Origin: Vicinamibacterales bacterium | GTDB lineage: Bacteria; Acidobacteriota; Vicinamibacteria; Vicinamibacterales; 2-12-FULL-66-21 | Direction: 5' to 3' | DNA: 64,000 nt | NCBI GenBank assembly: GCA_036258175.1 | Contig: DATAEE010000083.1 | Location: 27,752 to 91,751 of the forward strand | Shown here: one piece after another, positions 1 through 64,000 of the stretch | Position numbering within the stretch: position 1 is the first letter of the stretch | Layout: each line of letters begins with the position of its first letter | The notes under the pieces: model-generated | Seen by the model: only the letters and a program-made list of their open reading frames with translations | Told to the model about the DNA's origin: nothing | Databases searched by the model: none | Program-made: the position numbers and the translations under genes

Positions 1-535
1 CGAAGACGGTTGCTTCCACGACCTGCACGCCGATGAAGTGAAAGTTGGGTCCTGTATTCGTGAACCCGCACACGACATCGTCTCGCACGACGACCCCTCC
101 ATAGTACTCGGGACGCGGGTTCGGTATGAGCGCCATCGTAACGAGCGCGCCCGAACGCTCGTGCGCTTCGACGACCGCGGAGAGGGGTACATCAGTCAGC
201 GTGTCACCGTTGATGACCAGAAACCGATCGGTCTCCAGGATCGACAGAGCCTTGCGCGGGCCACCGGCGGATCCGAGCAAGGGCTGTTCCCAGGAGTAGC
301 GCACACGCAGACCGGTTCCGCCGCCGTCGCCGATCTCGCGCGCAATCGTTTCGGGACGATAGTGCAGATTGAGGACAGCCTCGGTGACACCGCTCGCGGC
401 CAGCCACCGCAGGATACGAACGGCAAGCGGAACACCCGCCACGGGCAGCGCTGCCTTTGCGCGCGCGAGGCTGAGGGGACGTAGGCGGGTACCGAGACCG
501 GCCGTGAGGACCAGGGCGCGATCGACGCCGGTCAA
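1..535 (-). CDS. NDP-sugar pyrophosphorylase-type nucleotidyltransferase (5' part only; gene continues past the window start)
   Basis: My own minus-strand translation from TTG at 535-533 gives (M)TGVDRALVLTAGLGTRLRPLSLARAKAALPVAG...VINGDTLTDVP. LTAGLGTRLRPLS is the G-x-G-T-R-x-x-P signature of sugar-1-phosphate nucleotidyltransferases. The gene is missing from the ORF track because it runs off the edge. It has a TTGA start/stop overlap with the upstream CYTH gene. Confidence 0.7.
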   Translation of the reverse strand, partial: MTGVDRALVLTAGLGTRLRPLSLARAKAALPVAGVPLAVRILRWLAASGVTEAVLNLHYRPETIAREIGDGGGTGLRVRYSWEQPLLGSAGGPRKALSILETDRFLVINGDTLTDVPLSAVVEAHERSGALVTMALIPNPRPEYYGGVVVRDDVVCGFTNTGPNFHFIGVQVVEATVF

Positions 536-1092
536 ATGTCCTCGAAGATCATGTCCCGGCCCGTCAGGCCGAACGCCACGCGCTCGGTGAGGAAGAGCGC
601 GCGATACGAATCGAGGATGTAATCCGATGGCCCGCGTCCCACCGCTTCCGCCATTGCCGCGATGCCACGTTCGCTGCCTTCGATCTCGACGTACGTTCCA
701 ACGGGAGTCTCGTCGATCGCGACGATCACATCCTCGTGCGAGTACTCCTCCCGGTACTTCTGATAGCGGAACCAGACGTGGAAGCCTGATTCTTCGAGCA
801 CTCTCAGCAGGACCTCGCCGTCGGCGACAACCGTTTCTAACTCTTCGCGCACTTTCATCGCGGAGGGTTCGACCGGCCCTTTGAAGGTGAGGCGGCTCTT
901 GCCGTTCTCGAGCCGCACACGCAATACGCAGCGCCGCCGACGCAACGACTCGTCGTCGGTGTCCAGGAGATGGTCGTCCTGCAAACGGCGGCCGCGAAGA
1001 GGTGTGGCGCCTGCCGCCTCGATCGCCGCTCGTGCCTCGTCGGGGGAGCCGAACCGGAGCTTGATCTCCCGTTCGATGCTCGTGCTCAGCAT
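532..1092 (-). CDS. CYTH-domain protein (class IV adenylate cyclase / triphosphatase-like)
   Basis: ORF 532..1155 trimmed to the ATG at 1092, which has GGAGG just upstream. MLSTSIEREIKLRF... with the EREIK start and ~186 aa size fits the CYTH fold. Confidence 0.7.
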   Translation of the reverse strand: MLSTSIEREIKLRFGSPDEARAAIEAAGATPLRGRRLQDDHLLDTDDESLRRRRCVLRVRLENGKSRLTFKGPVEPSAMKVREELETVVADGEVLLRVLEESGFHVWFRYQKYREEYSHEDVIVAIDETPVGTYVEIEGSERGIAAMAEAVGRGPSDYILDSYRALFLTERVAFGLTGRDMIFEDI

Positions 1093-1161
1093 GGGAGCCT
1101 CCGTGTCGACGCGACGAAAGCGCGCATTATATGCCGGCGATTTCCGGAGATGCACGCTGAT

Positions 1162-2037
1162 TCAAACAGCTTCAACCGTAGATCGCGGCAGATACACGCT
1201 GACGAGCGGGCGCGGCGACTCGGCGAGTCGGCCACGCCAGAGCCAGTGGCGAACGAACACATACATCGTGAAGTACTCGAGGGCAAATGCCGGAAAACCC
1301 AGATAGCCAAGCACAGGCATCTCGAAAATCTTGACGTCGGGCAGAATGGGCACATTGTAGACCCATCGGGCACGCGCCCAATAATTCCAGAACTCCCACA
1401 GAAACCCACAGATGAGCCCGGAGAGCATGAGCGAACCGGCGCGCGTCGGCCATAAGCCTGCTCGCCCTGCAAAAAGCCAGTCGGCGCCGAGCCGCGCGTT
1501 GATCGGATCGAGCAGAAAGATGAAGCCGGGCCAGACAGGCGCGGCCAACCATGGACTTGGCCAGATAAACGGGAGGATGAGCATGACCAGGCCGACCGCT
1601 ATCGATGCCATCTGGGCCGAAGACATCCGTGGCGCCGGCAGCTGGCGGCGGTCCGTCTCCGGCGCACGGAGGGTCGCAGCGAGATCGGCGGTCTCGAAGA
1701 TGGCCGGCGAGATCGTCGCGAACGCCGCCCACGCGTCCCCGAAGTACCTCAGAGGCGGGTCGGGCAGGTTCAGGTAGTCCCAGCTGTCGATGAAGGGGTT
1801 GTAGCACTCGAACACGAGCCAGAGCGGAATCGACAGGATCGCGAGGAACGCGAACTCGGCGGGGGCGCTGCGGATCCACGACGAACCACAGCGATTCCAG
1901 ACGATGGCGTCGACGAGCAGAATGTAGGCGGTCCAGGCGACTGCCGTGTGCCACGTCCAGAACGGCTCGATGCGCGCGAGCGTCCCCGCCTCCGATACGA
2001 GAAGTACAGCGAGTCCGACCCAGCCGTAGAGTGGCAT
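1162..2037 (-). CDS. Polytopic integral membrane protein, family not recognised
   Basis: ORF 1162..2322 trimmed to the ATG at 2037, which forms an ATGA overlap with the stop of the upstream gene. About 291 aa with multiple hydrophobic, Trp/Phe-rich segments (WLVFECYNPF, LWEFWNYWARARW). Confidence 0.55.
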   Translation of the reverse strand: MPLYGWVGLAVLLVSEAGTLARIEPFWTWHTAVAWTAYILLVDAIVWNRCGSSWIRSAPAEFAFLAILSIPLWLVFECYNPFIDSWDYLNLPDPPLRYFGDAWAAFATISPAIFETADLAATLRAPETDRRQLPAPRMSSAQMASIAVGLVMLILPFIWPSPWLAAPVWPGFIFLLDPINARLGADWLFAGRAGLWPTRAGSLMLSGLICGFLWEFWNYWARARWVYNVPILPDVKIFEMPVLGYLGFPAFALEYFTMYVFVRHWLWRGRLAESPRPLVSVYLPRSTVEAV

Positions 2038-3230
2038 CACGTGACGCGCACGCGGTAGGAGAGACCCTTGAGCGAAGGCTGCCCGACGCCCTTGCTGAAG
2101 ATCATCACTTTGTGCGTGCTGCCGAGACCGCCGGGAAGCATGAGGGTCTTCGCCTGGTTGGTCCTCTCTACTCCTGCACGCTCCAGCAAGCCGAGACCGA
2201 GAAGGAAGTAGGTTTGATCGGTTATGCCGAGAGTAGTGAAGCCGGCGCGCTCGGCTGAGAGCCTTACGGCCGTCAGGTCGACGTGGGACGTGATATCGCG
2301 CTCGCCCGGGTCGCGCAGCCAATCAGAAGTCTGAGACGCGGCTCGATGGCTGGCAAACGTCGTCAACGTTCCGGTCGCGTGGCTGCCTGAATAAAGCTCG
2401 CGCGCCTCATGCCCGTAGTCGATGAGCACGAGAAACCCGCGCTCGATTCTCCGACCGGCCGTCGCTATCCAATCATCCGCGGCCAGATTGATCTCAGCGC
2501 GGCCGCCTGCTTGGAGAGCGATGCCTCCGCGATCGAGATGGGCCTGAAGGGCCGGTGTCGACGGCGCGGCTTCGATCTCGACCAGGGTTCCGTTCTGATC
2601 GGCAACAAAGATTTCTTTCAATCCCTCCTGGCGCATGACGACGACGTGGACAGGGAAGGCGTCGAGCAGCTCGTTGGCATAGACGACCCCTACTGTGCAG
2701 TCCGGCAGTTCAGCGAGGGTCGATGATTCGGAGCGCGCGTCCTCGCGAAGTTGTCGCGCGTGATGCTGGAGGGTCTCCGCTTGCGTGCCGGTCGCCGTGC
2801 CACTGCGGTCGACGAGCGTCATCCGCGTCCGCTCGTAGAGATCGGGCCGCTCGCGCTGGAGTGCGTCCAGTACGTCGCGCGCGAGGCGGCCGTCACCCGC
2901 TGCCGCCTCGACGAGATCCAGCGGGGCCTGGGGCTTAGGGCCTGGGGCTTGGCAATCGCCGCTCAGACTGTCGAAGCACTCTGCAATCTGGACCGCCAGC
3001 AATTCTCCGAAGAGCGAGCCCACGTCGACGCTCGTGTAGAAATCGCCGCCTCGGCCGGACCGCCGGCCGGCACGCGTGTAGTAGCCATATTCAGGGTGAT
3101 ACAGGGCGAGTTCGATGAACGCAGCGGCGGTGATTGGGCCGTCCGTGCGAATGCGATCGCGGACGAGAGAGAGGAGCGAGTTGCACCTCAGTGCTGAATG
3201 CTGAGCGCTGAATGCTGAGTGAACGGCCAC
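2037..3230 (-). CDS. Class I SAM-dependent methyltransferase, MidA/NDUFAF7 (DUF185) family
   Basis: GPITAAAFIELALYHPEYGYYTRAG...GDFYTSVDVGSLFGELLA is the typical MidA N-terminus. The start is uncertain because ATG 3230 sits inside a perfect hairpin (3207-3242). Confidence 0.8.
   Translation of the reverse strand: MAVHSAFSAQHSALRCNSLLSLVRDRIRTDGPITAAAFIELALYHPEYGYYTRAGRRSGRGGDFYTSVDVGSLFGELLAVQIAECFDSLSGDCQAPGPKPQAPLDLVEAAAGDGRLARDVLDALQRERPDLYERTRMTLVDRSGTATGTQAETLQHHARQLREDARSESSTLAELPDCTVGVVYANELLDAFPVHVVVMRQEGLKEIFVADQNGTLVEIEAAPSTPALQAHLDRGGIALQAGGRAEINLAADDWIATAGRRIERGFLVLIDYGHEARELYSGSHATGTLTTFASHRAASQTSDWLRDPGERDITSHVDLTAVRLSAERAGFTTLGITDQTYFLLGLGLLERAGVERTNQAKTLMLPGGLGSTHKVMIFSKGVGQPSLKGLSYRVRVT
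2922..2953. repeat. In-CDS tandem duplication (gggcctggggctt x2) encoding QAPGPKPQAP
   Basis: Read directly: cggggcctggggcttagggcctggggcttggc. The first 21 nt are 19/21 identical to 16253-16273 in an unrelated gene. Confidence 0.8.
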
Positions 3231-3259
3231 TCAGCATTCAGCATCTCAGATTCAGCAGT
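3191..3259. repeat. Compound palindromic element with a GAATGCTGA/TCAGCATTC core
   Basis: Perfect 15-bp stem gctgaatgctgagtg (3207-3221) pairs with cactcagcattcagc (3228-3242) across a 6-nt loop. It is flanked by a second imperfect arm pair (3191-3205 and 3244-3259). It lies between the HtrA stop and the MidA start. Confidence 0.85.
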
Positions 3260-3262
3260 GAT

Positions 3263-4828
3263 TTACGGCTTGGTGATCGTCAGGAACACTTCCTGACCGT
3301 CGCCGGTCCGCCCACGGCGCCAGACGAGCAACGACGCCGTATCACCCGAGCGAATGCTCTGCAGCTCGCGGCGAACATCGGTCGCGCTGGACACTGGCCG
3401 AGTGTTCACCTGAAGGATGATGTCCCCCTCGACCACGTTCCCGGCTTCCGCCGCGCTGCCGCGATCGACCGATGTAACGAGCGCGCCGGAGAGGTCCGAC
3501 GGCAGTCTAAACCGCCGGATGGCCTCGGCGCTGAGCGGCGTCAGCTCCATCCCGAAGCCGGTCTCGATCGTTTCTTCGGTGCTTTCGGGCTCCTCGGTCG
3601 TTCGAGCGCCCTGCTCCTCGTCGAGATCCAGTTCCTCAACGGTGACGTTAAGCGATTGCGTCTGGCCTTTCCGCACAACCTTTAGGGGCACCGTCGTGCC
3701 CGGCTTCGTCCGCACGACCTGATTGACGAGGTCGGAACTGTCCTTCACCGGCTTACCGTTGTATTCCATGATCACGTCGCCCGGCTTGAGACCGGCCGAG
3801 TCCGCAGGACCCGCCTTGGTGACGGTCGTGATGAGCGCGCCCTCGCGCCGCGGGAGGCCGAGCGCCCGAGCCTGGCTCTCGGTGAACTGCCGCGAGTTGA
3901 CCTGCACGCCGATGCGGCCGCGCGTGATCTTCCCGGTACGAAGCTGCGGCAGCAGCTCGCGCACGAGGTTAATCGGCGTGGCGAACCCAATCCCGATGTT
4001 CGCAGACCGCTGATCCGTAAAGATAGCCGTGTTGATGCCGACGACCTCGCCGCGGACGTTGAGCAGCGGGCCGCCAGAATTGCCAGGGTTGATCGCCGCG
4101 TCCGTCTGGATCATCGGCTGTTCGCGCTGTGCGACGCCGCTGCCAGGTACCTGGCGCCCTAGAGCGCTGACGACGCCTACCGTGACGGTGTGGGACAGGT
4201 TGAACGGGTTCCCGATGGCCATGACCCAGTCACCCGGCTGCAGCTGGTCCGAGTCGCCGAACTTGACGACTGGCAGTGCCTCGCTCGGCTTTTCCGAGAG
4301 CTGAATCAGCGCGCTGTCAGTAATCGGGTCTCGCCCGACTACCTTGGCGTCATAGATGTCGCCGTTCGAGTTGAAGAGCGCGACCCGGATCCGATCCGCG
4401 CCTTCCACGACGTGGTTATTCGTCAGGATGAATCCATCCTTGTCGACAATGAACCCCGTGCCGGCGCCCTCGCTGAACTGTTCGGGTGGCTGACGCCGGC
4501 GGGTGTCCGGGCCCGGCTGCGCGCGGCCGCCGCCAAAGAAGCGCTCCATGAAGTCGTCGCCGCCGAAGAACTCGGTCAGCTCGCGCGTGCGCCGGCGCGC
4601 CTCGGTCCGGATGTTCACGACGGCCGGACTCTGCGCCTTCGCGATGTTCCGGAACGTCGCGGCATCGACCGGCCCGGCCAGCGGCGCGCTGTTCGCCGGC
4701 GGAAGCGAGACCGTCTGCGCCGAGGAGGACGACGACATGTCGAGGCGGGACGCGATGACCATCCCGACCGCGATCGATGCGATGACTATGAGAACTGTGT
4801 AGAAGAGAGTTGTTTTCTTCGTTGACAT
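3263..4828 (-). CDS. htrA: HtrA/DegP/DegQ-family periplasmic serine endoprotease with two PDZ domains
   Basis: N-terminal TM/signal segment. Catalytic-triad contexts are TNNHVV (His), DSALIQL (Asp) and GNSGGPLLN (Ser). Two PDZ-like C-terminal segments are present. Confidence 0.9.
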   Translation of the reverse strand: MSTKKTTLFYTVLIVIASIAVGMVIASRLDMSSSSSAQTVSLPPANSAPLAGPVDAATFRNIAKAQSPAVVNIRTEARRRTRELTEFFGGDDFMERFFGGGRAQPGPDTRRRQPPEQFSEGAGTGFIVDKDGFILTNNHVVEGADRIRVALFNSNGDIYDAKVVGRDPITDSALIQLSEKPSEALPVVKFGDSDQLQPGDWVMAIGNPFNLSHTVTVGVVSALGRQVPGSGVAQREQPMIQTDAAINPGNSGGPLLNVRGEVVGINTAIFTDQRSANIGIGFATPINLVRELLPQLRTGKITRGRIGVQVNSRQFTESQARALGLPRREGALITTVTKAGPADSAGLKPGDVIMEYNGKPVKDSSDLVNQVVRTKPGTTVPLKVVRKGQTQSLNVTVEELDLDEEQGARTTEEPESTEETIETGFGMELTPLSAEAIRRFRLPSDLSGALVTSVDRGSAAEAGNVVEGDIILQVNTRPVSSATDVRRELQSIRSGDTASLLVWRRGRTGDGQEVFLTITKP

Positions 4829-4850
4829 ACCGTTGTTCTTCCTTAAAGCG

Positions 4851-4880
4851 CTTGACGCGTTTGTCTGCTCATTCGTTCCT
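4851..4880 (-). promoter_or_regulatory. Possible ECF (sigma-E-like) promoter for htrA
   Basis: The minus strand reads aGGAACgaatgagcagacaaacgcgTCAAg, followed by an AAGGAAG RBS and ATG 4828. This resembles GGAAC-N18-TCAA but the spacer is one nt longer than the E. coli consensus. Motif-only call. Confidence 0.3.
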
Positions 4881-6060
4881 AAACGGTCACGATCTCGGTT
4901 TGAGCCGGTCCGGTGACGGTGGCCTCGCCATCGCCGTAATAGATATTGACTTCAGTCCGTACGCCGAAGCGATCGAAATACACTCCGGGTTCTATCGTGA
5001 AACCGGTGCCCGGAAGCAATCGACGGTCGTCGTGGGTTTCGTAATCGTCCATGTGGACGCCGTTGCCGTGGACGGTCCCGCCGAGGCTGTGTCCGGTCCG
5101 ATGGATGAACGCTTTTCCGTAGCCGGCGCGCTCGATGACCTCTCGCGCCGCCCGATCGACCTGCCATCCGCGCAGGTCCCGCCGCTCGCGAGCCGAGGCC
5201 TGGACGAGCTGGATCGCGGCGTCCCGTCCGTCGCGAATCGCGCCGAACGCGCTGCTGAACTCAGCCGGCACAGACGAGCCGGTGAACCCCACCCACGTGA
5301 TGTCCGCAAAGACCGCGCCATCCGTCGGAAGCTTTCCCCATAGATCGAGCAGCACTAGCTCATTGGCGCGAATGACACGGTGCGCCTCTGGCGACGGCAG
5401 GTAATGCGGGCTCCCCGCATTCTCCATCGCCGCGACGACGGGCGGCGAATCGGTTACCAGTTCCTCGTCGGAAAACCACTCCATCATCTTCTGCTGCAGC
5501 TCGTATTCGTCCCATGCGCCGCGCTCGCGCATGGTCGACCGGAGGGCTTCGAACGCGCGGTCCTTGATTCGATACAGCCGCTCGGATGCCGCGCGATGCG
5601 ACGCCAGTGCCTCGGCGCTCCATGACGCCTCGAAACGCTGCACGAGATCGCCCGATGACACGATGTCGACGCCGAGCGACCGCACCGCCTCGAACGTGCC
5701 CGCGTCCACCCGCGACACGTACGGGATAGCGCCCTGCGGTGAATACTCCATGGCGACGCGCTGGCAGCCGTCGAGCAGGCGCCGCAGGCCCGCTTCGAGC
5801 TCGCGGCGGCCAGCATACGCTTCCTTTGTCCCCGGAAGCCCGTCGAGATTATGACGCTCGATCGCGTGAACCAGTCCGCGCGGCGCCCCGGAAGCTGGGA
5901 TCAGGTAGTACCAGCGGCGCGTCGTCAACTTGCCCGACGAGCCCGCCAGGCCGGCTAACGTGGCCGCGATGGGGTTCGATCCGTGGAAATCGTAAAGCAG
6001 CCAACCGTCCAGTCTGTCGGCCGCGAGCGCGCGCTGGACGGCAGGGACGTCGAACAGCAT
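4879..6060 (-). CDS. M24-family metallopeptidase (Xaa-Pro aminopeptidase-like)
   Basis: ORF 4879..6444 trimmed to the ATG at 6060 (MLFDVPAVQRAL...). C-terminal pita-bread motifs are HRTGHSLG and FTIEPGVY. The upstream 128 codons are Arg/Ser-rich and overlap the divergent archease region. Confidence 0.85.
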   Translation of the reverse strand: MLFDVPAVQRALAADRLDGWLLYDFHGSNPIAATLAGLAGSSGKLTTRRWYYLIPASGAPRGLVHAIERHNLDGLPGTKEAYAGRRELEAGLRRLLDGCQRVAMEYSPQGAIPYVSRVDAGTFEAVRSLGVDIVSSGDLVQRFEASWSAEALASHRAASERLYRIKDRAFEALRSTMRERGAWDEYELQQKMMEWFSDEELVTDSPPVVAAMENAGSPHYLPSPEAHRVIRANELVLLDLWGKLPTDGAVFADITWVGFTGSSVPAEFSSAFGAIRDGRDAAIQLVQASARERRDLRGWQVDRAAREVIERAGYGKAFIHRTGHSLGGTVHGNGVHMDDYETHDDRRLLPGTGFTIEPGVYFDRFGVRTEVNIYYGDGEATVTGPAQTEIVTV

Positions 6061-6100
6061 CCTACGAGTATAAATAAGACGCGGGAGATCGGAGGAAAGT

Positions 6101-6532
6101 TTGACGCCGCAAGGGTTTACGTTCGTGGACCATACCGCCGACGTGGCCGTCCGCCTGCGTGGCGCGACGCTCGATGATCTCTTCGCGGCCGCCGCCGGCG
6201 CGCTGACGGCGGTGATCACGGTGCCGGAGGCCGTGGTGCCGAGACGCTCGTTCACGGTCGCGCTCGAAGCGTCCGACCTCGAGCTCCTGCTCGTCGACTG
6301 GGTGGGGGAACTGTTGTATCGGTTCGAGACCGAGCAGCTGCTGGTCGCGACCGCGCAGGCCCGCCTCGCGGAGCAAGGCGGGCGGTGGCGCGTCAATGCC
6401 GAGATCTCCGGTGAAACGCGCGATCCGGCACGCCATCCGATCAAAGTCCTCGTGAAGGCGGTGACGTTTCACGGGCTTCGGATCGAGCGTGGCCCGGATG
6501 GCTACGAGACGTTGCTCGTGTTTGATATTTGA
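6101..6532 (+). CDS. Archease (RtcB activator)
   Basis: 143 aa. FVDHTADVAVRLRG near the N-terminus and KAVTFHGLRI near the C-terminus are typical of archease. The gene sits directly upstream of rtcB. Confidence 0.85.
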   Translation: MTPQGFTFVDHTADVAVRLRGATLDDLFAAAAGALTAVITVPEAVVPRRSFTVALEASDLELLLVDWVGELLYRFETEQLLVATAQARLAEQGGRWRVNAEISGETRDPARHPIKVLVKAVTFHGLRIERGPDGYETLLVFDI

Positions 6533-6540
6533 CGTTCGAC

Positions 6541-7977
6541 ATGAAGCTCGAGCGCATCGACAAGCATCGCTGGCGGATCCCAAGAAGCGGGGGCATGCTC
6601 GTCGACGGCATCGTCTACGCCGACGCGGAAATGATCGCCGACCTGCAGAACGATCAAAGCCTCGAGCAGGTCCGAAACGTTGCGCACCTGCCTGGCATCC
6701 TCGGCTCGTCGCTCGCGATGCCGGATATTCACTGGGGATATGGATTCCCGATCGGCGGTGTCGCCGGCATGGACGCCGAGGACGGCGTCGTCTCGCCCGG
6801 GGGCGTCGGCTACGACATCAACTGCGGCGTTCGATTGATGGCCTCCACGCTGTGCCGCGAGGAGGTGTCCCCGCAGCTACGCGAGATCGTGACGCATCTG
6901 TTCAACAACGTCCCGACCGGCGTGGGAGAAGGACGCCGCGACTTGCGGCTGAGCGACGACGATATGCGTGGCGTGCTTTCACAGGGCGCCGCGTGGGCGA
7001 TCAAGCGTGGTCTCGGGGAGGCAGATGACCTCGACCGGATCGAGGAGCGTGGCGCGCTGCCAAACGCCGACCCGAATCTCGTTTCGGCCCGCGCGCGACA
7101 GCGCGGCGCCACGCAGCTCGGCTCGCTGGGATCGGGAAATCACTTTCTCGAAGTGCAGTACGTCGCCGAGATCTACGACGAGCCGGTCGCCGCGGCGTTC
7201 GGCTTGTTCAAGGATCAAATCACAGTGATGATCCACAGCGGCTCGCGCGGGCTCGGGCACCAGGTCTGCCAGGAGCACCTGCGCGTAATGGTCGACGCTG
7301 CGCGCTTCTACGGCATCAACCTGCCGGATCGCCAACTGTGCTGCGCGCCGATCCGATCGCCCGAAGGGCGCGCGTACCTCGGGGCGATGGCGGCAGCTGC
7401 CAACTTCGCCTTTGCCAACCGCCAGGTGATGAGCCACTGGGCGCGCGAATCGATCGCGGCGGCGCTTGGCGTAGCCCCCGGCCGCACGGGGTTCCGCGTC
7501 GTCTACGACGTCTGCCACAACATCGCGAAATTCGAGACGTTTCAGATTGACGGGAAAGAGCGGCGTGTCTGCGTGCACCGCAAAGGCTCGACCCGGGCGT
7601 ACCCGGCGGGACATCCGCAGACGCCGGCGCCGTACCGTGACGTCGGACAGCCGGTGCTGATTCCTGGCGACATGGGGCGCTATTCCTACGTGCTCGTGGG
7701 AACGGAAAAGGCCCACGCGCAGACCTTTGGGTCGACCTGCCATGGCGCCGGACGGAAGATGAGCCGCAGACAGGCCAAACGGGCCGTCCGCGGCCGGGAT
7801 CTCATCGAGGATCTCGAGCGGCGCGGGATCTACATTCGCGCCGCGGGGATGGCGACGATCGCCGAGGAGATGCCAGAAGCCTACAAGGACGTTGCCGATG
7901 TCGTTCGTATCGTGCACGAGGCCGGGCTCAGCACGAGGGTTGCTCAGCTACGGCCTATCGGGGTTATAAAGGGATAG
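6541..7977 (+). CDS. rtcB: RNA-splicing ligase RtcB
   Basis: MKLERIDKHRWRIP start, with GYDINCGVR, GSGNHFLEVQ and HSGSRGLGHQ motifs. I chose the ATG at 6541 over the TTG at 6529. Confidence 0.92.
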   Translation: MKLERIDKHRWRIPRSGGMLVDGIVYADAEMIADLQNDQSLEQVRNVAHLPGILGSSLAMPDIHWGYGFPIGGVAGMDAEDGVVSPGGVGYDINCGVRLMASTLCREEVSPQLREIVTHLFNNVPTGVGEGRRDLRLSDDDMRGVLSQGAAWAIKRGLGEADDLDRIEERGALPNADPNLVSARARQRGATQLGSLGSGNHFLEVQYVAEIYDEPVAAAFGLFKDQITVMIHSGSRGLGHQVCQEHLRVMVDAARFYGINLPDRQLCCAPIRSPEGRAYLGAMAAAANFAFANRQVMSHWARESIAAALGVAPGRTGFRVVYDVCHNIAKFETFQIDGKERRVCVHRKGSTRAYPAGHPQTPAPYRDVGQPVLIPGDMGRYSYVLVGTEKAHAQTFGSTCHGAGRKMSRRQAKRAVRGRDLIEDLERRGIYIRAAGMATIAEEMPEAYKDVADVVRIVHEAGLSTRVAQLRPIGVIKG

Positions 7978-8004
7978 CCAGGCCTGCCTGACAGATCGAC
8001 ACCT

Positions 8005-10122
8005 ATGCGAAACAGACTGGGAGTAGCTCTCGGATTGGCGACGATGACGGCTGCGGCGTTGGTCGCCCAGACGCCGCCGCCCCAAACGCCACCGGCCACG
8101 GCGGGCCAGGGCCAGCCTGCGCCAACGTCCCCGGCGACACAAAGTCAGCCGCCGGTCACCTTCAAGGTCGAGATCAACTATGTCGAGATCGACGCGATCG
8201 TGACCGACGCCCAGGGCAACTTCGTGCGCGACCTCAAGAAAGAGGACTTCCAGGTCACCGAGGACGGCAAGGCGCAGTCGGTGGCGATCTTCTCGATGGT
8301 CGACATTCCCGTCGAGCGCGCTGTCGCGCCGCTCTACACGTCGACGCCGATCGAACCGGACGTTCAGACGAACGAGCGCGAGTTCGCGGGCCGCGTGTAC
8401 ATGATCCTGCTCGACGATCTCCACACGGCGGGCCTGCGCTCACAACTGGTCCGGCGCGCCGCGAAACAATTCATCGAGCGGTTCCTCGGCGCGAACGACA
8501 TGGCAGCCGTCGTGCATACCAGCGGCCGCGCCGATGCGTCGCAGGATTTCACGAGCAACAAGCGTCTGCTCATGGCTGCGGTCGATAAATTCATGGGCAA
8601 GAAACTGCGTTCGGCGACGCTCGAAAAGCAGGCTGAATACAACAACAGGCGTGGAACCCCGATGGAAAGCGATCCGCTGAAAGATCCGGCGGACTTCGAG
8701 CGCGGCTATCAGGCGCGCGCCATGCTGAGCACGCTGAAAAACGCCGCGGAGTTTCTGTCCGGCATCCGTGGCCGGCGCAAAGCGCTCCTCTTCCTGAGCG
8801 AGGGCATCGACTACGACATCTACGACGTCTTCGGGACGTCATCCGCGACGCAGATCCTTGACGAGACGCGAGACGCCATCGGCACCGCGACGCGTGCGAA
8901 CGTCGCGATTTATTCCATCGACCCGCGCGGTCTGACGACGATGGGCGACGAAGTGATGGAGTTGACGGCGCCGCCTCAGGATCCGTCTCTGCGGCTCAAC
9001 GCTCAAGGGCTGCAGGACGAGCTCCGGCTCTCGCAGGACAGCCTGCGCGTGTTCTCGGAGGAGACCGGCGGCTTCGCGTCGGTCAATTCGAACGACTTCG
9101 CCAAGGCGTTCGACCGTGTCGTCCGGGACAACAGCTCGTACTACGTGCTGGGTTATTACTCGACGAACGAACGGCGCGACGGCCGCTTCCGCAAGGTCAG
9201 CGTGCGCCTGAATCGTCCCGGCCTCGAAGTCCGCGCGCGAAAAGGGTATGTAGCCCCGAGAGGCCGTGCCAATACACCGCCACCGCCAAAGGAGGGGTCC
9301 GCGGCATTGCGCGAAGCGATCAACAGCCCGATTCCGATAGCGGGCCTCACGCTCCGCACCTTTGCCGCGCCATTCAAGGGCGTACCGCCTAAGGCGTCGG
9401 TTCTGATCGCAGTCGAAATCGACGGCGCCGATCTGAAGTTCGTCGAAAAGGGCGGAGTCTTCCAGAATCAACTCGAAGTCACTGCGCTCGCATACGACGA
9501 GAAAGGGAAGCTCGCCGACTCGAAGCCCATGACTCTGAAACTCGACCTGCGTCCCCAGACACGCGACGCGGTCGAGAAGAATGGATTCCGCCTCACGACA
9601 CGGCTGCAGCTGGCGCCGGGACGCTATCAGCTACGCATCGGCGGCCGTGAAGCCAACGGCGGGCTTGTGGGCAGCGTCCTGAATGACCTCGAAGTGCCCG
9701 ACTACTGGAAGGTGCCGTTTGCGATGAGCGGCCTGGCGCTCACGTCAGCATCCGCCGCGCGAACGCCGACGGCGGCGCCGGATCCCGAACTCAAGGATCT
9801 GCTTCCGGGTCCACCCATCGCGGTCCGTGAGTTCCCGACCGGCGATCGGCTCGTCCTCTATACCGAGGTCTACGACGGCGAGGCAGCCAAGCCGCACGGC
9901 GTCGATATCACGACGACGCTGACGGCTGACGAGGGACGCGTGCTGTTCACGACGTCCGAGGAACGCAAGTCGACCGAGCTCGAAGGACCGCGCGGCGGGT
10001 ACGGCTACCGCGCCGAGGTGCCCCTCGCGAACGTGGCGCCCGGCCTGTACGTGTTGCAGGTCGAAGCGCGTTCGCGGCTCGGCCCCGTCGCGGCACGACA
10101 AGTGCTTCTCAAGGTGCGATGA
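8005..10122 (+). CDS. VWA-domain protein with the VWFA-related Acidobacterial N-terminal domain
   Basis: Signal peptide, then a Pro/Gln-rich linker, then FKVEINYVEIDAIVTDAQGNFVRDLKKEDFQVTEDGK, which is the signature of the acidobacterial VWFA-related family. Confidence 0.8.
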   Translation: MRNRLGVALGLATMTAAALVAQTPPPQTPPATAGQGQPAPTSPATQSQPPVTFKVEINYVEIDAIVTDAQGNFVRDLKKEDFQVTEDGKAQSVAIFSMVDIPVERAVAPLYTSTPIEPDVQTNEREFAGRVYMILLDDLHTAGLRSQLVRRAAKQFIERFLGANDMAAVVHTSGRADASQDFTSNKRLLMAAVDKFMGKKLRSATLEKQAEYNNRRGTPMESDPLKDPADFERGYQARAMLSTLKNAAEFLSGIRGRRKALLFLSEGIDYDIYDVFGTSSATQILDETRDAIGTATRANVAIYSIDPRGLTTMGDEVMELTAPPQDPSLRLNAQGLQDELRLSQDSLRVFSEETGGFASVNSNDFAKAFDRVVRDNSSYYVLGYYSTNERRDGRFRKVSVRLNRPGLEVRARKGYVAPRGRANTPPPPKEGSAALREAINSPIPIAGLTLRTFAAPFKGVPPKASVLIAVEIDGADLKFVEKGGVFQNQLEVTALAYDEKGKLADSKPMTLKLDLRPQTRDAVEKNGFRLTTRLQLAPGRYQLRIGGREANGGLVGSVLNDLEVPDYWKVPFAMSGLALTSASAARTPTAAPDPELKDLLPGPPIAVREFPTGDRLVLYTEVYDGEAAKPHGVDITTTLTADEGRVLFTTSEERKSTELEGPRGGYGYRAEVPLANVAPGLYVLQVEARSRLGPVAARQVLLKVR

Positions 10123-10553
10123 GCACCACGGACGCCACGAATTCCGCGAACCTTGCGGATTTTGTGGAACGCACTTCCACCGGCCTCGCTCCGAACGTGC
10201 TCGCGGCGCTGGCGTATCTGGCGTGGTGGGTCACCGGATTCGCGGTTCTCGCGCTCGAGCGCGAGAACCGCTACGTCCGCTTCCACGCGTGGCAGTCGAT
10301 CCTCGGCCTGGGCGCCATCTGGGCGCTCGGGGTCGCCTTTTACGTCGCGGCGTTTCTCGTGCTGTCACGTTCGGCGGCAGGGTTCACGGCGATGCTCTGG
10401 ATCGCTGCGATCATCTGGCTCGTCGGGCTGGGCGCGTGGATCGTGTGTCTGGTGAAGGCGTGGAAAGGCCAGCGCTGGATGCTGCCGGTCATCGGAACAG
10501 TTGCCGAACGCTACGCCGCTCTCGTCCCTAGTCAGCCCCGGTCTTCGTCGTAA
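10119..10553 (+). CDS. DUF4870-like small membrane protein
   Basis: LALERENRYVRFHAWQS motif followed by hydrophobic helices. ATGA overlap with the upstream VWA gene. Confidence 0.65.
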   Translation: MSTTDATNSANLADFVERTSTGLAPNVLAALAYLAWWVTGFAVLALERENRYVRFHAWQSILGLGAIWALGVAFYVAAFLVLSRSAAGFTAMLWIAAIIWLVGLGAWIVCLVKAWKGQRWMLPVIGTVAERYAALVPSQPRSSS

Positions 10554-10998
10554 AGTCAGAAGCCTTCAGGGTCTTCGCCTTGCACTGACCGTTGGCGTGC
10601 GTGAACTTGTACGTGTTCTGGAAGAAGGCCGGGTTCTTCGGCACGCGCAGCTGGAATTCGATCACCTCGCCGGGCATGAACGGTTTTCGCCACCGCTCCG
10701 TGGCGCCGGGGAGCATGTTTCCCTTCTTGTCGTACCAGTACTCGTCGACGCGCAGCAGATGGATCGCACCGAGGGACAGGTTCTTGACCTTGATCTTGGT
10801 GACGACTTCGTTGCCCACGACTTTCGTGTCCGGCTTGAGGATGCCGATCTCCGCGACACCCTTGACCGGCGGAACGTACTTGGCCTTCGCGGGTGGGGCG
10901 CCGGAGGAAGTTGCTGGCGGGGCCTGCGCGGCGGCGACCGGGACGACCACGACGAAGGCAGCGAGAGCAAGCGCCGAACGGGAACGTGCCATTGGCAT
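10528..10998 (-). CDS. Secreted hypothetical protein
   Basis: Signal peptide MPMARSRSALALAAFVVVVPVAAAQA with a beta-rich mature part. No family recognised. Its 3' end overlaps the convergent gene by 26 nt. Confidence 0.55.
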   Translation of the reverse strand: MPMARSRSALALAAFVVVVPVAAAQAPPATSSGAPPAKAKYVPPVKGVAEIGILKPDTKVVGNEVVTKIKVKNLSLGAIHLLRVDEYWYDKKGNMLPGATERWRKPFMPGEVIEFQLRVPKNPAFFQNTYKFTHANGQCKAKTLKASDFTTKTGAD

Positions 10999-11042
10999 CC
11001 TCCCCTGAAAGGCCGCAGCGAAACGCGCGAATTATAGACCCG

Positions 11043-11501
11043 TTACATCTCCCCGTTCCACTCCTCGGCGTCCGGGTTCGCCGAGCGGAACACTTCGAGG
11101 TGCCACTTGCCGCCACCCCAGGGCTCGATGACCTCAGCCGCGACGACGTCGACGAGGATCTCCGCGAACGTCCGGCCTTCGGGGTCCCCCTCGAGGTGGT
11201 AGGCGGCATCCTCCCAGGCAAATGTCGGGTACAGCACTATCGTCAGGAACAGGTCGTACCCGTCGTCGACAACGATGAGTTGGCCGCAGGGTCGCTTAAT
11301 CGTCGAGTGATAGATCAGGTACTTCTCGGCGCTATGCGCACGGATGTACCGCTTCAGCGCGAATTCGCGCGCGACGATCTCTTCGACTGCGATCTTCTTG
11401 TCCCAACAGTCACGGCAGTACTTCTCCTCGCCGCGCGGCTCGGAGACCTCCTTGGCGCCGCAGAGGGCGCACCGCGATTGGGCGACTGACTTCCGGGGCA
11501 T
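11043..11501 (-). CDS. Hypothetical protein with an N-terminal CxxC...CxxC zinc ribbon
   Basis: ORF 11043..11912 trimmed to the ATG at 11501, 14 nt after the glgP stop. The sequence CALCGAKE...YCRDCW is present. No family recognised. Confidence 0.55.
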   Translation of the reverse strand: MPRKSVAQSRCALCGAKEVSEPRGEEKYCRDCWDKKIAVEEIVAREFALKRYIRAHSAEKYLIYHSTIKRPCGQLIVVDDGYDLFLTIVLYPTFAWEDAAYHLEGDPEGRTFAEILVDVVAAEVIEPWGGGKWHLEVFRSANPDAEEWNGEM

Positions 11502-11515
11502 TCTGGAATTGTAGA

Positions 11516-13666
11516 TCAGCTGCGCTGGTTCACGGTTTCGCGCGCCGCCGGCGCATACATCTGCTCGGCGTATTCCTTCACCATCCGGCGGGCGCTGAAC
11601 CGTGGCGCCACGGTTCGGATCGCCTCTTTGACGACGGCGAGCCAGCGGCGCGGGATGTCCTGGCCGTCCCGATCGTAGAACGTCGGCACGACCTGATCTT
11701 CGAGAATCCTGTAGAGCGCCTGCGCGTCTGCAGCATCCGGATCGCCGGGCGCGGGATCGCCGGCGATGAGCCAGCCGTTCGTGCCAGTGTAGGCCTCGGC
11801 CCACCAGCCATCGCCGATGCTCAGGTGCGGCACGCCGTTCAGCGACGCCTTCATGCCGCTCGTGCCGCTGGCTTCGAGCGGCTTGCGCGGAGTGTTGAGC
11901 CAGACGTCGCACCCCTGCACGAGGAAGTGCGCCACATGCAAGTCGTAGTCTTCGACGAACGCGATCCGCCCGCCGAAGGCCGGATCGATCGAGCGCCGGA
12001 AGACGCGCTGAAGATGATGTTTGCCGAGATCGTCGGCAGGATGAGCCTTGCCAGCGAAGATCAGCTGCACGGGACGCCGCGGCTGATTGAGGATTCGCGC
12101 CAGCCGCTCGCTGTCGTGGAACACGAGCTCTGGGCGCTTATAGCCCGTGAAACGCCGCGCGAACCCGATGGTCAGCGCCGCCGGGTCGAGGAGCGTGCCG
12201 GCGGCGACGACGCGTGCGGCTTCTACCTGGTCGCGGGCCCAGCGCTGGCGGGCGCGTTCGCGGATGAACGCGAACAGGAAGGTCCGCAGCGCCTGGCGGG
12301 CGGCCCAGAGGTCTTCGTCTGGAATGGACTGCACGGCGTCCCAGAGCGAGGGATCGTCGTGGCGGTCGCGCCAGTCGGCGCCAATAAACCGCTCGAACAC
12401 CTTCGACATCTCAGACGAGACCCAGGTGTGAATGTGCACGCCATTCGTGAGGGCCCGTACCGGCCGCTCCGTATGCGGAACGTCCAGCCAGATCGGCGCC
12501 CACATCTCAGCTGTGACGTCACGGTGCACACGGCTTACCGCGTTGGTTGCCCCTGCGGCTCGAATCGCGAGGGCGGTCATGTTGAACATCGCACCGCCGC
12601 CGTTGTCGTAGTTGCCGAGCGCGAGGAACTTGTCCCGATGAGCGCCGAGCGTGCCCCACGCGCCGGCGAGATGCTTCTCGACGAGCTGAAACGGAAACGC
12701 ATCGTGTCCGGCGGCCACAGGAGTGTGCGTGGTGAATACGGTCGTGCGGCGCACCTCCTCGAGCGCGCGCTCGAACGAGTCTCCCGCTTCGAGGCGCTCG
12801 CGGATCCGCTGCAGGACGACGAATGCCGCGTGTCCTTCGTTCAGATGCCAGACGCAAGGATCCAAGCCCAACGCCCGCAGCGCGCGAACGCCGCCGATGC
12901 CGAGAACGATCTCTTGCTGGATCCGGGTTTCGCGGTCGCCGCCATACAACCGCGCGGAGAGCTCGCGATCCCACGGCGCGTTTTCTTCCAGATCCGTGTC
13001 GAGGAGATAGAGGTTCACGCGTCCGAGCCTGACGCGCCAGACGGATGCGAGCACGCTGCGGTCGCCAAGCGGAACCGCCACAACGCAGGGCTGCCCGTCG
13101 GGCGTCAGCGCTGACTCAATCGGCGCGTCGGCCCAGTTCAGCCGCTCGTAGGTCTCCTGCTGCCAGCCCTCGGCCGACAAGCGCTGGTGAAAATATCCCT
13201 GCGGATACATGAACCCGATACCCACCAGCGGCAAGCCGAGATCGCTCGCTTCTTTACAGTGATCGCCGGCCAGGACGCCGAGACCGCCAGCGTAAATTGG
13301 CAGCGACTGGTGCAGCGCGAACTCCGCGGAGAAATAGGCGATAGGCCGTCCACCTGACCCGCCGAAGCGCTGGTGCCACCACGTGTCAGCGGACGACCGC
13401 GCGCCGTCGCGCGCGCGAATGGCTGCGTCGTAAAGGGCCAGGAACGCCTCGTCGCGCGCCTTCCTTTCGAGCATTTCCGGCGCAATCTGCCGGAGCATCA
13501 GGACGGGGTTGTGCGCCGTCTGGCGCCACAGCGGGTAGTCGAGCCGACGAAAGACCTCGCGCGCCTGGAACGTCCAGCTCCACCAGAGGTCGTAGGCAAG
13601 TTCGACGAGGCGGCCGATGCGTTCCGGCACGGGAACGAATCCGGGGGAGGGCGCCGGCTGGTTCAC
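11516..13666 (-). CDS. glgP: Alpha-glucan (glycogen/maltodextrin) phosphorylase
   Basis: 716 aa with a GTG start. ELAYDLWWSWT, FSAEFALHQSLPIYAGGLGVLAGDH and the PLP-lysine context EASGTSGMKASLNG are present. Confidence 0.9.
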   Translation of the reverse strand: MNQPAPSPGFVPVPERIGRLVELAYDLWWSWTFQAREVFRRLDYPLWRQTAHNPVLMLRQIAPEMLERKARDEAFLALYDAAIRARDGARSSADTWWHQRFGGSGGRPIAYFSAEFALHQSLPIYAGGLGVLAGDHCKEASDLGLPLVGIGFMYPQGYFHQRLSAEGWQQETYERLNWADAPIESALTPDGQPCVVAVPLGDRSVLASVWRVRLGRVNLYLLDTDLEENAPWDRELSARLYGGDRETRIQQEIVLGIGGVRALRALGLDPCVWHLNEGHAAFVVLQRIRERLEAGDSFERALEEVRRTTVFTTHTPVAAGHDAFPFQLVEKHLAGAWGTLGAHRDKFLALGNYDNGGGAMFNMTALAIRAAGATNAVSRVHRDVTAEMWAPIWLDVPHTERPVRALTNGVHIHTWVSSEMSKVFERFIGADWRDRHDDPSLWDAVQSIPDEDLWAARQALRTFLFAFIRERARQRWARDQVEAARVVAAGTLLDPAALTIGFARRFTGYKRPELVFHDSERLARILNQPRRPVQLIFAGKAHPADDLGKHHLQRVFRRSIDPAFGGRIAFVEDYDLHVAHFLVQGCDVWLNTPRKPLEASGTSGMKASLNGVPHLSIGDGWWAEAYTGTNGWLIAGDPAPGDPDAADAQALYRILEDQVVPTFYDRDGQDIPRRWLAVVKEAIRTVAPRFSARRMVKEYAEQMYAPAARETVNQRS

Positions 13667-14655
13667 GACCTGGCGGCCTCGACAATCTCGGCGAAACGGG
13701 ACAGATCAATGTTCCCGCCGGAAACGACCGCCACGATTTTCGGTGGGGTCCCGCCCGCCGTTCGCGCGCGCTCAGCAACCTTCACGGCGGCGGCGACCGC
13801 GCACGCCGCGGCCCCTTCCGCGACGACGCGGGCGCGCTCGGCGACGAGGCGCATGGCGCGTCCTGCTTCGTCGAGCGTGACGACGATCGATCCGTCGACC
13901 CACTCAGACAGAAGCGGCCACATCGATGCGAGTACCGATCGTCCGCCGGCGCCATCTACGAACGACGGCTGCCAGTCCGGAAAGTATCCCGGTTTTCCCG
14001 CTGCGAGCGACGTCGAGAGCGGCGCCGCCGTCTCCGGCTCCGCCGCGAACACTTTGGCGCCCGGCCGGCGCGCGCGCATGACGCACGCGATGCCCGCAAG
14101 CAGCCCCCCGCCGCCGAGCGGCGCGATGACCGTGTCCACGTCCGGCAGATCCTCCAGAATCTCGAGACCGATTGTCCCGTTCCCGCTGATGAACGCATCG
14201 TCGTCGAACGGATGCACGAACGTGCCGCGCATTCGGCCCGAACGGTGCTCTTCGACCGTGCGCCAGCATTCGTCGTAGGTCGCCTTGACGATCTCCGCTC
14301 CGAGCCGTTCGATCGCACGGAGCTTGGTCTGCGGCGCCGTGTCCATCACCATGACCGAGCAGGCCGCACCCGCCGCCCGCGCCGCGAGCGCGACACCCTG
14401 CGCGGCGTTGCCCGCGCTGACGGTCCAGACGCCTGCGCGCAGCGCGGGCGCCGGCAGCTGCCGCACGGCGTTGTACGCGCCGCGAATCTTGAACGAGCCG
14501 ATCGGCTGAAGCGTCTCGAGTTTGAGATAGAGCTCGCCGGGGCCGGCGTCGATGCGAATCAGCGGGGTCCTGACGGCGACGCGGTAAATGTGCTCGGCCG
14601 CGTCGCGGACCGTTTCGAGGGAGATTTGCCGGGTCACGAGCACGAGGGCTCTCAT
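13663..14655 (-). CDS. PLP-dependent threonine/serine dehydratase-family enzyme
   Basis: ORF trimmed to the ATG at 14655. LKLETLQPIGSFKIRGAYN carries the PLP lysine, and a GGGGL glycine loop is present. GTGA overlap with the glgP start. Confidence 0.8.
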   Translation of the reverse strand: MRALVLVTRQISLETVRDAAEHIYRVAVRTPLIRIDAGPGELYLKLETLQPIGSFKIRGAYNAVRQLPAPALRAGVWTVSAGNAAQGVALAARAAGAACSVMVMDTAPQTKLRAIERLGAEIVKATYDECWRTVEEHRSGRMRGTFVHPFDDDAFISGNGTIGLEILEDLPDVDTVIAPLGGGGLLAGIACVMRARRPGAKVFAAEPETAAPLSTSLAAGKPGYFPDWQPSFVDGAGGRSVLASMWPLLSEWVDGSIVVTLDEAGRAMRLVAERARVVAEGAAACAVAAAVKVAERARTAGGTPPKIVAVVSGGNIDLSRFAEIVEAARS

Positions 14656-14696
14656 TATAGAATCAATCCGCACTCGGCAACGCAGGAGCTTTCCAT

Positions 14697-15839
14697 ATGA
14701 AACGCCGTGAGTTCGTTCGAGCAGGCGCCGCCGCCGGCCTCGCCGCGGCCGCGCCGCGCATGCTTTCCGGTCAGACGCCACCGAGGGAAAAGCCTGCTGC
14801 CCCCACGATGCTGACGCCGCGCAGCGTCAAGCCGGTCGTCATCGCCTCGTCGAACGGCCACCGCTATAAGAACGGCGGCAACCAGACGACGGTCGAACTC
14901 GCCTTCACTCAGATGCTCAAAGGCGGCGATCTGCTGGATGCACTGATCGCCGGCGTGAACATCTGCGAGCTCGATCCGGAAGACACGAGCGTGGGCTACG
15001 GCGGCCTGCCGAACGCCGAGGGCATCGTCCAGCTCGATGCGTCGGTCATGCACGGGCCGAAAAAGCGCGCAGGTGCCGTCGGCGGGCTCGAAGGCGTCCG
15101 CACGCCTTCGCTCGTGGCGAAGGCGGTGATGGAGCAGACCGATCACCATCTGATCGTCGGGAAGGACGCGCAGCGGTTCGCGCGAACTCTCGGATTCAAG
15201 ATCGAGGACGATTTGAACACCGAACAATCGCGGAAGGCGTGGCTCGAATGGAAACGCCGGACCGATCCGTCCCACTACCTCGAGCCCGACAAGCGCGAGG
15301 CGTTCCGGCGGCGGGTCGAGCTCGAGATGATCGCGGAAGGATGGGTCGACGCGCACCATTTCTACGGCACGATCAATTGCGACGGCGTCAGCCCGAAAGG
15401 GGAGATCTGCGGCACGACGACGACGAGCGGGCTGGCGTGGAAGATCCCGGGACGCCTCGGCGACTCACCGATCCTCGGCGCGGGCTTGTACGTCGACGGC
15501 GCGGTCGGCGCAGCCGGTTCCACCGGCCGCGGCGAAGCGAATCTCTACGGGTGCTCGTCGTTCCTGGTCGTCGAGCAGATGCGGCGCGGAATGCATCCCA
15601 AGGACGCCGGCATGGAGGCGCTCCGCCGCATCCAGGCGAATACGGTCGAGAAACGACTCCTCAACCCCAAGGGTCAGCCGAACTTCAACGTCAACTTCTA
15701 CGCCGTCAACGCGAAAGGCGAGTACGCCGGCGTTGCGCTGTACGGCGGCGAGAAGTCCCGCTTCGCCGTGTGCACCGAGAGCGGCGGGCGACTGGATCCG
15801 ATCGAGGCGCTCCTCGAAGGAGCGGCGACAGACGAATAG
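14697..15839 (+). CDS. Exported Ntn-hydrolase of the asparaginase-2 family (glycosylasparaginase / isoaspartyl peptidase-like)
   Basis: Tat-like signal MKRREFVRAGAAAG. Motifs are HFYGTINC, the autoprocessing/nucleophile context GTTTTSGLAWKIPGRLGDSPILGAG, and GSTGRGE. Confidence 0.8.
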   Translation: MKRREFVRAGAAAGLAAAAPRMLSGQTPPREKPAAPTMLTPRSVKPVVIASSNGHRYKNGGNQTTVELAFTQMLKGGDLLDALIAGVNICELDPEDTSVGYGGLPNAEGIVQLDASVMHGPKKRAGAVGGLEGVRTPSLVAKAVMEQTDHHLIVGKDAQRFARTLGFKIEDDLNTEQSRKAWLEWKRRTDPSHYLEPDKREAFRRRVELEMIAEGWVDAHHFYGTINCDGVSPKGEICGTTTTSGLAWKIPGRLGDSPILGAGLYVDGAVGAAGSTGRGEANLYGCSSFLVVEQMRRGMHPKDAGMEALRRIQANTVEKRLLNPKGQPNFNVNFYAVNAKGEYAGVALYGGEKSRFAVCTESGGRLDPIEALLEGAATDE

Positions 15840-15840
15840 C

Positions 15841-15903
15841 CCATTGCTGATTGCTGACTGTGGAATGCTGATTGATCAATCAGCATTCAGCAATCGACAA
15901 TGG
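15841..15903. repeat. Compound palindromic element with a GAATGCTGA/TCAGCATTC core (second copy of the family)
   Basis: Perfect 26-nt palindrome gaatgctgattgatcaatcagcattc (15863-15888), flanked by imperfect arms ccattgctgattgctg and cagcaatcgacaatgg. It fills the gap between two convergent stop codons. It shares the 13-mer tcagcattcagca with 3231-3243. Confidence 0.85.
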
Positions 15904-15904
15904 G

Positions 15905-17041
15905 TTATTGCCCTCGTCCGTACTTCTTCAGTACTTCCCTGACTCGATCGATCGGAATCGCTTCAACCGTGGTTCCATTGCCCGTGACGGTCGTCGCGCG
16001 AAGGAGCGAGTTGTACACTGCTTCCTCCGTCGCCTCGAGCGCAGCCTGAAAGAGCGGCGAGAGCGCGTCGGTGGGCAGAGGCGGGCCGGTTCGCGCGGTT
16101 GAGAACGCGATCGCGAAGTCGCCGCTGCCGTTCGAGTACGACGAGCCGGTTCGTGCCAGACCGAAAAGCGCCCTTGCCGCCAGCCGCTTGAGATCCCGCG
16201 CGGTCAGCGGCGCGTCGGTTGCGACGACGATCATGCACGATCCGTCAGGGCTCGGGGCCTGGGCCTTGGGGCCTCGGGCCTCGGGATTCTGAGCCTGTGG
16301 CTCGCGAAACGCGTAGCGTCCGAGCTCCTTTCCGACCGGCGCGCCGTCGATCGTCAACACGCCTCCGTAGTTCGACTGCACCAGCACGCCGAGCGTGTGC
16401 CCCTGATATCGTGCCGGCAGGCGGCGCGAGGCAGTGCCGATGCCGCCTTTCCAGCCAAACGCCTGCGTTCCCGCGCCCGCGCCGATGCTGCCTTCGGCGA
16501 CCGGTCCGTCGGTGGCATCACGAATCGCCGCGAGCACGTGCTCGCGCCGAACGTGAAAGCCACGAATGTCATTCAGGCCGCCATCGTTGGTCTCGCCGAC
16601 GAGCGCATTCACGCTGCGGACCTCCTCATTCCCCGGTTGACCGATCGTCCACGCGACGACTGACTCGACGGCCGTACCGACACTGAGCGTGTTCGTCAGG
16701 ATGATTGGCGTTTCAATCGTTCCCAGCTCGTCCACCTGTGTCGAACCGGCGAGTTTGCCGAATGCGTTGCCGACGAAGACCGCGCCCGCGACCTTGTCAC
16801 GGAAGAGATTCCCGGCATGGGGCAGGATCGCGGTGACGCCCGTGCGCACACGGCTTGCATCGACGATGGTCGCGTGACCGACGCGGACGCCGGCAACATC
16901 CGTAATCGCGTCATGGGGGCCCGGCTCGAACACCCCTGGCCGGATTCCGAGATCCCGCGCGCGGGGCCGTTCGGCCTGGCGCGCATGAACCAGGGCTGTA
17001 CCGACCAGAAACACGCCTGCGACCCGGAAGATTGTTTTCAT
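15905..17041 (-). CDS. P1/S58-family peptidase (DmpA-like L-aminopeptidase/D-esterase)
   Basis: ORF trimmed to the ATG at 17041 (MKTIFRVAGVFLVGTALVHA signal). Motifs are ITDVAGVRVGH, TGVTAILP, GETNDG and GAGTQAFGWKGGIGT. Confidence 0.8.
   Translation of the reverse strand: MKTIFRVAGVFLVGTALVHARQAERPRARDLGIRPGVFEPGPHDAITDVAGVRVGHATIVDASRVRTGVTAILPHAGNLFRDKVAGAVFVGNAFGKLAGSTQVDELGTIETPIILTNTLSVGTAVESVVAWTIGQPGNEEVRSVNALVGETNDGGLNDIRGFHVRREHVLAAIRDATDGPVAEGSIGAGAGTQAFGWKGGIGTASRRLPARYQGHTLGVLVQSNYGGVLTIDGAPVGKELGRYAFREPQAQNPEARGPKAQAPSPDGSCMIVVATDAPLTARDLKRLAARALFGLARTGSSYSNGSGDFAIAFSTARTGPPLPTDALSPLFQAALEATEEAVYNSLLRATTVTGNGTTVEAIPIDRVREVLKKYGRGQ
16253..16292. repeat. In-CDS low-complexity GC repeat encoding EARGPKAQAPSP
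   Basis: cggggcctgggccttggggcctcgggcctcggg... The first 21 nt are 19/21 identical to 2922-2942. Confidence 0.75.
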
Positions 17042-17092
17042 AGACCGGAGATAGTAGCCTCGCCGCGCGTAGGAGAAAAAAGGAGACTCGCC

Positions 17093-19942
17093 ATGCGCCG
17101 CCGCCACCTCCGCTGGTCCATCGCGTTCGTCGCCCTGACGCTGACGTGGACGGCCCCGGCCGCCATGCAGACCGGCGCCAAACGTCCTATCACCCACGAC
17201 GTCTACGACTCCTGGCGGGCGATACAGGACTCGACACTGTCACGCGACGGCGTGTGGCTGGTTTACGTGCTCGCGCCACAGGACGGCGACGGGGAGCTGG
17301 TCATGCGGAACGTTCGCACGGGTGCCGAGCGCCGGCACGCCCGCGGCCGTGAACCCGTCGTCACCGCGGACGGCCGGTTCGTCATCTTCGCGGTGGCACC
17401 GCTCGATACGGAGCTGGACAAAGCAAAGAAGGAAAAGAAGAAGCCCGAAGAGCAGCCGAAGGCGGGCGTTGGGATGGTGAACCTGGAGAGCGGCGATGTG
17501 TTCACCGCCGACCGAGTGAAGAGCTTCAAGGTCCCCGAGGAATCGTCCCGGTACGTCGCGTGGCTCCACGAACCGCCGGCCGCACCGCGCAAGGACGACC
17601 AGAAAGACAGAGCCAGCTCCTCAGAGCAGGAAAAAGACAAAGCTGAGAAGAAAAACGAACCTGGCACCGACCTCGTCATTCGTGACCTCACGACGGGTAC
17701 GAACAACACGGTGAGCGGTGTCACCGATTACGCCTGGGCCAGAGACGGATCCCTCATCGCCTACACAGTGTCGACGGTGTCGGAGAAGGATGGCGTGTAC
17801 GTCCAGCCACCCGCCGGGTCGCAGCGTGCGCTGTTGACCGGCAAAGGACGCTACAAGGGATTGGCGATCGATCAGGCGGGCCGGCAGATCGCCTTCGTCA
17901 GCGATCGTGACGAGCACAACGGCCCTGCGCCGCGGTTCGATTTGTTTCTCGCGTCCAGTAGTGGCAGCGCGGAGAAAATTGTAGGTTCGACGACGGGCGG
18001 GATGCCGCCGGGCTTCTCCGTGAGCGAGCACGGACGTGTCGTGTTTTCGAAGGATGGCTCGCGATTGTTCTTCGGCACCGCCCCTGCGCCGAAACCCGAG
18101 CCGTCGAAAGACGCGCCCGAGCCCCTCAAAGTCGACTTGTGGCACTGGAAGGATCCGTTTCTCCAGACAGTGCAGAAGGTTCGTGCGGAATCAGACAAGA
18201 AGGAAAACTTTGTAGCCGTTGCGCTCCTCAGCGCGAAGGGCACCACGCCGAGGCTGACAAAGATGATTCAGCTCGGGTCGGAAGAAATCCCCGACGTCAC
18301 GGTCGGCGAGGGTTCGGAGACACTCTTCGGCAGATCGGACCTGCCATACCGCCAGCTCACCTCGTGGGACGGCGAGTACAACGACTATTACGTCTTCAAC
18401 CTGCCTGACGGTTCGAAGAAGCGCCTGGTCCAGAAGTCCGGATTTGACGCCCGGCTTTCGCCAGGCGGCGGATATGTCCTCTACTACACCGACGATAACG
18501 ATGGCTGGCACTCGGTCCGTTTGTCGGACGGCAAAGACGTCAACCTGACTGGACGTCTCGGCGTGCCATTCGTAGAGGAGGACTGGGACACGCCAGCGTC
18601 TCCAGCACCGTACGGTGTCGCAGGATGGACGGAAGGCGATCGCAGCGTACTGATTTACGACCGCTACGACGTGTGGGAGCTGAAACCGGACGGCTCCGGC
18701 GCACGCATGGTCACCGGCGGAGTCGGCCGCGGACAGAAGATCGTCTTCCGATATCAGCGTCAGGATGCACGCGGCGAGTCCGAGCCGTTCATCAAGACCA
18801 GCGAGCCGGTGCTGTTGACGGCCACCGACGATCGAACGAAGGACAGCGGTCTCTATCGCGCATCATGGGACGGACAATTGACCCGGCTGATGATGGTTCC
18901 CGCGGCCGTCGCGAACGTGCGCAAGGCGAAGGACGCGGACGTCTACGTCTTTACGCAGTCACGATTCGATGTCTTTCCTGATCTCTGGGTCAGTGACGGC
19001 TCCTTCAGCGCGCCGAAAAAGATCTCCGACGCCAATCCGCAGCAGGCGCAGTTCCGCTGGGGCAAGGCCGAGCTGATGAACTATGTCAACGCCGACGGCA
19101 AGCCGCTGCGCGCGACGCTGATCAAGCCGGACGACTTCGATCCGACGAAGAAGTACCCGCTGATGGTCTACATTTACGAGCAGCTGACACAGAACCTCCA
19201 CTCGTACGCTGCACCGGCGCCGAGCCACAGGATCAACCCGACGCGGTACGCCAGTAACGGCTACGTGATCCTGATGCCGGACATCGTGTACGACACGGGC
19301 TACCCAGGCGAGAGCGCAGAAAAGTGCGTAGTGCCGGCAGTGCACACCGTTGTCACCATGGGGTTCATCGATCCGGCGCGGATCGGCATTCAGGGCCACA
19401 GCTGGGGCGGGTATCAGATCACCCATCTCATCACCCGCACGAACATGTTTCGCGCGGTCGAAGCAGGCGCCTCCGTCTCGAACATGATCAGCGCCTACGG
19501 CGGAATCCGATGGGAGACCGGACGGTCGCGCGCCTTCCAGTACGAGAAAACGCAGAGCCGCATCGGCGCGCCGCCCTGGAGCCGGCCGCTGCAGTTCATC
19601 GAGAACTCACCAATCTTCTGGGTGGAGAAAGTGCAGACCCCCTACCTCACGATGCACAACGATGAAGACGGCGCGGTGCCCTGGTACCAGGGGATCGAGT
19701 TCTTCTCAGCGCTGCGCCGTCTCGGGAAGGAGGCCTATCTCTTCAACTACAACGGCGAGAAACACGGCCTCACGCAGCGCGAGACGCAGAAACACTTCAC
19801 CGTTCACATGGCCGAATTCTTCGACTACTACCTGCTCGGTCAGCCACGTCCCGAGTGGATGGACAAGGGCGTCCGCTATCTGGATCGGGGCACGCGCGAT
19901 CTCTCGGCGATCTATCGCACGGCGACGGAAGACAAGGATTAA
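17093..19942 (+). CDS. S9-family serine peptidase (prolyl oligopeptidase / acylaminoacyl-peptidase-like) with an N-terminal propeller
   Basis: ORF 16817.. trimmed to the ATG at 17093 (AGGAGA RBS, signal peptide). Catalytic Ser is in GIQGHSWGGYQ, with Asp in HNDEDGAVP and His in GEKHGL. Confidence 0.88.
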   Translation: MRRRHLRWSIAFVALTLTWTAPAAMQTGAKRPITHDVYDSWRAIQDSTLSRDGVWLVYVLAPQDGDGELVMRNVRTGAERRHARGREPVVTADGRFVIFAVAPLDTELDKAKKEKKKPEEQPKAGVGMVNLESGDVFTADRVKSFKVPEESSRYVAWLHEPPAAPRKDDQKDRASSSEQEKDKAEKKNEPGTDLVIRDLTTGTNNTVSGVTDYAWARDGSLIAYTVSTVSEKDGVYVQPPAGSQRALLTGKGRYKGLAIDQAGRQIAFVSDRDEHNGPAPRFDLFLASSSGSAEKIVGSTTGGMPPGFSVSEHGRVVFSKDGSRLFFGTAPAPKPEPSKDAPEPLKVDLWHWKDPFLQTVQKVRAESDKKENFVAVALLSAKGTTPRLTKMIQLGSEEIPDVTVGEGSETLFGRSDLPYRQLTSWDGEYNDYYVFNLPDGSKKRLVQKSGFDARLSPGGGYVLYYTDDNDGWHSVRLSDGKDVNLTGRLGVPFVEEDWDTPASPAPYGVAGWTEGDRSVLIYDRYDVWELKPDGSGARMVTGGVGRGQKIVFRYQRQDARGESEPFIKTSEPVLLTATDDRTKDSGLYRASWDGQLTRLMMVPAAVANVRKAKDADVYVFTQSRFDVFPDLWVSDGSFSAPKKISDANPQQAQFRWGKAELMNYVNADGKPLRATLIKPDDFDPTKKYPLMVYIYEQLTQNLHSYAAPAPSHRINPTRYASNGYVILMPDIVYDTGYPGESAEKCVVPAVHTVVTMGFIDPARIGIQGHSWGGYQITHLITRTNMFRAVEAGASVSNMISAYGGIRWETGRSRAFQYEKTQSRIGAPPWSRPLQFIENSPIFWVEKVQTPYLTMHNDEDGAVPWYQGIEFFSALRRLGKEAYLFNYNGEKHGLTQRETQKHFTVHMAEFFDYYLLGQPRPEWMDKGVRYLDRGTRDLSAIYRTATEDKD

Positions 19943-20895
19943 CGCTTAACGAGCGACTCGGAGGGTCTGGGCTCGTTGCGGGATGGGCCGGCGCCGCTGC
20001 GCTTCACGCGGTACAGCGCCTCGTCCGCGCGAGCCAGGAGGTCGTCGATCGTGCGCGGTTTGCGCACGGGCTGGCGCGCGGTTCCGACGCTCAGCGATAA
20101 CGTGTAGGCTGCCTCTTCGCGGGCGTTGCGCGCCTCGATCTGCCGCAGGAGCCTCGCGCGCAGCGCCTCCTCGAGGCTCTCATCCGCGTCCACGACGACG
20201 ACGGCAAACTCGTCTCCGCCGAGCCGCGCGATGATATCCACATCGCGGAACGTCGCCGTCAGCACCTGCGCGGTCGCGATCAGCGCTCGATCGCCTTCGG
20301 CGTGGCCAAACCGGTCATTGATTTGCTTCAGCCCGTCCAGGTCCGCCAGGACGACGACCAACCCCTGGCCGCGGCGGCGCGACAGCTTCAGCTGGCGCTC
20401 CGCGAGCGTAAAGAAACCGCGCCGGTTGTTCAGGCCCGTGAGCTCGTCGGTGAGCGACAGATTGACCAGCTCGCGCTGCAGCTGGTGTCGGTCGATTGCG
20501 TACCGAATCGATCGCGCCAGCATCCGCGGGTCGATCTCATCTTTGATGAGGTAATCCTGCGCCCCGGACTGCAGTGACTGCGCTGCGAGCCGCTCGTCCG
20601 CGGTGCTCGTCACTACGACAATCGGCACGTCCGGTGCTTCGGCTCGCACCGCGTGTACGGTCGCGATCCCCTGACTGTCGGGAAGGGAAAGGTCGAGGAG
20701 GACGAGGTCGACACCGCCCTGACCGAGCCGCGCCAGCCCGGCCGAGAGTCGCATCGCCGTGACAACTCTGTAATCGGCTTCGGCGACGCGCGCCGCGTCT
20801 GCCAGAACCAGTTCGGCCAGACGCAGATACCCTGCGTCGTCTTCGACGAGCAGAATCGTAAGCGGGGCGGAAGTGATGCTTCTGTCGAGAGGCAC
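19939..20895 (-). CDS. Response regulator (REC) fused to a GGDEF diguanylate cyclase
   Basis: REC domain: ILLVEDD...DLVLLDLSLPD. GGDEF domain: RLGGDEFAVVV with an intact RxxD I-site (RDVD) five residues upstream. Confidence 0.9.
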   Translation of the reverse strand: MPLDRSITSAPLTILLVEDDAGYLRLAELVLADAARVAEADYRVVTAMRLSAGLARLGQGGVDLVLLDLSLPDSQGIATVHAVRAEAPDVPIVVVTSTADERLAAQSLQSGAQDYLIKDEIDPRMLARSIRYAIDRHQLQRELVNLSLTDELTGLNNRRGFFTLAERQLKLSRRRGQGLVVVLADLDGLKQINDRFGHAEGDRALIATAQVLTATFRDVDIIARLGGDEFAVVVVDADESLEEALRARLLRQIEARNAREEAAYTLSLSVGTARQPVRKPRTIDDLLARADEALYRVKRSGAGPSRNEPRPSESLVKR

Positions 20896-20950
20896 GTTCA
20901 GCCGCTCCGATCGTCCTGCCCAGCGGGACGGGATCGATTATAACCGGCGG

Positions 20951-22990
20951 TCACCAGCTGGGCCACGACTGCTCCCATCCGATTGTCAGCGCGGCGCGGC
21001 CGTCTCGCAGGCCGCGCGCGACGTCGACCGCAATCGCTCCGCCGTCAGCTGGGCCGCGAAGCCGGACGCCAAATCCGGCGTCAACGTGCAGCCGCTCATC
21101 GCCCGACAGCGATCGCCACGCACGCGCGCTGTCCATGAACATCACGCCGTCGAGGCGCATCAGCATGCGCGAGAGGAGTGTTCGACTGACTTCCACGCTC
21201 GCATGCGCCAGACGCTGACCGAAGACATCACCGGTGATGACGCCATCCTCGAGCAACGGATGGGCGCGGAGCCGCGGCGAGCGGGCGTGACCCGCACCGG
21301 CGCCAGGCCACAGATCGAACGGCGCGCGAGCGGTCGCAGCTTCGAAACCGGCGCGCGCGCGTAACAAGAAGGACTCCGTCCGCCCCGTACGTGATGCGAT
21401 GAGTACCCGGCCGGCGCCAAATCCTGCGGCCGCCGGCCAGAGCGAACCCTCGACACGCGCGGCAACTGCGTCGTCGAAGAGACGCTGTTCAACGGCGCCG
21501 TCGACGAACGCGGACGCCGTCCGGCCCGACCATCGATCCACGCCCGTTCCCGCTTCAACGCGCGTCGCCCCCGTCAGCCAGTCCGCAAATCGGATGCCCA
21601 CATGGCGCCGCTCGTCGACAACCATCGTCGAATCGCCGAGCGCGTACGGCTGGCGCGACCAGCCGCCTTCGATCGTCCAGAGTCCCGTTACGCCGAACAA
21701 CGACGGCGCCTCGGCGCTCAACGTGACCGCAGGACGGTTGTCCCAGAATCGCCATGCGGCGTTGAAGCGCTCGCCGCCAGGCGTCAGGCCGGTCACGCTC
21801 GCAGCGATCTCGCGTTCCACCGCTGCGCGAGCCGCCTGCCGCAGGACTGCGAGCCTCGACGGTCGAAGCGGCCGCTCGACGATGGCGACGTCGACGTCCG
21901 CGAGACCATTGGCCGCGGGTGTGTAGCTCACGCGCGACGCGCTCGCCGAAGGCAGCGCCGCGATCCGCCGGCGCGCACGAGCGAGCGACGCGGGCGTCAG
22001 AACGGTGCCGGCTTCGACATCAACGAGGTTCTCGACGACGCGGTGACTCGTATTCTCCAGGCCCGCAACTCGAACAAGATCCAGGCGAGGCTCGTCGAGC
22101 CGGTTCCAGGCCTCGAGCGCGCCCGACGCGTCCCCTTCGACGAACCGGCTCGACGCCAGAACACGCCAGGCGTGATCGGACTCCGGCGCCAGTTCCACGG
22201 CGCGCGCTGCGAACGTCCCGGCTTCGTCCCATTTCTGATCGAGGAACCGTACCCCGGCGAGCTCGAGGTTCGCGTCAGCCGATGCGGGACAGAGCGCGAC
22301 GGCCGCTTCGAGCGTCTGCGCAGCGGCAATGCGATCGCCGGCGCGGACAAGCCGGACGCCTTCCGTCACGAGCGATGCGCACGCAGAGTCGGACGGCGAC
22401 TGCGCACCAGGCTGGGCCTGCGCACCAGGCACCGACCCGGCACCAGGCACCCGTTCCGCACCAGGCACCCGGCACGAGGCACAAGGCACCGGAACGATCG
22501 CCCAGCGTCCCGTGCCGGACCACGCGCGATCGAATTCTGTCCGCGCGATCGTCCGTAGCGGTGCGCGCGCAGGATCGTGATAGATAATTCGCTCCGCGGT
22601 CGAGCCGACGATCACGACGTAGTGATAGCGGCCCGGCTGGTCTTCGATCATCGCCACTACGGGACGGCCGCGCGCAATCTGGCGCGCGAGCCCGTCGGTG
22701 TCAGAGATCTCGAGAGTAATCAGCTGCAGGCCGCGCGTTCGCAACTCGCCGGTGAGCGCCGACTGGCGGATTCCTCCCGCGTCGTCGTCCACGAGACCGG
22801 CGAAATCCTCGGCCCTGACGCCACGCGCGCCCCAGTACCGAAGAACCATCGCCGCGGCCGCACCGCCGCAGAGGCGCTCGGACTGCGAGACGAATGGAAC
22901 GTCGAGCAGGCCAGCCGCGGACACGAGCGAGGGCACGGCGAGCGCAAGTAGCATCGTGCCCATCCGCGTCCCCGCCCGTCGAGCGCTCAT
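20951..22990 (-). CDS. C39-like cysteine peptidase domain + TPR + POTRA + outer-membrane beta-barrel fusion protein
   Basis: ATG at 22990 with an AGGAG RBS, followed by a signal peptide. VPFVSQSERLCGGAAAAMVLRYWG carries the Cys and RYHYVVIVG...HDP carries His/Asp. TPR-like helices follow. The POTRA-like segment is LVRVAGLENTSHRVVENLVDVEAGTVL...VDVAIVERP. About 330 aa of alternating beta pattern ends in ...SWPSW (aromatic C-terminus). Confidence 0.7.
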   Translation of the reverse strand: MSARRAGTRMGTMLLALAVPSLVSAAGLLDVPFVSQSERLCGGAAAAMVLRYWGARGVRAEDFAGLVDDDAGGIRQSALTGELRTRGLQLITLEISDTDGLARQIARGRPVVAMIEDQPGRYHYVVIVGSTAERIIYHDPARAPLRTIARTEFDRAWSGTGRWAIVPVPCASCRVPGAERVPGAGSVPGAQAQPGAQSPSDSACASLVTEGVRLVRAGDRIAAAQTLEAAVALCPASADANLELAGVRFLDQKWDEAGTFAARAVELAPESDHAWRVLASSRFVEGDASGALEAWNRLDEPRLDLVRVAGLENTSHRVVENLVDVEAGTVLTPASLARARRRIAALPSASASRVSYTPAANGLADVDVAIVERPLRPSRLAVLRQAARAAVEREIAASVTGLTPGGERFNAAWRFWDNRPAVTLSAEAPSLFGVTGLWTIEGGWSRQPYALGDSTMVVDERRHVGIRFADWLTGATRVEAGTGVDRWSGRTASAFVDGAVEQRLFDDAVAARVEGSLWPAAAGFGAGRVLIASRTGRTESFLLRARAGFEAATARAPFDLWPGAGAGHARSPRLRAHPLLEDGVITGDVFGQRLAHASVEVSRTLLSRMLMRLDGVMFMDSARAWRSLSGDERLHVDAGFGVRLRGPADGGAIAVDVARGLRDGRAALTIGWEQSWPSW
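22402..22490. repeat. In-CDS irregular gcaccaggc(ac) repeats (linker PVPCASCRVPGAERVPGAGSVPGAQAQPGAQ)
   Basis: Read directly: ctgcgcaccaggc occurs twice, followed by several gcaccaggcacc variants. Confidence 0.7.
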
Positions 22991-23014
22991 TCCCAATCTC
23001 CTGTGAACCAGAGG

Positions 23015-23410
23015 TCAGTCAGCCAGCAGGATGATCACGATGACGATCAAGAGAATGATGATGATCGTCGTTGCGGTGATCACGACGGTGGTTGCACCAC
23101 CCGCAAGATCCTGTTCGATCTGCGACGCGTACTGGGCTGCCTGTGCGAGCTCGGCGCCGTCGAGCAGGCGCACCGCGGAGTCGGCCCGCGTCAGGTCGAC
23201 GCCCAGCCTCGCGGCGACGTCTTTCACTTCCTGCCGCGCGAGGACGCGGCGGACCGTCGCGCGATCCGCTTCCGCGCGCGCCGCGGCCGCGGCCACCGCC
23301 TGATCGAGCGTGGCGCGATCGGCGACGTGGGTCTGCTGCTGGGCGCCGGCAGATGGTGCAATCAGCCAGAGCGACAGGAACACCGCCAGCGTCTTTCGAA
23401 CGATCTGCAT
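23015..23410 (-). CDS. Small exported protein with a C-terminal hydrophobic anchor (PA2779-family-like, tentative)
   Basis: ORF trimmed to the ATG at 23410. Signal peptide MQIVRKTLAVFLSLWLIAPSAGAQ, a helical Ala/Arg-rich core (VRRVLARQEVKDVAARLGVDL), then LAGG followed by TTVVITATTIIIILLIVIVIILLAD. It ends 24 nt upstream of the peptidase-barrel gene. Confidence 0.6.
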   Translation of the reverse strand: MQIVRKTLAVFLSLWLIAPSAGAQQQTHVADRATLDQAVAAAAARAEADRATVRRVLARQEVKDVAARLGVDLTRADSAVRLLDGAELAQAAQYASQIEQDLAGGATTVVITATTIIIILLIVIVIILLAD

Positions 23411-23503
23411 GTGCAAGCCTCCAGAAACAAGCACCCGGAGGTCGATTCCGGGCGCGGCGGAAATAAGCATATTTCGTGCCCGGCTGATCTATGCTGTGCA
23501 GCC

Positions 23504-25165
23504 GTGCACATTTGTTCACGCCGCACGTTCCTGCGATCGCTGGGCGTCGTGGCTGCCGCGCCGCTGTCCATCCCGCAACGCGATGCGCCGCAACTCGTCC
23601 TGCACGGCGGCCGCCTTCTGACGATGAACACGGCGGCACCGGTCGCCGAGGCGATTGCCATTGCGGGTGAACGCATCATCGCCGTTGGCACCTCGAGCGA
23701 CATGCTGGCGCTCGCCGGGCCGCGGACCACGCGCGTCGACCTCAGTGGCCGCACCGTCGTCCCTGGTTTTATCGACGCGCATTCACATCCGGCGAGCGCG
23801 GGACGGCTGCATCTCAGGGAAGTCGACTGCGATCTGCGATCGATTGCCGACATCCAGGCGGCGATTCGCAAGCGGGCCGCGGAAACGCCGAAAGGGAAGT
23901 GGGTCCTCGGCTTCAAGTACGACGACACGAAGACGAAGGAAGGACGAACGCTGAGCCGCGCCGATCTCGACGCCGCGGCGCCCGACCATCCTGTTCGGAT
24001 CAGTCATCGCGGCGGCCACACGGCCTACGTCAACTCCGCGGCATTCGACCGGGCGCGGATCGACGGGCGGACGCCGGATCCGCCCGGCGGAAAAATCGAT
24101 CGTGACGCGGCGGGCCAGCCATCGGGCCGGCTCGCGGAGACTGCGACCGATCTCATCGACAAACTCACCACCACGCCGCTGACGAGGAACGACTACCGCG
24201 CCGGCGTCAAGCTCATCTCGAACATGCTGTCGCGCGCCGGCATCACGTCGGTCCACGACGCGGCTGGGTCGCCGGACGATCTTCGCGCGTATCGCGACGC
24301 GCGCGCCGCCGGCGAGCTCTCCGTGCGCGTCTACTGCCTGATGGCCCACCGGCATGTGCCGGATCTCATCGCCAAAGGCATCCAGACGGGCGAGGGTGAC
24401 GAATGGGTCCGCGTGGGCGCGATGAAGATGACCTGTGACGGCTCGATCTCCGAGCGCACCGCCAGGCTCTCGGAGCCGTACGTCGGCAGACCGGACGACC
24501 GGGGCATCCTCGTGATGGACGAGGCGGCGCTCACCGAGCGCGCGCTGCCCGCGCACAAAGCGGGCTGGCAACTCGGCATCCACGCCAACGGCGACGTCGC
24601 GATAGATATCGTCCTCCGTCTCTACGAGCGTCTGCAGCGCGAAGCCCCGCGGAAGGATCCTCGCTTCCGCATCGAGCACTGCACCCTCGTGACTCCGGCG
24701 CTCATCGACCGGATGCGCGCGCTGGGCGTGATTCCCAATCCGTTCTCCACGTACGTGTACTTCCACGGCGAGAAGATGCGCGAGTACGGTGCCGCCAGGC
24801 TCGAGCGGATGTTTGCCGTGCGGAGTTTCCTCGACGCGGGCTTGCGGGTGACGCAGACCTCCGACTATCCACCCGGCCCGTTCGAGCCGATGATGGCCCT
24901 CCAGTCGAGCGTCACGCGCACGGACATGCGGGGAACCGTCTGGGGCTCGTCCCAGCGCGTAACCGTGGAGGAAGCGCTCCGCGTCGGGACGCTGCATGGT
25001 GCGTTCGCGTCTTACGAGGAATCGCTGAAGGGTTCACTCGAACCGGGCAAGCTCGCCGATCTCGTCGTCCTCGGCCGCGACCCGCTGACAGCGGATCCCG
25101 GTACGCTCGTCGACATTCCGATCGAGCGCACGATGGCCGGAGGGAGATGGGTCTACGAGAGCTGA
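23504..25165 (+). CDS. Exported amidohydrolase-superfamily metallohydrolase (Amidohydro_3-like)
   Basis: ORF 23003.. trimmed to the in-frame GTG at 23504 (Tat-like SRRTFLRSLGVVAAAPL). PGFIDAHSHP is the HxH metal motif. The 167 upstream codons overlap the opposite-strand small gene. Confidence 0.8.
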   Translation: MHICSRRTFLRSLGVVAAAPLSIPQRDAPQLVLHGGRLLTMNTAAPVAEAIAIAGERIIAVGTSSDMLALAGPRTTRVDLSGRTVVPGFIDAHSHPASAGRLHLREVDCDLRSIADIQAAIRKRAAETPKGKWVLGFKYDDTKTKEGRTLSRADLDAAAPDHPVRISHRGGHTAYVNSAAFDRARIDGRTPDPPGGKIDRDAAGQPSGRLAETATDLIDKLTTTPLTRNDYRAGVKLISNMLSRAGITSVHDAAGSPDDLRAYRDARAAGELSVRVYCLMAHRHVPDLIAKGIQTGEGDEWVRVGAMKMTCDGSISERTARLSEPYVGRPDDRGILVMDEAALTERALPAHKAGWQLGIHANGDVAIDIVLRLYERLQREAPRKDPRFRIEHCTLVTPALIDRMRALGVIPNPFSTYVYFHGEKMREYGAARLERMFAVRSFLDAGLRVTQTSDYPPGPFEPMMALQSSVTRTDMRGTVWGSSQRVTVEEALRVGTLHGAFASYEESLKGSLEPGKLADLVVLGRDPLTADPGTLVDIPIERTMAGGRWVYES

Positions 25166-25384
25166 CTAGCCGACTTTCTGCCAGCCGCGTGCTTGAAGCC
25201 GGACTCGCAGCCGGTCGGCGTGCGCGCGCGCCGCGTCGGCGTCCGGCAGCCGCTCCATGATGGCAAGCGTGCCGTCCTGAAAGACCTGCAGCTCCGCGAA
25301 GCCCGCCTCGTGCAGCAGCACGCAGCGCATGACGCTGTCGCTGGCTCTAATCGTCCACAGAAATTCCTGCTTCGCTTCGGCCAT
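25166..25384 (-). CDS. Hypothetical small protein (72 aa)
   Basis: High third-position GC and a clean ORF. No family recognised. Confidence 0.45.
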   Translation of the reverse strand: MAEAKQEFLWTIRASDSVMRCVLLHEAGFAELQVFQDGTLAIMERLPDADAARAHADRLRVRLQARGWQKVG

Positions 25385-25452
25385 CCAGACACCCGGCCAG
25401 TACTTCCGCGCTGCGGAGTCGACGGTTGTGTGGGAGGAGATTTGAGACTAAC

Positions 25453-25470
25453 ACCGGCTCATGAGCCGGT
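25453..25470 (-). terminator. Perfect 18-nt palindrome abutting the DUF2892 stop codon
   Basis: accggctcatgagccggt. There is no U-tract, so terminator function is uncertain. Confidence 0.3.
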
Positions 25471-25694
25471 CAAGACATACGACGCACCCGATTGTCCCTG
25501 GTGGTGAGTCCGAGCGCGTGACACGTGACGCAATATCCGGAAAGACTGCTCGCGAGTGCCATCAGCCCCACGATGCCGAGGCCAATGCGCGCAACCCGGG
25601 GCACTTCCGGCGCGACAATCGTGATGACGATGGTCGCGCCGCCGATCACCAGGTAGGCCAGGCGATGCAGCCCGCCCATGTTTCGCGGCAGCAC
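25470..25694 (-). CDS. DUF2892 (YgaP-like) two-helix membrane protein
   Basis: NMGGLHRLAYLVIGGATIV...GLMALASSLSGYCVTCHALG matches the DUF2892 pattern. Confidence 0.65.
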   Translation of the reverse strand: MLPRNMGGLHRLAYLVIGGATIVITIVAPEVPRVARIGLGIVGLMALASSLSGYCVTCHALGLTTRDNRVRRMS

Positions 25695-25715
25695 GGGATC
25701 ACTATAACAAGGTGC

Positions 25716-26480
25716 TCAGGGTGCCAAGCGGGCTTCCACCGCCTTCAGCCAATTCCAGCGGATGATCCAGCTGCCGGGATAAATCACGCACCAGTAGCGC
25801 GCGAAGCGGCGCTGCGTTTCAGGATCGACCGCGTGAACGCGGGTCTCGGTCGTCACTTTCGTCCAGCCGTTCCCCTCGCCGACGATGCGGAAGTTCATCG
25901 CAGCGCGCGCAAAGCCGGGGCGGTCCAGCGTGCGAAAGATACCGGGATCGAGCGCGGGCACATCGCCGCGCGTTGCGGCGCGTCTGACGTCGGGCGGAGC
26001 GATGACGACCGTGCCGAGGAGCAGCTCGCGGTCCACCTCTTCTCCCAGGAGCACGAATCCGCCCGCCAGCGCGACGTCGATGATTGGTCGCTCGTCGGGC
26101 GGATTGAGGATGTGCTCACTCTGACTCTGGCGCCGCGGATTGCGGATGAACGTGAGCGTGCGGAATAGAAAAATGTCCGAGGCGGTTACCCGGCGGATCG
26201 CCGCGGCCACCTGCTGTGGCGTCGCCTGGACGCGCCGCTCGTGGTACTCGCCGAACTGCCACTCTGGAAGCCACTGATCGAGTAGCGTGTCGCGGGCGGT
26301 CGCCGTGTGTGTCGGGTGGGGAAGCGCTGCGGCAACGAGCACGATGCCCAGGCCGGCGGCTGCGATGAGGACTGCGCGCCGCCGCGTGCGAATGCCTACG
26401 AGACGGACCGGCCAGATGAGGCTGACGAGGCCGGCGACCATCGTCACGGCCCCGACGTAAAAGAGCGCGGAAGCCGCCAC
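25716..26480 (-). CDS. Membrane-anchored hypothetical protein (two N-terminal TM helices plus a globular domain)
   Basis: GTG start. No family recognised with confidence (possibly SRPBCC-like). Confidence 0.5.
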   Translation of the reverse strand: MAASALFYVGAVTMVAGLVSLIWPVRLVGIRTRRRAVLIAAAGLGIVLVAAALPHPTHTATARDTLLDQWLPEWQFGEYHERRVQATPQQVAAAIRRVTASDIFLFRTLTFIRNPRRQSQSEHILNPPDERPIIDVALAGGFVLLGEEVDRELLLGTVVIAPPDVRRAATRGDVPALDPGIFRTLDRPGFARAAMNFRIVGEGNGWTKVTTETRVHAVDPETQRRFARYWCVIYPGSWIIRWNWLKAVEARLAP

Positions 26481-26497
26481 GTCGCTATTATCTACTC

Positions 26498-27331
26498 ATG
26501 GAAAGCGATCACCCGCAGCTGACCTACGCCGATTACCTCCGCGTGCCGGATCTCATCGCGCTGCAGCATCCGCAATCGTCGCCGGTCCATCACGACGAGC
26601 TGTTGTTCATCATCACGCATCAGACCTACGAGCTCTGGTTCCGGCTGATCCTCCACGAGCTCGATGCCGTCGTCGCGTGCCTAGCGACTTCCGCGTCCGT
26701 CCCTGGGTCGCGGGACGCGGTCTATGAAGCGGCCAGGCTCCTCCGGCGCTGCACGGAAATTGCCCGGGTCCTCGTCGATCAGTTCACGATTCTCGAGACG
26801 ATGCTGCCGACGCACTTTCTGGCGTTCCGCGGCAGGTTGAGGCCGGCGAGCGGTTTTCAATCGGAGCAGTTCCGCGAGATCGAGTTTCTGTGCGGGCTGA
26901 AGGACGAGAAGATGCTGCGGTACCACGAGCCGGCCTCACCGATGCGCGCCGCGCTCGAACGCCGGTTCACGGCGCCGTCGCTGCGGGACGTTTTCTTCGA
27001 GGCGCTGTCGGGCCTGGGCGTTATCCCGCCGGTGGATCCGACGGCATCCGAGGAGCAGCGTTTCGAAGCAAGGGCCCGTGGGATCCTCGCGCTCTATCGT
27101 GACGAACGGCACTACCGGGACTGGATCGATCTGTGCGAACGACTAACTGAATTCGACGAGCTGATCGTGAGCTGGCGGCTGCGCCACGTACAGCTCGTCG
27201 AGCGGACGATCGGCCTGCGAATGGGCACCGGCGGAAGCGCCGGATCTTCGTACCTGAAGATGACGATCGACAAAAAGTTCTTCCCGGAGCTGTGGGAAGC
27301 GCGGACGTGGTTGATCGAGAAGCAGCCCTAA
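26498..27331 (+). CDS. kynA: Tryptophan 2,3-dioxygenase
   Basis: LTYADYLRVPDLIALQHPQS...HDELLFIITHQTYELWFRLILHELD and GTGGSAGSSYL. Confidence 0.9.
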   Translation: MESDHPQLTYADYLRVPDLIALQHPQSSPVHHDELLFIITHQTYELWFRLILHELDAVVACLATSASVPGSRDAVYEAARLLRRCTEIARVLVDQFTILETMLPTHFLAFRGRLRPASGFQSEQFREIEFLCGLKDEKMLRYHEPASPMRAALERRFTAPSLRDVFFEALSGLGVIPPVDPTASEEQRFEARARGILALYRDERHYRDWIDLCERLTEFDELIVSWRLRHVQLVERTIGLRMGTGGSAGSSYLKMTIDKKFFPELWEARTWLIEKQP

Positions 27332-27332
27332 A

Positions 27333-27400
27333 GGGCTGCGCTACGAGGGCTGCGCTACGAGGGCTGCGCTACGAGGGCTGCGCTACGAGGGCTGCGCTAC
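27333..27400. repeat. 14-nt tandem repeat gggctgcgctacga, about 4.9 copies
   Basis: Perfect copies at 27333, 27347, 27361 and 27375, plus a partial copy at 27389. The array fills the gap between the kynA stop (27329-27331) and the convergent permease stop (27397-27399). Confidence 0.95.
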
Positions 27401-29919
27401 TCCGTCCTCAGTGCCGTCAGCGGCATGATGTGCGTCGCGCGGCGTGCCGGTAGATAGCAGGCTGCGACTGCTGCGGCCGCCAGTACCGCGGGCGCTATCG
27501 CATAGACGACTGGATCCAGCGGACTGACCTGATACAGCAGGCCGCTCAGCGCGCTTCCGGCGAGCGCGGCCAGGGGCAAGCCGACAGCCACGCCGACCGC
27601 CGTCAGCCACACACCTTCGCGTAGCACGAGCCACAGGACGCTCATCGGGCGCGCTCCCAGCGCCATTCGTATGCCGATTTCTCTCGTCCGCTGCGAGACG
27701 ACGTAGGATTTCACGCCGTAGACACCGACGACCGCGAGGAGGAGCGCGAGGGCGCCGAACGTCGTCAACAGCCGGCCGCCCATCCGGACTCCCCAGAGGC
27801 CGAGGCTCCGGTCGTGGAAGCCCTGCATCGCCGTCAGCTCCAGGACCGGCAGACGATCGTCCGCGCTCCTGAGCTCGGTTCGCAGTGCTGCGAGCGCGGC
27901 CGCTTCGGCCTGTGGACCGGCGCGTGCGACGCGCACGTGAAGGTGCATGCCGGAACGGAAGTGATTGCCGTAGGGAACGTACAGGTGTGGTGTCGGCGCC
28001 TGATCGAACAATGTCTGGCGCAGCCCCGGGGCGACGCCGACGACCTGCATCGGCTCGAAGTCGACGCCCGCCGGCTCGTCCTCGTGCCGCGTGATGCGGA
28101 TCATCTGCCCAATTGGATCCTCGTTCGGGAACAGTTGGCGCGCCAGCGGCTCGTTGATGATCGCGACGCGCGGCGCGTCCGCGGATTCCTCTTCGGCAAT
28201 GGTGAATTCGCGGCCGCGCAGCATCGTCAAACCGAGCGCCTTGAAATAGTCGGTGCCGACGATCATGTAGCTCGGCGATCGGCCCGCCACCGTCGCGGAT
28301 GCGCCCCCGATTCGCTCGACTGGCCGTCCTTCCTGGAATTCGCCAAACGGGACGATGGACGTCATCGCCGCCGCCTCGATGCCGGGGATGTTTCTGACCC
28401 GCTCGAGCACGCTGCGATACAACGCGCGAGTTCGCGCCTCACCAAACCCCACCAGAGCCGGATCCATGCTGGCGAGGAGGATGCGCTCGTACTTGAAGCC
28501 AGGGTCTGCCGCAGCGGCGTTCATCGCGCCGCGGGCGAAGAGCCCACCCGTTACGAGCAGCGCCAGTGACAATCCAATCTGACCGACCACGAGCAGATTG
28601 CGCGCACCGAACCACCCGAAGCGCCCGGCGCGTCGGGCCAGCGCATCGAGATTCTTCAGATCGGAGACCACATCGACGCGTGACAGCTTTAGAGCCGGGC
28701 CGAGCCCGAATGTCAGGGTACTGAGCACCGCAAAGGCCATGGTGACGGCGAGCACCGCGGCGTCCGGCCGGGGCGTGAATTCGAGCGACAGCGGCAGCAG
28801 CGGGACGAGCGTCGCGACGAGCAGCTTCATGGCCCAGAATGACAGGACGAGGCCGACGACACCGCCGGCGATAGCGAGCGTGAGGCTCTCGGTGAGCAGC
28901 TGCCGCACGATCCGCGTCGGGTGGCCGCCGAGCGCGAGCCGCACGGCAATCTCACGGCGCCTCGCCGTGCCGCGGGCCAGAAGCATGTTCGCGATGTTGA
29001 GGCACGCGATGAGCAGGACGACAGCCGACATGCCCATCAGAAGGCCTGTCGCCGCCGCGACCGGGCCGTCGCTCTGCGGCTGCGTGCTCGTGGACATCCG
29101 CGGCAGCGGGTTGACCGTCAGCGCCTGATCCTTGTTTTCAGCGGGGAACGCCGCAGCCATCTGGCGTGCGAGAGTGTCGAGCGCAGGCGCTGCCGATTCC
29201 ACGGTCATGCCGTCCTTCAATCGCCCCGCGAGGATGAGCGCGTGATTCATGCGGTCACCCAGCCCGGCACCTTTGTTCTTGAAGATGTCGTTCACCACGG
29301 TGTCGAAGGTCCCGAGCGGCAGCCAGAACTCCGGCGCAACCAGCGCCATCGTCCCCGTGAAGCCGCGCGGCGCTACGCCGACGACCGTGAAGTCTCGAGT
29401 GTTGATCTTCACCGTTCCGCCGATGAAGTCGGCGCTGAACCCTGCGTCGCGCCAGCGCTCGTAGTTGACGATGACGACGGGAATGTTCGCGCCCGGGCGC
29501 TCCTCCGCGGCGTTGAACTCACGCCCCGCAGCGAGCGGGACGGCGAGCGTCGCGAAGTAGTTGGACGACACCATCTCGACAAAGGAACGCCGGGTCGTAT
29601 CTCCCGCAGGGACGCCGACCATCGCGAAGGTATGGGCCATCAGACCGTCGAAGACGGTGTTCTTCTCGCGGATGTCGGCGTAGTTGGCGTACGAGAACGC
29701 CCGGTAGGAATCCGGCTTGGTGCGATCGTGACTGAAGAGGCCGACCAGTTCCCCCGCCCGGCCGGCCAGAGGCCGAAAGAGCATCGCGTTGACGAGCGTG
29801 AACATCGCGCTGTTCGCGCCAATGCCGAGCGCGAGCACCAGGACCGCCACGATTGAAAAGCCCGGGGTCCTCAAGAACGCACGAAGACCGTAGCGAAAGT
29901 CCTGGATCAGCTGTCCCAT
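27397..29919 (-). CDS. MacB/FtsX-type ABC permease, duplicated 'orphan' (ADOP) architecture
   Basis: ORF trimmed to the ATG at 29919. MGQLIQDFRYGLRAFLRTPGFSIVAVLVLALGIGANSAMF is the canonical ADOP N-terminus. Two MacB-periplasmic + FtsX halves are present. No ATPase gene is adjacent. Confidence 0.88.
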   Translation of the reverse strand: MGQLIQDFRYGLRAFLRTPGFSIVAVLVLALGIGANSAMFTLVNAMLFRPLAGRAGELVGLFSHDRTKPDSYRAFSYANYADIREKNTVFDGLMAHTFAMVGVPAGDTTRRSFVEMVSSNYFATLAVPLAAGREFNAAEERPGANIPVVIVNYERWRDAGFSADFIGGTVKINTRDFTVVGVAPRGFTGTMALVAPEFWLPLGTFDTVVNDIFKNKGAGLGDRMNHALILAGRLKDGMTVESAAPALDTLARQMAAAFPAENKDQALTVNPLPRMSTSTQPQSDGPVAAATGLLMGMSAVVLLIACLNIANMLLARGTARRREIAVRLALGGHPTRIVRQLLTESLTLAIAGGVVGLVLSFWAMKLLVATLVPLLPLSLEFTPRPDAAVLAVTMAFAVLSTLTFGLGPALKLSRVDVVSDLKNLDALARRAGRFGWFGARNLLVVGQIGLSLALLVTGGLFARGAMNAAAADPGFKYERILLASMDPALVGFGEARTRALYRSVLERVRNIPGIEAAAMTSIVPFGEFQEGRPVERIGGASATVAGRSPSYMIVGTDYFKALGLTMLRGREFTIAEEESADAPRVAIINEPLARQLFPNEDPIGQMIRITRHEDEPAGVDFEPMQVVGVAPGLRQTLFDQAPTPHLYVPYGNHFRSGMHLHVRVARAGPQAEAAALAALRTELRSADDRLPVLELTAMQGFHDRSLGLWGVRMGGRLLTTFGALALLLAVVGVYGVKSYVVSQRTREIGIRMALGARPMSVLWLVLREGVWLTAVGVAVGLPLAALAGSALSGLLYQVSPLDPVVYAIAPAVLAAAAVAACYLPARRATHIMPLTALRTE

Positions 29920-29966
29920 GACCGAACAGGACGGACGGCCGCGCCGGGAAGTTCCCAGAAACCCGG

Positions 29967-30720
29967 CTAAGCCCTCGCTTCCCGGTCGAACACCCGCGAC
30001 CAGTCCACGCGAGCCGTCGCCTGCATGAGGACGACGAGCGTCCCGATGGCTCCAATCGTCACCGTCAATCCGGTGTAGCCCTTGAAGAAGAACGCATAGC
30101 TGAAAGCACGAGGAAGACGAGCTCCGCAAAGCCGGCGCGGCGAATCGCGAAGCGGGTGCCCGCCACGATGCGAAGGTAGGTGACGACCAGGAAGATGCTC
30201 GTCGCCGATGCCAGCACGAACGACAAATGGATATTGACGTGATCGACGAGATACGCGAGAAGCAGGTGAAACGCGAAAAAGACCGCAGACAGGAACGCGT
30301 AATTCATGGGGTGAAGGATCTCATCGTTCAGGATGCCGAGGATGACCAGCACGGTCGTGAAGAACAACAGTGAGACCAGCGAAGAACGTGATGCGGGCAG
30401 CGAGCGGGCCGGGGTTGGTCTTCTCCGGAGGATCCAGCCCGATCGCCTGGCCTGGTCACCAGGCTTTCAAACCGCCATTCGAGCTTCCGCCCTGTCGTCG
30501 TCGCCCGCGCCGTCGTGGGTGACATCGTGCCGGGAGGGAAGTCCACGTCGGGAAAGTCGGTCTCCATCGTGAGAGCCAGGTCGTGGACCTGGGGCACGCC
30601 GGATTCGGTAAATGCATAAACCCACTGATCGATCGAGGCCACGGGATGAGTAACGGATCTCCAGCGGCGCTTCGCCGGCCAGGTCCCGCTCCTTCGATCG
30701 CCCGAGCCTGCGCGCGCCAT
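29967..30720 (-). pseudogene. CreD-family inner-membrane protein remnant with multiple frameshifts
   Basis: My own three-frame reading finds CreD-like blocks in three different frames. They are LALTMETDFPDVDFPPGTMSP...GRKLEWRFESL, then LHPMNYAFLSAVFFAFHLLLAYLVDHVNIHLSFVLASATSIFLVVTYLRIV (compare E. coli CreD LHPMQYLLVG...), then AFSYAFFFKGYTGLTVTIGAIGTLVVLMQATARVDW. I could not recover an N-terminal half. The upper boundary is approximate. Confidence 0.55.
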
Positions 30721-31447
30721 CGCCGCCCTCATCTCGCTGCGCCTTGGGCGCGCCGCCCGGCAAGCGGCGGATCGGGTGCTGGCCGCAGCGGCCGGCGGGG
30801 CGCTCGCCGGCGCTGCCGCCGGAGCCGTCGCCGGCGTCGCTCCCATCGGCGCGCCCTCCTCCCAGGCCGGCTCGGGGCCTGTGATCGCGCTGGCTGTCGT
30901 CGGCACAACGGCCGGCGGATTCGGCGCCCGCCGGGAACGTCCCAGCGTGCATCGCGAAGGATGGCTCTTGCGACGGCGTGCCCGGGCCGGACTCCGAACC
31001 GGGCGAGTGCTTCGGCGGTGCCCAGGGCGTGCAGCTTCGAAGCGTGGGGGGCTATGCGAGGTCGGTGCCAGCCGAGGCGGCATATACCCGTCGCCGTCAA
31101 CGATAAATCGGAAGCTCTTGTACCGTTTTTTAAGCCAATTATCCGGGCAGGAATGGTTTGTCGCCAAGCGTCCGAAAGAAGCTGAGGGACAAAACTGTCT
31201 GAAACCAGCCGTCGGTGATCGCCTGTACCTCGGAATCGGGCAGAACCGTGAAAAAAACTGGCAGGGGCCCAGGCGGCACGCGGTCGAGATCTGTGATTCC
31301 TGCGCTTATTATGGATAAGCTTCAGCGTATTCGTGAGATTCGTCGCGCGCGGCCCGTTGGCAACCCTTGACTGGCAGGCGGCCGCGAGCAGCGAGTTGAG
31401 ATCACTTTTCTTGCGAGGAAACGTGACGGCGAACCAAACTGCGATCT

Positions 31448-32425
31448 GTGGCTGATGACCCACGCAATTCAGCAGCGCGAGATCTCCCCGTGGGTGTCTC
31501 CGGCGCGCGCCGTGATGCGGCGATCCCGGCGCTGACGCATCTGCAGCGCCTCGAGGCGGAGAGCATTCACATCATCCGTGAGGTGGTTGCCGAATGCGAG
31601 CGGCCGGTAATGCTCTATTCGATCGGCAAAGACAGCTCTGTGATGCTGCATCTGGCGCTGAAGGCGTTCTACCCTGCCAAGCCTTCCTTCCCGCTTCTGC
31701 ATGTCGACACGACCTGGAAATTTCGCGAGATGATCACGTTCCGCGACGAGACCGCGAAGCGACTGGGACTCGAGCTGCTCGTCTATATCAATCAGGCCGG
31801 TGTCGAGATGGGCATCAACCCGTTCCACCACGGCTCAGCGCTTCACACCGACATCATGAAGACGCAGGCGCTCAAACAAGCGCTCGACAAGTATGGTTTC
31901 GACGCGGCGTTCGGGGGTGGCCGGCGCGACGAGGAAAAATCTCGCGCGAAGGAGCGCGTCTTCTCAATCCGTTCAGCCCATCACCGCTGGGACCCGAAGC
32001 AGCAGCGGCCGGAGCTCTGGCGTGTGTACAACGCGCGCCGTCACACAGGCGAAAGCATCCGCGTCTTCCCCCTGTCGAATTGGACGGAGTTCGATATCTG
32101 GCAGTACATCTACCTCGAGAGCATTCCCATCGTGCTCTTGTACTTGGCGCGCGAGCGGCCGGTCGTGCGTCGCGACGGCACCTGGATCCTGGTCGACGAC
32201 GATCGGATGCCGCTGGAGCCTGACGAGAGGCCGGAAATGAGGAAGGTCCGGTTCCGCACGCTGGGCTGCTATCCGTTGACTGGCGCGATTGAGAGCGACG
32301 CCGACACGCTGCCGGCAATCGTCCGCGAGATGCTGTTGACCCGTCATTCCGAACGTCAGGGACGTGTCATCGATCGCGATCAGTCCGCCTCGATGGAAAA
32401 GAAAAAGGTGGAAGGTTACTTCTGA
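31448..32425 (+). CDS. cysD: Sulfate adenylyltransferase subunit 2
   Basis: [46 protein letters not shown]...[20 protein letters not shown] is near-collinear with E. coli CysD. The start (GTG 31448) is uncertain; 31490 is an alternative. Confidence 0.93.
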
Positions 32426-34332
32426 TGTCGCGCGCGCTGGAGCCCGTTGGCAGCGACATCGAAGCGTACTTGCGTGCCCAGGAACGCAAGGACCTGCTCC
32501 GCTTCATCACCTGCGGCAGCGTCGATGACGGCAAGTCGACTCTCATCGGCCGGCTGTTGTACGAGTCCAAGCTCATCTTCGAAGATCAGCTGGCGGCGCT
32601 CGCTGTTGACTCGAGAAAGCTCGGCACGCGTGGCGGCGAGCTCGATTTCGCGCTGCTCGTCGATGGCTTGTCGGCCGAGCGCGAGCAGGGCATCACGATC
32701 GATGTCGCGTATCGGTTCTTCTCGACCGACAAGCGCAAGTTCATCGTTGCGGACACGCCCGGCCATGAGCAGTACACGCGCAACATGATTACCGGTGCAT
32801 CGACGGCGGATCTCGCCGTGATTCTGATTGATGCCCGCAAAGGGGTGCTCACGCAGACGCGACGCCACAGCTACCTCGTGTCGCTCCTCGGGATCCGGCG
32901 AATCGTGCTGGCTGTGAACAAGATGGATCTCGTCGACTATTCGCAGGACGTTGTCGCGCGAATTGAGTCGGATTACCGCTCGTTCGCCGGTCGTATTGAC
33001 CTCACCGACATCACCTGCATCCCCGTCTCGGCCACCTTAGGCGACAACATCGTGGCGCGCTCCGAGACGATGGTTTGGTACAAGGGCCCGACCTTGATGG
33101 AACACCTCGAGCACGTTCCGGTCGGCGACGACGTCGCGAGGAGGCCATTTCGACTGCCCGTTCAAAGCGTGAACCGGTCGAACGCCGGCTTCCGTGGGTT
33201 TGCCGGCATGATTGTCAGCGGCACCGTTGAAGTGGGCGCCTCGATCCGCGTGCTGTCCTCGGGCCGGCAGACATGCGTCGCGCGCATCCTCGTCGGGGAT
33301 CGTGACGTGGACGTCGCGGTCGCGGGGCAGTCTGTCACGGTCATGCTGTCCGACGAGCTCGACGCGAGTCGGGGCGCCGTCCTCGCCGCGTCCGACGCGC
33401 CGCCCGGTGTGGCCGACCAGTTCGAAGCCACGATTGTGTGGATGCACGACCGGCCCATGCTTCAGGGGCGGTCGTATCTAATGAAGCTGGGAACCCAAGT
33501 CGTTACCGCCACGGTGGCGCCGCTCAAGTACAAGATCAACGTCAACACGCTCGAGCACGTCGCCGCGCGTGCACTGGCTCTCAACGAGATCGGCGTCTGC
33601 GCGCTTGAAGTCAGCCAACCGATCGTCTTCGAACCATACAGTGCAAACCGGGACCTGGGCGGCTTCATTCTGATCGATCGCATCTCCAACACCACCGTCG
33701 GCGCGGGTCTGCTGCACTTCGCGCTGCGCCGGTCCGACAACGTTCATTGGCAGGCGCTTGACGTCAGCAAGTCCGCCCGGGCCGAGTTGCACGGACACAA
33801 ACCGTGCGTCGTGTGGTTCACGGGCCTTTCGGGCGCCGGCAAGTCGACCATCGCGAACCTGCTCGAGAAGCGGCTGCACGCGATGGGACGGCACACGTAC
33901 CTGCTTGACGGCGACAACGTGCGGCATGGACTGAACAAGGATCTTGGCTTTACCGACGCGGATCGCGTCGAGAACATTCGCCGTGTCGCCGAGGTCTCGC
34001 GGCTCATGGTGGATGCCGGGCTGATTGTGCTCGTTTCGTTCATCTCTCCGTTCCGCGCCGAGCGGCGCATGGCACGCGCGCTGCTGGAGAAAGGCGAGTT
34101 CTTCGAGGTGTTTGTCGATGCGCCGCTGCCGGTCGCCGAGAGCCGCGACCCGAAGGGCCTCTACAGAAAGGCACGACGCGGCGAGCTCAAGAACTTCACC
34201 GGCATCGACTCGCCATATGAAGAACCGGAGAGTCCGGAAGTGCGCCTCGATACAAGCCGTCTGACACCCGAGCGTGCGGTTGAAACCATTTTTTCCGAGC
34301 TTCGCCGCGCGGGCGTCATCGATGTTGAATAG
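32425..34332 (+). CDS. cysNC: Bifunctional sulfate adenylyltransferase subunit 1 / adenylylsulfate kinase
   Basis: The N-terminal GTPase has [16 protein letters not shown] and DTPGHEQYT. The C-terminal APS kinase has [21 protein letters not shown]-type junction with cysD. Confidence 0.92.
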
Positions 34333-34373
34333 GTGTGCAGCGCTCGGGCGTACTGCACGCGGTAAAAGCTCCC

Positions 34374-35254
34374 CTACATCGGTTGGCCATCGCACCTCTC
34401 GAGGCTGCGGCCCGCGCGCTCGAGCAGATGCGAGAAATCGGCGGCGGGCAATCCGACTCGGCCGAAGAACTCCGCACGTCTGACGTCCAGGCCGTGGAAG
34501 TCGGACCCGCCCGTAACCGCGAGTCCGTGCTCGGACGCAACTGCCAGGTAACGCGATCGCGTCTGCTCGTCGTGCGCGCTGTGATAGGCCTCCACGGCCG
34601 CAAGGCCAACGGCCACGAGCTCGGGGATGAGCTCGTCTCGATTCAGCGGACCTGGATGCGCCAGCGATGCAATTCCCCCCGCCTGAACGATGGCGCAGAC
34701 AACCTCAATAGGCGACGGGCCGCGATGGGGAACATACGCAGGCTTCCCCTCGCTCAGAAACCGATCGAACGCCTCGGACACGGTTCCGACATGCCCGCAT
34801 CGGATGAGCGCCCGCGCGATCGCAGGCCGCGCGATCGAGCGGCCCGTTGCGGCGGCGCCGTCCACCAACTCACTGATGTCAATCGGCGCGCCTTCTCGAG
34901 ACAGTCGATGAACGATTTCGCACGCCCGCTCCAGACGCGCGGTCCGAAGCGCGTGCAGGAGCGCGGCGAGAGCCGAGGAGTCGCCATCGACCCAGTACCC
35001 GAGAACGTGGACATCGTGCCCGTCGCACACGGCGGTGATCTCGATGCCCGGGACGAACCCAAGTTGGAGCCGTCCCGCGTGCGCCGTCGCCTCCGACACG
35101 GCATCCATGGTGTCGTGATCGGTGACGGCGAGCACCGTGATACCCGCGTCCCGCGCCCGCGCGACGAGTTCAGCCGGCGCGCACTGGCCGTCGGAGCTGC
35201 TCGAACGGCTCGAGACCGAGCCCGGGCCGTGGTGTGCAGGTGCAGGTCGATCAT
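34374..35254 (-). pseudogene. PHP-domain phosphoesterase (TrpH/YciV-like, pAp-phosphatase type) disrupted by a frameshift near the 5' end
   Basis: ATG 35254 gives MIDLHLHTTA (HxH metal motif). The expected continuation SDGQCAPAELVARARDAGITVLAVTDHDT is in the -1 frame, after 29 extra nt (35196-35224). The intact downstream ORF (34374..35135) lacks the HxH motif. Confidence 0.7.
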
Positions 35255-35306
35255 GGTGCCAGGGCCAATGACCACAACATCAGCCTGTTGTCAGTTTCGA
35301 TGAATA

Positions 35307-36050
35307 CTATGCAAACACACTGTGGGGAAGGTGTTGGCGCTGTGTCTTGAAATCGTTGAAGGCTTGCCACATTTCTTCTGTGGTGAACTCGTCCTTGTCC
35401 TCCCCTTTATAACGAAACGGTTTACACAAAGACGCTTCGATCGGCAGTGGCTTGAGAAAATTGAGGTAGATTTCGAGAGTGCAATGCGGCCCGTACTCGA
35501 ATGGGTCTCCACCTATTTGTTTGTAAGTTTCGAACTGCTGGATATAACGCTCCTGCAGACGCGGAATTGAAATATAGGTCTCGCCTGCGAAATGCTTTTC
35601 AGAAGAAGCGATGCAGCCAGCCGGCTGTCGAAAACAAAAGATGATCCGCTCGGGCCTTCCCCACATCTGGAGGAGCCTCTCATATTCAGGGTATTCGAGC
35701 TGGCACTGTTTAAATGCTAAATCGAGGTCTCTGTGAGGCCCTCTCGCCGCATGGTCCAGAATATTGTCAGAGATATCTTTTAGAGCCCTTTCTTGGTCGA
35801 AACGAACGTAACGATAGGGTGGCGTCAATCGGAGCATATTGCCCAAACACCAATCGGAAACCTTGAACTGCGAACGTTGCGCCACCAGATCCACCATATA
35901 CGTCGTGCCTGTCCTTGCAGCGCCATAAATAAGCCACCAACGAAGCGTCCGTTTCTTTTTTGTCCGATCACGGGCTGCACGATCGCTCCAATGGGAACGC
36001 GCTTTTCTGAACCGTTCTTTTGCCCAATTCTCTAAACCAAAGTGGCTCAT
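35307..36050 (-). CDS. Sulfotransferase-family protein (low-GC gene)
   Basis: The PAPS 5'-phosphosulfate-binding-loop-like sequence is LIYGAARTGTTYMVDLV, and the 3'-phosphate-binding-like sequence is RIIFCFRQPAGCIASSEKHF. Lines I sampled are about 43-45% G+C, against more than 60% in the flanks. The start is ATG 36050 (MSHFGLENW) or GTG 36074. Confidence 0.65.
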   Translation of the reverse strand: MSHFGLENWAKERFRKARSHWSDRAARDRTKKKRTLRWWLIYGAARTGTTYMVDLVAQRSQFKVSDWCLGNMLRLTPPYRYVRFDQERALKDISDNILDHAARGPHRDLDLAFKQCQLEYPEYERLLQMWGRPERIIFCFRQPAGCIASSEKHFAGETYISIPRLQERYIQQFETYKQIGGDPFEYGPHCTLEIYLNFLKPLPIEASLCKPFRYKGEDKDEFTTEEMWQAFNDFKTQRQHLPHSVFA

Positions 36051-36075
36051 CGAAAAACCTTTCGGCGAACGCACG

Positions 36076-36453
36076 TCAGGCGCATGGACGAGCTAGAGAA
36101 GCAAGCCGTGTGCCAAACGGCAGAGCCATAACACGTGAATTCAGAGAGGTGCAGAATCTTGGCCTGTAATCGACGACCGATTCCATGAAAATCTTTGCCG
36201 TCAATCTAGAGGTCAGGCCCGAGTCGCCGATCTGCGCCCGCCCAATACCAGGCGGGATGGTGTCGTCGGTTTTGGTCCGTAAGGCCCGTCTGCGATTCCA
36301 GAATCCGACGCGGAATCCGACATTGATGTTCCTGCCCTCGAGCGGTGCCCATGCATCGACCGTCCATCGACCGTCAGCCGCCCGAGTCGTTCGAAGGAGT
36401 GGGTCCCAGTTGCTCGGCGGCGTCCCGGCGATCCTCATCCGATCCATTGGCAA
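36076..36453 (-). CDS. Uncertain 125-codon ORF (separate small gene or frameshifted tail of the upstream regulator)
   Basis: TTG start. It overlaps the 3' end of the wHTH gene by 80 nt in another frame, and its stop lies 1 nt before the sulfotransferase GTG. No motif recognised. Confidence 0.25.
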   Translation of the reverse strand: MPMDRMRIAGTPPSNWDPLLRTTRAADGRWTVDAWAPLEGRNINVGFRVGFWNRRRALRTKTDDTIPPGIGRAQIGDSGLTSRLTAKIFMESVVDYRPRFCTSLNSRVMALPFGTRLASLARPCA

Positions 36454-36871
36454 TGAGGCGCTGGATCAGACCGTCGGAATCGTCATCAGCTCGCGGCGGT
36501 ACTGGGATGGGAACATCAACCGCCGGGCGCTGGCTGACCGATCCGTCCAGTTCAACGATGACCGCGTCGAAGACGAATCGATATCCGTGCCTCGATACCG
36601 TTCGGATGTAGCGAGAATCGCGAGGGTCGTCTCCGATCGCACGCCTGAGCGTGCGGATCGCCTGCGTCAGCGCGCCGTCGGAAACGACGACATCCGCCCA
36701 GACGCGGTCGAAGATCTCGCGTCGATCGATCGCTTCGTCGCGGCGGTCGAGAAGGAGGAGAAGCAGATCGAAGTAGCGCGGTATCAGCGGGACGGGCGTT
36801 CCGTCGCGCAGGAGCTGCCGGCGGCGAGGATAGACGACGAACTCGCCGAACCGGTAGCGGCTACTCGCCAC
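36374..36871 (-). CDS. Winged-helix OmpR/PhoB-type (CadC-like) DNA-binding protein without a receiver domain
   Basis: YRFGEFVVYPRRRQLLRDGTPVPLIPRYFDLLLLLL...ALTQAIRTLRRAIGDDPRDSRYIRTVSRHGYRF. GTG start overlapping the propeller gene end by 11 nt. The short HEAT-like tail is possibly truncated. Confidence 0.8.
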   Translation of the reverse strand: MASSRYRFGEFVVYPRRRQLLRDGTPVPLIPRYFDLLLLLLDRRDEAIDRREIFDRVWADVVVSDGALTQAIRTLRRAIGDDPRDSRYIRTVSRHGYRFVFDAVIVELDGSVSQRPAVDVPIPVPPRADDDSDGLIQRLIANGSDEDRRDAAEQLGPTPSNDSGG

Positions 36872-38288
36872 CTATCTTGTATAGCTTTTTCTCAGTCCGC
36901 AGATAAATGGCCTTGCCCGCGACGGCTGGAGAGGCGAGCGACATTTCGCCGAGATCGTTGCGGAACAGCTCCGTATACGTATCCGCGGCGTCGAGCACGA
37001 ACGTCACGCCATCTTCGCTCAGAAAATAGATGCGTCGGCCCACCGCGGTGGGCGAGGCAGAGAACGTGTTGCCAGCGCCTCCCAGGCGCGCTTTGTAGAT
37101 CTGCTTGCCGGTCTTCGCGTCGAGGACGAGCAGGATGCCCGTGTCGTGCACGAGATACAGGCGGTTGTCGTGCGCAAGTGCTGACGGCGTGTACCCGGAC
37201 GCGCGCGGGTGCGACCAGAGAATGAAATCGTTGCTCGTCGCCTCGCCGGCGAGCGTGATATCGCCCGACGCGCCAGGCTTGATCGCGAGGAACGGCCGGT
37301 TCGCGTCGCCCTGTGAGCCGGTTCCGACATACAGCATGCCGTTTGCGGCGATGGGCGACGCTGTCGGCATCGCCATCCCTCCCGCGCGCCAGAGCTCCTG
37401 GCCCTGCAGGTCGTATGAGATGACGAACCCGTGTCCGGTGCTGACGATCTCCGTGCGGAGATCGTTTTTCCAGACGAGCGGCGTCATCCAGGACGAGCGC
37501 GGCAGGCCGGTTGAGGGACGCTCCGTCCGCCAGATTTCTTCGCCCGAGGCGGCGTCGAGCGCCGTGATGTAGGACGTCTGCTCGCTGTCGTGCAGCAGGT
37601 AGACGCGCCCGTCATGGACGACCGGCGAAGAGGCGGTGCCGAAGTCCAGATAGATCTTTTGCGGCGGCCACTGCTTCTTCCAGACGAGCGTGCCATCCAG
37701 CGTGTAACAGAACAGGCCGACGTTCTGGCCGAACGACACATACAGCCGCTGCCCGTCGGTAAAGGGCGTCTCGGACGCGTATGTGTTCTTGCGGTGCCGG
37801 CCGCCAGACGGCACGGCCTTGTGTGCTTCGCGCTCCCAGACGATCTTTCCCGAGCGCGCGTCGAGCGCGTAGACCATGTAGCGGAGGTCTTCGGACTCCT
37901 CGGGCGATTCCATGTCGCGCGCGCGGAGCTTCTTCATCAGCTTTTCGCCGGAGAGACCCGACGCGCTCAACTCGGCGATGTAGTCATTGCCGTAAAGCCC
38001 TGGGAGCGGTTGCTTGAACGGGCGGCGTCCGACGGCTGCTGTGACGAAGATCTGGTCGCCCCAGACGATCGGAGAGGACCATCCCCGGCCGGGGATCTCC
38101 GTCGCCCACTTAATCCCCGCCGTTTTCGACCAGCGCTCCGGGGCACTCGACGAAACGGCGATGCCGCTCTGATCGTGCCCGCGAAATCCCGGCCATGTTT
38201 CTTCCTTCGATGGGTCGGCGGTGGCCGCCGCCGCGCTTGATGCGAAAAGGAGCAGGGCCAGGACGGATCGCACGTGCAGCTTCAGCAT
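36861..38288 (-). CDS. Exported PQQ-like (BamB-like) beta-propeller repeat protein
   Basis: ORF trimmed to the ATG at 38288 (signal MLKLHVRSVLALLLFASSAAA). Recurrent propeller blades carry motifs of the type W...SSP.V..G..Y and ALDA.SG...W. Confidence 0.8.
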   Translation of the reverse strand: MLKLHVRSVLALLLFASSAAAATADPSKEETWPGFRGHDQSGIAVSSSAPERWSKTAGIKWATEIPGRGWSSPIVWGDQIFVTAAVGRRPFKQPLPGLYGNDYIAELSASGLSGEKLMKKLRARDMESPEESEDLRYMVYALDARSGKIVWEREAHKAVPSGGRHRKNTYASETPFTDGQRLYVSFGQNVGLFCYTLDGTLVWKKQWPPQKIYLDFGTASSPVVHDGRVYLLHDSEQTSYITALDAASGEEIWRTERPSTGLPRSSWMTPLVWKNDLRTEIVSTGHGFVISYDLQGQELWRAGGMAMPTASPIAANGMLYVGTGSQGDANRPFLAIKPGASGDITLAGEATSNDFILWSHPRASGYTPSALAHDNRLYLVHDTGILLVLDAKTGKQIYKARLGGAGNTFSASPTAVGRRIYFLSEDGVTFVLDAADTYTELFRNDLGEMSLASPAVAGKAIYLRTEKKLYKIGGE

Positions 38289-38367
38289 GGCGGCGAGCGT
38301 ATCACGGGCGGGTGGGCGGAGGACCGGTCGCGGGACGAAGCGCAGCCTCGCAGGGCTCCGCTCCAGA

Positions 38368-38829
38368 TTATTCAGATGGGCGTGGGAACGGCTGCACGCG
38401 GTAGCGGCCGTCACCCGCAAGGGCGCGACCGATTCGCGTGCCCAGCGCGCGGCGCTCGACAGTGCGCGGCGTCTCGCGGTGCGTCCGCGACGAGGCGGGG
38501 ACAGCGCGCGACCCGATCGCAAAGGTGGCGACCGCTGCGACCGACGTCGCGCCCGCCTTCGGCGCGTGAACGAGCAGCGCGCCGGTCTGAAGATCGCGCG
38601 ACACGAGCGCCGATGGCTCCTGCGACCGCAGCACGCCGGCGAGAGGAGGCACAAACACGATCGTGGAAATGACGCACACGGCTGCGAGCACGACCATCTC
38701 ACGCACGGCCTTCCGAGGCAGCCGGCCCGGGCTCACTGCGGCCGGCGGCTCCGGATGAACCGGCATGCCGGTAGTCCACGAAAGATCGCAGCCGTCGAGA
38801 CACGTCGACGTCGCGTGGGGGTTGTGCAT
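38368..38829 (-). CDS. Possible single-pass membrane protein
   Basis: High third-position GC in the TM segment EMVVLAAVCVISTIVFVPPL. Weak RBS and no family recognised. This is the only plausible ORF in a 730-nt gap. Confidence 0.3.
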   Translation of the reverse strand: MHNPHATSTCLDGCDLSWTTGMPVHPEPPAAVSPGRLPRKAVREMVVLAAVCVISTIVFVPPLAGVLRSQEPSALVSRDLQTGALLVHAPKAGATSVAAVATFAIGSRAVPASSRTHRETPRTVERRALGTRIGRALAGDGRYRVQPFPRPSE

Positions 38830-39021
38830 GGGCGCGATCCCTGCGAATCCTGCGCCAGAAAATCGAGGGATTACGAATTTGGGCAACCGCCCTGCCGGCA
38901 GGTCGTTGCGACCTTCGCAAACAAGATCGTCGCTCGCTGCGGACGCAGCGGTTTACTTCAATTCCCGTCGTTTTTACATTCCACGAAAATTGATGGTAGC
39001 TTCGTTACCCTGGGAGGCTCG

Positions 39022-39471
39022 ATGTTCCGCCGCACTTTCAGCGTGATTTTCGTCGTGATCGCCGCGTTCTCCGCCGGCGTGTACGCCGCGCAGCAGCTCG
39101 AACGGATCAATCCGCCAGGTCTCTCGACGCCGCAGACGTACACGCACGTCGTCAAAGCCGGCAAGACGCTTTACATCGCGGGCCAGGTCGGGGCAGGTCC
39201 GGACGGCACAGTTGCCGGGCCGGGAATGGCTGAACAACTCGATCGCGTGCTCACGAATCTCGGCCTTGCGCTGAAGTCGCAAGGCGCAGATTTCAGCCAC
39301 ATCGCGAAGATCACGATCTATACGACGAGCATCGCGGAGTTCCGCGAGGCCGCGAAGGTGCGCGAAAAGCACTTCGGCGCCAATCGCCCGGCGAGTACGC
39401 TCGTCCAGATCTCGCAGCTCGCGAATCCGGCCTTCAAGGTGGAGATCGAGGCCATAGCCGTCCTGCCCTAG
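39022..39471 (+). CDS. RidA/YjgF-family protein with an N-terminal signal/anchor sequence
   Basis: ATG 39022 with a GGGAGG RBS. MFRRTFSVIFVVIAAFSAGVYAAQQ is followed by the RidA core (LYIAGQVG...KITIYTT...PASTLVQISQLANPAFKVEIEAIA). Confidence 0.8.
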   Translation: MFRRTFSVIFVVIAAFSAGVYAAQQLERINPPGLSTPQTYTHVVKAGKTLYIAGQVGAGPDGTVAGPGMAEQLDRVLTNLGLALKSQGADFSHIAKITIYTTSIAEFREAAKVREKHFGANRPASTLVQISQLANPAFKVEIEAIAVLP

Positions 39472-39476
39472 CCGAA

Positions 39477-40715
39477 ATGACGCTGCTTCTCGTTCTTTCA
39501 CTGATTGCGCAAGCACCGGCGCCGGACTGCGCAGACTGGCGCGAGTGCCGCACGAAGGCGTTCGAGGCGGCGTCTCGCCAGGAGTACGAGGCGTTCCACG
39601 ATCTCGCATGGCGGGCGGTGCAGAAGGGACCGCCGCGCGATCCCGATCTCATGTATCTCGTGGCGCGCTCGCAGGCGTTGAGCGGCCGCCCGGCAGACGC
39701 GCTCGTGATGCTCAGGCGACTTGCCGAGATGAAGATTCCGACCGACGCGGTCTCGAGCGACGAGTTCGAGCGCGTGCGCGCCCTTCCAGGCTGGGCGGAC
39801 GTTGCAGCGCTTCTCGATAGCCGAAAGCCGGCCCTTGCGGCCGCCGAGGCCGCACCTCCGGTGCCGCCCGCCGCTCCGAACACCGTGGAGGACGCGCTGC
39901 GGTTCGACGCCATCTCGTTCGTCGCCGCCGGGCTCGGCTACGACGCAGTTTCGCGGCGGTTCGTCGTCGGAAACCGCGACGCCCGCAAGCTGTTCGTCGT
40001 GGACGAAGGATCGCGGCGCGCCAACGATCTGGTCGGGGCCGCCTCGGCAGGTTTCTACGCTATCGCCGGCCTCGACATCGATCCGCGGCGGGGCGATCTC
40101 TGGGTCGTCAGCGTGGAGGAAGGGCAGCCCGGAGCCGCGGCCGCTCACCGGCTCCAGCTCGTCTCCGGGCGGCTGCTCGAAACGCTCGCCGTCCCTGCGG
40201 CCCTTCTTCCCGTACGGTTCGCCGACGTCGCCGTCACCGACGACGGGGCGGTCCTGGCGCTCGACACCGCCGGCCGCCGGATTTTCCGCGCACGGTTCGG
40301 CGGTCACGCACTCGAAGTTGCCGCGACGCTTGATGTGCGCGATCCAACCAGCCTCGCGCCGAGCACTGCGACGGCGGTTTACGTCTCGCATGCAGGCGGT
40401 CTGGTAAGCGTCGATCTGGCGTCGAAGCGCGTTTCTGAGATCACCGCTCAGGACTCGATCGATCTCTCCGGCCTCGACCGCATCCGCATGAGCGGCGACT
40501 CGCTCGTAGCCGTACAACGCGGTACCGGCGACAGCCGGCGCATCGTCCGACTTGGCGTCAACTCGCGCGGGACCCGTGTTGTATCGTCGAAAATCCTGGA
40601 CGCCGCTGCGCCGGCGTCTGCCGCGACGGCCGCTACGGTGGCAGGAGACGCCTTCTACTACCTGTCGGCCGGTGCGTCGGGCGAAAAGGTGGTCAAGCGC
40701 GTCCCGCTGCGGTGA
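39477..40715 (+). CDS. Secreted hypothetical protein (helical N-terminal part plus a probable beta-propeller)
   Basis: Signal-like start MTLLLVLSLIAQAPA. No family recognised. Confidence 0.55.
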   Translation: MTLLLVLSLIAQAPAPDCADWRECRTKAFEAASRQEYEAFHDLAWRAVQKGPPRDPDLMYLVARSQALSGRPADALVMLRRLAEMKIPTDAVSSDEFERVRALPGWADVAALLDSRKPALAAAEAAPPVPPAAPNTVEDALRFDAISFVAAGLGYDAVSRRFVVGNRDARKLFVVDEGSRRANDLVGAASAGFYAIAGLDIDPRRGDLWVVSVEEGQPGAAAAHRLQLVSGRLLETLAVPAALLPVRFADVAVTDDGAVLALDTAGRRIFRARFGGHALEVAATLDVRDPTSLAPSTATAVYVSHAGGLVSVDLASKRVSEITAQDSIDLSGLDRIRMSGDSLVAVQRGTGDSRRIVRLGVNSRGTRVVSSKILDAAAPASAATAATVAGDAFYYLSAGASGEKVVKRVPLR

Positions 40716-41481
40716 AGGGAAGAAGGAACGTGATCGCGCGGCCGAGGCGCCGCGACCAGTCGTGTTCGGTGTGCCGGCCGCCCGGCTCCTCGACCCAAAG
40801 AAGAGACTCTCCCCAGCCCGCCCGCTCGAGCCCATCGGCCATCGCACGCGCGTCGCGCAGCGCCACCGCTCCCTCTTCGGTTCCCATGTCGAGATAAATG
40901 CGCGAGGCGGGTGTTCTGCGCGGGGACCTGAGATCGCCGATGACGTTGAAGATGCCGCGATCGCCGTGCCAGAACGCCGGGCTCATTGCCCCGGCGGCCC
41001 CGAATACGCGCGGCTGCTTGATGAGCGCGTACAGGCTGATGAGGCCTCCCATCGACGACCCGAGAATCGCGGTTGCGTCCCTTGCGCGGGACGTCCGGAA
41101 GCGACGGTCGATCTGCGGCTTGAGCGTCGACGCCAGGAACTTCACGTACCGGTCTCCCTTGCCTGGCCCGTAGCGACGATCCGCAAACGGGCTGTACTCG
41201 GTGATGCGGTCGCGTCCCCGGTGATGGATGCCGACGACGATCACTTCCAGCCCGTCGTCGGCGAGGTCGGCCAACACCTCCAAAAGACCCCAGGTGCCGC
41301 CAGCGAAGGCGGTCGCCGGGTCGCTGAGGTTCTGGCCGTCGTGCATGTACAGCACGGGATAGCGATCGCGACTCTCGTCGTACGAGGAGGGCAGGTAGAC
41401 GTCGACGGCCCGCCGGTTCCGCAGCTGCGGCGACCAGACAGCCGGCAGCGTGACTTTTGTGATTTGCGAGGCTCGGTTCAT
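40693..41481 (-). CDS. Alpha/beta-hydrolase, 'putative esterase' (esterase D / enterochelin-esterase-like) family
   Basis: YPVLYMHDGQN and the nucleophile elbow GSSMGG. ATGA overlap with the upstream ATP-grasp gene. Confidence 0.75.
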   Translation of the reverse strand: MNRASQITKVTLPAVWSPQLRNRRAVDVYLPSSYDESRDRYPVLYMHDGQNLSDPATAFAGGTWGLLEVLADLADDGLEVIVVGIHHRGRDRITEYSPFADRRYGPGKGDRYVKFLASTLKPQIDRRFRTSRARDATAILGSSMGGLISLYALIKQPRVFGAAGAMSPAFWHGDRGIFNVIGDLRSPRRTPASRIYLDMGTEEGAVALRDARAMADGLERAGWGESLLWVEEPGGRHTEHDWSRRLGRAITFLLPFTAAGRA

Positions 41482-42686
41482 TCAGTAGGACGTTCGGGCG
41501 CCGGCGCTGACGCGAAGAAATCGGCGTAGAACCGTTTGGCGTAGTCGTTGAGCAGGTGCTCGACTCGGCCTGCGTCTGGCGACGCGACGATCAGGCCTGC
41601 GTGGTAAGGCTTCTTCAGCCGCCGCACGATTTCCGGATCGGCAAACCTGGACAGGTCGGGCTCCTCCTGGCGTGCGAGCGTCAGGACGATGCCGGCCGAC
41701 CCGGTTGCAACCGGCGGCGCGTCGTACCGCCCGTCTTCGCCCGCGATCTCGAGCCGCGCCCACTCGCGCCAGAGGTTGGCACCGGTTGCCGCCTCGATCA
41801 CGTCGACGATGAAAGCGCCGCCGACGCGGGCCGACGTTTCGAGGAAGAACCACGCGCCGTCCGTGCCCCGGATGAACTCAGTGTGCGAGACTCCACGCTG
41901 CAGGCCGAGCCGCGACAGCACCTGTTGATTCACCGTCAGCAGCCCGCGCGCCTCGTCACCGTCGGACGGCAGGCGCCGCGTGATGAAAATCCCGCCCTCG
42001 TGGGCGACCTCCATCGGCGGTCGGCCATACTTCATCGCGACGGCGAAACGGATCTCGCCGCCGAACACGATGGAATCGACGTGATACACGTCGCCCTTGA
42101 CGAATCGCTCCAACAGGTAGTCCGCGCGCCCCTCGCCCGCGGCCTCGAGCGCCCGCCAGAGTTCCTCCGCGTTATTCACCTTCTTGATGCCGATTGCCGC
42201 GGCTGACGACCGCGGCTTCATGACCCACGGAGCGGGCACGGTTCCCGTCCACGACCGGATCTCCTCGTCGTTGACGAGCGCCACGAAGTCCGGCACGAGG
42301 ATGCCGCCGTTCCGAGCGCGCACGCGCATCGCGAGCTTGTCGCGGAAATGGCGGGCGGTCGTTTCTCCCATCCCCGGCGTGCGCAGGTACTCGCGGAGCA
42401 TGGCCGCGGTCTCGACGTCGAAATCGTCGAGCGCGACGATGCGATCGAGCCGTTCGGCGCGGGCGATGCCGGCAACCCTGCGGCGGAGTGCGTCGGGGGT
42501 GATATCGCGCGGTACCGTGTGGATGGCGTCGATCGACTCGCGCGGCCAGGCCGCATCCGCAAGCGAGTCGGCGGTCAGGAGCAGCACGCGGCACCCCTGG
42601 CGCCGGCACTCGCGGAGAAACTCTTCGCCCTTGAGGTACGTTGCGACCGCCAGCACGGTGAGCGGTCGTCCCGCCTCGGTCATCAT
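41478..42686 (-). CDS. ATP-grasp-domain amide ligase
   Basis: 402 aa. WVMKPRSSAAAIGIKKV, GDVYHVDSIV and HTEFIRGTDGAWFFLETSARVGG. Confidence 0.8.
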   Translation of the reverse strand: MMTEAGRPLTVLAVATYLKGEEFLRECRRQGCRVLLLTADSLADAAWPRESIDAIHTVPRDITPDALRRRVAGIARAERLDRIVALDDFDVETAAMLREYLRTPGMGETTARHFRDKLAMRVRARNGGILVPDFVALVNDEEIRSWTGTVPAPWVMKPRSSAAAIGIKKVNNAEELWRALEAAGEGRADYLLERFVKGDVYHVDSIVFGGEIRFAVAMKYGRPPMEVAHEGGIFITRRLPSDGDEARGLLTVNQQVLSRLGLQRGVSHTEFIRGTDGAWFFLETSARVGGAFIVDVIEAATGANLWREWARLEIAGEDGRYDAPPVATGSAGIVLTLARQEEPDLSRFADPEIVRRLKKPYHAGLIVASPDAGRVEHLLNDYAKRFYADFFASAPAPERPTE

Positions 42687-42737
42687 TCTTTTATACTCCG
42701 GATTCTGCGTTGATCTGAGCTAATCTGCGCTTCCACC

Positions 42738-43469
42738 ATGAGGGACTATCACCGCTGGTACAGCCATCGCCTTGGCCGCGAGATGGGCGTGAACGTGTAC
42801 GGCCACTGGGGGCCGCCGATGATCGTCTTTCCCACGACCGGCGGCGACGAGTGGGAGTACGAACGGCAGGGCGTCATCGCGTCGATCTGGCCGGCGATCG
42901 AGGACGGGCGCGTCAAGGTGTTCTGCATCAACACGAATCACGGCGATTCGTTCGGCAACGGCGGCGCGCATCCCCTCCACCGAAGCTGGATGCAGAAGCA
43001 GTACGACGAGTACGTCCGGGCCGAAATCGTCCCGTTCGTGCACTCGCACTGCCGCACGGCGGATGTGCCCATCTGGACGATGGGCGCGTCGCTCGGCGCG
43101 TACCATGCGGCGAACACGCTGTTCAAGTATCCGGACCTGGTGAAGCGCTGCTACGCGCTCTCCGGCGTGTTCGACATGAAGCGATCGATGAACGGCCACT
43201 ACGACGACAACTTCTATTTCAATAACCCGGTCGACTATCTGCAGAATCTCTCCGACTCCTGGGCGCTCGGGAATCTTGCCAGCTGCGAGATCCACATCGC
43301 GACCGGAACGGGTCCGTGGGAGAACAGCGGCGAGTCGTATCGGCTCTCAGGAATTCTCGCGAGCCGCGGCGTCAGACATCACCTCGACGACTGGGGGCCG
43401 CTCGGGGGCCACGACTGGCCCTTCTGGAAACACCAGCTGCGCGTGTATCTGGGAATTGAAGGGGCCTGA
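42738..43469 (+). CDS. Alpha/beta-hydrolase, esterase-family protein (COG4947-like)
   Basis: 243 aa with GASLGAYHAANTLFKYP as the nucleophile elbow. Divergent from the ATP-grasp gene and convergent with the aminopeptidase gene. Confidence 0.7.
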   Translation: MRDYHRWYSHRLGREMGVNVYGHWGPPMIVFPTTGGDEWEYERQGVIASIWPAIEDGRVKVFCINTNHGDSFGNGGAHPLHRSWMQKQYDEYVRAEIVPFVHSHCRTADVPIWTMGASLGAYHAANTLFKYPDLVKRCYALSGVFDMKRSMNGHYDDNFYFNNPVDYLQNLSDSWALGNLASCEIHIATGTGPWENSGESYRLSGILASRGVRHHLDDWGPLGGHDWPFWKHQLRVYLGIEGA

Positions 43470-43471
43470 TC

Positions 43472-44497
43472 CTACAGCCCAAACCGATCGAGGCGGTACT
43501 TTCCCTTGTCGATGACCTGCTCGTCATCGATCCAGACGTCGCACTCCCGCGTCAGCACGTCTACATGGGTTGTCGATTTCCAGTCGGCACCGGTCTGGCT
43601 GCCGTACGGATCGCCGAACGCGATGTGCACGCCTGGGACCTTTTCGTCCTGGAGCAGGATGCCGATCATGCGATCGACACCGAGGTTGGTGCCGAAGGCG
43701 AGCTCGCCGACACGGTCGCTGTGCTCGTCGGCGTGGCAGTAATCCCAGAACTCGCGCTCGAGATCGTGGCGGGGTGAGTCCGCCGCGACCAGGCGTCCGC
43801 CTTCGATGTGCAGCGTGAGCGGCGTGTCGTGGAGGTCGCCGTATTTCGGGCCGAAGTAGTCGCCTGCAGGTCCGTCGCAGACGAAGACGCCGTCGACCGA
43901 TGCCGGCGTGGTAAAGACCTCGCCGGCGGGAAGATTCGACCAGTACCGCGTGCTGATGAGGCCGCTCGTCTTGATCCAGTCCCATTCGGGATTGAAGGTG
44001 GCGGTGAACGCCGTGCCACGCGACGTGGAGACCCGCAGGCGCGACGCCCGCCGCATTCGCTCGCGCAGCCGTTCGCTCAAGCGATCGACGAGCCGGTAGT
44101 CGGCGCGCATGCCCTCCATCATGATTTGCGGCGTGACGCCGACCATGTGCGCGTAGCGCATCATCCGGCGCTCGACGAGGCCGACGATCGCCATCCGGGC
44201 CTTGAGCTCTCCCTCGAGCGGCTGCACGCACAGGATGCCGGCATCTGCCTGGCCGAGCGCGTCGAGAACCGCCGGCGGCGCGTCAGTCAAAGGTCGTCGG
44301 GCGACAGCCTCGAGAAGGAGCCGGTCCGGGTGCGCGCCGGCGGAGTCGAGCGCGGCGCTCAGGCTCGCCGCGACCTCACGGCTCGCAGCGTCGGCCATGA
44401 GCGCGACGCGCTCGCCTGGTTGAACCGCGAGGCACACGTTAACGGCGTTGCGGGCACCTTCGAGCAGCTCGGGGAGGACAGGGCCGAAATCGGTCAT
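43472..44497 (-). CDS. M29-family (AmpS/PepS-like) aminopeptidase
   Basis: ORF trimmed to the ATG at 44497. NLPAGEVFTTP, ELAFGTN and GVHIAFGDPYG...HVD. Confidence 0.75.
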   Translation of the reverse strand: MTDFGPVLPELLEGARNAVNVCLAVQPGERVALMADAASREVAASLSAALDSAGAHPDRLLLEAVARRPLTDAPPAVLDALGQADAGILCVQPLEGELKARMAIVGLVERRMMRYAHMVGVTPQIMMEGMRADYRLVDRLSERLRERMRRASRLRVSTSRGTAFTATFNPEWDWIKTSGLISTRYWSNLPAGEVFTTPASVDGVFVCDGPAGDYFGPKYGDLHDTPLTLHIEGGRLVAADSPRHDLEREFWDYCHADEHSDRVGELAFGTNLGVDRMIGILLQDEKVPGVHIAFGDPYGSQTGADWKSTTHVDVLTRECDVWIDDEQVIDKGKYRLDRFGL

Positions 44498-44517
44498 TGC
44501 GATTAATTGTACGACAC

Positions 44518-45858
44518 CTACCCAAGAACAAAAGCCGGCACCTGGCCGCCGCCCGATGTGACATTGGCGAGGCCCGAGGCGCTCAGCCGGGTCAGGTAGC
44601 CGCCGAGCCGTCCGCGAAACAGATACGGCGCGAAGTCGACGAGCATTTCGCGCTCGACGACCGCGCCCTCCTCGCACATCGCGAACCGCTCGCGGCGGAC
44701 GGGGATGCGTGCCTGCACGATCCAGGCGCGCTCCGGTTCGCGAACCGCCCGTTCGAGTGCGCGATCCCACGTGCTAGCGTCGGTCTCCCAGCCCAGCGTG
44801 ACGCCGCTGCCGCCGTATTCGTCGCTGGGCTTGACGACCATTTCTTCGCGGTGAGCGCGGACGTACGAGAGCAAGTCGATCTTTTGGCCGTCGCGAGTCG
44901 TTTCTGATTGAGTGAGCCGGCGCGTCCAGGGCACGTGACGGCGGATCAGTTCACGCTCCGTACGGTCGAACAACCCCTGGTGCCGATCGTCGGTGAGCAC
45001 CGCGAAAAACGTCTTTTTGTGAGGAAGCTTGCACCGGAACGTATTGGCGACGCATGCAAGACGCTGCCTGTAAGCCTCCACGAGAAGCCGGCAATCGTCG
45101 TGGCGGGCGACGATGTCATTGATGAGGACGCGGCGATAGACGAGATCGACCGCGCGTCCAGCCGCGATCAGCCGGCCGTTCGCGATTTCCAGCTCCCGCG
45201 GATCGGCGACGACGGTCGGTGTCCCGAGAACGGAGAATGCGGCGGCGAGCAGCTCGAACTCGCTCCATGTCGGCACGTCGCGCCAATCCACAATGGCGAT
45301 GACCGGCGCGGACGCGGTGCCGCCCCATTCCCGGAAGCTGGTGAGGAGCGCGACGTGCAGCCGCTCGATCGACTTGTGCATCGAAACCGCGAACTGCTCG
45401 CGGAACGGCGTCATCGCCGGCAGCGACTCGAACACCTCGCCCAGCCGCTGGGCGTAGCCGGGACCGGCGGGAGATTCGGCGTTGTACTCGGCGAACCAGA
45501 GCGAGTCCGGCAGGATGAACGCGTCGGCGCGCGAGGCTGTGCTCGCGGTCTGGTATCCGGGATCGAGGGCTGCGAGCCGCAGCTCGGCCTCGGACAGTCC
45601 CAGTTCCGCGGTGAGGGCAGGCGTCTCGAGCGCCAGCCGCGCGACCCGCTCACCAATCGCGGCGAGCCCCTCAGCGGCAGTGCGCACGCGCGCTTCGTCC
45701 GAGGCGGGGAGAAAGAACGGCCGGAGGAATGGGCAGAGGAGCCGGCCGCCGAACGTCAGCCGCTCGTCGCGCATGCGCACCGCGAGCTCTGCGCACGCGC
45801 GCTCGCCTGAAGCGGCCGCGAACAGGTCCTGCCAGATGCGTCCCGGATCGGCGGTCAC
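44518..45858 (-). CDS. Circularly permuted ATP-grasp type 2 protein
   Basis: Trimmed to the GTG at 45858, which forms a GTGA overlap with the upstream stop. The C-terminal core is MVVKPSDEYGGSGVTLGW...WIVQARI...GLANVTSGGGQVPAFVLG. Confidence 0.7.
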   Translation of the reverse strand: MTADPGRIWQDLFAAASGERACAELAVRMRDERLTFGGRLLCPFLRPFFLPASDEARVRTAAEGLAAIGERVARLALETPALTAELGLSEAELRLAALDPGYQTASTASRADAFILPDSLWFAEYNAESPAGPGYAQRLGEVFESLPAMTPFREQFAVSMHKSIERLHVALLTSFREWGGTASAPVIAIVDWRDVPTWSEFELLAAAFSVLGTPTVVADPRELEIANGRLIAAGRAVDLVYRRVLINDIVARHDDCRLLVEAYRQRLACVANTFRCKLPHKKTFFAVLTDDRHQGLFDRTERELIRRHVPWTRRLTQSETTRDGQKIDLLSYVRAHREEMVVKPSDEYGGSGVTLGWETDASTWDRALERAVREPERAWIVQARIPVRRERFAMCEEGAVVEREMLVDFAPYLFRGRLGGYLTRLSASGLANVTSGGGQVPAFVLG

Positions 45859-46811
45859 AGGCCGACGACGCTTTGGGCCGGTCCGATCCCGAGCATCTCG
45901 GCCCATCGCGGCCACGATTGTTCCGGGCGCCCGCGGAGCGCGCGATCGATCACCAGATCGGACATCTTCTCGACGGCCATCTCGAAATAGAACGGCGTAA
46001 TCCGATCCCGCTCGAAGTCGGGCGCGGGGTTCAGAAAATCGATCGCGTAGGGGATGTCCCCCTTGATCGCGAATTCGATCGTGTTCATCTCGTACCCGAG
46101 CGCCGTGTTGATCGTCTGCGCGTCACGCACGACCCGCGCGCCGAGCTCCGGCGGCAGGTAGTTGTGATCCACGATGTAGCGCCGCTCGCGAGGGTCATAC
46201 GCGACCGGGACGATGTCGGACTTGCCGAACGTGAAACAGCGAACGTACCGATCGAAGTCGACGAACTCCTGGAGCGTCATGCAGTACGGCCCGGTGCCGT
46301 CGTAGGCGCGCAGCAGCTCGTCGCGGTTCTGGACCTTGTACACATGCTTCCAGCCGCCGCCGGAGTACGGCTTGAGGATTGCGGGCCGCCCAACGTAGTC
46401 GAGGATCGCGTCCCAGTCCACCGGATACCCAAGGTTGCGCAGCGATTCAGACGTGAGATCGAATTCGGCTGGATACGATTTCTGGGGCAGCACGACCGTT
46501 TTCGGGATTGCGATTCCCATCCGCGCGGCGACCGCGTAGTTGAAGAACTTGTCGTCCGCCGTCCACCAGAACGGGTTGTTGATGACGTAGGTTCCCGCGA
46601 GCATCGCGTGCTTCAGGTACGCGCGGTAGTACTCGACCTCGTGCGAGATCCTGTCGACGATCACGCGATAGGCAGGAGGCTCGCCCATGCGCGTGCCGGT
46701 CAGCGTCACGAACTCGGCAGTGATCCCGTCGCGCCGGCCCTTCTGGTTGACACGTTCGAGAAAGGCAGGTGGGAACGCGTATTCCCGCCCGCACATCAGG
46801 CCAATCTTCAT
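45855..46811 (-). CDS. ATP-grasp protein (RimK / glutathione-synthetase-fold-like)
   Basis: 318 aa. PAILKPYSGGGWKHVYKV and NTIEFAIKGDIPYAIDFLNPAPD. Confidence 0.75.
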   Translation of the reverse strand: MKIGLMCGREYAFPPAFLERVNQKGRRDGITAEFVTLTGTRMGEPPAYRVIVDRISHEVEYYRAYLKHAMLAGTYVINNPFWWTADDKFFNYAVAARMGIAIPKTVVLPQKSYPAEFDLTSESLRNLGYPVDWDAILDYVGRPAILKPYSGGGWKHVYKVQNRDELLRAYDGTGPYCMTLQEFVDFDRYVRCFTFGKSDIVPVAYDPRERRYIVDHNYLPPELGARVVRDAQTINTALGYEMNTIEFAIKGDIPYAIDFLNPAPDFERDRITPFYFEMAVEKMSDLVIDRALRGRPEQSWPRWAEMLGIGPAQSVVGL

Positions 46812-46823
46812 CCCTCAGGCTCC

Positions 46824-47972
46824 CTACGTTGCGATCGGCGATGAATCGTTCTGTTCGACCCCGCGCCGCGTCTCGTCCACGATGAAGCGCACGACCGAAC
46901 GGAGGTCGCCGGTTTCGCGGAAGACCTGGAGCTGACGATCGGCGCTGGTTCCGTCGCGAAGAATCGTCCGGACGTAGCCGACTTCCTCCCGGCATCCCAA
47001 GTCGTCCAGCACGTCGTCGACGAACTCGAGCAGTTCGAGCGCGAGATCGCGCATCGGAACCTCGACTCGGCGCCCGAAGTCGATGAGCTTGCCGTCGATG
47101 CCCCAACGTGCGGCGCGCCACTTGTTCTCCTCGATCAGCGTGCGACGGTACAGGCGGAAGCCCTGATTGCGCTGATAGAGCCGGTGGAGCTTCACGATGA
47201 TCGCCTGCGCGAGCGCGGCGATCGCGAGCGATGCGCGAGGATCCGTCGGCACGTCGCAAATGCGGAACTCCAGCGTGCCGAAGCTGGGATGGGGCCGCAA
47301 ATCCCACCAGATCTTCTTCGGATTGTCGATGCAGTTCAGCTGCACGAGCAGCGCCGCGTAGCTCTCGTACTCGCCCCACGATCCGAAATGATCGGGAATC
47401 CCGGTTCGAGGGAACCTCCGGAAGACCGCGGTGCGATACGACTTGAGACCCGTGTCGCGGCCGGCCCAGAACGGCGAGCTGGTCGAGAGCGCGAGCAGGT
47501 GAGGTAGGAAGTACCGCGCAGCGTTCATCAGGTCGATTGCTTCCGACCGATCGGCCACCGCGACGTGGACGTGCAGACCGAAAATCAGCAGCGACCGGGC
47601 GAGTTGCTGAAGCTCTTCGACGAGGTGCTCGTAACGCTCCCCCGGCGAGAGGATCTGATCGATCCAGTTCGAAAACGGGTGCGTCCCGGCCGCCGCGACC
47701 CGCAGGCCGACGCGATCGGCCGCCGCGACGAGCTCCCGCCGCATGCGCAGAATCTCCGACCGGAGCTGGTAGACGTCCTCGCAGATCCGGGTGCCGACCT
47801 CGACGATTGACTGGTGCAGCTCGGGCTTGATCTGATCGCCAAGCGAAGAAGCGCCGGAGGCCAGGAGCTCCGAGACGTGGGATCGGAGCTCCCACGTGTC
47901 GGGATCGACGATCTGGAATTCTTCCTCGACGCCGACGGTGAAGGCCTGCGGCATGGCGGCGACGCCTATCAT
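46824..47972 (-). CDS. Carboxylate-amine ligase, GCS2 (YbdK-like) family
   Basis: FTVGVEEEFQIVD, GLHVHVAV, SSPFWAGRDTG and DLRPHPSFGTLEFRICD. An alternative start is ATG 47954. Confidence 0.85.
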   Translation of the reverse strand: MIGVAAMPQAFTVGVEEEFQIVDPDTWELRSHVSELLASGASSLGDQIKPELHQSIVEVGTRICEDVYQLRSEILRMRRELVAAADRVGLRVAAAGTHPFSNWIDQILSPGERYEHLVEELQQLARSLLIFGLHVHVAVADRSEAIDLMNAARYFLPHLLALSTSSPFWAGRDTGLKSYRTAVFRRFPRTGIPDHFGSWGEYESYAALLVQLNCIDNPKKIWWDLRPHPSFGTLEFRICDVPTDPRASLAIAALAQAIIVKLHRLYQRNQGFRLYRRTLIEENKWRAARWGIDGKLIDFGRRVEVPMRDLALELLEFVDDVLDDLGCREEVGYVRTILRDGTSADRQLQVFRETGDLRSVVRFIVDETRRGVEQNDSSPIAT

Positions 47973-48056
47973 ATACTCCGGTCGTCATTGCCTGAGCGGA
48001 GGCTTCAATGAGTGGTCGTCATCATTTTTTTATGCTCGCGGGGCCCCACCCCCGCT

Positions 48057-48102
48057 CGTCCTTCGGCAAGCTCAGGACGACCCTGAGCGAAGTCGAAGGG
48101 TC
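48057..48102. repeat. REP-like nested hairpin (ccttcg..gctcagg-acgac-cctgagc..cgaagg)
   Basis: Inner stem 48070-48076 with 48082-48088; outer stem 48060-48065 with 48094-48099. It translates to the LRQAQDDPE / FAQGRPE pseudo-peptides typical of a widespread intergenic repeat. Confidence 0.7.
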
Positions 48103-48166
48103 GCGCGCGCTCGCCGGTCCGGCTTCGCCGGACTTCCCTCCGGCGGCTCGCGCGGGCCGCAGGCGC

Positions 48167-51100
48167 TTGCGTGTCCTCGTCGCTGCGCTGGTCGTCCCTT
48201 TGGCTGCAGCTGCGCAGCCGGCGCGTCCGCCCGAACCGGACACGGCCGCCGAGCCACCGAGCTTCCGCTACATGGGTCCGCCGAGCGCGGGCCGGATCGC
48301 CGCGATAGCCGGCATTCCAGGCGATCCCGAGACGTACTACGCGGGCGCGGCGTCCGGCGGCGTCTGGAAGACCACTGACGGCGGGAAGACGTTCGAACCG
48401 ATCTTCGACGCGCAGAGCGTGCAGGCCATCGGCGCGCTTGCCCTCGCACCATCCGATCCAAAAACGATCTGGGCAGGCACGGGTGAAGCGTGGGTGATCC
48501 GTCCGAGCGATGTCATGGGCGACGGCATCTACAAGTCCACTGACGCCGGGAAGACCTGGAACAACGTCGGCCTCGCGGAGACCGGTCGTATCGGGCGGAT
48601 CGTCGTCCATCCGACGAACGCCAACATCGTGTATGCCTGCACCCTCGGCCGCGCGACCGGCCCGCAGCAGGAGCGCGGTGTCTACAAGACGACCGATGGC
48701 GGTGTGTCGTGGCGTCGTGTGCTCTTCGTCAATCCCGACACCGGTTGTTCAGGCCTGTCGATGGACGCGAAGAATCCGGATGTGCTCGTGGCTGGCACGT
48801 GGCAGGTCGTGATGCGGACCTGGGCAATGCTCAGCGGCGGTCCCGGCAGCGACGTCTACAAATCGACCGATGCGGGCGAGACCTGGAAGCGGGTCGAGCA
48901 TTCGGGACTGTTCAAGCCGCCGGTCGGGAAGATCGACGTCGCGTTTGCGCCAACCAACTCGAATCGTGTGTACGCCCTCGCGCAGACGTCGAACCAGGGA
49001 TCGCTCTGGCGCTCGGACGACGGGGGGACGTCGTGGAAAGTCGTGAGCTGGGACCGAACACTGATCGGCCGCGCCGGTTACTACATCCGGCTCGCGATCT
49101 CGCCGACCGACGAGAACGAAGTGTTCGTCATGAGCAGCAGCCCGCACCGATCGACCGACGGTGGCATGACGTTCGTCGAGTACCGCGGCGGCTGCGGCGA
49201 TTGTCACGACATGTGGATCGATCCCACGAACGCGGACCGATGGGTCTCGACCGGCGACAACGAGATGGGGATCACGACCGATCACGGCCGCACGTTTTCG
49301 CGCATCGAGCTGCCGATTGGCCAGATGTACCACGTCGCCGTCGATAACCGGATGCCGTACTGGATCTACAGCAATCGTCAGGATGACGGGACGATGCGCG
49401 GCCGCAGCGATGCGCCGGTCTCGGTGTCGAACGTGCCGTCGTACGCTCCGCGCCGGGCTGCCGCGGCGAGTGGGCGCGGTGGCGGCGGCGGCGGCGGTTT
49501 TGGCGCCGCGGCAGTCCCACCGCCATGGGACCAGGGCATCGGTGGTTGCGAATCCGGCTTCACGATTCCCGATCACGCCGATCCAGAGATCATCTGGTCC
49601 AGCTGCTACGGCAATAAGCTGACCCGGTACGATCATCGGCGGCGCGTCGCGCGCTCGGTCAGTCCATGGATGATCTCGCTGGATTCACCGCCGACGGACG
49701 TCAAGTATCGATGCCACTGGACTCCGCCGATCGCCATCGACCCGTTTGATTCAAAAACGGTCTACTACGGCTGCCAGGTCATTTTCCGCACATCGAGCGG
49801 CGGCCAGTCGTGGGACGTGATCAGTCCCGATCTCTCGACGCAGGACCCCTCGAAGATCGTGTCATCGGGTGGCGTCGTCGGCGACAACCTTGGTCAGTTC
49901 TATGGAGAGGTCGTGTTCGCGATCGCTCCATCGCCGATCCAGAAAGGACTCATCTGGGCGGGAACCAACGACGGGAAGATCTGGTACACGAACGACGCGG
50001 GCAAGAGCTGGAACGACCTGTCGAAGAACGTCAGCGGCATGCCGCCATGGGGAACGATTACGAAGATCGAGCCGTCGCATTTCGATCCGGCCGTCGCGTA
50101 CGTGGTCGTGGACTACCACATCATGGACAACCGCGACCCGTTCATCTATAAGACGGCGGATTTCGGACGGACCTGGACGAAAATCAGCGACGGCCTGCCT
50201 CAAGGACATCCGCTGTCGTATGCCATCTCGCTCGCTGAGAACCCGAACCGGAAGGGCATGCTGTTCGCGGGCACCGGCAACGGGTTCTTCTATTCGCTCG
50301 ATGACGGCAAGCGCTGGACGAGATATCAGGAAGGGCTGCCCGCCGCGCCCGTCACCTGGATCGTCGTGCAGAAAGATCATCACGATGTCGTCGTGTCGAC
50401 GTACGGGCGGGGTCTCCACGTCATGCCGGACATCACGACGCTCGAGCAGAGCGATCGCGTCGAGACGACCGCTGACGCATTCCTGTATCAACCGCGTCCC
50501 GGTTTCCGCTTCGCCCGTAACGGCCGCGCGGAGTTCCTGTACACGCTCAAGACGGAGGGTCCGGTGTCGTTCGCGATTACCGACCCGGAGGGGCGGCTGA
50601 TTCGGTCCCTCGAGACGAAGGGGCGGGTCGGGTTGAACCGCGCGCGATGGGATCTGCGCGGCGAGGCTCCGAAGCAAGTCGAGCTGCGAACGCTGCCGCC
50701 GGACAACCCGTTCATCTGGGATGAGCCGCGATTCAAGGGTCGCGACACGCGACCGATCATCCATTGGGGCATTCAACAGGCGATGCGCGTCGGGCCGCTG
50801 GCGGCGCCCGGCTCGTACACCGTCCGCATGACGGCGAACGGCAAGTCCGAGACACGAACATTCGATGTGCTGAAGGATCCGTCGATTACGTCGGACACCG
50901 ATGACCTCCTCGCGTCCATCGCGCTGCAGACCCGCATCCGGGACGCCATGAACGACACCGTCGACATGGTCAACCGGGTCGAGGTGATGCGGAAACAGAT
51001 CGAAGATCTGCTGAAGACCCACAAAGGGAAGGCCGATATCGAGAAGCCCCTGCGCGCGCTCGACGCCTCGACGATGGATGTCGAGCTGCAAATGGTGTCC

Positions 51101-51394
51101 AAGTCGGATCTCCACAGCGACGACAAGTGGTACGTGGAGGCCTACAAGATCTACATGAACCTGATCTGGCTGAACGGGGCCGTCGGGACGGGAGCCGGCG
51201 ACGAGGCGGGTGGAGCGGACAACCGGCCGACCGACGCGCAGATCAAGGTGATGGAAATGCTCGAACAGCAGCTGGCAAAGGCAAAGAAAGACTTCCAGCG
51301 GCTGATCGATCAGGATGTTTTGACGTTCAACCGTGCGATGGCGCGCAGGGGCATTTCGATTACAACCGGGACGACGACAACGAGCCAGCCTTGA
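48167..51394 (+). CDS. BNR/Asp-box repeat, sortilin/VPS10-like exported protein
   Basis: Repeated S-x-D-x-G-x-T-W boxes (TTDGGKTFE, STDAGKTWN, TTDGGVSWR, STDAGETWK, SDDGGTSWK...). I prefer the TTG at 48167 ((M)RVLVAALVVPLAAAAQ signal) over 48008, because the upstream 53 codons run through the REP element. Confidence 0.8.
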   Translation: MRVLVAALVVPLAAAAQPARPPEPDTAAEPPSFRYMGPPSAGRIAAIAGIPGDPETYYAGAASGGVWKTTDGGKTFEPIFDAQSVQAIGALALAPSDPKTIWAGTGEAWVIRPSDVMGDGIYKSTDAGKTWNNVGLAETGRIGRIVVHPTNANIVYACTLGRATGPQQERGVYKTTDGGVSWRRVLFVNPDTGCSGLSMDAKNPDVLVAGTWQVVMRTWAMLSGGPGSDVYKSTDAGETWKRVEHSGLFKPPVGKIDVAFAPTNSNRVYALAQTSNQGSLWRSDDGGTSWKVVSWDRTLIGRAGYYIRLAISPTDENEVFVMSSSPHRSTDGGMTFVEYRGGCGDCHDMWIDPTNADRWVSTGDNEMGITTDHGRTFSRIELPIGQMYHVAVDNRMPYWIYSNRQDDGTMRGRSDAPVSVSNVPSYAPRRAAAASGRGGGGGGGFGAAAVPPPWDQGIGGCESGFTIPDHADPEIIWSSCYGNKLTRYDHRRRVARSVSPWMISLDSPPTDVKYRCHWTPPIAIDPFDSKTVYYGCQVIFRTSSGGQSWDVISPDLSTQDPSKIVSSGGVVGDNLGQFYGEVVFAIAPSPIQKGLIWAGTNDGKIWYTNDAGKSWNDLSKNVSGMPPWGTITKIEPSHFDPAVAYVVVDYHIMDNRDPFIYKTADFGRTWTKISDGLPQGHPLSYAISLAENPNRKGMLFAGTGNGFFYSLDDGKRWTRYQEGLPAAPVTWIVVQKDHHDVVVSTYGRGLHVMPDITTLEQSDRVETTADAFLYQPRPGFRFARNGRAEFLYTLKTEGPVSFAITDPEGRLIRSLETKGRVGLNRARWDLRGEAPKQVELRTLPPDNPFIWDEPRFKGRDTRPIIHWGIQQAMRVGPLAAPGSYTVRMTANGKSETRTFDVLKDPSITSDTDDLLASIALQTRIRDAMNDTVDMVNRVEVMRKQIEDLLKTHKGKADIEKPLRALDASTMDVELQMVSKSDLHSDDKWYVEAYKIYMNLIWLNGAVGTGAGDEAGGADNRPTDAQIKVMEMLEQQLAKAKKDFQRLIDQDVLTFNRAMARRGISITTGTTTTSQP

Positions 51395-51447
51395 TCGGCC
51401 CATAACCGTGCGTGCCGTTCATGACCGTCATAACCCGGACACCCCAA

Positions 51448-51610
51448 AATCTTTTGGTGGGAGTTTGGGGAGGAGGGGAGGCTGACTTCACTTGTCCCGC
51501 CTTTGCGGCGGAGATCGGAAGCCGCTACGGCGCGGCCGGCTGGGTTGACGGCTCCGTTATGGCACGCGAAGTCAACCTCCCAACCTCCAGAACTCCCCCC
51601 CAAAAAGATC
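51448..51610. repeat. Long imperfect inverted repeat (~43-nt purine-rich arm / pyrimidine-rich arm, ~78-nt centre): candidate structured RNA or MITE
   Basis: The left arm aatcttttggtgggagtttggggaggaggggaggctgacttc pairs with the right arm gaagtcaacctcccaacctccagaactcccccccaaaaagatc. Hand pairing gives about 35 pairs out of 43 with small bulges. Confidence 0.7.
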
Positions 51611-51724
51611 GTAGTACGTGCAGTCACAAAAGTCAGAGTACGGAGTACGACGAGACTGAAGCCTCGTACCACCGCGAGCGGTCACGTGTAGTCTGTGTTC
51701 GCCCTCCGACCATAGAATGCGGGG

Positions 51725-52570
51725 ATGGATCGCATCGATCCCGCGACGACGATCGGAGACGTGCACCTGACGATCTCCGACCTGGATCGATCCAGCGCGT
51801 TTTTCACCGAGCGGCTCGGGTTCCGCGTCCATCGTCGCGACAGCAACTCGGCCGTGCTCGGCGCGGGTGGTGTCGACATGCTCGCGGTGATGCAGTCGCC
51901 CGGTGCGCCGCGCGTTCGTGGCACGACAGGTCTCTACCATTTCGCGATCCTGGTGCCCTCTCGCGTGGATCTCTCAAAGGCGCTGCGCCGGTTGATCGAG
52001 ACCAACACCCGCATGCAGGGTGTGGCCGATCACGGGGTGAGCGAGGCCTTGTACCTTGCCGACCCGGACGGGAATGGGATCGAGATCTATCGGGACCGGC
52101 CGCGCGCGGAGTGGCCGTTCAGCGACGGTCAGCTCGAGATGACGACTGATCCGCTCGATCTCGATGATCTCCTCGCCGCAGGACCGCCGCAGACCGGAGC
52201 GCCCTATCTGCTGCCCGACGGCACCATCATCGGGCACGTGCATCTGCACGTGTCGAATCTCGGGGACGCTGAAACGTTCTACGTCGGGCTGCTCGGGTTC
52301 GATCTGATGCAGCGCTTCGGTGCGAGCGCGCTGTTCGTTTCAGCCGGCGGCTATCACCATCACGTCGGCCTCAACACGTGGGCCGGTGTCGGAGCGCCGC
52401 CGCCGCCGGCTGACGCGATAGGGCTCCGGCACTTCGTCGTCCGACTTCCCGGCGCCGCTTCGCGAGAGAAAGTCGTCGCTCGGCTCCGTGCAGCCAACGT
52501 TCCCGTCCACCCCACCAAGGAAGGAGTACTCGTGCGCGATCCTGCCGGCAACTCCATTCTCCTGAGCTGA
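51725..52570 (+). CDS. VOC-family (glyoxalase / extradiol dioxygenase-like, two-module) protein
   Basis: Two repeats of the VOC module ([24 protein letters not shown]... and [25 protein letters not shown]...). Confidence 0.8.
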
Positions 52571-52574
52571 CGCC

Positions 52575-52970
52575 ATGACCAGGCTGAACATCTCGAGCGG
52601 TCGTCCGTGGGAATCGATCGTAGGTTACTCGAGGGCCGTCCGCGTCGGCCGTCACGTGCAGGTGTCGGGCACGACGGCGACCGACGAGAACGGAAAGGTT
52701 GTCGGCGCCGGCGATCCGTACTTACAGACTCGCCGCACGCTCGCCAATATCGAGTGGGCGCTCAAGCAGGCCGGTGCGACCCTCGGCGACGTCGTCCGGA
52801 CGCGCATCTACGTCACGGACATTTCCCAGTGGGAGGCGATCGGCCGAGCCCACGGTGAGGTATTCGGTGAGATCCGGCCCGCGACCGCTATGGTTCAGGT
52901 CAGCCGCCTGATTGATCCAACGATGCTGGTGGAGATCGAAGCCGAGGCGTATATTACCGCGTCCGATTGA
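52575..52970 (+). CDS. RidA/YjgF-family protein
   Basis: [17 protein letters not shown]...VRTRIYVTD...[23 protein letters not shown]. Confidence 0.8.
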
Positions 52971-52982
52971 GGAGTCATTCCA

Positions 52983-53951
52983 GTGAGACGCTTGACGCTT
53001 GTCTGTCTGTTTGTCCTGGCTGCGCTCGGAGGGTCATCTGCTTTTCAGGACTCGCGCGGCGCCGGGCTCAAGGTCGCGCTCCTCAAACAGCCTTTCATCC
53101 CGAACGGCACATCCAACGGCCCGACGACGATGGCGAATGGAGGGATCCAGCCGATGCTCGAGAAGCTCGGCGCCGCCGTGAGCGTCGTCGAGATCGGCCT
53201 GACGCCGGAAGAGGAGCCGGAGTACGGCGGCTGGAAGCGTCTCGGGTTTGCGCTCGGGCACCTGGGACGCGCGGTCGCGAAGGCGGTGCGTGACGGTTAC
53301 TTTCCGGTCGGGCTGCTTGGAACATGTCCATCGATGCCGGGCATGGTCGGCGGACTGCAGCACTCCGGCAAGACGCTCGAGCCGCTGCGGATAGGCATGT
53401 TCTGGCTGGACGCGCATCCCGATTTCAATACTCCGGAAACGACGCGGAGCGGATCGCTCGGCGGCATGCCGGTGGCGGTCGCCACGGGGCGGTGCCTGAC
53501 GCGCATGCGGCTCGATGCCGGCCTGGACCCGCCGTTGTCGGAGCGGCATGTCGTGATGGGCGGCGTCCGCCTCACCGATCCGCTCGAGCAGCGGATGCTC
53601 GATGACTCGCTCATCGAGCACGTCAGCGTTGACGATCTGCGGAAGAACTCTCCGGCAATCGCCAAGCAGATGGATCGCCTCAGCCAGCTCACGGACAAGA
53701 TCTACGTGCACATCGACATGGACGTGCTCGATCCGCGCGAGGTCATGGGACATGGCAACAAGGTCCCGGACGGGCCGTCCAGCGAACAGCTTGCCGCGGT
53801 ATTCGAGACCATCTTCAGCCGGTACTCGAAAGCGGCCGGGATTGGTTTTGCGACGATCCCTACGAAAGACGAGGGTGGACTGTCGCTGGCTGCCGTCAAC
53901 CGGATGATTGTCGGCGCGGTGACGGGGCTGAAGAAGCGTCAGTCGCCCTGA
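52983..53951 (+). CDS. Exported arginase/ureohydrolase-fold protein with a non-canonical first metal motif
   Basis: Signal peptide MRRLTLVCLFVLAALGGSSAFQ. WLDAHPDFNTP (DAHxD) and VHIDMDVLDP (DxDxxDP) are present, but the position of GGDHS reads LGTCPS. Confidence 0.75.
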   Translation: MRRLTLVCLFVLAALGGSSAFQDSRGAGLKVALLKQPFIPNGTSNGPTTMANGGIQPMLEKLGAAVSVVEIGLTPEEEPEYGGWKRLGFALGHLGRAVAKAVRDGYFPVGLLGTCPSMPGMVGGLQHSGKTLEPLRIGMFWLDAHPDFNTPETTRSGSLGGMPVAVATGRCLTRMRLDAGLDPPLSERHVVMGGVRLTDPLEQRMLDDSLIEHVSVDDLRKNSPAIAKQMDRLSQLTDKIYVHIDMDVLDPREVMGHGNKVPDGPSSEQLAAVFETIFSRYSKAAGIGFATIPTKDEGGLSLAAVNRMIVGAVTGLKKRQSP

Positions 53952-56638
53952 AGCGCGATGCCCGGTTCGGTGCGCGCCGCGCGCCGCGCCGGGATGAAGC
54001 AGGCGAGGAGCGCGACGACCATGAGCAACAGGGCGGTCGCCGTGAACGTGAGCGGATCCGCCGTGCCGACGTCGAACAGCAGCCCCCGCAGGAACTGCGT
54101 CAGCGCCGCGGCTCCGGCGAGCCCGATTACGAGACCTGCGACGACCGGCGTCAGGCCCTGCCGTGCGACCAGCCAGAGCACATCGCGCGCGTGCGCCCCG
54201 AGCGCGATGCGGACCGCGATCTCGCGCGTCCGGTCCGTCACCTGAAACGCCACGACGCCGTAGATGCCGAGTGCCGCCAGGGCCAGCGCCGCCATGGCGA
54301 ACGCCGCGAGCACGCGCATCGTCAGCGCCTGCGGCGCGATCGAACGCGCGACCGCATCCTCCATCGTGCGCATGTTCGAGATCGGCTGCTGCGGATCGAC
54401 GCCGCGCACGGCATCCCGCAGCGTGGCGACGAGCGCGTGCGGATCGTCGTTACCGCGTGTCTTGACGAGCAGCGTGCCCCAACCGGCGGGTGCCTGATAG
54501 AACGGCGTATACACCTGGGGCTCCGCGATATCGGTGAGCGAGGTCTGCCGCAGGTCGGCCACCACCCCGACGATTCGCGTCGGCCGGGCGCGCCCCTCCT
54601 GAACGATGAGCTCACGTCCCAGCGGATCTTCGCCGGGGAAGTGGCGGGCTGCCATGGCGGCGTTGATCACGACGACGGGAGGGCTCTCGAGCGTGTCTCC
54701 TTCCGTGAAGAACCGGCCGCGCACGAGCGGCACCCCGATCGCCCGGAAATAATCGGGCGTGACCCAGCGCAGGTACGCGAAGTCTTCTTCTCCTCCGGGC
54801 CCTTTCGGCGGCCGTCCGACGATACTGAAACCGAGCTGGTTGTAGCCGTCGCCGCCGAAAAGCGGGGGATCGCTGACGAGAGCGGCGTACCGGGTACCCG
54901 GGAGCGCCGATGCAGCCTCGACGATCCGATGATAGAAGCCCGCCGCATCCTCGTTTTTCGGATACCGCGCATCCGAGAGGCTCAGGTCCACGACCAGGAG
55001 TCCCCGAGGATCGAATCCGGGATCGACGCGATGCAGCCGGATGAGCGAACGGACCATCAACCCGGCGCCGACGAGGAGTACGAGGGCGAACGCAACTTGC
55101 GCGACTGTCAGCGCGGACTGGAGCCGGCGGCGATCGCGTCCCGCCGACGCACCGCGCGCCACCAGACGATCCGCAACGGCCGAGCGGCCGACGTGAAGAG
55201 CTGGTACGAGACCGAACAGCAACCCGGCCGCGCTCGTCATCACGAGCATGACGATCAGGACCCGCGTGTCGAGTGTGAACTCCTCGAGCCTCGGAACGGC
55301 GAAGGAATCCAGCCGCCGGATAGCGGCGAGAAGGACGGTGGCGACGCCAACACCTCCCAGACCGCCAAGCAGGGCGACGAGCTGGCTTTCCACGAGGAGC
55401 TGCCGCACGAGACGGGTTCGGCTCGCGCCCATCGCCACGCGCACCGCGAACTCGCGCGCCCGGACCGCCGAGCGCGCGACCAGCAGCCCGCCGACGTTCG
55501 CGCACGCGATGAGGAGGACGAACGCGACCGCCGCCGCGAGAATCGTCGACATGGCCCGCACGTCGTGCACCATGCTGGACTGCAGCGGTTCGACGAAGAC
55601 GCCGCAGTGCGTGTTGCTGTCGGGGTACTGCACGGACAGCCGCCGGGCGATGGTTTCCAGCTCCGCCTGCGCGCTTGCAACCGTCACACCCTCCTTCAGG
55701 CGGGCGACGACGTTGAGGTTGTGCGACCCGCGCCCGGTGCGGGCGCCCGGATAGAGACCGAGCGGAATCCACGCGTCGGTTTCCAGTTGAAAGCGGAAAT
55801 CCTCCGGCAGGACACCGATGACGAGATATGGCTCGCCGTCGAAGTCCAGCGTCTTGCCGAGAATGTTCGGATCTGACCCGAGGGCGAACCGCCAGAACCC
55901 GTTGGCCAGTACCGTTACAGCCGCGCCATGGCGGTCTTCCTCGATCGTGAAGCCTCGGCCGAGCGCCGGATGCACGCCGAGGACGTCGAAGAACTCGACG
56001 GACGCGCGGGCAGCCTTCACGTAGCGTGGCTCGCCGTGCCCCGAGATATTCACATTGCGCCGGCGGTACGCCGCCATGGCAGAAAACACCGTGCTCTGCT
56101 GCTTCCAGTCGAGGATGTTCGGCCCGGACGCGGCGTTCCGAAGAAGCCTCGCTTCCACGAGGTGCTCGAACACGCGCACAATCCGATCCGGTTGCGGGTA
56201 GTCGAGAGGACGGAGAAGAAGAACGTCGACGACGCTGAAGAGCGCCACGTTGGCGCCGATGCACACGGCCATCGTGAGCGTCGCGACCGTGGTGAAGAGC
56301 GGCGTCTTGCGGAGAACCCGCAGGCCGAAGCGGATGTCTTGCGTCAGGTTCGAGAAGGTTCGAAAAGGTTCGAACGGGTTCGAAGGGTTTCGAGGGGGTT
56401 CGAATAGGTTCAAGGGGGTTCGGCGCAGATGGTGGAGATCGCAGCCGAGGCGGCGGTTTGCGTCGAGGTCGCGCAGGACCGCCTGCCGCGCGTCGTCGCT
56501 CGTCAATCCCTCGGCCCGGAGCTCGCGATAACGATCGTCGAGATGCTGCGACAGTTCCTCGGCGATCTCTTCCTCGGTCGCTGGATCGAGGCCCGCGTCC
56601 GCCAGACGTCGGCGGACCTCATCGCGCCAGTCATGCAT
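53939..56638 (-). CDS. MacB/FtsX-type ABC permease (ADOP architecture) with an N-terminal cytoplasmic 'permease prefix' domain
   Basis: MHDWRDEVRRRLADAGLDPATEEEIAEELSQHLDDRYRE prefix, then FGLRVLRKTPLFT and two MacB/FtsX halves. 8-nt overlap with the upstream PadR gene. Confidence 0.88.
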   Translation of the reverse strand: MHDWRDEVRRRLADAGLDPATEEEIAEELSQHLDDRYRELRAEGLTSDDARQAVLRDLDANRRLGCDLHHLRRTPLNLFEPPRNPSNPFEPFRTFSNLTQDIRFGLRVLRKTPLFTTVATLTMAVCIGANVALFSVVDVLLLRPLDYPQPDRIVRVFEHLVEARLLRNAASGPNILDWKQQSTVFSAMAAYRRRNVNISGHGEPRYVKAARASVEFFDVLGVHPALGRGFTIEEDRHGAAVTVLANGFWRFALGSDPNILGKTLDFDGEPYLVIGVLPEDFRFQLETDAWIPLGLYPGARTGRGSHNLNVVARLKEGVTVASAQAELETIARRLSVQYPDSNTHCGVFVEPLQSSMVHDVRAMSTILAAAVAFVLLIACANVGGLLVARSAVRAREFAVRVAMGASRTRLVRQLLVESQLVALLGGLGGVGVATVLLAAIRRLDSFAVPRLEEFTLDTRVLIVMLVMTSAAGLLFGLVPALHVGRSAVADRLVARGASAGRDRRRLQSALTVAQVAFALVLLVGAGLMVRSLIRLHRVDPGFDPRGLLVVDLSLSDARYPKNEDAAGFYHRIVEAASALPGTRYAALVSDPPLFGGDGYNQLGFSIVGRPPKGPGGEEDFAYLRWVTPDYFRAIGVPLVRGRFFTEGDTLESPPVVVINAAMAARHFPGEDPLGRELIVQEGRARPTRIVGVVADLRQTSLTDIAEPQVYTPFYQAPAGWGTLLVKTRGNDDPHALVATLRDAVRGVDPQQPISNMRTMEDAVARSIAPQALTMRVLAAFAMAALALAALGIYGVVAFQVTDRTREIAVRIALGAHARDVLWLVARQGLTPVVAGLVIGLAGAAALTQFLRGLLFDVGTADPLTFTATALLLMVVALLACFIPARRAARTEPGIALQGD
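56347..56426. repeat. 10-nt tandem repeat GGTTCGAANN x8 inside the permease CDS
   Basis: ggttcgagaa ggttcgaaaa ggttcgaacg ggttcgaagg gtttcgaggg ggttcgaata ggttcaaggg ggttcggcgc, with an exact 10-nt register. Confidence 0.95.
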
Positions 56639-56975
56639 GTTCCAGCCCCGCGATCCGGTTGATGGCCGTCACGAACGCGCGCCACCCACGGCGTTGATCA
56701 GCTAACACTCGTTTGCCTTCAGGCGTAAGCCGATAGTAACGGCGCCGCCGCTGGCCGGCCTTCTCCACCCATCGTCCGTCGATCCAGCCGCGCTTCTCGA
56801 GGCGATAGAGCAGCGGATACAGCGACGCGACGCTGAAGCGGACCACGCCGTCGGATCGCGCGTCGATCAGCTTGCCGATCTCGTAGCCATGGCGTGGCCG
56901 GGTTTCCACGAGCGACAGGATCAGCAGCTCGGCGCTGCCTTTCTTCAGCTCGCGATCGCCGAGGTCCCGTTTCAT
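56631..56975 (-). CDS. PadR-family transcriptional regulator
   Basis: ORF trimmed to the ATG at 56975. ELLILSLVETRPRHGYEIGKLI...LYPLLYRLEKRGWIDGRW...RRRYYRLTPEGKRVL. Confidence 0.9.
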   Translation of the reverse strand: MKRDLGDRELKKGSAELLILSLVETRPRHGYEIGKLIDARSDGVVRFSVASLYPLLYRLEKRGWIDGRWVEKAGQRRRRYYRLTPEGKRVLADQRRGWRAFVTAINRIAGLEHA

Positions 56976-56988
56976 ATGTCTTATAGCG

Positions 56989-57017
56989 ATATATGCGATA
57001 GCGAGGTAATTAGTCAA
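56989..57017 (-). promoter_or_regulatory. Possible sigma-70-type promoter/operator of the PadR-permease operon
   Basis: The minus strand reads TTGACT-17 nt-ATATAT about 13 nt before the PadR ATG (near-leaderless). The spacer and -10 region contain the direct repeat TCGCTAT x2. Motif-only call. Confidence 0.35.
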
Positions 57018-57387
57018 GTTCCCGGCGAGCACGCAGCATTCGGGTGAGCATCTCGGTGAGCATGGTGAGGGAGAAGGGCTTGGCGATCAGGCGCGTGTTG
57101 GGGCGGAACTGCTCGAGTCCCGCCGATTCTCTCGCCGCACCCGAAAAGATGATGACGGGGACCACCGACGGAATAGACGCGACGACCTCGTTGCCCGAAC
57201 CCTCGCGCAACCGCAGATCGACGACGGCCGCGGTCGGCCGCCGCGCGTGAAAGACGGCGAGCGCCGCGCTCGCGGAATCTGCGCTGCAGGTCTCGAAGCC
57301 CCGCAGGCGCAGGAATTTCTCCAGCAAATCGCGGATGCTGAGATCGTCCTCGACGACGAGCACGAGAGGTCTCGCGCCGGTCTTCAT
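57010..57387 (-). CDS. Single-domain response regulator (CheY-like receiver)
   Basis: LVLVVEDDLSIRDLL...AAVVDLRLREGSG...IAKPFSL. Confidence 0.85.
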   Translation of the reverse strand: MKTGARPLVLVVEDDLSIRDLLEKFLRLRGFETCSADSASAALAVFHARRPTAAVVDLRLREGSGNEVVASIPSVVPVIIFSGAARESAGLEQFRPNTRLIAKPFSLTMLTEMLTRMLRARRELD

Positions 57388-57446
57388 CGCCGTCCTTCTG
57401 GCGTGAATCGAGAGCGATGCGATTATACGCCAACTCAGCCGTATTG

Positions 57447-58193
57447 TTAGGTAGGAAACCGCTTCGAGCTGGCCAGGCGCAATTTACACAGCCGGAACAC
57501 GCACGCCGTCGCGAGGCATCCGAACCCGTAGCGCACGCTCCGACTGAACGTGATCGACGACGCGTCCGGCGCGTACCGCGTCGGGCACGACACTTCGCCG
57601 ATCGCGTACCCCAGCCAGACGGTCTCAGCGAGGATGTCGTTGTCGAAGACGAAATCATCCGAGTTCTCGTCGAGTGGCAGCCGCTCGAGCAGCGTGCGCG
57701 AGAACGCGCGGTAGCCGGTGTGAAACTCCGACACTTTGCTGCCGAGGAGGAGGTTTCCCACGAGCGTCAGCCCGCGGTTCGCGACGTACCGCCAGATTGG
57801 CATCCCGCCCTTCAGGGCCCGACCGCCGAGGATGCGCGATCCCAGCACACATTCGTATAAACCGGTCGCCACCAGATCTGCCATCGCCGGGATGAGCTTC
57901 GGCGTGTACTGGTAGTCCGGATGGACCATCACGATGATGTCCGCCCCGTGCTGTAACGCCAGGCGATAGCACGTTTTCTGGTTCGCGCCGTATCCGAGAT
58001 TGTTCGGATGGGAATGGAGGACGACCTTGCCGAGGCTGCGCGCGACCGCCGCCGTGCGGTCACGGCTCCCGTCATCAACCACGATGACGAGGTCGACGAC
58101 CTCCTGCTCGACGACCTCACGCCAGGTCTGTTCGATCGTCCGCTCGGCGTTGAAGGCGGGCATCACGACGACGACCTTCTTGCCCTTGATCAT
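57447..58193 (-). CDS. Family-2 glycosyltransferase (polyprenyl-phosphate sugar synthase-like)
   Basis: VVVVMPAFNAERTIEQT...VIVVDDGSRDRT...VMVHPDYQYTP. ATGA-type overlap with the upstream gene. Confidence 0.85.
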   Translation of the reverse strand: MIKGKKVVVVMPAFNAERTIEQTWREVVEQEVVDLVIVVDDGSRDRTAAVARSLGKVVLHSHPNNLGYGANQKTCYRLALQHGADIIVMVHPDYQYTPKLIPAMADLVATGLYECVLGSRILGGRALKGGMPIWRYVANRGLTLVGNLLLGSKVSEFHTGYRAFSRTLLERLPLDENSDDFVFDNDILAETVWLGYAIGEVSCPTRYAPDASSITFSRSVRYGFGCLATACVFRLCKLRLASSKRFPT

Positions 58194-59971
58194 CGTCTTG
58201 AAAGAACGTCCAGAGCGCGTCTGGCATCCTGATGGTTGGCGTCAATCCGCAGCGCTTCCTCGAACCGATTGATGGCGGCTCGAAGATCGCCTTTCCTCAC
58301 GAACATGACACCGAGATCGTAGTGAACATCGGCATTGGTCGGGTCGAGGCGCAAGGCTTCGAGAAACTGCTGGATCGCCTGATCGATGTCCCCGCGCTCC
58401 GCGAGGGCGCGGCCGAACTCGTAGTGGGCCCGCACCAGGTTCTCCTGCGCCTGCGGGTGCTCGGGCTGAAGCCGTGCCGCGATGGAGAAATGGTTGATGG
58501 CGTCGGTGTACCGGCCCGTGCCGGCCAGCGCCGCTCCCAGATTGCTGTGGGCTTCGAAGTAATCGGGCAGGAGCCGGAGCGCTTCCGCATAGTGCGGAAT
58601 CGCTTCCTCGATTCTCCCCTGGCGCGCCAGCGCAAGTCCGAGGTTGTTATGCGCTTCTGCATAGCTCGGACGGATGCGCACAGCCTCAGAGTAATGCTGG
58701 ATCGCCTCGTCCCGACGCCCCTCGGCCGCAAGCGCATGCCCGAGATTTCCCTGAGCACGGTAATTGTCAGTAGTGACGCTCACAGCGTGCTGCCAGAGCG
58801 CGACGCTGCTCCTCCAGTGATCAACCTGCGCTCGCGCCGCGACAACGCATGCGGCCACCACCACGACAGCTGCCGTGGCGAGCACGGTCGTCGTCACACG
58901 CCGCCTTGCGAGGATCTCCGGAACTCCCCACGCGACGATGATGAAAAGACCGATGAGCGGGACGTAGGTGTAACGATCGGCGATCGGCTGGCTTCCTACC
59001 TGAATCAGACCGATGACCGGGATGAGCGTCACGAGATACCACAACCAGCCGATCAGAACGTAGGGATGATCCCGGCGTACGCGGACCGCCAGCCAAGTGA
59101 CAATCGCAAGCGCTGCAATCGCGGCGGCGACCTGCCAGCCCGCGATCGAGTCAGGATACGGATAGATGGCTGCCAGGTTGGTCGGCCACAGTGTCTTTCC
59201 GGTGTAGCTAACGTACGCAACGAGCGCGTTCGCGACTCGCCGACTTACTGGAAGTGATGCCAGCTCCTTTACGGCGCCCGCCTGCTGCTGGACCATGAAA
59301 GTGACAACGCTCGACGCGATGGCGAGCGTGAACAACGGAACCTTCTCGCGAATCAGTCGACGCGTATTCGTTCGCCGCAACGGCCAGACGTCGAGCAACA
59401 GCAGCGTGACGGGCAGCGTCACTAGCATCGGCTTCGCCATCAGTCCAAGCGCGAACAGCACGCCGACGAGGCTGTATGGCGCAACGGCAGGCCGGTGGAC
59501 GTAGCGCACATAGGCCCAGATCGTCAGCATCCAGAACAGCGCGCTGAGAACATCCTTGCGCTCGGCAATCCACGCGACCGACTCCACGTGCAGCGGGTGA
59601 ACGGCAAAGAGCGCCGCCACGAACCAGCTCCGGCCGATCGCGCTCGTTATGCGGTAGAGAAGCAGGAAAAGCAGCAGCGCACTTGCCGTATGCAGGACGA
59701 CGTTCATCACGTGGTGCGCGCCCGCACTGAGACCGAACACCTGGACGTCGAGCATGTGGGAGATCCAGGTGAGCGGGTGCCAGTTGCCCGCGTACCCCGT
59801 CGTGAATGCCCACGCGATCCCTCGCAGTGTCAAACCATCGGAAATGAACGGGTTTTCGCTGACGTACTGGGGATCGTCGAAGTTCACGAAACCGTGCCGC
59901 GCGACGGGCGCGAACACGATGGCCACGGCGGCAACGATCGCGAGCGCGAGCGGAAGGGGATGGCGCGTCAC
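58190..59971 (-). CDS. GT-C-fold membrane glycosyltransferase-like protein with C-terminal TPR repeats (TMTC/PMT-like, DUF1736-type)
   Basis: FVNFDDPQYVSENP first-loop acidic motif, WHPLTWISHMLD, HVESVAWIAERKDVLS, about 10 TM segments, then 6-7 TPR units (AEAHNNLGLALARQGRIEEAI...). Confidence 0.75.
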   Translation of the reverse strand: MTRHPLPLALAIVAAVAIVFAPVARHGFVNFDDPQYVSENPFISDGLTLRGIAWAFTTGYAGNWHPLTWISHMLDVQVFGLSAGAHHVMNVVLHTASALLLFLLLYRITSAIGRSWFVAALFAVHPLHVESVAWIAERKDVLSALFWMLTIWAYVRYVHRPAVAPYSLVGVLFALGLMAKPMLVTLPVTLLLLDVWPLRRTNTRRLIREKVPLFTLAIASSVVTFMVQQQAGAVKELASLPVSRRVANALVAYVSYTGKTLWPTNLAAIYPYPDSIAGWQVAAAIAALAIVTWLAVRVRRDHPYVLIGWLWYLVTLIPVIGLIQVGSQPIADRYTYVPLIGLFIIVAWGVPEILARRRVTTTVLATAAVVVVAACVVAARAQVDHWRSSVALWQHAVSVTTDNYRAQGNLGHALAAEGRRDEAIQHYSEAVRIRPSYAEAHNNLGLALARQGRIEEAIPHYAEALRLLPDYFEAHSNLGAALAGTGRYTDAINHFSIAARLQPEHPQAQENLVRAHYEFGRALAERGDIDQAIQQFLEALRLDPTNADVHYDLGVMFVRKGDLRAAINRFEEALRIDANHQDARRALDVLSRR

Positions 59972-60001
59972 AGGGCGTACCGCGCCGGTATGGTAAGGCG
60001 T

Positions 60002-60043
60002 AAACGAAAAACGCCGCAGGAGAGGGCGGCCTCCCCTGCGGCG
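60002..60043 (-). terminator. Rho-independent terminator downstream of the TonB-dependent receptor
   Basis: The minus strand reads CGCCGCAGGGGAG-GCCGCC-CTCTCCTGCGGCG followed by TTTTTCGTTT. It starts 20 nt after the stop at 60064. Confidence 0.75.
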
Positions 60044-60063
60044 GTGGATGAACGAGCGCCGCG

Positions 60064-63972
<3,909 letters not shown>

Positions 63973-64000
63973 CTGACTCTCCGTGGTGGTGGAGTTGATC

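What the first reader, a model, noticed from the sequence alone, without database searches (positions are those of the whole stretch)
20951..23410. Mini-protein with signal peptide and C-terminal anchor, paired with a C39-like cysteine peptidase fused to TPR, POTRA and an outer-membrane barrel
Seen: a 131-aa ORF has a signal peptide, a helical Ala/Arg-rich core, and the sequence LAGG immediately before a 25-residue Ile/Leu/Val/Thr tail. It ends 24 nt upstream of a 679-aa ORF. That ORF has a C39-like N-terminus (VPFVSQ...LCGGAAAAMVLRYWG...HYVVIVG...HDP), then TPR-like helices, a POTRA-like segment, and a barrel-like C-terminal third ending in Trp. A REC-GGDEF cyclase with an intact I-site follows 55 nt downstream on the same strand (19939..20895). 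Established: C39 peptidases cleave after Gly-Gly motifs, and POTRA plus a 16-strand barrel defines the Omp85/TpsB transporters. From memory, RefSeq names a conserved but uncharacterised pair 'PA2779 family protein / PA2778 family cysteine peptidase' with similar features. I cannot verify that here. Inference: the peptidase may process the mini-protein at AGG, releasing either its soluble domain or its hydrophobic tail at the outer membrane, possibly under c-di-GMP control. I do not recall a C39-like domain fused to a POTRA-barrel being described.
Basis: partly seen in the sequence, partly recalled or inferred. Interest (0 to 1): 0.68.

Follow-up and report, generated by a model that had tools for sequence, protein, structure and literature searches.

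The report
C39 peptidase–Omp85 fusion with mini-substrate
A soil acidobacterium encodes a Gly-Gly-specific cysteine peptidase built onto a BamA-like outer-membrane barrel, always beside a 130-residue membrane-tailed protein with an invariant Gly-Gly that is its likely substrate; this is an abundant, unstudied, barrel-fused variant of the uncharacterised PA2778/PA2779 gene pair.

Summary
On the minus strand lie a 131-aa signal-peptide protein (23015..23410), a 679-aa protein (20951..22990) and a REC-GGDEF gene (19939..20895).

- **Small protein:** it passes the NCBIfam PA2779-family cut-off.
- **Large protein:** it has a C39 peptidase domain with an invariant Gln/Cys/His/Asp set. Then come a flexible linker, three TPRs, one POTRA and an Omp85 barrel. 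The AF2 model has pLDDT 89, and the best PDB matches are BamA and TamA. The Omp85 lid-lock residues are invariant.
- **Pairing:** the small gene is adjacent in 79 of 80 related loci. Its Gly-Gly, sited between the helical domain and a 21–26-residue hydrophobic tail, is invariant in 78 of 78.
- **Canonical PA2778 peptidases:** two proteobacterial examples are barrel-less lipoproteins with the same kind of partner.
- **GGDEF:** the neighbour is clade-specific (3 of 80 loci).

Most likely, an outer-membrane-anchored periplasmic peptidase sheds the partner's helical domain from its membrane tail by cutting after Gly-Gly. Cleavage and topology are inferred, not shown.

I found no description of a C39–Omp85 fusion, although the family has about 470 clusters at 50% identity. 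Verdict: new variant of a known but uncharacterised kind. Interest 0.58.

The parts
23015..23410 (-). Small-protein gene (131 aa), PA2779-family / DUF6627. Layout: signal peptide, four-helix domain, invariant Gly-Gly, hydrophobic tail.
   Evidence: NF033919 45.9 bits against a cut-off of 40; DUF6627 24.6 bits against 27. RBS GGAGG lies 7 nt upstream. The AF2 model (pLDDT 68) has helices 30-57, 60-69, 73-81 and 85-103, coil 104-112 and helix 113-130.
23342..23410 (-). Sec-type signal peptide of the small protein (residues 1-23, MQIVRKTLAVFLSLWLIAPSAGA|QQ).
   Evidence: Read from the sequence: basic n-region, hydrophobic core, A-x-A before Gln. The same layout is seen in all 37 aligned homologues. 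No dedicated signal-peptide predictor was available.
23096..23101 (-). Invariant Gly104-Gly105, the proposed P2-P1 cleavage site (context ...QIEQDLAGG|ATTVV...).
   Evidence: GG is present in 78 of 78 neighbouring small proteins. Leu at -4 occurs in 65 of 78 and Ala at -3 in 61 of 78. GG is invariant in alignment A2. It lies in a low-confidence coil between helices.
23018..23095 (-). C-terminal hydrophobic tail (residues 106-131, ATTVVITATTIIIILLIVIVIILLAD).
   Evidence: In relatives the tail is 21-26 aa, and I+L+V+T make up 78% of it. Lys/Arg occurs in the last 4 residues in only 19 of 78. The window tail has an uninterrupted hydrophobic run of 15 residues.
20951..22990 (-). Peptidase-barrel gene (679 aa from ATG 22990; the mechanical ORF runs from TTG 22996 and gives 681 aa). 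Residue numbers in this report use the 681-aa numbering.
   Evidence: Whole-protein AF2 model: pLDDT 89, pTM 0.86.
22916..22996 (-). Signal peptide of the peptidase (residues 1-27, ...LLALAVPSLVSA|AG). It has no lipobox.
   Evidence: Read from the sequence. The AF2 model has low confidence for residues 1-26. 63 of 80 relatives have no Cys just upstream of the LDVPF motif.
22478..22906 (-). C39 cysteine-peptidase domain (residues 31-173). Catalytic set: Gln38, Cys43, His125, Asp141.
   Evidence: Pfam C39_2, C39 and C70 hits are above their cut-offs. The domain aligns with LahT150 (6mpz) and ComA across the Cys, His and Asp motifs. All four residues are conserved in 55 of 55 homologues.
22394..22477 (-). 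Flexible Ala/Pro/Ser/Gly-rich linker (residues 174-201).
   Evidence: pLDDT is below 50 for residues 182-201. Its length is 20-40 aa (median 25) and its sequence is not conserved among homologues.
22103..22384 (-). TPR domain (six helices, about three repeats, residues 205-298), with invariant Cys206 and Cys236.
   Evidence: Weak single-sequence Pfam TPR hits. The family profile gives strong matches to TPR structures. Helices are seen in the model. The two Cys are invariant.
21875..22087 (-). Single POTRA domain (beta-alpha-alpha-beta-beta, residues 304-374).
   Evidence: DSSP elements E304-311, H318-325, H335-346, E351-361 and E365-374 in a region with pLDDT above 90. Foldseek alignments to BamA/TamA extend beyond the barrel.
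20972..21811 (-). Omp85-type beta-barrel (residues 396-675). The L6 tip reads LRAHPLL (Arg577) and strand 13 reads F620-x-D622-x-A.
   Evidence: Foldseek best matches are BamA and TamA (E 4e-14 to 1e-10, probability 1.0). Pfam Omp85 is hit in 21 of 55 homologues. The profile matches the TamA/BamA C-terminal strands. Arg577, Phe620 and Asp622 are conserved in 55 of 55. Motif definitions come from PMC4490367.
19939..20895 (-). REC-GGDEF diguanylate cyclase gene, 55 nt downstream on the same strand. It is a clade-specific neighbour, not a core part of the module.
   Evidence: GGDEF 130 bits, Response_reg 66 bits. No terminator-like site lies between it and the peptidase gene. It is adjacent only in L001-L003 of 80 loci.

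Best explanation
This is a two-gene envelope module: a protease and its dedicated substrate. Both proteins are exported by Sec.

The large protein inserts its C-terminal 16-strand Omp85 barrel into the outer membrane. Its POTRA, TPR and C39 domains stay in the periplasm, which is the topology shown experimentally for the enzyme-POTRA-Omp85 protein PlpD. The C39 domain hangs on a flexible linker of about 25 residues.

The small protein is a PA2779-family member. After its signal peptide is removed, its roughly 80-residue four-helix domain lies in the periplasm. A uniformly hydrophobic C-terminal tail holds it in a membrane, most simply the inner membrane by stop-transfer.

The TPR and C39 domains recognise the amphipathic helix that ends in L-A-G-G, and the peptidase cuts after Gly-Gly. 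This releases the conserved helical domain and leaves a tail peptide of about 24 residues in the membrane. It is a juxtamembrane shedding step.

What is shown: the domain identities, the invariant catalytic and lid-lock residues, the strict gene pairing and the invariant Gly-Gly.

What is inferred: the cleavage itself, the periplasmic orientation, which membrane holds the tail, and what the released domain does.

In this clade a co-oriented REC-GGDEF gene may couple the module to c-di-GMP signalling, but this is not a general feature.
For: - Catalytically competent C39 domain: Pfam hits are above their cut-offs. Gln38, Cys43, His125 and Asp141 align with the catalytic motifs of LahT150 and ComA and are conserved in 55 of 55 homologues.
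- Strict pairing: 79 of 80 loci carry the small gene directly next to the peptidase gene. It is upstream in 74 and downstream in 5. The one exception is a contig that ends just upstream of the peptidase gene. No other neighbour is conserved.
- Gly-Gly is invariant in 78 of 78 partners, with Leu at -4 and Ala at -3 and hydrophobic positions at -8, -11, -14/-15 and -18. It sits in a flexible break between a helix and the tail.
- Canonical PA2779/PA2778 pairs in Azoarcus and Eleftheria have the same signal peptide, helical domain, PAGG and hydrophobic tail. They sit next to a C39+TPR lipoprotein. So the protease and Gly-Gly partner form the core, and membrane tethering of the protease is common to both versions.
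- The helical domain is conserved in sequence (35% identity between the window protein and the Azoarcus protein), whereas the tail is conserved only in hydrophobicity. That is the pattern of a functional domain plus an anchor.
- Omp85 identity and BamA/TamA-type motifs.
- Precedents: the PlpD enzyme domain is periplasmic (PMC11116518). FapD is an active periplasmic C39 peptidase (PMC5557850).
- Invariant Cys206 and Cys236 in the TPR are compatible with a disulfide in an oxidising compartment.
Against:
- The substrate's Gly-Gly lies only 2-5 residues from its hydrophobic tail. If the tail sits in the inner membrane, an outer-membrane-anchored protease must reach across the periplasm. This is possible through POTRA, TPR and the linker, but it is unproven.
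- The tail lacks the usual positive cytoplasmic flank. Lys/Arg occurs in the last 4 residues in only 19 of 78, and many tails end in Asp or Asn. Its membrane and orientation are therefore uncertain.
- The lid-lock residues of the barrel are strictly conserved. This hints that the barrel does more than anchor the protein.
- The spacing of hydrophobic residues before Gly-Gly (-4, -8, -11, ...) differs from the classical double-glycine leader (-4, -7, -12, -15; that consensus is quoted from general knowledge).
Confidence: 0.5

Rival explanations
1. Cleave-and-hand-over machine, an outer-membrane counterpart of peptidase-containing ABC transporters. After Sec export, the C39 domain cuts at Gly-Gly and the attached BamA-like barrel then acts on a product. 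Either it takes the beta-branched tail of about 24 residues into its lateral gate or into the outer membrane, or it passes the helical domain to the cell surface.
For: - The Omp85 lid-lock residues (Arg577, Phe620, Asp622) and the L6 tip are invariant in 55 of 55, which suggests a working Omp85 rather than a passive anchor.
- In classical C39 systems the cargo lies C-terminal to Gly-Gly. Here that is the tail.
- The tails are 57% Ile/Val/Thr, which favours beta structure.
- The periplasmic C39 peptidase FapD is required for secretion through an outer-membrane barrel (PMC5557850).
- A POTRA domain is retained.
Against: - Canonical PA2778 peptidases are lipoproteins with no barrel but have the same kind of partner, so the core function does not need a translocon.
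- The tail is uniformly hydrophobic (a run of 15) rather than alternating like an outer-membrane strand. It has no terminal aromatic residue like a beta-signal.
- Tail sequence varies widely across the family, while the helical domain is conserved.
- The barrel resembles BamA/TamA, which are closed to the outside, and not TpsB translocases.
Confidence: 0.2
2. The small protein is not a substrate. It is a membrane-anchored pseudo-substrate, inhibitor or adaptor that occupies or positions the C39 site. The true substrates are other Gly-Gly-containing envelope proteins.
For: - The strict pairing and the invariant Gly-Gly would fit an inhibitor that mimics a substrate just as well.
- No cleavage data exist.
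- A P. aeruginosa transposon screen listed PA2778 as a candidate enzymatic toxin next to a possible protective gene, without follow-up (bioRxiv 10.1101/733030).
Against: - The Gly-Gly sits in an exposed, flexible junction, which is typical of a scissile site.
- The catalytic residues are strictly conserved.
- Nothing in the 80 loci points to another conserved substrate gene.
Confidence: 0.15
3. Type Vd-like autotransporter. The barrel exports the N-terminal C39-TPR passenger to the cell surface, where it acts on external or neighbouring-cell targets. The small protein serves as a chaperone or immunity factor.
For: The passenger, single POTRA and 16-strand Omp85 barrel are in the same order as the type Vd architecture originally proposed for PlpD (PMC4104836).
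Against: - The prototype PlpD has been shown to keep its enzyme domain in the periplasm (PMC11116518).
- The canonical relatives are simple lipoproteins.
- The partner has a Sec signal peptide and a membrane tail, which places it inside the envelope.
Confidence: 0.1

Closest known systems
PA2779 family protein / PA2778 family cysteine peptidase pair (NCBIfam NF033919 / NF033920; Pfam DUF6627). Named but uncharacterised.
   Same: - Same gene order and tight spacing.
- The partner has the same layout: signal peptide, helical domain, (P/L)AGG and a hydrophobic C-terminal tail.
- The peptidase has C39 followed by TPR.
   Different: - The two canonical PA2778 proteins examined are lipoproteins of about 310-320 aa with a lipobox and no POTRA or barrel.
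- The window protein has an ordinary signal peptide and about 380 extra residues that form the POTRA and Omp85 barrel.
- It scores 59 bits against a cut-off of 150 on the PA2778 model.
PlpD / patatin-like Omp85 proteins ('type Vd')
   Same: An N-terminal enzyme domain, a single POTRA and a 16-strand Omp85 barrel in one chain. PlpD's enzyme domain is periplasmic, so the Omp85 fold serves as a scaffold (PMC11116518). That is the topology proposed here.
   Different: - The enzyme here is a C39 cysteine peptidase plus TPR, not a patatin lipase.
- It has a dedicated neighbouring protein partner.
- Dimerisation was not tested.
C39 peptidase domains of bacteriocin/peptide ABC exporters (PCAT1, ComA, LahT)
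   Same: Papain-like fold with a Gln/Cys/His/Asp set. These enzymes cut after Gly-Gly at the end of an amphipathic helix (specificity as summarised in PMC5557850).
   Different: - Those domains are cytoplasmic and fused to an inner-membrane ABC transporter. Their leader is a short N-terminal peptide.
- Here the domain is Sec-exported and fused to an outer-membrane barrel. The 'leader' side is a folded domain of about 80 residues and the C-terminal side is a membrane tail.
FapD, the periplasmic C39 peptidase of the Pseudomonas Fap amyloid system
   Same: A Sec-exported, catalytically active C39 peptidase working in the periplasm together with an outer-membrane barrel (PMC5557850).
   Different: - FapD is a separate soluble protein.
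- FapF is a trimeric 12-strand barrel, not an Omp85.
- FapD's substrate is unknown.
- No amyloid-repeat genes lie next to the window genes.
Omp85/TpsB superfamily as classified by Heinz and Lithgow 2014 (ten subfamilies)
   Same: POTRA plus a 16-strand barrel, with an L6 arginine and an F-x-D motif on strand 13. Other subfamilies also carry N-terminal non-POTRA domains: metallo, WD40 and patatin.
   Different: - No C39 or TPR-bearing subfamily is listed there.
- The motifs are variants: LRAH instead of (V/I)RG(Y/F), and FxDxA in 49 of 55 instead of FxDxG.

Membership tests
PA2779 family (NF033919) / DUF6627 | Score at or above the curated cut-off of the family model | tested here: met
   NF033919 scores 45.9 bits against a cut-off of 40. 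Pfam DUF6627 scores 24.6 bits, just under its cut-off of 27. A close homologue is named 'PA2779 family protein' by NCBI (P0133).
PA2779 family (NF033919) / DUF6627 | Signal peptide, a protein of about 120-130 aa, Gly-Gly before a hydrophobic C-terminal tail, and a neighbouring C39 peptidase gene | tested here: met
   Seen in the sequence and in alignment A2. The layout matches the annotated Azoarcus and Eleftheria members. Adjacency holds in 79 of 80 loci.
PA2778 family cysteine peptidase (NF033920, equivalog) | Score at or above the curated cut-off | tested here: not met
   59 bits against a cut-off of 150. The match covers model positions 3-148 of 255, which is the C39 part.
PA2778 family cysteine peptidase (NF033920, equivalog) | C39 plus TPR architecture, about 250-320 aa, with a lipoprotein signal | tested here: not met
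   C39 and TPR are present. However, the protein is 679 aa with an added POTRA and barrel, and it has no lipobox. The two canonical examples have the lipoboxes LAAC and LTGC.
Peptidase family C39 (Pfam PF03412 / PF13529) | Profile match above the gathering score | tested here: met
   PF13529 scores 51.2 bits against a cut-off of 24, and PF03412 scores 34.1 against 22. All 55 homologues hit both.
Peptidase family C39 (Pfam PF03412 / PF13529) | Catalytic Cys, His and Asp with an oxyanion Gln, conserved | tested here: met
   Gln38, Cys43, His125 and Asp141 align with the LahT150/ComA motifs and are conserved in 55 of 55.
Peptidase family C39 (Pfam PF03412 / PF13529) | Cleavage after a Gly-Gly motif | not testable with these tools
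   This needs biochemistry. Only the invariant Gly-Gly in the partner is shown here.
Omp85 superfamily | C-terminal 16-strand barrel preceded by at least one POTRA domain | tested here: met
   The AF2 model (pLDDT 89) has one beta-alpha-alpha-beta-beta POTRA and 15 DSSP strands in residues 396-675. Foldseek best matches are BamA/TamA at probability 1.0.
Omp85 superfamily | Pfam Omp85 (PF01103) profile match | tested here: inconclusive
   The window protein has no hit at E<=1, but 21 of 55 full-length homologues hit at E<=0.01. The family profile matches the TamA/BamA C-terminal strands at E 0.002-0.009.
Omp85 superfamily | Lid-lock signature motifs: (V/I)RG(Y/F) at the L6 tip and (F/G)xDxG on strand 13 | tested here: inconclusive
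   The key Arg (R577) and the Phe/Asp (F620, D622) are invariant, but the motifs read LRAH and FxDx(A49/G6) (definitions). Assignment to L6 and strand 13 is by position in the model.
TpsB (two-partner secretion) transporters | Two POTRA domains, an N-terminal plug helix and GxDxG on strand 13 | tested here: not met
   It has one POTRA, no plug helix and an FxDxA motif. None of the 50 listed fold matches is described as a TpsB transporter.
Type Vd / patatin-like Omp85 (PlpD) | Patatin-like lipase domain N-terminal to one POTRA and an Omp85 barrel | tested here: not met
   The domain order is the same, but the N-terminal domain is C39 plus TPR, with no patatin hit.
Peptidase-containing ABC transporters (PCAT) | C39 domain fused to ABC transmembrane and ATPase domains | tested here: not met
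   There are no ABC domains. Only weak partial hits to the peptidase part of such models are seen.

The most novel reading that the evidence does not exclude
The C39-TPR-POTRA-Omp85 protein is a self-contained outer-membrane 'cleave-and-insert/export' device. It would be the diderm outer-membrane analogue of peptidase-containing ABC transporters. The C39 domain removes a large chaperone-like 'leader' (the helical domain) at Gly-Gly. The BamA-like barrel then uses its lateral gate to take up or insert the 24-residue Ile/Val/Thr-rich tail peptide, or it exports the released domain. That would be a new substrate class and a new activity for an Omp85 protein.
Probability: 0.15. Interest if true: 0.85.

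Novelty: new variant of a known kind. Interest (0 to 1): 0.58.

Why it matters
**A new Omp85 subfamily.** Omp85 proteins are central to outer-membrane biogenesis, and only a few non-POTRA N-terminal domains are known on them: patatin, metallo and WD40. A large subfamily with a Gly-Gly-specific cysteine peptidase and a genetically dedicated mini-partner would extend that list. The family has about 470 clusters at 50% identity, mainly in soil Acidobacteriota.

**A tractable test system.** Protease, recognition site and substrate are all identifiable from sequence. This makes it possible to ask whether the Omp85 scaffold is merely an anchor, as now argued for PlpD, or an active partner.

**A hypothesis for PA2778/PA2779.** The finding gives a concrete, testable idea for this pair, which includes genes of Pseudomonas aeruginosa. 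I found no functional study of it in the searchable literature. The idea is juxtamembrane Gly-Gly shedding of a small periplasmic domain by a membrane-tethered C39 peptidase.

Tried and rejected
1. **Model of the pair.**
   - Translating the two genes as one reference failed because of the stop codon.
   - Aligning a linked chimera with separate homologues misplaced the small proteins (A3).
   - No docking evidence exists.
2. **Fold search with the small-protein model.** No match had E below 1, so the helical domain has no recognisable solved relative.
3. **Literature.** PA2778, PA2779, DUF6627 and the NCBIfam accessions occur only in passing mentions. Searches combining C39 with Omp85, POTRA or type Vd found no description of the fusion. 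The library is limited to open-access papers, so this does not prove that none exists.
4. **Apparent natural fusion in L012.** The small protein and the peptidase appear joined there, but this is a frameshift in a long-read MAG, not a fusion.
5. **A third conserved gene.** None was found. The next most common neighbours occur in 18 or fewer of 80 loci: an FtsX-type permease, and a T2SSE-type ATPase in 16.
6. **c-di-GMP control as a general feature.** Rejected, because the GGDEF gene is adjacent in only 3 of 80 loci.
7. **Home-made signal-peptide check.** My regular expression was too crude (36 of 78 matched) and I do not rely on it.
8. **Fused versus unfused counts.** The protein-database searches listed only the closest relatives, which are all fused. 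I therefore could not count unfused against fused peptidases directly.

Full report
**1. What is in the sequence**

Three co-oriented genes lie on the minus strand.
- A small ORF runs from 23410 to 23015 (131 aa). GGAGG lies 7 nt upstream of its ATG.
- A large ORF follows. Its mechanical start is TTG 22996 (681 aa). Residue numbers below use the 681-aa numbering; subtract 2 for the ATG start.
- A REC-GGDEF gene (20895 to 19939) starts 55 nt after the peptidase stop. No terminator-like site lies between them. It carries RDVD five residues before GGDEF, which is an intact I-site.
- The flanking genes are unrelated enzymes: an S58 peptidase and an S9 peptidase on one side, and an Amidohydro_3 enzyme and tryptophan dioxygenase on the other.
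- The closest relatives come from Vicinamibacteria-type Acidobacteriota MAGs.

**2. The small protein**

- It passes the NCBIfam PA2779-family cut-off (45.9 bits against 40). It falls just below Pfam DUF6627 (24.6 against 27).
- Alignment of 37 homologues shows a basic and hydrophobic N-terminus ending in A-x-A before Gln, a conserved helical region, and an invariant Gly-Gly. A Thr/Ile/Leu/Val tail follows.
- The AF2 model is of moderate confidence (pLDDT 68). It has four helices (30-57, 60-69, 73-81, 85-103), a low-confidence coil across G104-G105 to residue 112, and a terminal helix 113-130.
- No solved structure resembles it.
- I examined 78 small proteins encoded next to related peptidases:
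  - Gly-Gly is present in 78 of 78.
  - Leu at -4 occurs in 65 and Ala at -3 in 61.
  - Positions -8, -11, -14/-15 and -18 are hydrophobic or Ala.
  - The tail after Gly-Gly is 21-26 residues, and 78% of it is I, L, V or T.
  - Only 19 of 78 have Lys or Arg near the C-terminus.
- The window's tail contains an uninterrupted run of 15 hydrophobic residues. This is what a transmembrane helix looks like, not an alternating outer-membrane strand.

**3. The large protein**

- Pfam gives Peptidase_C39_2, Peptidase_C39 and Peptidase_C70 above their cut-offs, plus weak TPR hits.
- Alignment with the double-glycine peptidases LahT150 (6mpz) and ComA places Cys43, His125 and Asp141 on their catalytic motifs, with Gln38 upstream. 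All four are conserved in 55 of 55 homologues.
- The AF2 model built on 55 homologues is confident (pLDDT 89, pTM 0.86). It shows:
  - a signal peptide (residues 1-27);
  - the C39 domain (31-173);
  - a disordered linker rich in Ala, Pro, Ser and Gly, which is 20-40 residues long in relatives;
  - six TPR helices (205-298);
  - one beta-alpha-alpha-beta-beta POTRA (304-374);
  - a barrel (396-675).
- Foldseek against the PDB returns BamA and TamA as the best matches (E down to 4e-14, probability 1.0). None of the 50 listed matches is described as a TpsB transporter.
- The window protein itself has no Pfam Omp85 hit, but 21 of 55 homologues do. The family profile also reaches the last strands of TamA and BamA.
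- The two Omp85 'lid-lock' signatures are defined in PMC4490367. Both are present in variant form:
  - The loop tip reads L-R-A-H, with Arg577, Ala578 and His579 invariant.
  - The following strand reads F620-x-D622-x-A/G, with Phe and Asp invariant.
- The F-type motif and the fold matches place the barrel with BamA, TamA and PlpD rather than with TpsB.
- Cys206 and Cys236 in the TPR are invariant. They may form a disulfide; this is an inference.

**4. Conservation of the pair**

- A scan of one genome per species found 453 relatives, and the best 80 loci were fetched. All 80 encode the full C39-to-barrel architecture.
- The small gene is adjacent in 79 of 80 loci:
  - It is upstream on the same strand in 74. 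This includes L012, where a frameshift merges the two reading frames.
  - It is immediately downstream in 5.
  - The single exception is a contig that begins 134 nt before the peptidase gene.
- No third gene is conserved. The next most frequent neighbours occur in 18 or fewer loci.
- The GGDEF gene is adjacent only in the three closest relatives.
- A library of 50%-identity cluster representatives gives 470 matches at E<=1e-30. Most of the best 150 are about 630-750 aa and match end to end. The fused architecture is therefore a large family and not an oddity.

**5. Relation to PA2778/PA2779**

- Two annotated canonical pairs were retrieved from plasmid records of Azoarcus sp. KH32C and Eleftheria terrae.
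- Their PA2779 proteins have a signal peptide, a helical domain (35% identity to the window protein) and P-A-G-G. A hydrophobic tail follows.
- Their PA2778 proteins are C39 plus TPR only. Read from the full ORF, each starts with a lipoprotein signal: LAAC in Azoarcus and LTGC in Eleftheria.
- The window peptidase matches the PA2778 model only over the C39 part and well below its cut-off (59 bits against 150).
- The core of the system is therefore a membrane-tethered C39-TPR peptidase plus a partner bearing Gly-Gly and a tail. The window lineage uses a POTRA-Omp85 barrel where the proteobacterial versions use a lipid anchor.

**6. Mechanism**

The best-supported reading is that the peptidase cuts its neighbour after Gly-Gly and frees the conserved helical domain from its hydrophobic anchor.
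- C39 peptidases cut after Gly-Gly at the end of an amphipathic helix. This is established knowledge, summarised in PMC5557850.
- The partner's Gly-Gly is invariant and exposed, and the pairing is strict.
- I place the catalytic domains in the periplasm for three reasons:
  - The partner is Sec-exported.
  - The canonical enzymes are lipoproteins.
  - The one studied enzyme-POTRA-Omp85 protein, PlpD, keeps its enzyme domain in the periplasm (PMC11116518).
- FapD shows that a C39 peptidase can be active in the periplasm.
- Cleavage, orientation and the membrane that holds the tail are all inferred.

Two points remain unexplained.
- The first is how an outer-membrane-anchored enzyme reaches a site only a few residues from what is probably an inner-membrane anchor. 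The flexible linker, TPR and POTRA may give enough reach.
- The second is why the barrel's functional signature is so strictly kept if it is only an anchor. This keeps open a more novel reading, in which the barrel handles one of the cleavage products.

**7. Rivals**

- A cleave-and-hand-over machine.
- A pseudo-substrate or inhibitor role for the small protein.
- A surface-displayed type Vd-like passenger.

The evidence and refutation tests for each are given in their own sections.

**8. Novelty**

- The PA2778/PA2779 pair is named in NCBIfam, but I found no functional study of it.
- The 2014 classification of the Omp85/TpsB superfamily lists ten subfamilies, none with a C39 or TPR domain. 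A 2024 paper lists only metalloprotease, WD40-like and patatin-like N-terminal domains.
- My literature searches found no C39-Omp85 fusion. They cover open-access text only.
- Public annotation calls these proteins simply 'C39 family peptidase' or 'predicted double-glycine peptidase'.
- I rate it a new variant of a known but uncharacterised kind.

**9. Limits**

- No complex model could be made.
- No signal-peptide or barrel-topology predictor was available.
- The model coordinates could not be inspected, so the strand count (15 by DSSP) and the orientation of the active site are not verified.
- The fraction of barrel-fused against lipoprotein versions across the whole family was not measured.

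Noticed in passing
L014:3835-5139 (and the equivalent position in 16 of 80 loci): A T2SSE/PilB-type secretion ATPase gene lies directly upstream of the small gene in a minority of loci (Pfam T2SSE, 159 bits). This may be a link to a pilus or secretion system in that subclade.
   Followed up: partly
L081:1799-3622 and L081:9150-9815 (Azoarcus plasmid pAZKH): Next to the canonical PA2779/PA2778 pair lies a divergently oriented EAL-domain (c-di-GMP phosphodiesterase) gene. A rhomboid protease gene lies about 4 kb away. This is a second, anecdotal c-di-GMP neighbour for the family.
   Followed up: no
L081:4875-5804: The RefSeq CDS for the Azoarcus PA2778 peptidase (248 aa, starting at 5058) looks truncated at its N-terminus. 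The ORF from GTG 4875 (309 aa) adds a lipoprotein signal (LAAC) and the catalytic Cys region, and it starts 2 nt after the PA2779 stop.
   Followed up: yes
window 22289-22381 (residues Cys206 and Cys236 of the peptidase): Two cysteines in the first TPR helices are invariant in 55 homologues. They may form a structural disulfide, which would fit a periplasmic location.
   Followed up: no
window 19939-19942: The S9 peptidase gene (plus strand, ending at 19942) and the REC-GGDEF gene (minus strand, ending at 19939) converge, and their 3' ends overlap by 4 nt.
   Followed up: no
L009 and L010: One MAG (DATIBD01, Vicinamibacteria SMAG_U16281) carries two separate copies of the pair on different contigs, so paralogous modules exist within a genome.
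   Followed up: no
L012:5341-7974: The small gene and the peptidase gene appear fused into one reading frame. The tail region reads out of frame, so this is a frameshift, probably an indel in a long-read assembly.
   Followed up: yes
P0122-P0127, P0134 (homologues of the small protein): JGI names several close homologues of the small protein 'branched-subunit amino acid ABC-type transport system permease component'. This is probably a mis-annotation driven by the Ile/Leu/Val-rich tail.
   Followed up: no
L004, L008, L023, L024 (small proteins): A second tail type occurs in some relatives: AGGQT-x-RLN-(I/L)-LW-(V/I)-I-(L/I)-GLL.... It replaces the usual (S/T)TTT-IIII tail. I did not test whether tail type follows features of the peptidase or barrel.
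   Followed up: no
L017, L018, L047, L052, L072 record titles: Some MAG records that carry this acidobacterial-type module are titled Bifidobacteriaceae, Fibrobacteraceae or Solibacteraceae. These are probably unreliable taxonomic labels on the assemblies.
   Followed up: no

Follow-up and report, generated by a model that had tools for sequence, protein, structure and literature searches.

The window, a 64-kb stretch of contig DATAEE010000083.1, comes from a Vicinamibacterales bacterium, a soil acidobacterium. All seven open reading frames of the original prediction were found at the positions it gave, and all of its junctions and overlaps were read directly from the sequence. The core operon, on the minus strand, begins with a GCS2/YbdK-type carboxylate-amine ligase (GCS2; 46824..47972; PF04107, NF010039), followed by a RimK-like protein of 318 aa (45855..46811), assigned as a classical, non-permuted ATP-grasp by motifs and a low-confidence fold match, a circularly permuted ATP-grasp ligase of the CP_ATPgrasp_2 family (CPAG; 44518..45858; PF14403, AlphaFold/Foldseek) and an M29-family metallo-aminopeptidase-like hydrolase (M29; 43472..44497; PF02073). 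EstB (42738..43469, plus strand) is a PF00756 alpha/beta serine hydrolase by Pfam. On the minus strand beyond it lie AG4 (41478..42686), an accessory ATP-grasp of the L-amino-acid-ligase type (ATP-grasp_4 + ATPgrasp_N, PDB relatives), and EstA (40693..41481), an accessory PF00756 serine hydrolase (Pfam, PDB relatives). GCS2 and the RimK-like gene are separated by 12 nt, the RimK-like gene and CPAG share a GTGA start/stop overlap (45855-45858), and CPAG and M29 (ATG at 44497) are 20 nt apart. M29 and EstB are convergent with a 2-nt gap, EstB and AG4 are divergent with a 51-nt gap, and all intergenic gaps in the cluster are 51 nt or less. EstA is translationally coupled to AG4 via an ATGA overlap (41478-41481). 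EstB, convergent with the core operon here, is co-directional with it in some relatives (L085/L087). There was no obvious N-terminal signal peptide in any of the seven proteins when the sequences were read by eye, and all seven appear to be cytoplasmic. PADLOC defence models gave zero matches for these proteins and for a flanking 412-aa protein. In all, the locus holds tightly packed genes for three hydrolases and for three to four enzymes that form amide bonds at the expense of ATP, and the set is widely conserved in Acidobacteriota.

The GCS2 protein matched PF04107 at 222 bits and passed the NCBIfam carboxylate-amine ligase model NF010039 (518 bits; cut-off 371). It fell below the cut-offs of all Glu-Cys ligase models in NCBIfam (387/409, 300/332, 286/427 and 76/249 bits), and it matched the PDB entries of YbdK (1r8g/1tt4, E 1e-50). 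Because the Glu-Cys ligase activity of YbdK is weak and possibly non-physiological, a gamma-glutamyl assignment for GCS2 is an analogy.

The GCS2 gene was present as predicted, and only its start had to be revised. Position 47972, the proposed start, sits within a conserved -10-like box, and ATG 47954, with a product of 376 aa, is therefore the likelier start. This assignment comes from the conserved -10 box and an alignment of 67 upstream regions. A TATGAT/TATCAT-type box was found at one of two fixed distances 5' of GCS2 in 40 of the 67 loci (strict pattern); box counts peaked at 24 and 22 per 20-nt bin, with at most 6 in the other bins. In the window, the promoter-like element GGAGTATATGAT (47968..47979, minus strand; -10 box TATGAT) is 13 nt upstream of ATG 47954, so the leader from this predicted promoter would be very short or absent. 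A second copy of GGAGTATA (42690..42699, minus strand; -10-like TATAAA) precedes the start codon of AG4 by 3 nt. There are only two copies of GGAGTATA in the 64-kb window, at the GCS2- and AG4-upstream elements (expected 0.2), and related loci have AGTATA-type boxes directly next to the AG4 start.

CPAG scored above the PF14403 gathering score (35.4 bits; cut-off 32) and also matched CP_ATPgrasp_1 (23.5 bits). A precomputed PF14403 match was present in all 120 relatives listed. The permuted ATP-grasp enzymes include glutathione synthetase and the GspS group, and the best Foldseek matches of the CPAG AlphaFold model (pLDDT 79, pTM 0.84) were eukaryotic glutathione and homoglutathione synthetases (E 1e-15, TM 0.65-0.68), followed, within the best 50 matches, by 3n6x, Cp1B, YjfC/YgiC, GspS and TryS. 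The model thus predicts a circularly permuted, glutathione-synthetase-like ATP-grasp fold. Wherever the reaction of these matches is known, the enzyme is a carboxylate-amine ligase acting on small molecules; one of them, Cp1B, is the ATP-grasp ligase of the E-64 pathway (PMC12568646). Identity to the glutathione synthetases was only 13-16%, and hhalign against human glutathione synthetase recovered only the Lys/Gly-loop region. The two proteins share an ExNxxS motif and a K-P...E-x-G-G loop; outside the loop the correspondence was read by eye, in a numbering that was self-consistent. There was no GSP_synth Pfam match for CPAG, and neither CPAG nor the RimK-like protein matched a glutathione synthetase in Pfam or NCBIfam. 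Distant CPAG homologues on plasmids are annotated as members of the glutathionylspermidine/trypanothione synthetase family.

The RimK-like protein had zero Pfam matches. Its nearest named models were RimK and LysX, and it scored 34.5 bits against rimK_fam TIGR00768 (NCBIfam; cut-off 143.4) and 25 bits against the LysX model (cut-off 276). The family assignments of the original prediction were upheld by Pfam and NCBIfam for GCS2, CP_ATPgrasp_2, M29, the two esterases and the AG4 ATP-grasp; the 318-aa ligase could not be assigned to RimK, with the score far under the rimK_fam cut-off and Pfam blank, nor placed in any subfamily. The KP...SGGGWK motifs and the fold match point to an ATP-grasp. There were weak PDB matches to D-Ala-D-Ala ligase and PurK, and the structure model, which is poor (pLDDT 56), matched ATP-grasp folds generally, including RimK, LysX/ArgX and RiPP macrocyclases. 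Identity of this protein across loci was 73-95%, with the KP, SGGGWK and EF..NPAPD motifs kept at ≥95%, and no other protein of the cluster is as well conserved. It belongs to a small, distinct and undescribed ATP-grasp family that has no Pfam model and comprises 1660 clusters at 50% identity among 1.84 billion. In other phyla, distant members (33-51% identity), found without GCS2 and CPAG, adjoin glycosyltransferase, LpxB-like, PMT_2 or sugar-nucleotide genes. RimK and LysX both act on proteins, an observation that counts against a small-molecule reading of this ligase.

The M29 protein matched PF02073 at 50 bits (cut-off 27), over residues 149-301 only, and its nearest PDB sequence was NicX (7cn3, E 4e-4). 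The motifs PAGEVFTTP, GELAFGTN, PGVH.AFGDPYG and TH.DVL were kept at ≥95% in 71 orthologues, including the E, E, H and H..D residues, which we take to be metal ligands. EstB scored 51 bits against PF00756, with an invariant GASxG nucleophile elbow and GGHDWP motif, and had no close solved structure in the PDB comparison, profile search included. EstA scored 106 bits against the same model, keeps the GSSxGG motif, and is related to IroE-like siderophore esterases and feruloyl esterases in the PDB (E 1e-8 to 1e-11). The PDB matches of AG4 were L-amino acid ligases (4wd3, E 1e-16; 3vot, 1e-9; BacD, 5e-3). AG4 resembles these enzymes, a predicted type for which there is no curated family cut-off to pass. 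Each of the seven proteins keeps its catalytic motifs at ≥95%.

Co-conservation was counted across 60 acidobacterial loci that are non-redundant and differ in their flanks. GCS2, the RimK-like gene and CPAG were always found together (60/60), and M29 and EstB accompanied them in 57 and 55 loci, respectively. The expected co-occurrence of all seven genes was looser for the remaining two: EstA was present in 40 of the 60 loci and AG4 in 32, every time with EstA, in either order. The seven genes therefore do not form a single co-conserved unit; the cluster is an invariant three-ligase core with two near-constant hydrolases and an optional EstA/AG4 add-on. The arrangement is not due to chance: the set was seen again in 60 non-redundant loci whose flanks are unrelated.

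No other gene family of at least 100 aa was found in more than 11 of 81 loci, and no small-ORF family in more than 12 of 79, the top ones appearing to be frame shadows of known genes. There was no conserved transporter, regulator, tailoring enzyme or small precursor gene across the acidobacterial loci. The only flank families present in at least 8 of the 81 loci were a molybdopterin-binding subunit, Amidohydro_3, MFS, MacB, SthA and a 2Fe-2S ferredoxin. The MFS transporter is upstream of GCS2 in nine loci and directly adjacent in three. Only one flavoprotein occurs nearby, the transhydrogenase SthA (646 bits), in eight loci. The cluster is not linked to any thiol-disulfide reductase, glutaredoxin or S-transferase, and no rpsF or lysW-type neighbour was present at the loci examined. 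In one acidobacterial clade, a PMT-family gene is divergent from GCS2 and upstream of it. Further afield, GCS2 and a permuted ATP-grasp (~25% identity) flank a MATE efflux pump on a Selenomonas plasmid, and a Streptomyces plasmid carries a permuted ATP-grasp with an M20 peptidase and an L-amino-acid-ligase-type ATP-grasp.

The family matches bear out the central claim of the original prediction, a ribosome-independent amide-ligase system of the kind reportedly foreseen by Iyer, Aravind and colleagues. No ligase of the cluster reached the curated cut-off of a characterised pathway model, be it for Glu-Cys ligase, cyanophycin synthetase, D-Ala-D-Ala ligase, LysX or RimK. We favour, at a probability of about 0.55, a cytoplasmic, ribosome-independent pathway with its own hydrolases, in which consecutive ATP-dependent amide ligations would yield a small, peptide-like metabolite some three to four residues long. 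GCS2 would link the amine of a second amino acid to a carboxylate, for which the gamma-carboxyl of glutamate is the most plausible candidate. CPAG would then phosphorylate the C-terminal carboxylate of this dipeptide and attach a further amino acid or amine, and the RimK-like ATP-grasp might attach one more residue or supply a building block. M29 and EstB would act on the product or its intermediates by trimming, recycling or proof-reading, and in about half of the lineages AG4 and EstA might add or remodel a dipeptide unit. The sequence in which these reactions follow one another, the gamma-glutamyl chemistry and what the hydrolases do are inferred. The data permit a sharper analogy than the build-and-trim idea of the original prediction: GCS2 beside a ligase with the eukaryotic glutathione-synthetase fold has the two-step logic of glutathione synthesis; this is analogy and not membership. 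An operon that combines synthesis with hydrolysis could just as well serve salvage or turnover, and for a secreted natural product it would be unusual that no transporter, regulator or tailoring enzyme is consistently linked.

The survey by Iyer, Aravind and colleagues is said to have proposed peptide tags for related systems, and a tag was also among the products originally predicted here. The general idea has been restated (PMC4431377). The RimK-like ligase and CPAG would extend a protein encoded elsewhere, at its C-terminus or side chains, as RimK does on S6 or LysX on LysW, and M29 and the esterases would remove the tag. RimK (34.5 bits) and LysX (25 bits) are the nearest named models of the 318-aa ligase, and RimK, LysX/ArgX and RiPP macrocyclases are among its fold matches, but these scores are far under the cut-offs and the model used in the fold search is poor. 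We consider tagging unlikely, and less likely than small-peptide synthesis, because no precursor, carrier or substrate gene is conserved, even among small ORFs (window gaps leave ≤51 nt), and because every solved relative of CPAG or AG4 whose reaction is known acts on small molecules. The absence of rpsF and lysW-type neighbours at the loci also speaks against it. Synthesis of glutathione or a very close thiol analogue, with GCS2 as gamma-Glu-Cys ligase and CPAG as glutathione synthetase, seems improbable as well. Genuine Glu-Cys ligases exist in the GCS2 family, glutathione and homoglutathione synthetases are the best fold matches of CPAG, and the motifs of CPAG and the human enzyme correspond (the loop by hhalign, the rest by eye). 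Acidobacteria are reported to lack canonical gshA-B (PMC6282198), which leaves room for an alternative route; however, they are also predicted users of bacillithiol (PMC6282198). GCS2 reached only the generic carboxylate-amine ligase model (best Glu-Cys score, 387 vs 409), CPAG matched no glutathione-synthetase Pfam model, the invariant and highly conserved third ligase would have no role in such a pathway, and there is no linked thiol-handling partner, the flavoprotein near eight loci being SthA.

A role in salvage, repair or envelope chemistry would have the ligases amidate or rejoin molecules that are already there, for instance peptides derived from peptidoglycan or the uronic acids of envelope glycans, with hydrolases supplying the substrates. 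The co-occurrence of hydrolases and ligases is consistent with this, as are the glycosyltransferase, LpxB-like, PMT_2 and sugar-nucleotide genes beside distant RimK-like members in other phyla and the divergent PMT-family gene. Those envelope contexts, however, come from homologues of 33-51% identity without GCS2 and CPAG, the PMT linkage is confined to one clade, since no flank family occurs in more than 11 of 81 loci, and all seven proteins appear to be cytoplasmic; we regard such a role as quite doubtful. It is very unlikely that the hydrolases are depolymerases and the product is a poly-amino acid resembling cyanophycin or poly-glutamate, made as a storage compound or homopolymer. Cyanophycin-synthetase architecture is missing (TIGR02068, 18 bits; cut-off 850), there is no cyanophycinase (S51) or PgsBCA-type gene at the loci, and three or four distinct ligases favour a defined hetero-oligomer over a repeat polymer. 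These points outweigh the ability of RimK-type enzymes to make poly-alpha-glutamate, the presence of ligases and peptidases in one operon, and a high conservation that suggests a physiological rather than a niche role.

Small-peptide synthesis can be set against several known systems. The RimK-like ligase shares the classical ATP-grasp fold with RimK, LysX and ArgX but differs from RimK and LysX in its scores (34.5 vs 143 and 25 vs 276) and in having no S6 or LysW partner. Cyanophycin synthetase is an ATP-grasp/Mur-ligase-like fusion of ~870 aa, whereas the present ligases are 318-446 aa, and only AG4 matched its NCBIfam model. The best score against the NCBIfam Ddl/Van models was 35 bits (cut-offs 243-775), and no graspetide/microviridin-type precursor peptide was conserved among small ORFs in 79 loci. 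CPAG has the permuted ATP-grasp fold of GspS/TryS and of YgiC/YjfC, the E. coli paralogues, but no CHAP amidase domain and no GSP_synth match, and the neighbours differ. Eukaryotic-type glutathione synthesis (2hgs, 5oes, 3kal) likewise uses a GCS-family ligase and then a permuted ATP-grasp (TM 0.65-0.68) with common Mg/ATP motifs. In contrast to it, CPAG shows only 13-16% identity, neither of the present enzymes reaches the curated glutathione models, and the cluster keeps a third ligase and three hydrolases without thiol-handling partners.

Rhizocticin and bacilysin are NRPS-independent peptides made via L-amino-acid ligases. E-64 is made by the Cp1B ATP-grasp and an amide-bond synthetase (PMC12568646), and pseudouridimycin by a stand-alone ligase pathway, PumK/PumM (PMC6586884). 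In all four, as proposed here, a short peptide arises from stand-alone ATP-dependent ligases acting in succession. CPAG matches Cp1B in structure, and AG4 matches the L-amino-acid ligases in sequence. Those clusters have a patchy taxonomic distribution and carry exporters as well as warhead or tailoring enzymes, whereas the present operon consists of ligases and hydrolases only and is highly conserved across acidobacterial orders.

The closest likeness is to the CP_ATPgrasp_2 neighbourhoods reportedly predicted by Iyer, Abhiman, Burroughs and Aravind (Mol Biosyst 2009), with Roseiflexus RoseRS_2616 as prototype. In both, a permuted ATP-grasp adjoins a GCS2-type COOH-NH2 ligase and an alpha/beta-hydrolase, small-peptide synthesis is predicted, and the system is uncharacterised; as the original prediction held, no experimental characterisation of such amide-ligase systems was found in the literature searched. 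Here the GCS2-like ligase is adjacent to CPAG in all 60 non-redundant loci, and the linked hydrolase is EstB (PF00756; 55/60), whose role as a peptidase is putative. The GAT-II amidohydrolase and M20 peptidase of the Iyer/Aravind neighbourhood are missing from the present cluster and are not recurrent neighbours, since the families in at least 8 of 81 flanks include neither. This kind of neighbourhood was thus already predicted computationally in 2009, and what sets the present cluster apart is the M29 hydrolase, the invariant extra ATP-grasp and the optional L-amino-acid-ligase/esterase pair that it has instead.

The original prediction described a seven-gene amide-ligase neighbourhood (40693-47972) as a candidate system for making peptides or tags without the ribosome. 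We found seven open reading frames at exactly these coordinates, and every junction agreed when re-read in the sequence. Four of the genes run together on the minus strand: the YbdK-type carboxylate-amine ligase GCS2 (46824-47972, 382 aa with the start as listed), a RimK-like classical ATP-grasp protein (45855-46811, 318 aa), the circularly permuted ATP-grasp ligase CPAG (44518-45858, 446 aa) and the Peptidase_M29 protein M29 (43472-44497, 341 aa). They are separated, in that order, by a 12-nt gap, a GTGA overlap and a 20-nt gap ahead of the M29 ATG. The serine hydrolase EstB (42738-43469, plus strand, 243 aa) is convergent with M29 across a 2-nt gap and divergent, by 51 nt, from AG4 (41478-42686, minus strand, 402 aa), an accessory ATP-grasp of the L-amino-acid-ligase type. 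AG4 is joined through an ATGA overlap to a second hydrolase, EstA (40693-41481, minus strand, 262 aa). No N-terminal signal peptide was seen in any of the seven proteins when judged by eye. The window has a GC content of about 65%, and its nearest relatives are metagenome-assembled genomes of Vicinamibacterales and other Acidobacteriota. Profile searches supported the predicted family calls for GCS2, CP_ATPgrasp_2 (CPAG), Peptidase_M29, the two PF00756 hydrolases and ATP-grasp_4/ATPgrasp_N (AG4), but not that for RimK.

When one genome of each species was scanned by pattern, 555 stretches were found to encode CPAG relatives, and the best 80 of these, nearly all from Acidobacteriota, were taken with their flanks. 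Using the window proteins as tblastn queries against all loci, we compared the 63 loci with sufficient flank, which became 60 non-redundant loci after removal of three duplicates (L001 = L005, L004 = L018 and L002 ≈ L003). GCS2, the RimK-like gene and CPAG were present in all 60, invariably in the same order. M29 was found in 57 and EstB in 55, EstA in 40, and AG4 in 32, each time with EstA and in either gene order; at two loci (L085 and L087), six genes share one strand. The catalytic motifs of all seven proteins are at least 95% conserved among relatives. The architecture thus has three layers: three ligases, two hydrolases, and an optional ligase/esterase pair. Co-conservation, expected of all seven genes as one unit, holds for the three-ligase core and not for the whole set. 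Because the genes are conserved together with intact motifs while the flanks are not shared, we regard the cluster as a real, self-contained unit.

In an unbiased clustering of all flank ORFs, no additional linked family exceeded 11 of the 81 loci, and comparison of small ORFs among the loci gave no small-ORF family conserved beside the cluster. An MFS transporter lies upstream of GCS2 at 9 of the 81 loci, an Amidohydro_3 protein is in the flanks of 10, and SthA, a 2Fe-2S protein and a molybdopterin subunit, which form a block confined to one clade, fall in the range of 8-11. The Pyr_redox_2 gene of this block (8 loci) was considered as a thiol-reductase neighbour that would support a thiol product, and was rejected because it encodes the transhydrogenase SthA (646 bits); aldehyde-oxidase-type genes lie between it and the cluster. 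The rare loci without M29 or EstB beside CPAG look disrupted. One (L051) has an IS110-family transposase immediately downstream (12313-13422), and in two others M29 is shifted about 7 kb from CPAG by inserted genes: in L060 these include DUF899, and in L073, where EstB is shifted likewise, they include a MarR-family gene. In one acidobacterial clade (L002/L003, 7089-7807), GCS2 is immediately preceded, in the same orientation, by a 104-aa ORF and the gene for a 125-aa Transglut_core3 protein (lasso-peptide B2-like domain).

Flanking genes in the window (the 412-aa protein and the two RidA, BNR/sortilin, glyoxalase and arginase genes) recur in the three closest relatives only, and were rejected as members of the system on that ground. 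The 412-aa protein (39477-40715, plus strand) has a hydrophobic N-terminus and no match in Pfam or PADLOC, and its 3' end overlaps the convergent EstA by 23 nt. One RidA domain forms the final ~110 codons of 38221-39471; further flank genes lie at 51725-52570, 52575-52970 and 52983-53951. The two RidA/L-PSP genes, the two-domain glyoxalase-fold gene and the arginase-family gene are probably unrelated to the cluster, being syntenic in the closest relatives alone. A large BNR/sortilin-Vps10-repeat protein (48008-51394, plus strand) is divergent from GCS2; its listed start is probably about 52 codons too early, since the gene of a relative is called at 1076 aa and the protein has what looks like a signal peptide from about residue 50 onwards. 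At a distance of about 8 kb from the cluster are sulfate-activation genes, a CysN/CysC fusion (GTP_EFTU plus APS kinase; 31448-34332, plus strand) preceded by a 325-aa ORF that is probably CysD. Farther away, in a region abounding in peptide-processing genes, are an Amidohydro_3 protein (23003-25165, plus strand), a 681-aa protein whose N-terminus carries a C39-like cysteine peptidase domain (20951-22996, minus strand) and a 1041-aa protein of the S9 prolyl-oligopeptidase family (16817-19942, plus strand).

We aligned 67 regions upstream of GCS2 to look for shared elements, and found that a -10-like box (TATGAT, TATCAT or TAGAAT) is conserved in two arrangements. At Vicinamibacterales-type loci, including the window, the box is 7-13 nt ahead of the GCS2 start codon; at the remaining loci it is about 45 nt upstream and is followed by a GGAGG-like site. 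In the window (region 47952-47979, minus strand), this box, GGAGTATATGAT, contains the ATG at 47972 that had been proposed as the start of GCS2. The gene is present as predicted, but because this ATG falls within the conserved box, the ATG at 47954 (MPQAFTVGVEEEF...) is the likelier start, and the leader of the transcript would then be very short. Within the 64 kb of the window, the octamer GGAGTATA has only two copies, compared to 0.2 expected, directly upstream of AG4 (42692-42699) and of GCS2 (47972-47979), on the minus strand. AGTATA-like boxes abut the AG4 start in relatives, and together with the octamer pair they suggest that the GCS2 and AG4 units may be under similar promoter control. 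A generic promoter and terminator scan gave nothing above chance, and there was no Rfam match to a riboswitch or known RNA leader at E ≤1 in 39000-49500.

GCS2 matched the YbdK structures 1r8g/1tt4 in the PDB (E 1e-50). Among NCBIfam models, it passed the cut-off of the generic carboxylate-amine ligase model only, and missed that of every Glu-Cys ligase model. CPAG scored barely over the gathering threshold of CP_ATPgrasp_2; a single-sequence search gave no solved relative, and the family profile matched only 3n6x in the PDB. Its AlphaFold model (pLDDT 79, pTM 0.84) was most similar, over the full length, to eukaryotic glutathione and homoglutathione synthetases (E 1e-15, TM 0.65-0.68), followed by 3n6x, the E-64 pathway ligase Cp1B, YjfC/YgiC, glutathionylspermidine synthetase and trypanothione synthetase. 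The structural matches of known reaction join the carboxylate of a small molecule to an amino acid or amine. Residue-level mapping on human glutathione synthetase was given up when hhalign covered the Lys/Gly-loop region alone, and we therefore make no claim about substrate-binding residues. AG4 matched the solved L-amino-acid ligases 4wd3 (E 1e-16) and 3vot.

The RimK-like protein had no match to any Pfam model and scored far under the cut-offs of the rimK_fam and LysX models; judged from sequence, its name is a description of motifs and not of membership in the RimK family. Between lineages labelled as Vicinamibacterales, Acidiferrales and Terriglobales, its sequence identity is 73-95%. Its predicted structure was poor (pLDDT 56), owing to a shallow alignment (78-92% identity); a fold search with this model returned generic ATP-grasp matches only, and profile searches of the PDB were of no help in placing it. 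The family, also without a Pfam model, is a small one of 1660 clusters (50% identity) among 1.84 billion proteins. Members at 33-51% identity, from the two Chloroflexota-type isolates Litorilinea and Thermobaculum and from unclassified metagenome contigs, have no GCS2 or CPAG nearby. In L088, L090, L092 and L096-L099, which fall outside the acidobacterial set, the contexts are unrelated. For example, Thermobaculum has MsrA/rhodanese beside the gene, Litorilinea has GNAT, glycosyltransferase and PMT_2 genes, and others have LpxB-like genes or, in L098, mannosylglycerate-synthase-like and HAD genes. On one frameshift-rich long-read contig (L099), GCS2, itself frameshifted, comes directly after a RimK-like gene of 40% identity (9001-10944), the reverse of the order in the window, and an AG4 homologue (51% identity, 18211-19413) lies 8 kb away; CPAG, M29 and EstB are all absent there. 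This arrangement suggests that the ligases may combine as modules. An apparent RimK-like/GCS2 fusion (P0380) was rejected: the gene call is riddled with frameshifts, the contig is of low quality, and all that it shows is adjacency in another order.

The M29 protein matched the Peptidase_M29 profile over part of its length, and its nearest solved sequence is NicX, an M29-fold dioxygenase. It keeps the Glu/Glu/His/His-Asp motifs typical of M29 aminopeptidases, residues that we take to be metal ligands. EstA resembles IroE-type siderophore esterases and feruloyl esterases among its PDB relatives. PDB searches with EstB found no informative solved relative; an attempt to assign its subfamily gave weak generic PF00756 matches, with Esterase D and S-formylglutathione hydrolase at E 0.2-1, which was unusable.

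The best-supported reading is that the cluster carries out cytoplasmic, stepwise, ribosome-independent assembly of a short peptide-like metabolite. We observed the enzyme families, the CPAG fold, intact active sites, co-conservation, and the lack of a co-encoded substrate; by analogy, the closest mechanistic model would be glutathione synthesis. GCS2 would form a (gamma-)glutamyl dipeptide, CPAG, with its glutathione-synthetase fold, would extend the C-terminus of the dipeptide, and the invariant RimK-like ligase would add one further residue. M29 and EstB may serve in trimming or recycling, as dipeptidases and amidohydrolases do in glutathione turnover, and AG4 with EstA may provide optional elaboration. 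We infer the order of these steps, the gamma-glutamyl chemistry and the roles of the hydrolases. In its most specific form, that Acidobacteriota use these three ligases, with M29 and esterase-family turnover enzymes, to make a novel gamma-glutamyl peptide of three or four residues that resembles glutathione and may be a new low-molecular-weight thiol or cofactor, the proposal is tentative, with a probability of about one in five.

Protein tagging instead of small-molecule synthesis is a possible role for the RimK-like enzyme, but is less likely for the cluster, chiefly since the loci have no conserved gene for a carrier or precursor and since the relatives of defined structure use small molecules as substrates. 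A plain glutathione pathway, which the fold of CPAG might bring to mind, is unlikely given that the proteins fall short of the curated models, that an additional ligase is always present, and that no gene for thiol handling is linked to the cluster; the flavoprotein close by is SthA. Canonical gshA-B have been reported absent from Acidobacteria, and bacillithiol genes predicted in some (PMC6282198); this is neutral with respect to a new thiol. Anti-phage defence was rejected, as there were no PADLOC matches.

For assembly of a small peptide-like metabolite, the strong conservation of the ligases speaks for a product of core physiology and not for a sporadic antibiotic. Acidobacteriota rank among the most abundant bacteria of soil, with largely unexplored small-molecule chemistry, and the product could be a new redox buffer, cofactor or compatible solute. 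Its identity would give a first function to CP_ATPgrasp_2, to a YbdK-type GCS2 ligase and to a Pfam-less ATP-grasp family. If it were a novel gamma-glutamyl peptide, the physiological role of YbdK-type ligases and that of CP_ATPgrasp_2 would be found together, and a glutathione-like metabolite of a dominant soil phylum would be of high interest. Stand-alone peptide ligases may also serve biocatalysis.

Distant CPAG homologues (~25% identity) are found in small ligase clusters on plasmids: with a GCS2 protein and a MATE efflux pump in Selenomonas, as two CPAG-like genes with an AMP-binding enzyme and a MATE pump in Bacillus thuringiensis, and with an M20 peptidase and an L-amino-acid-ligase-type ATP-grasp in Streptomyces. 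The pairings of CPAG with GCS2 and with an L-amino-acid ligase thus recur at deep divergence, and there they stand beside exporters, which fits small-molecule products. Neighbourhoods of this kind reportedly defined Pfam CP_ATPgrasp_2 in a 2009 amidoligase survey, and we found no experimental work on the family or this cluster in the literature searched. The kind of cluster is therefore known by computational prediction, and the gene combination is a variant. It shares with the CP_ATPgrasp_2 neighbourhood the model match, a GCS2 gene next to it and linkage to an alpha/beta hydrolase. Of the partners in that neighbourhood, GAT-II and M20 are absent here, whereas the M29 peptidase, an undescribed ATP-grasp family and the optional L-amino-acid-ligase/esterase pair are additional.
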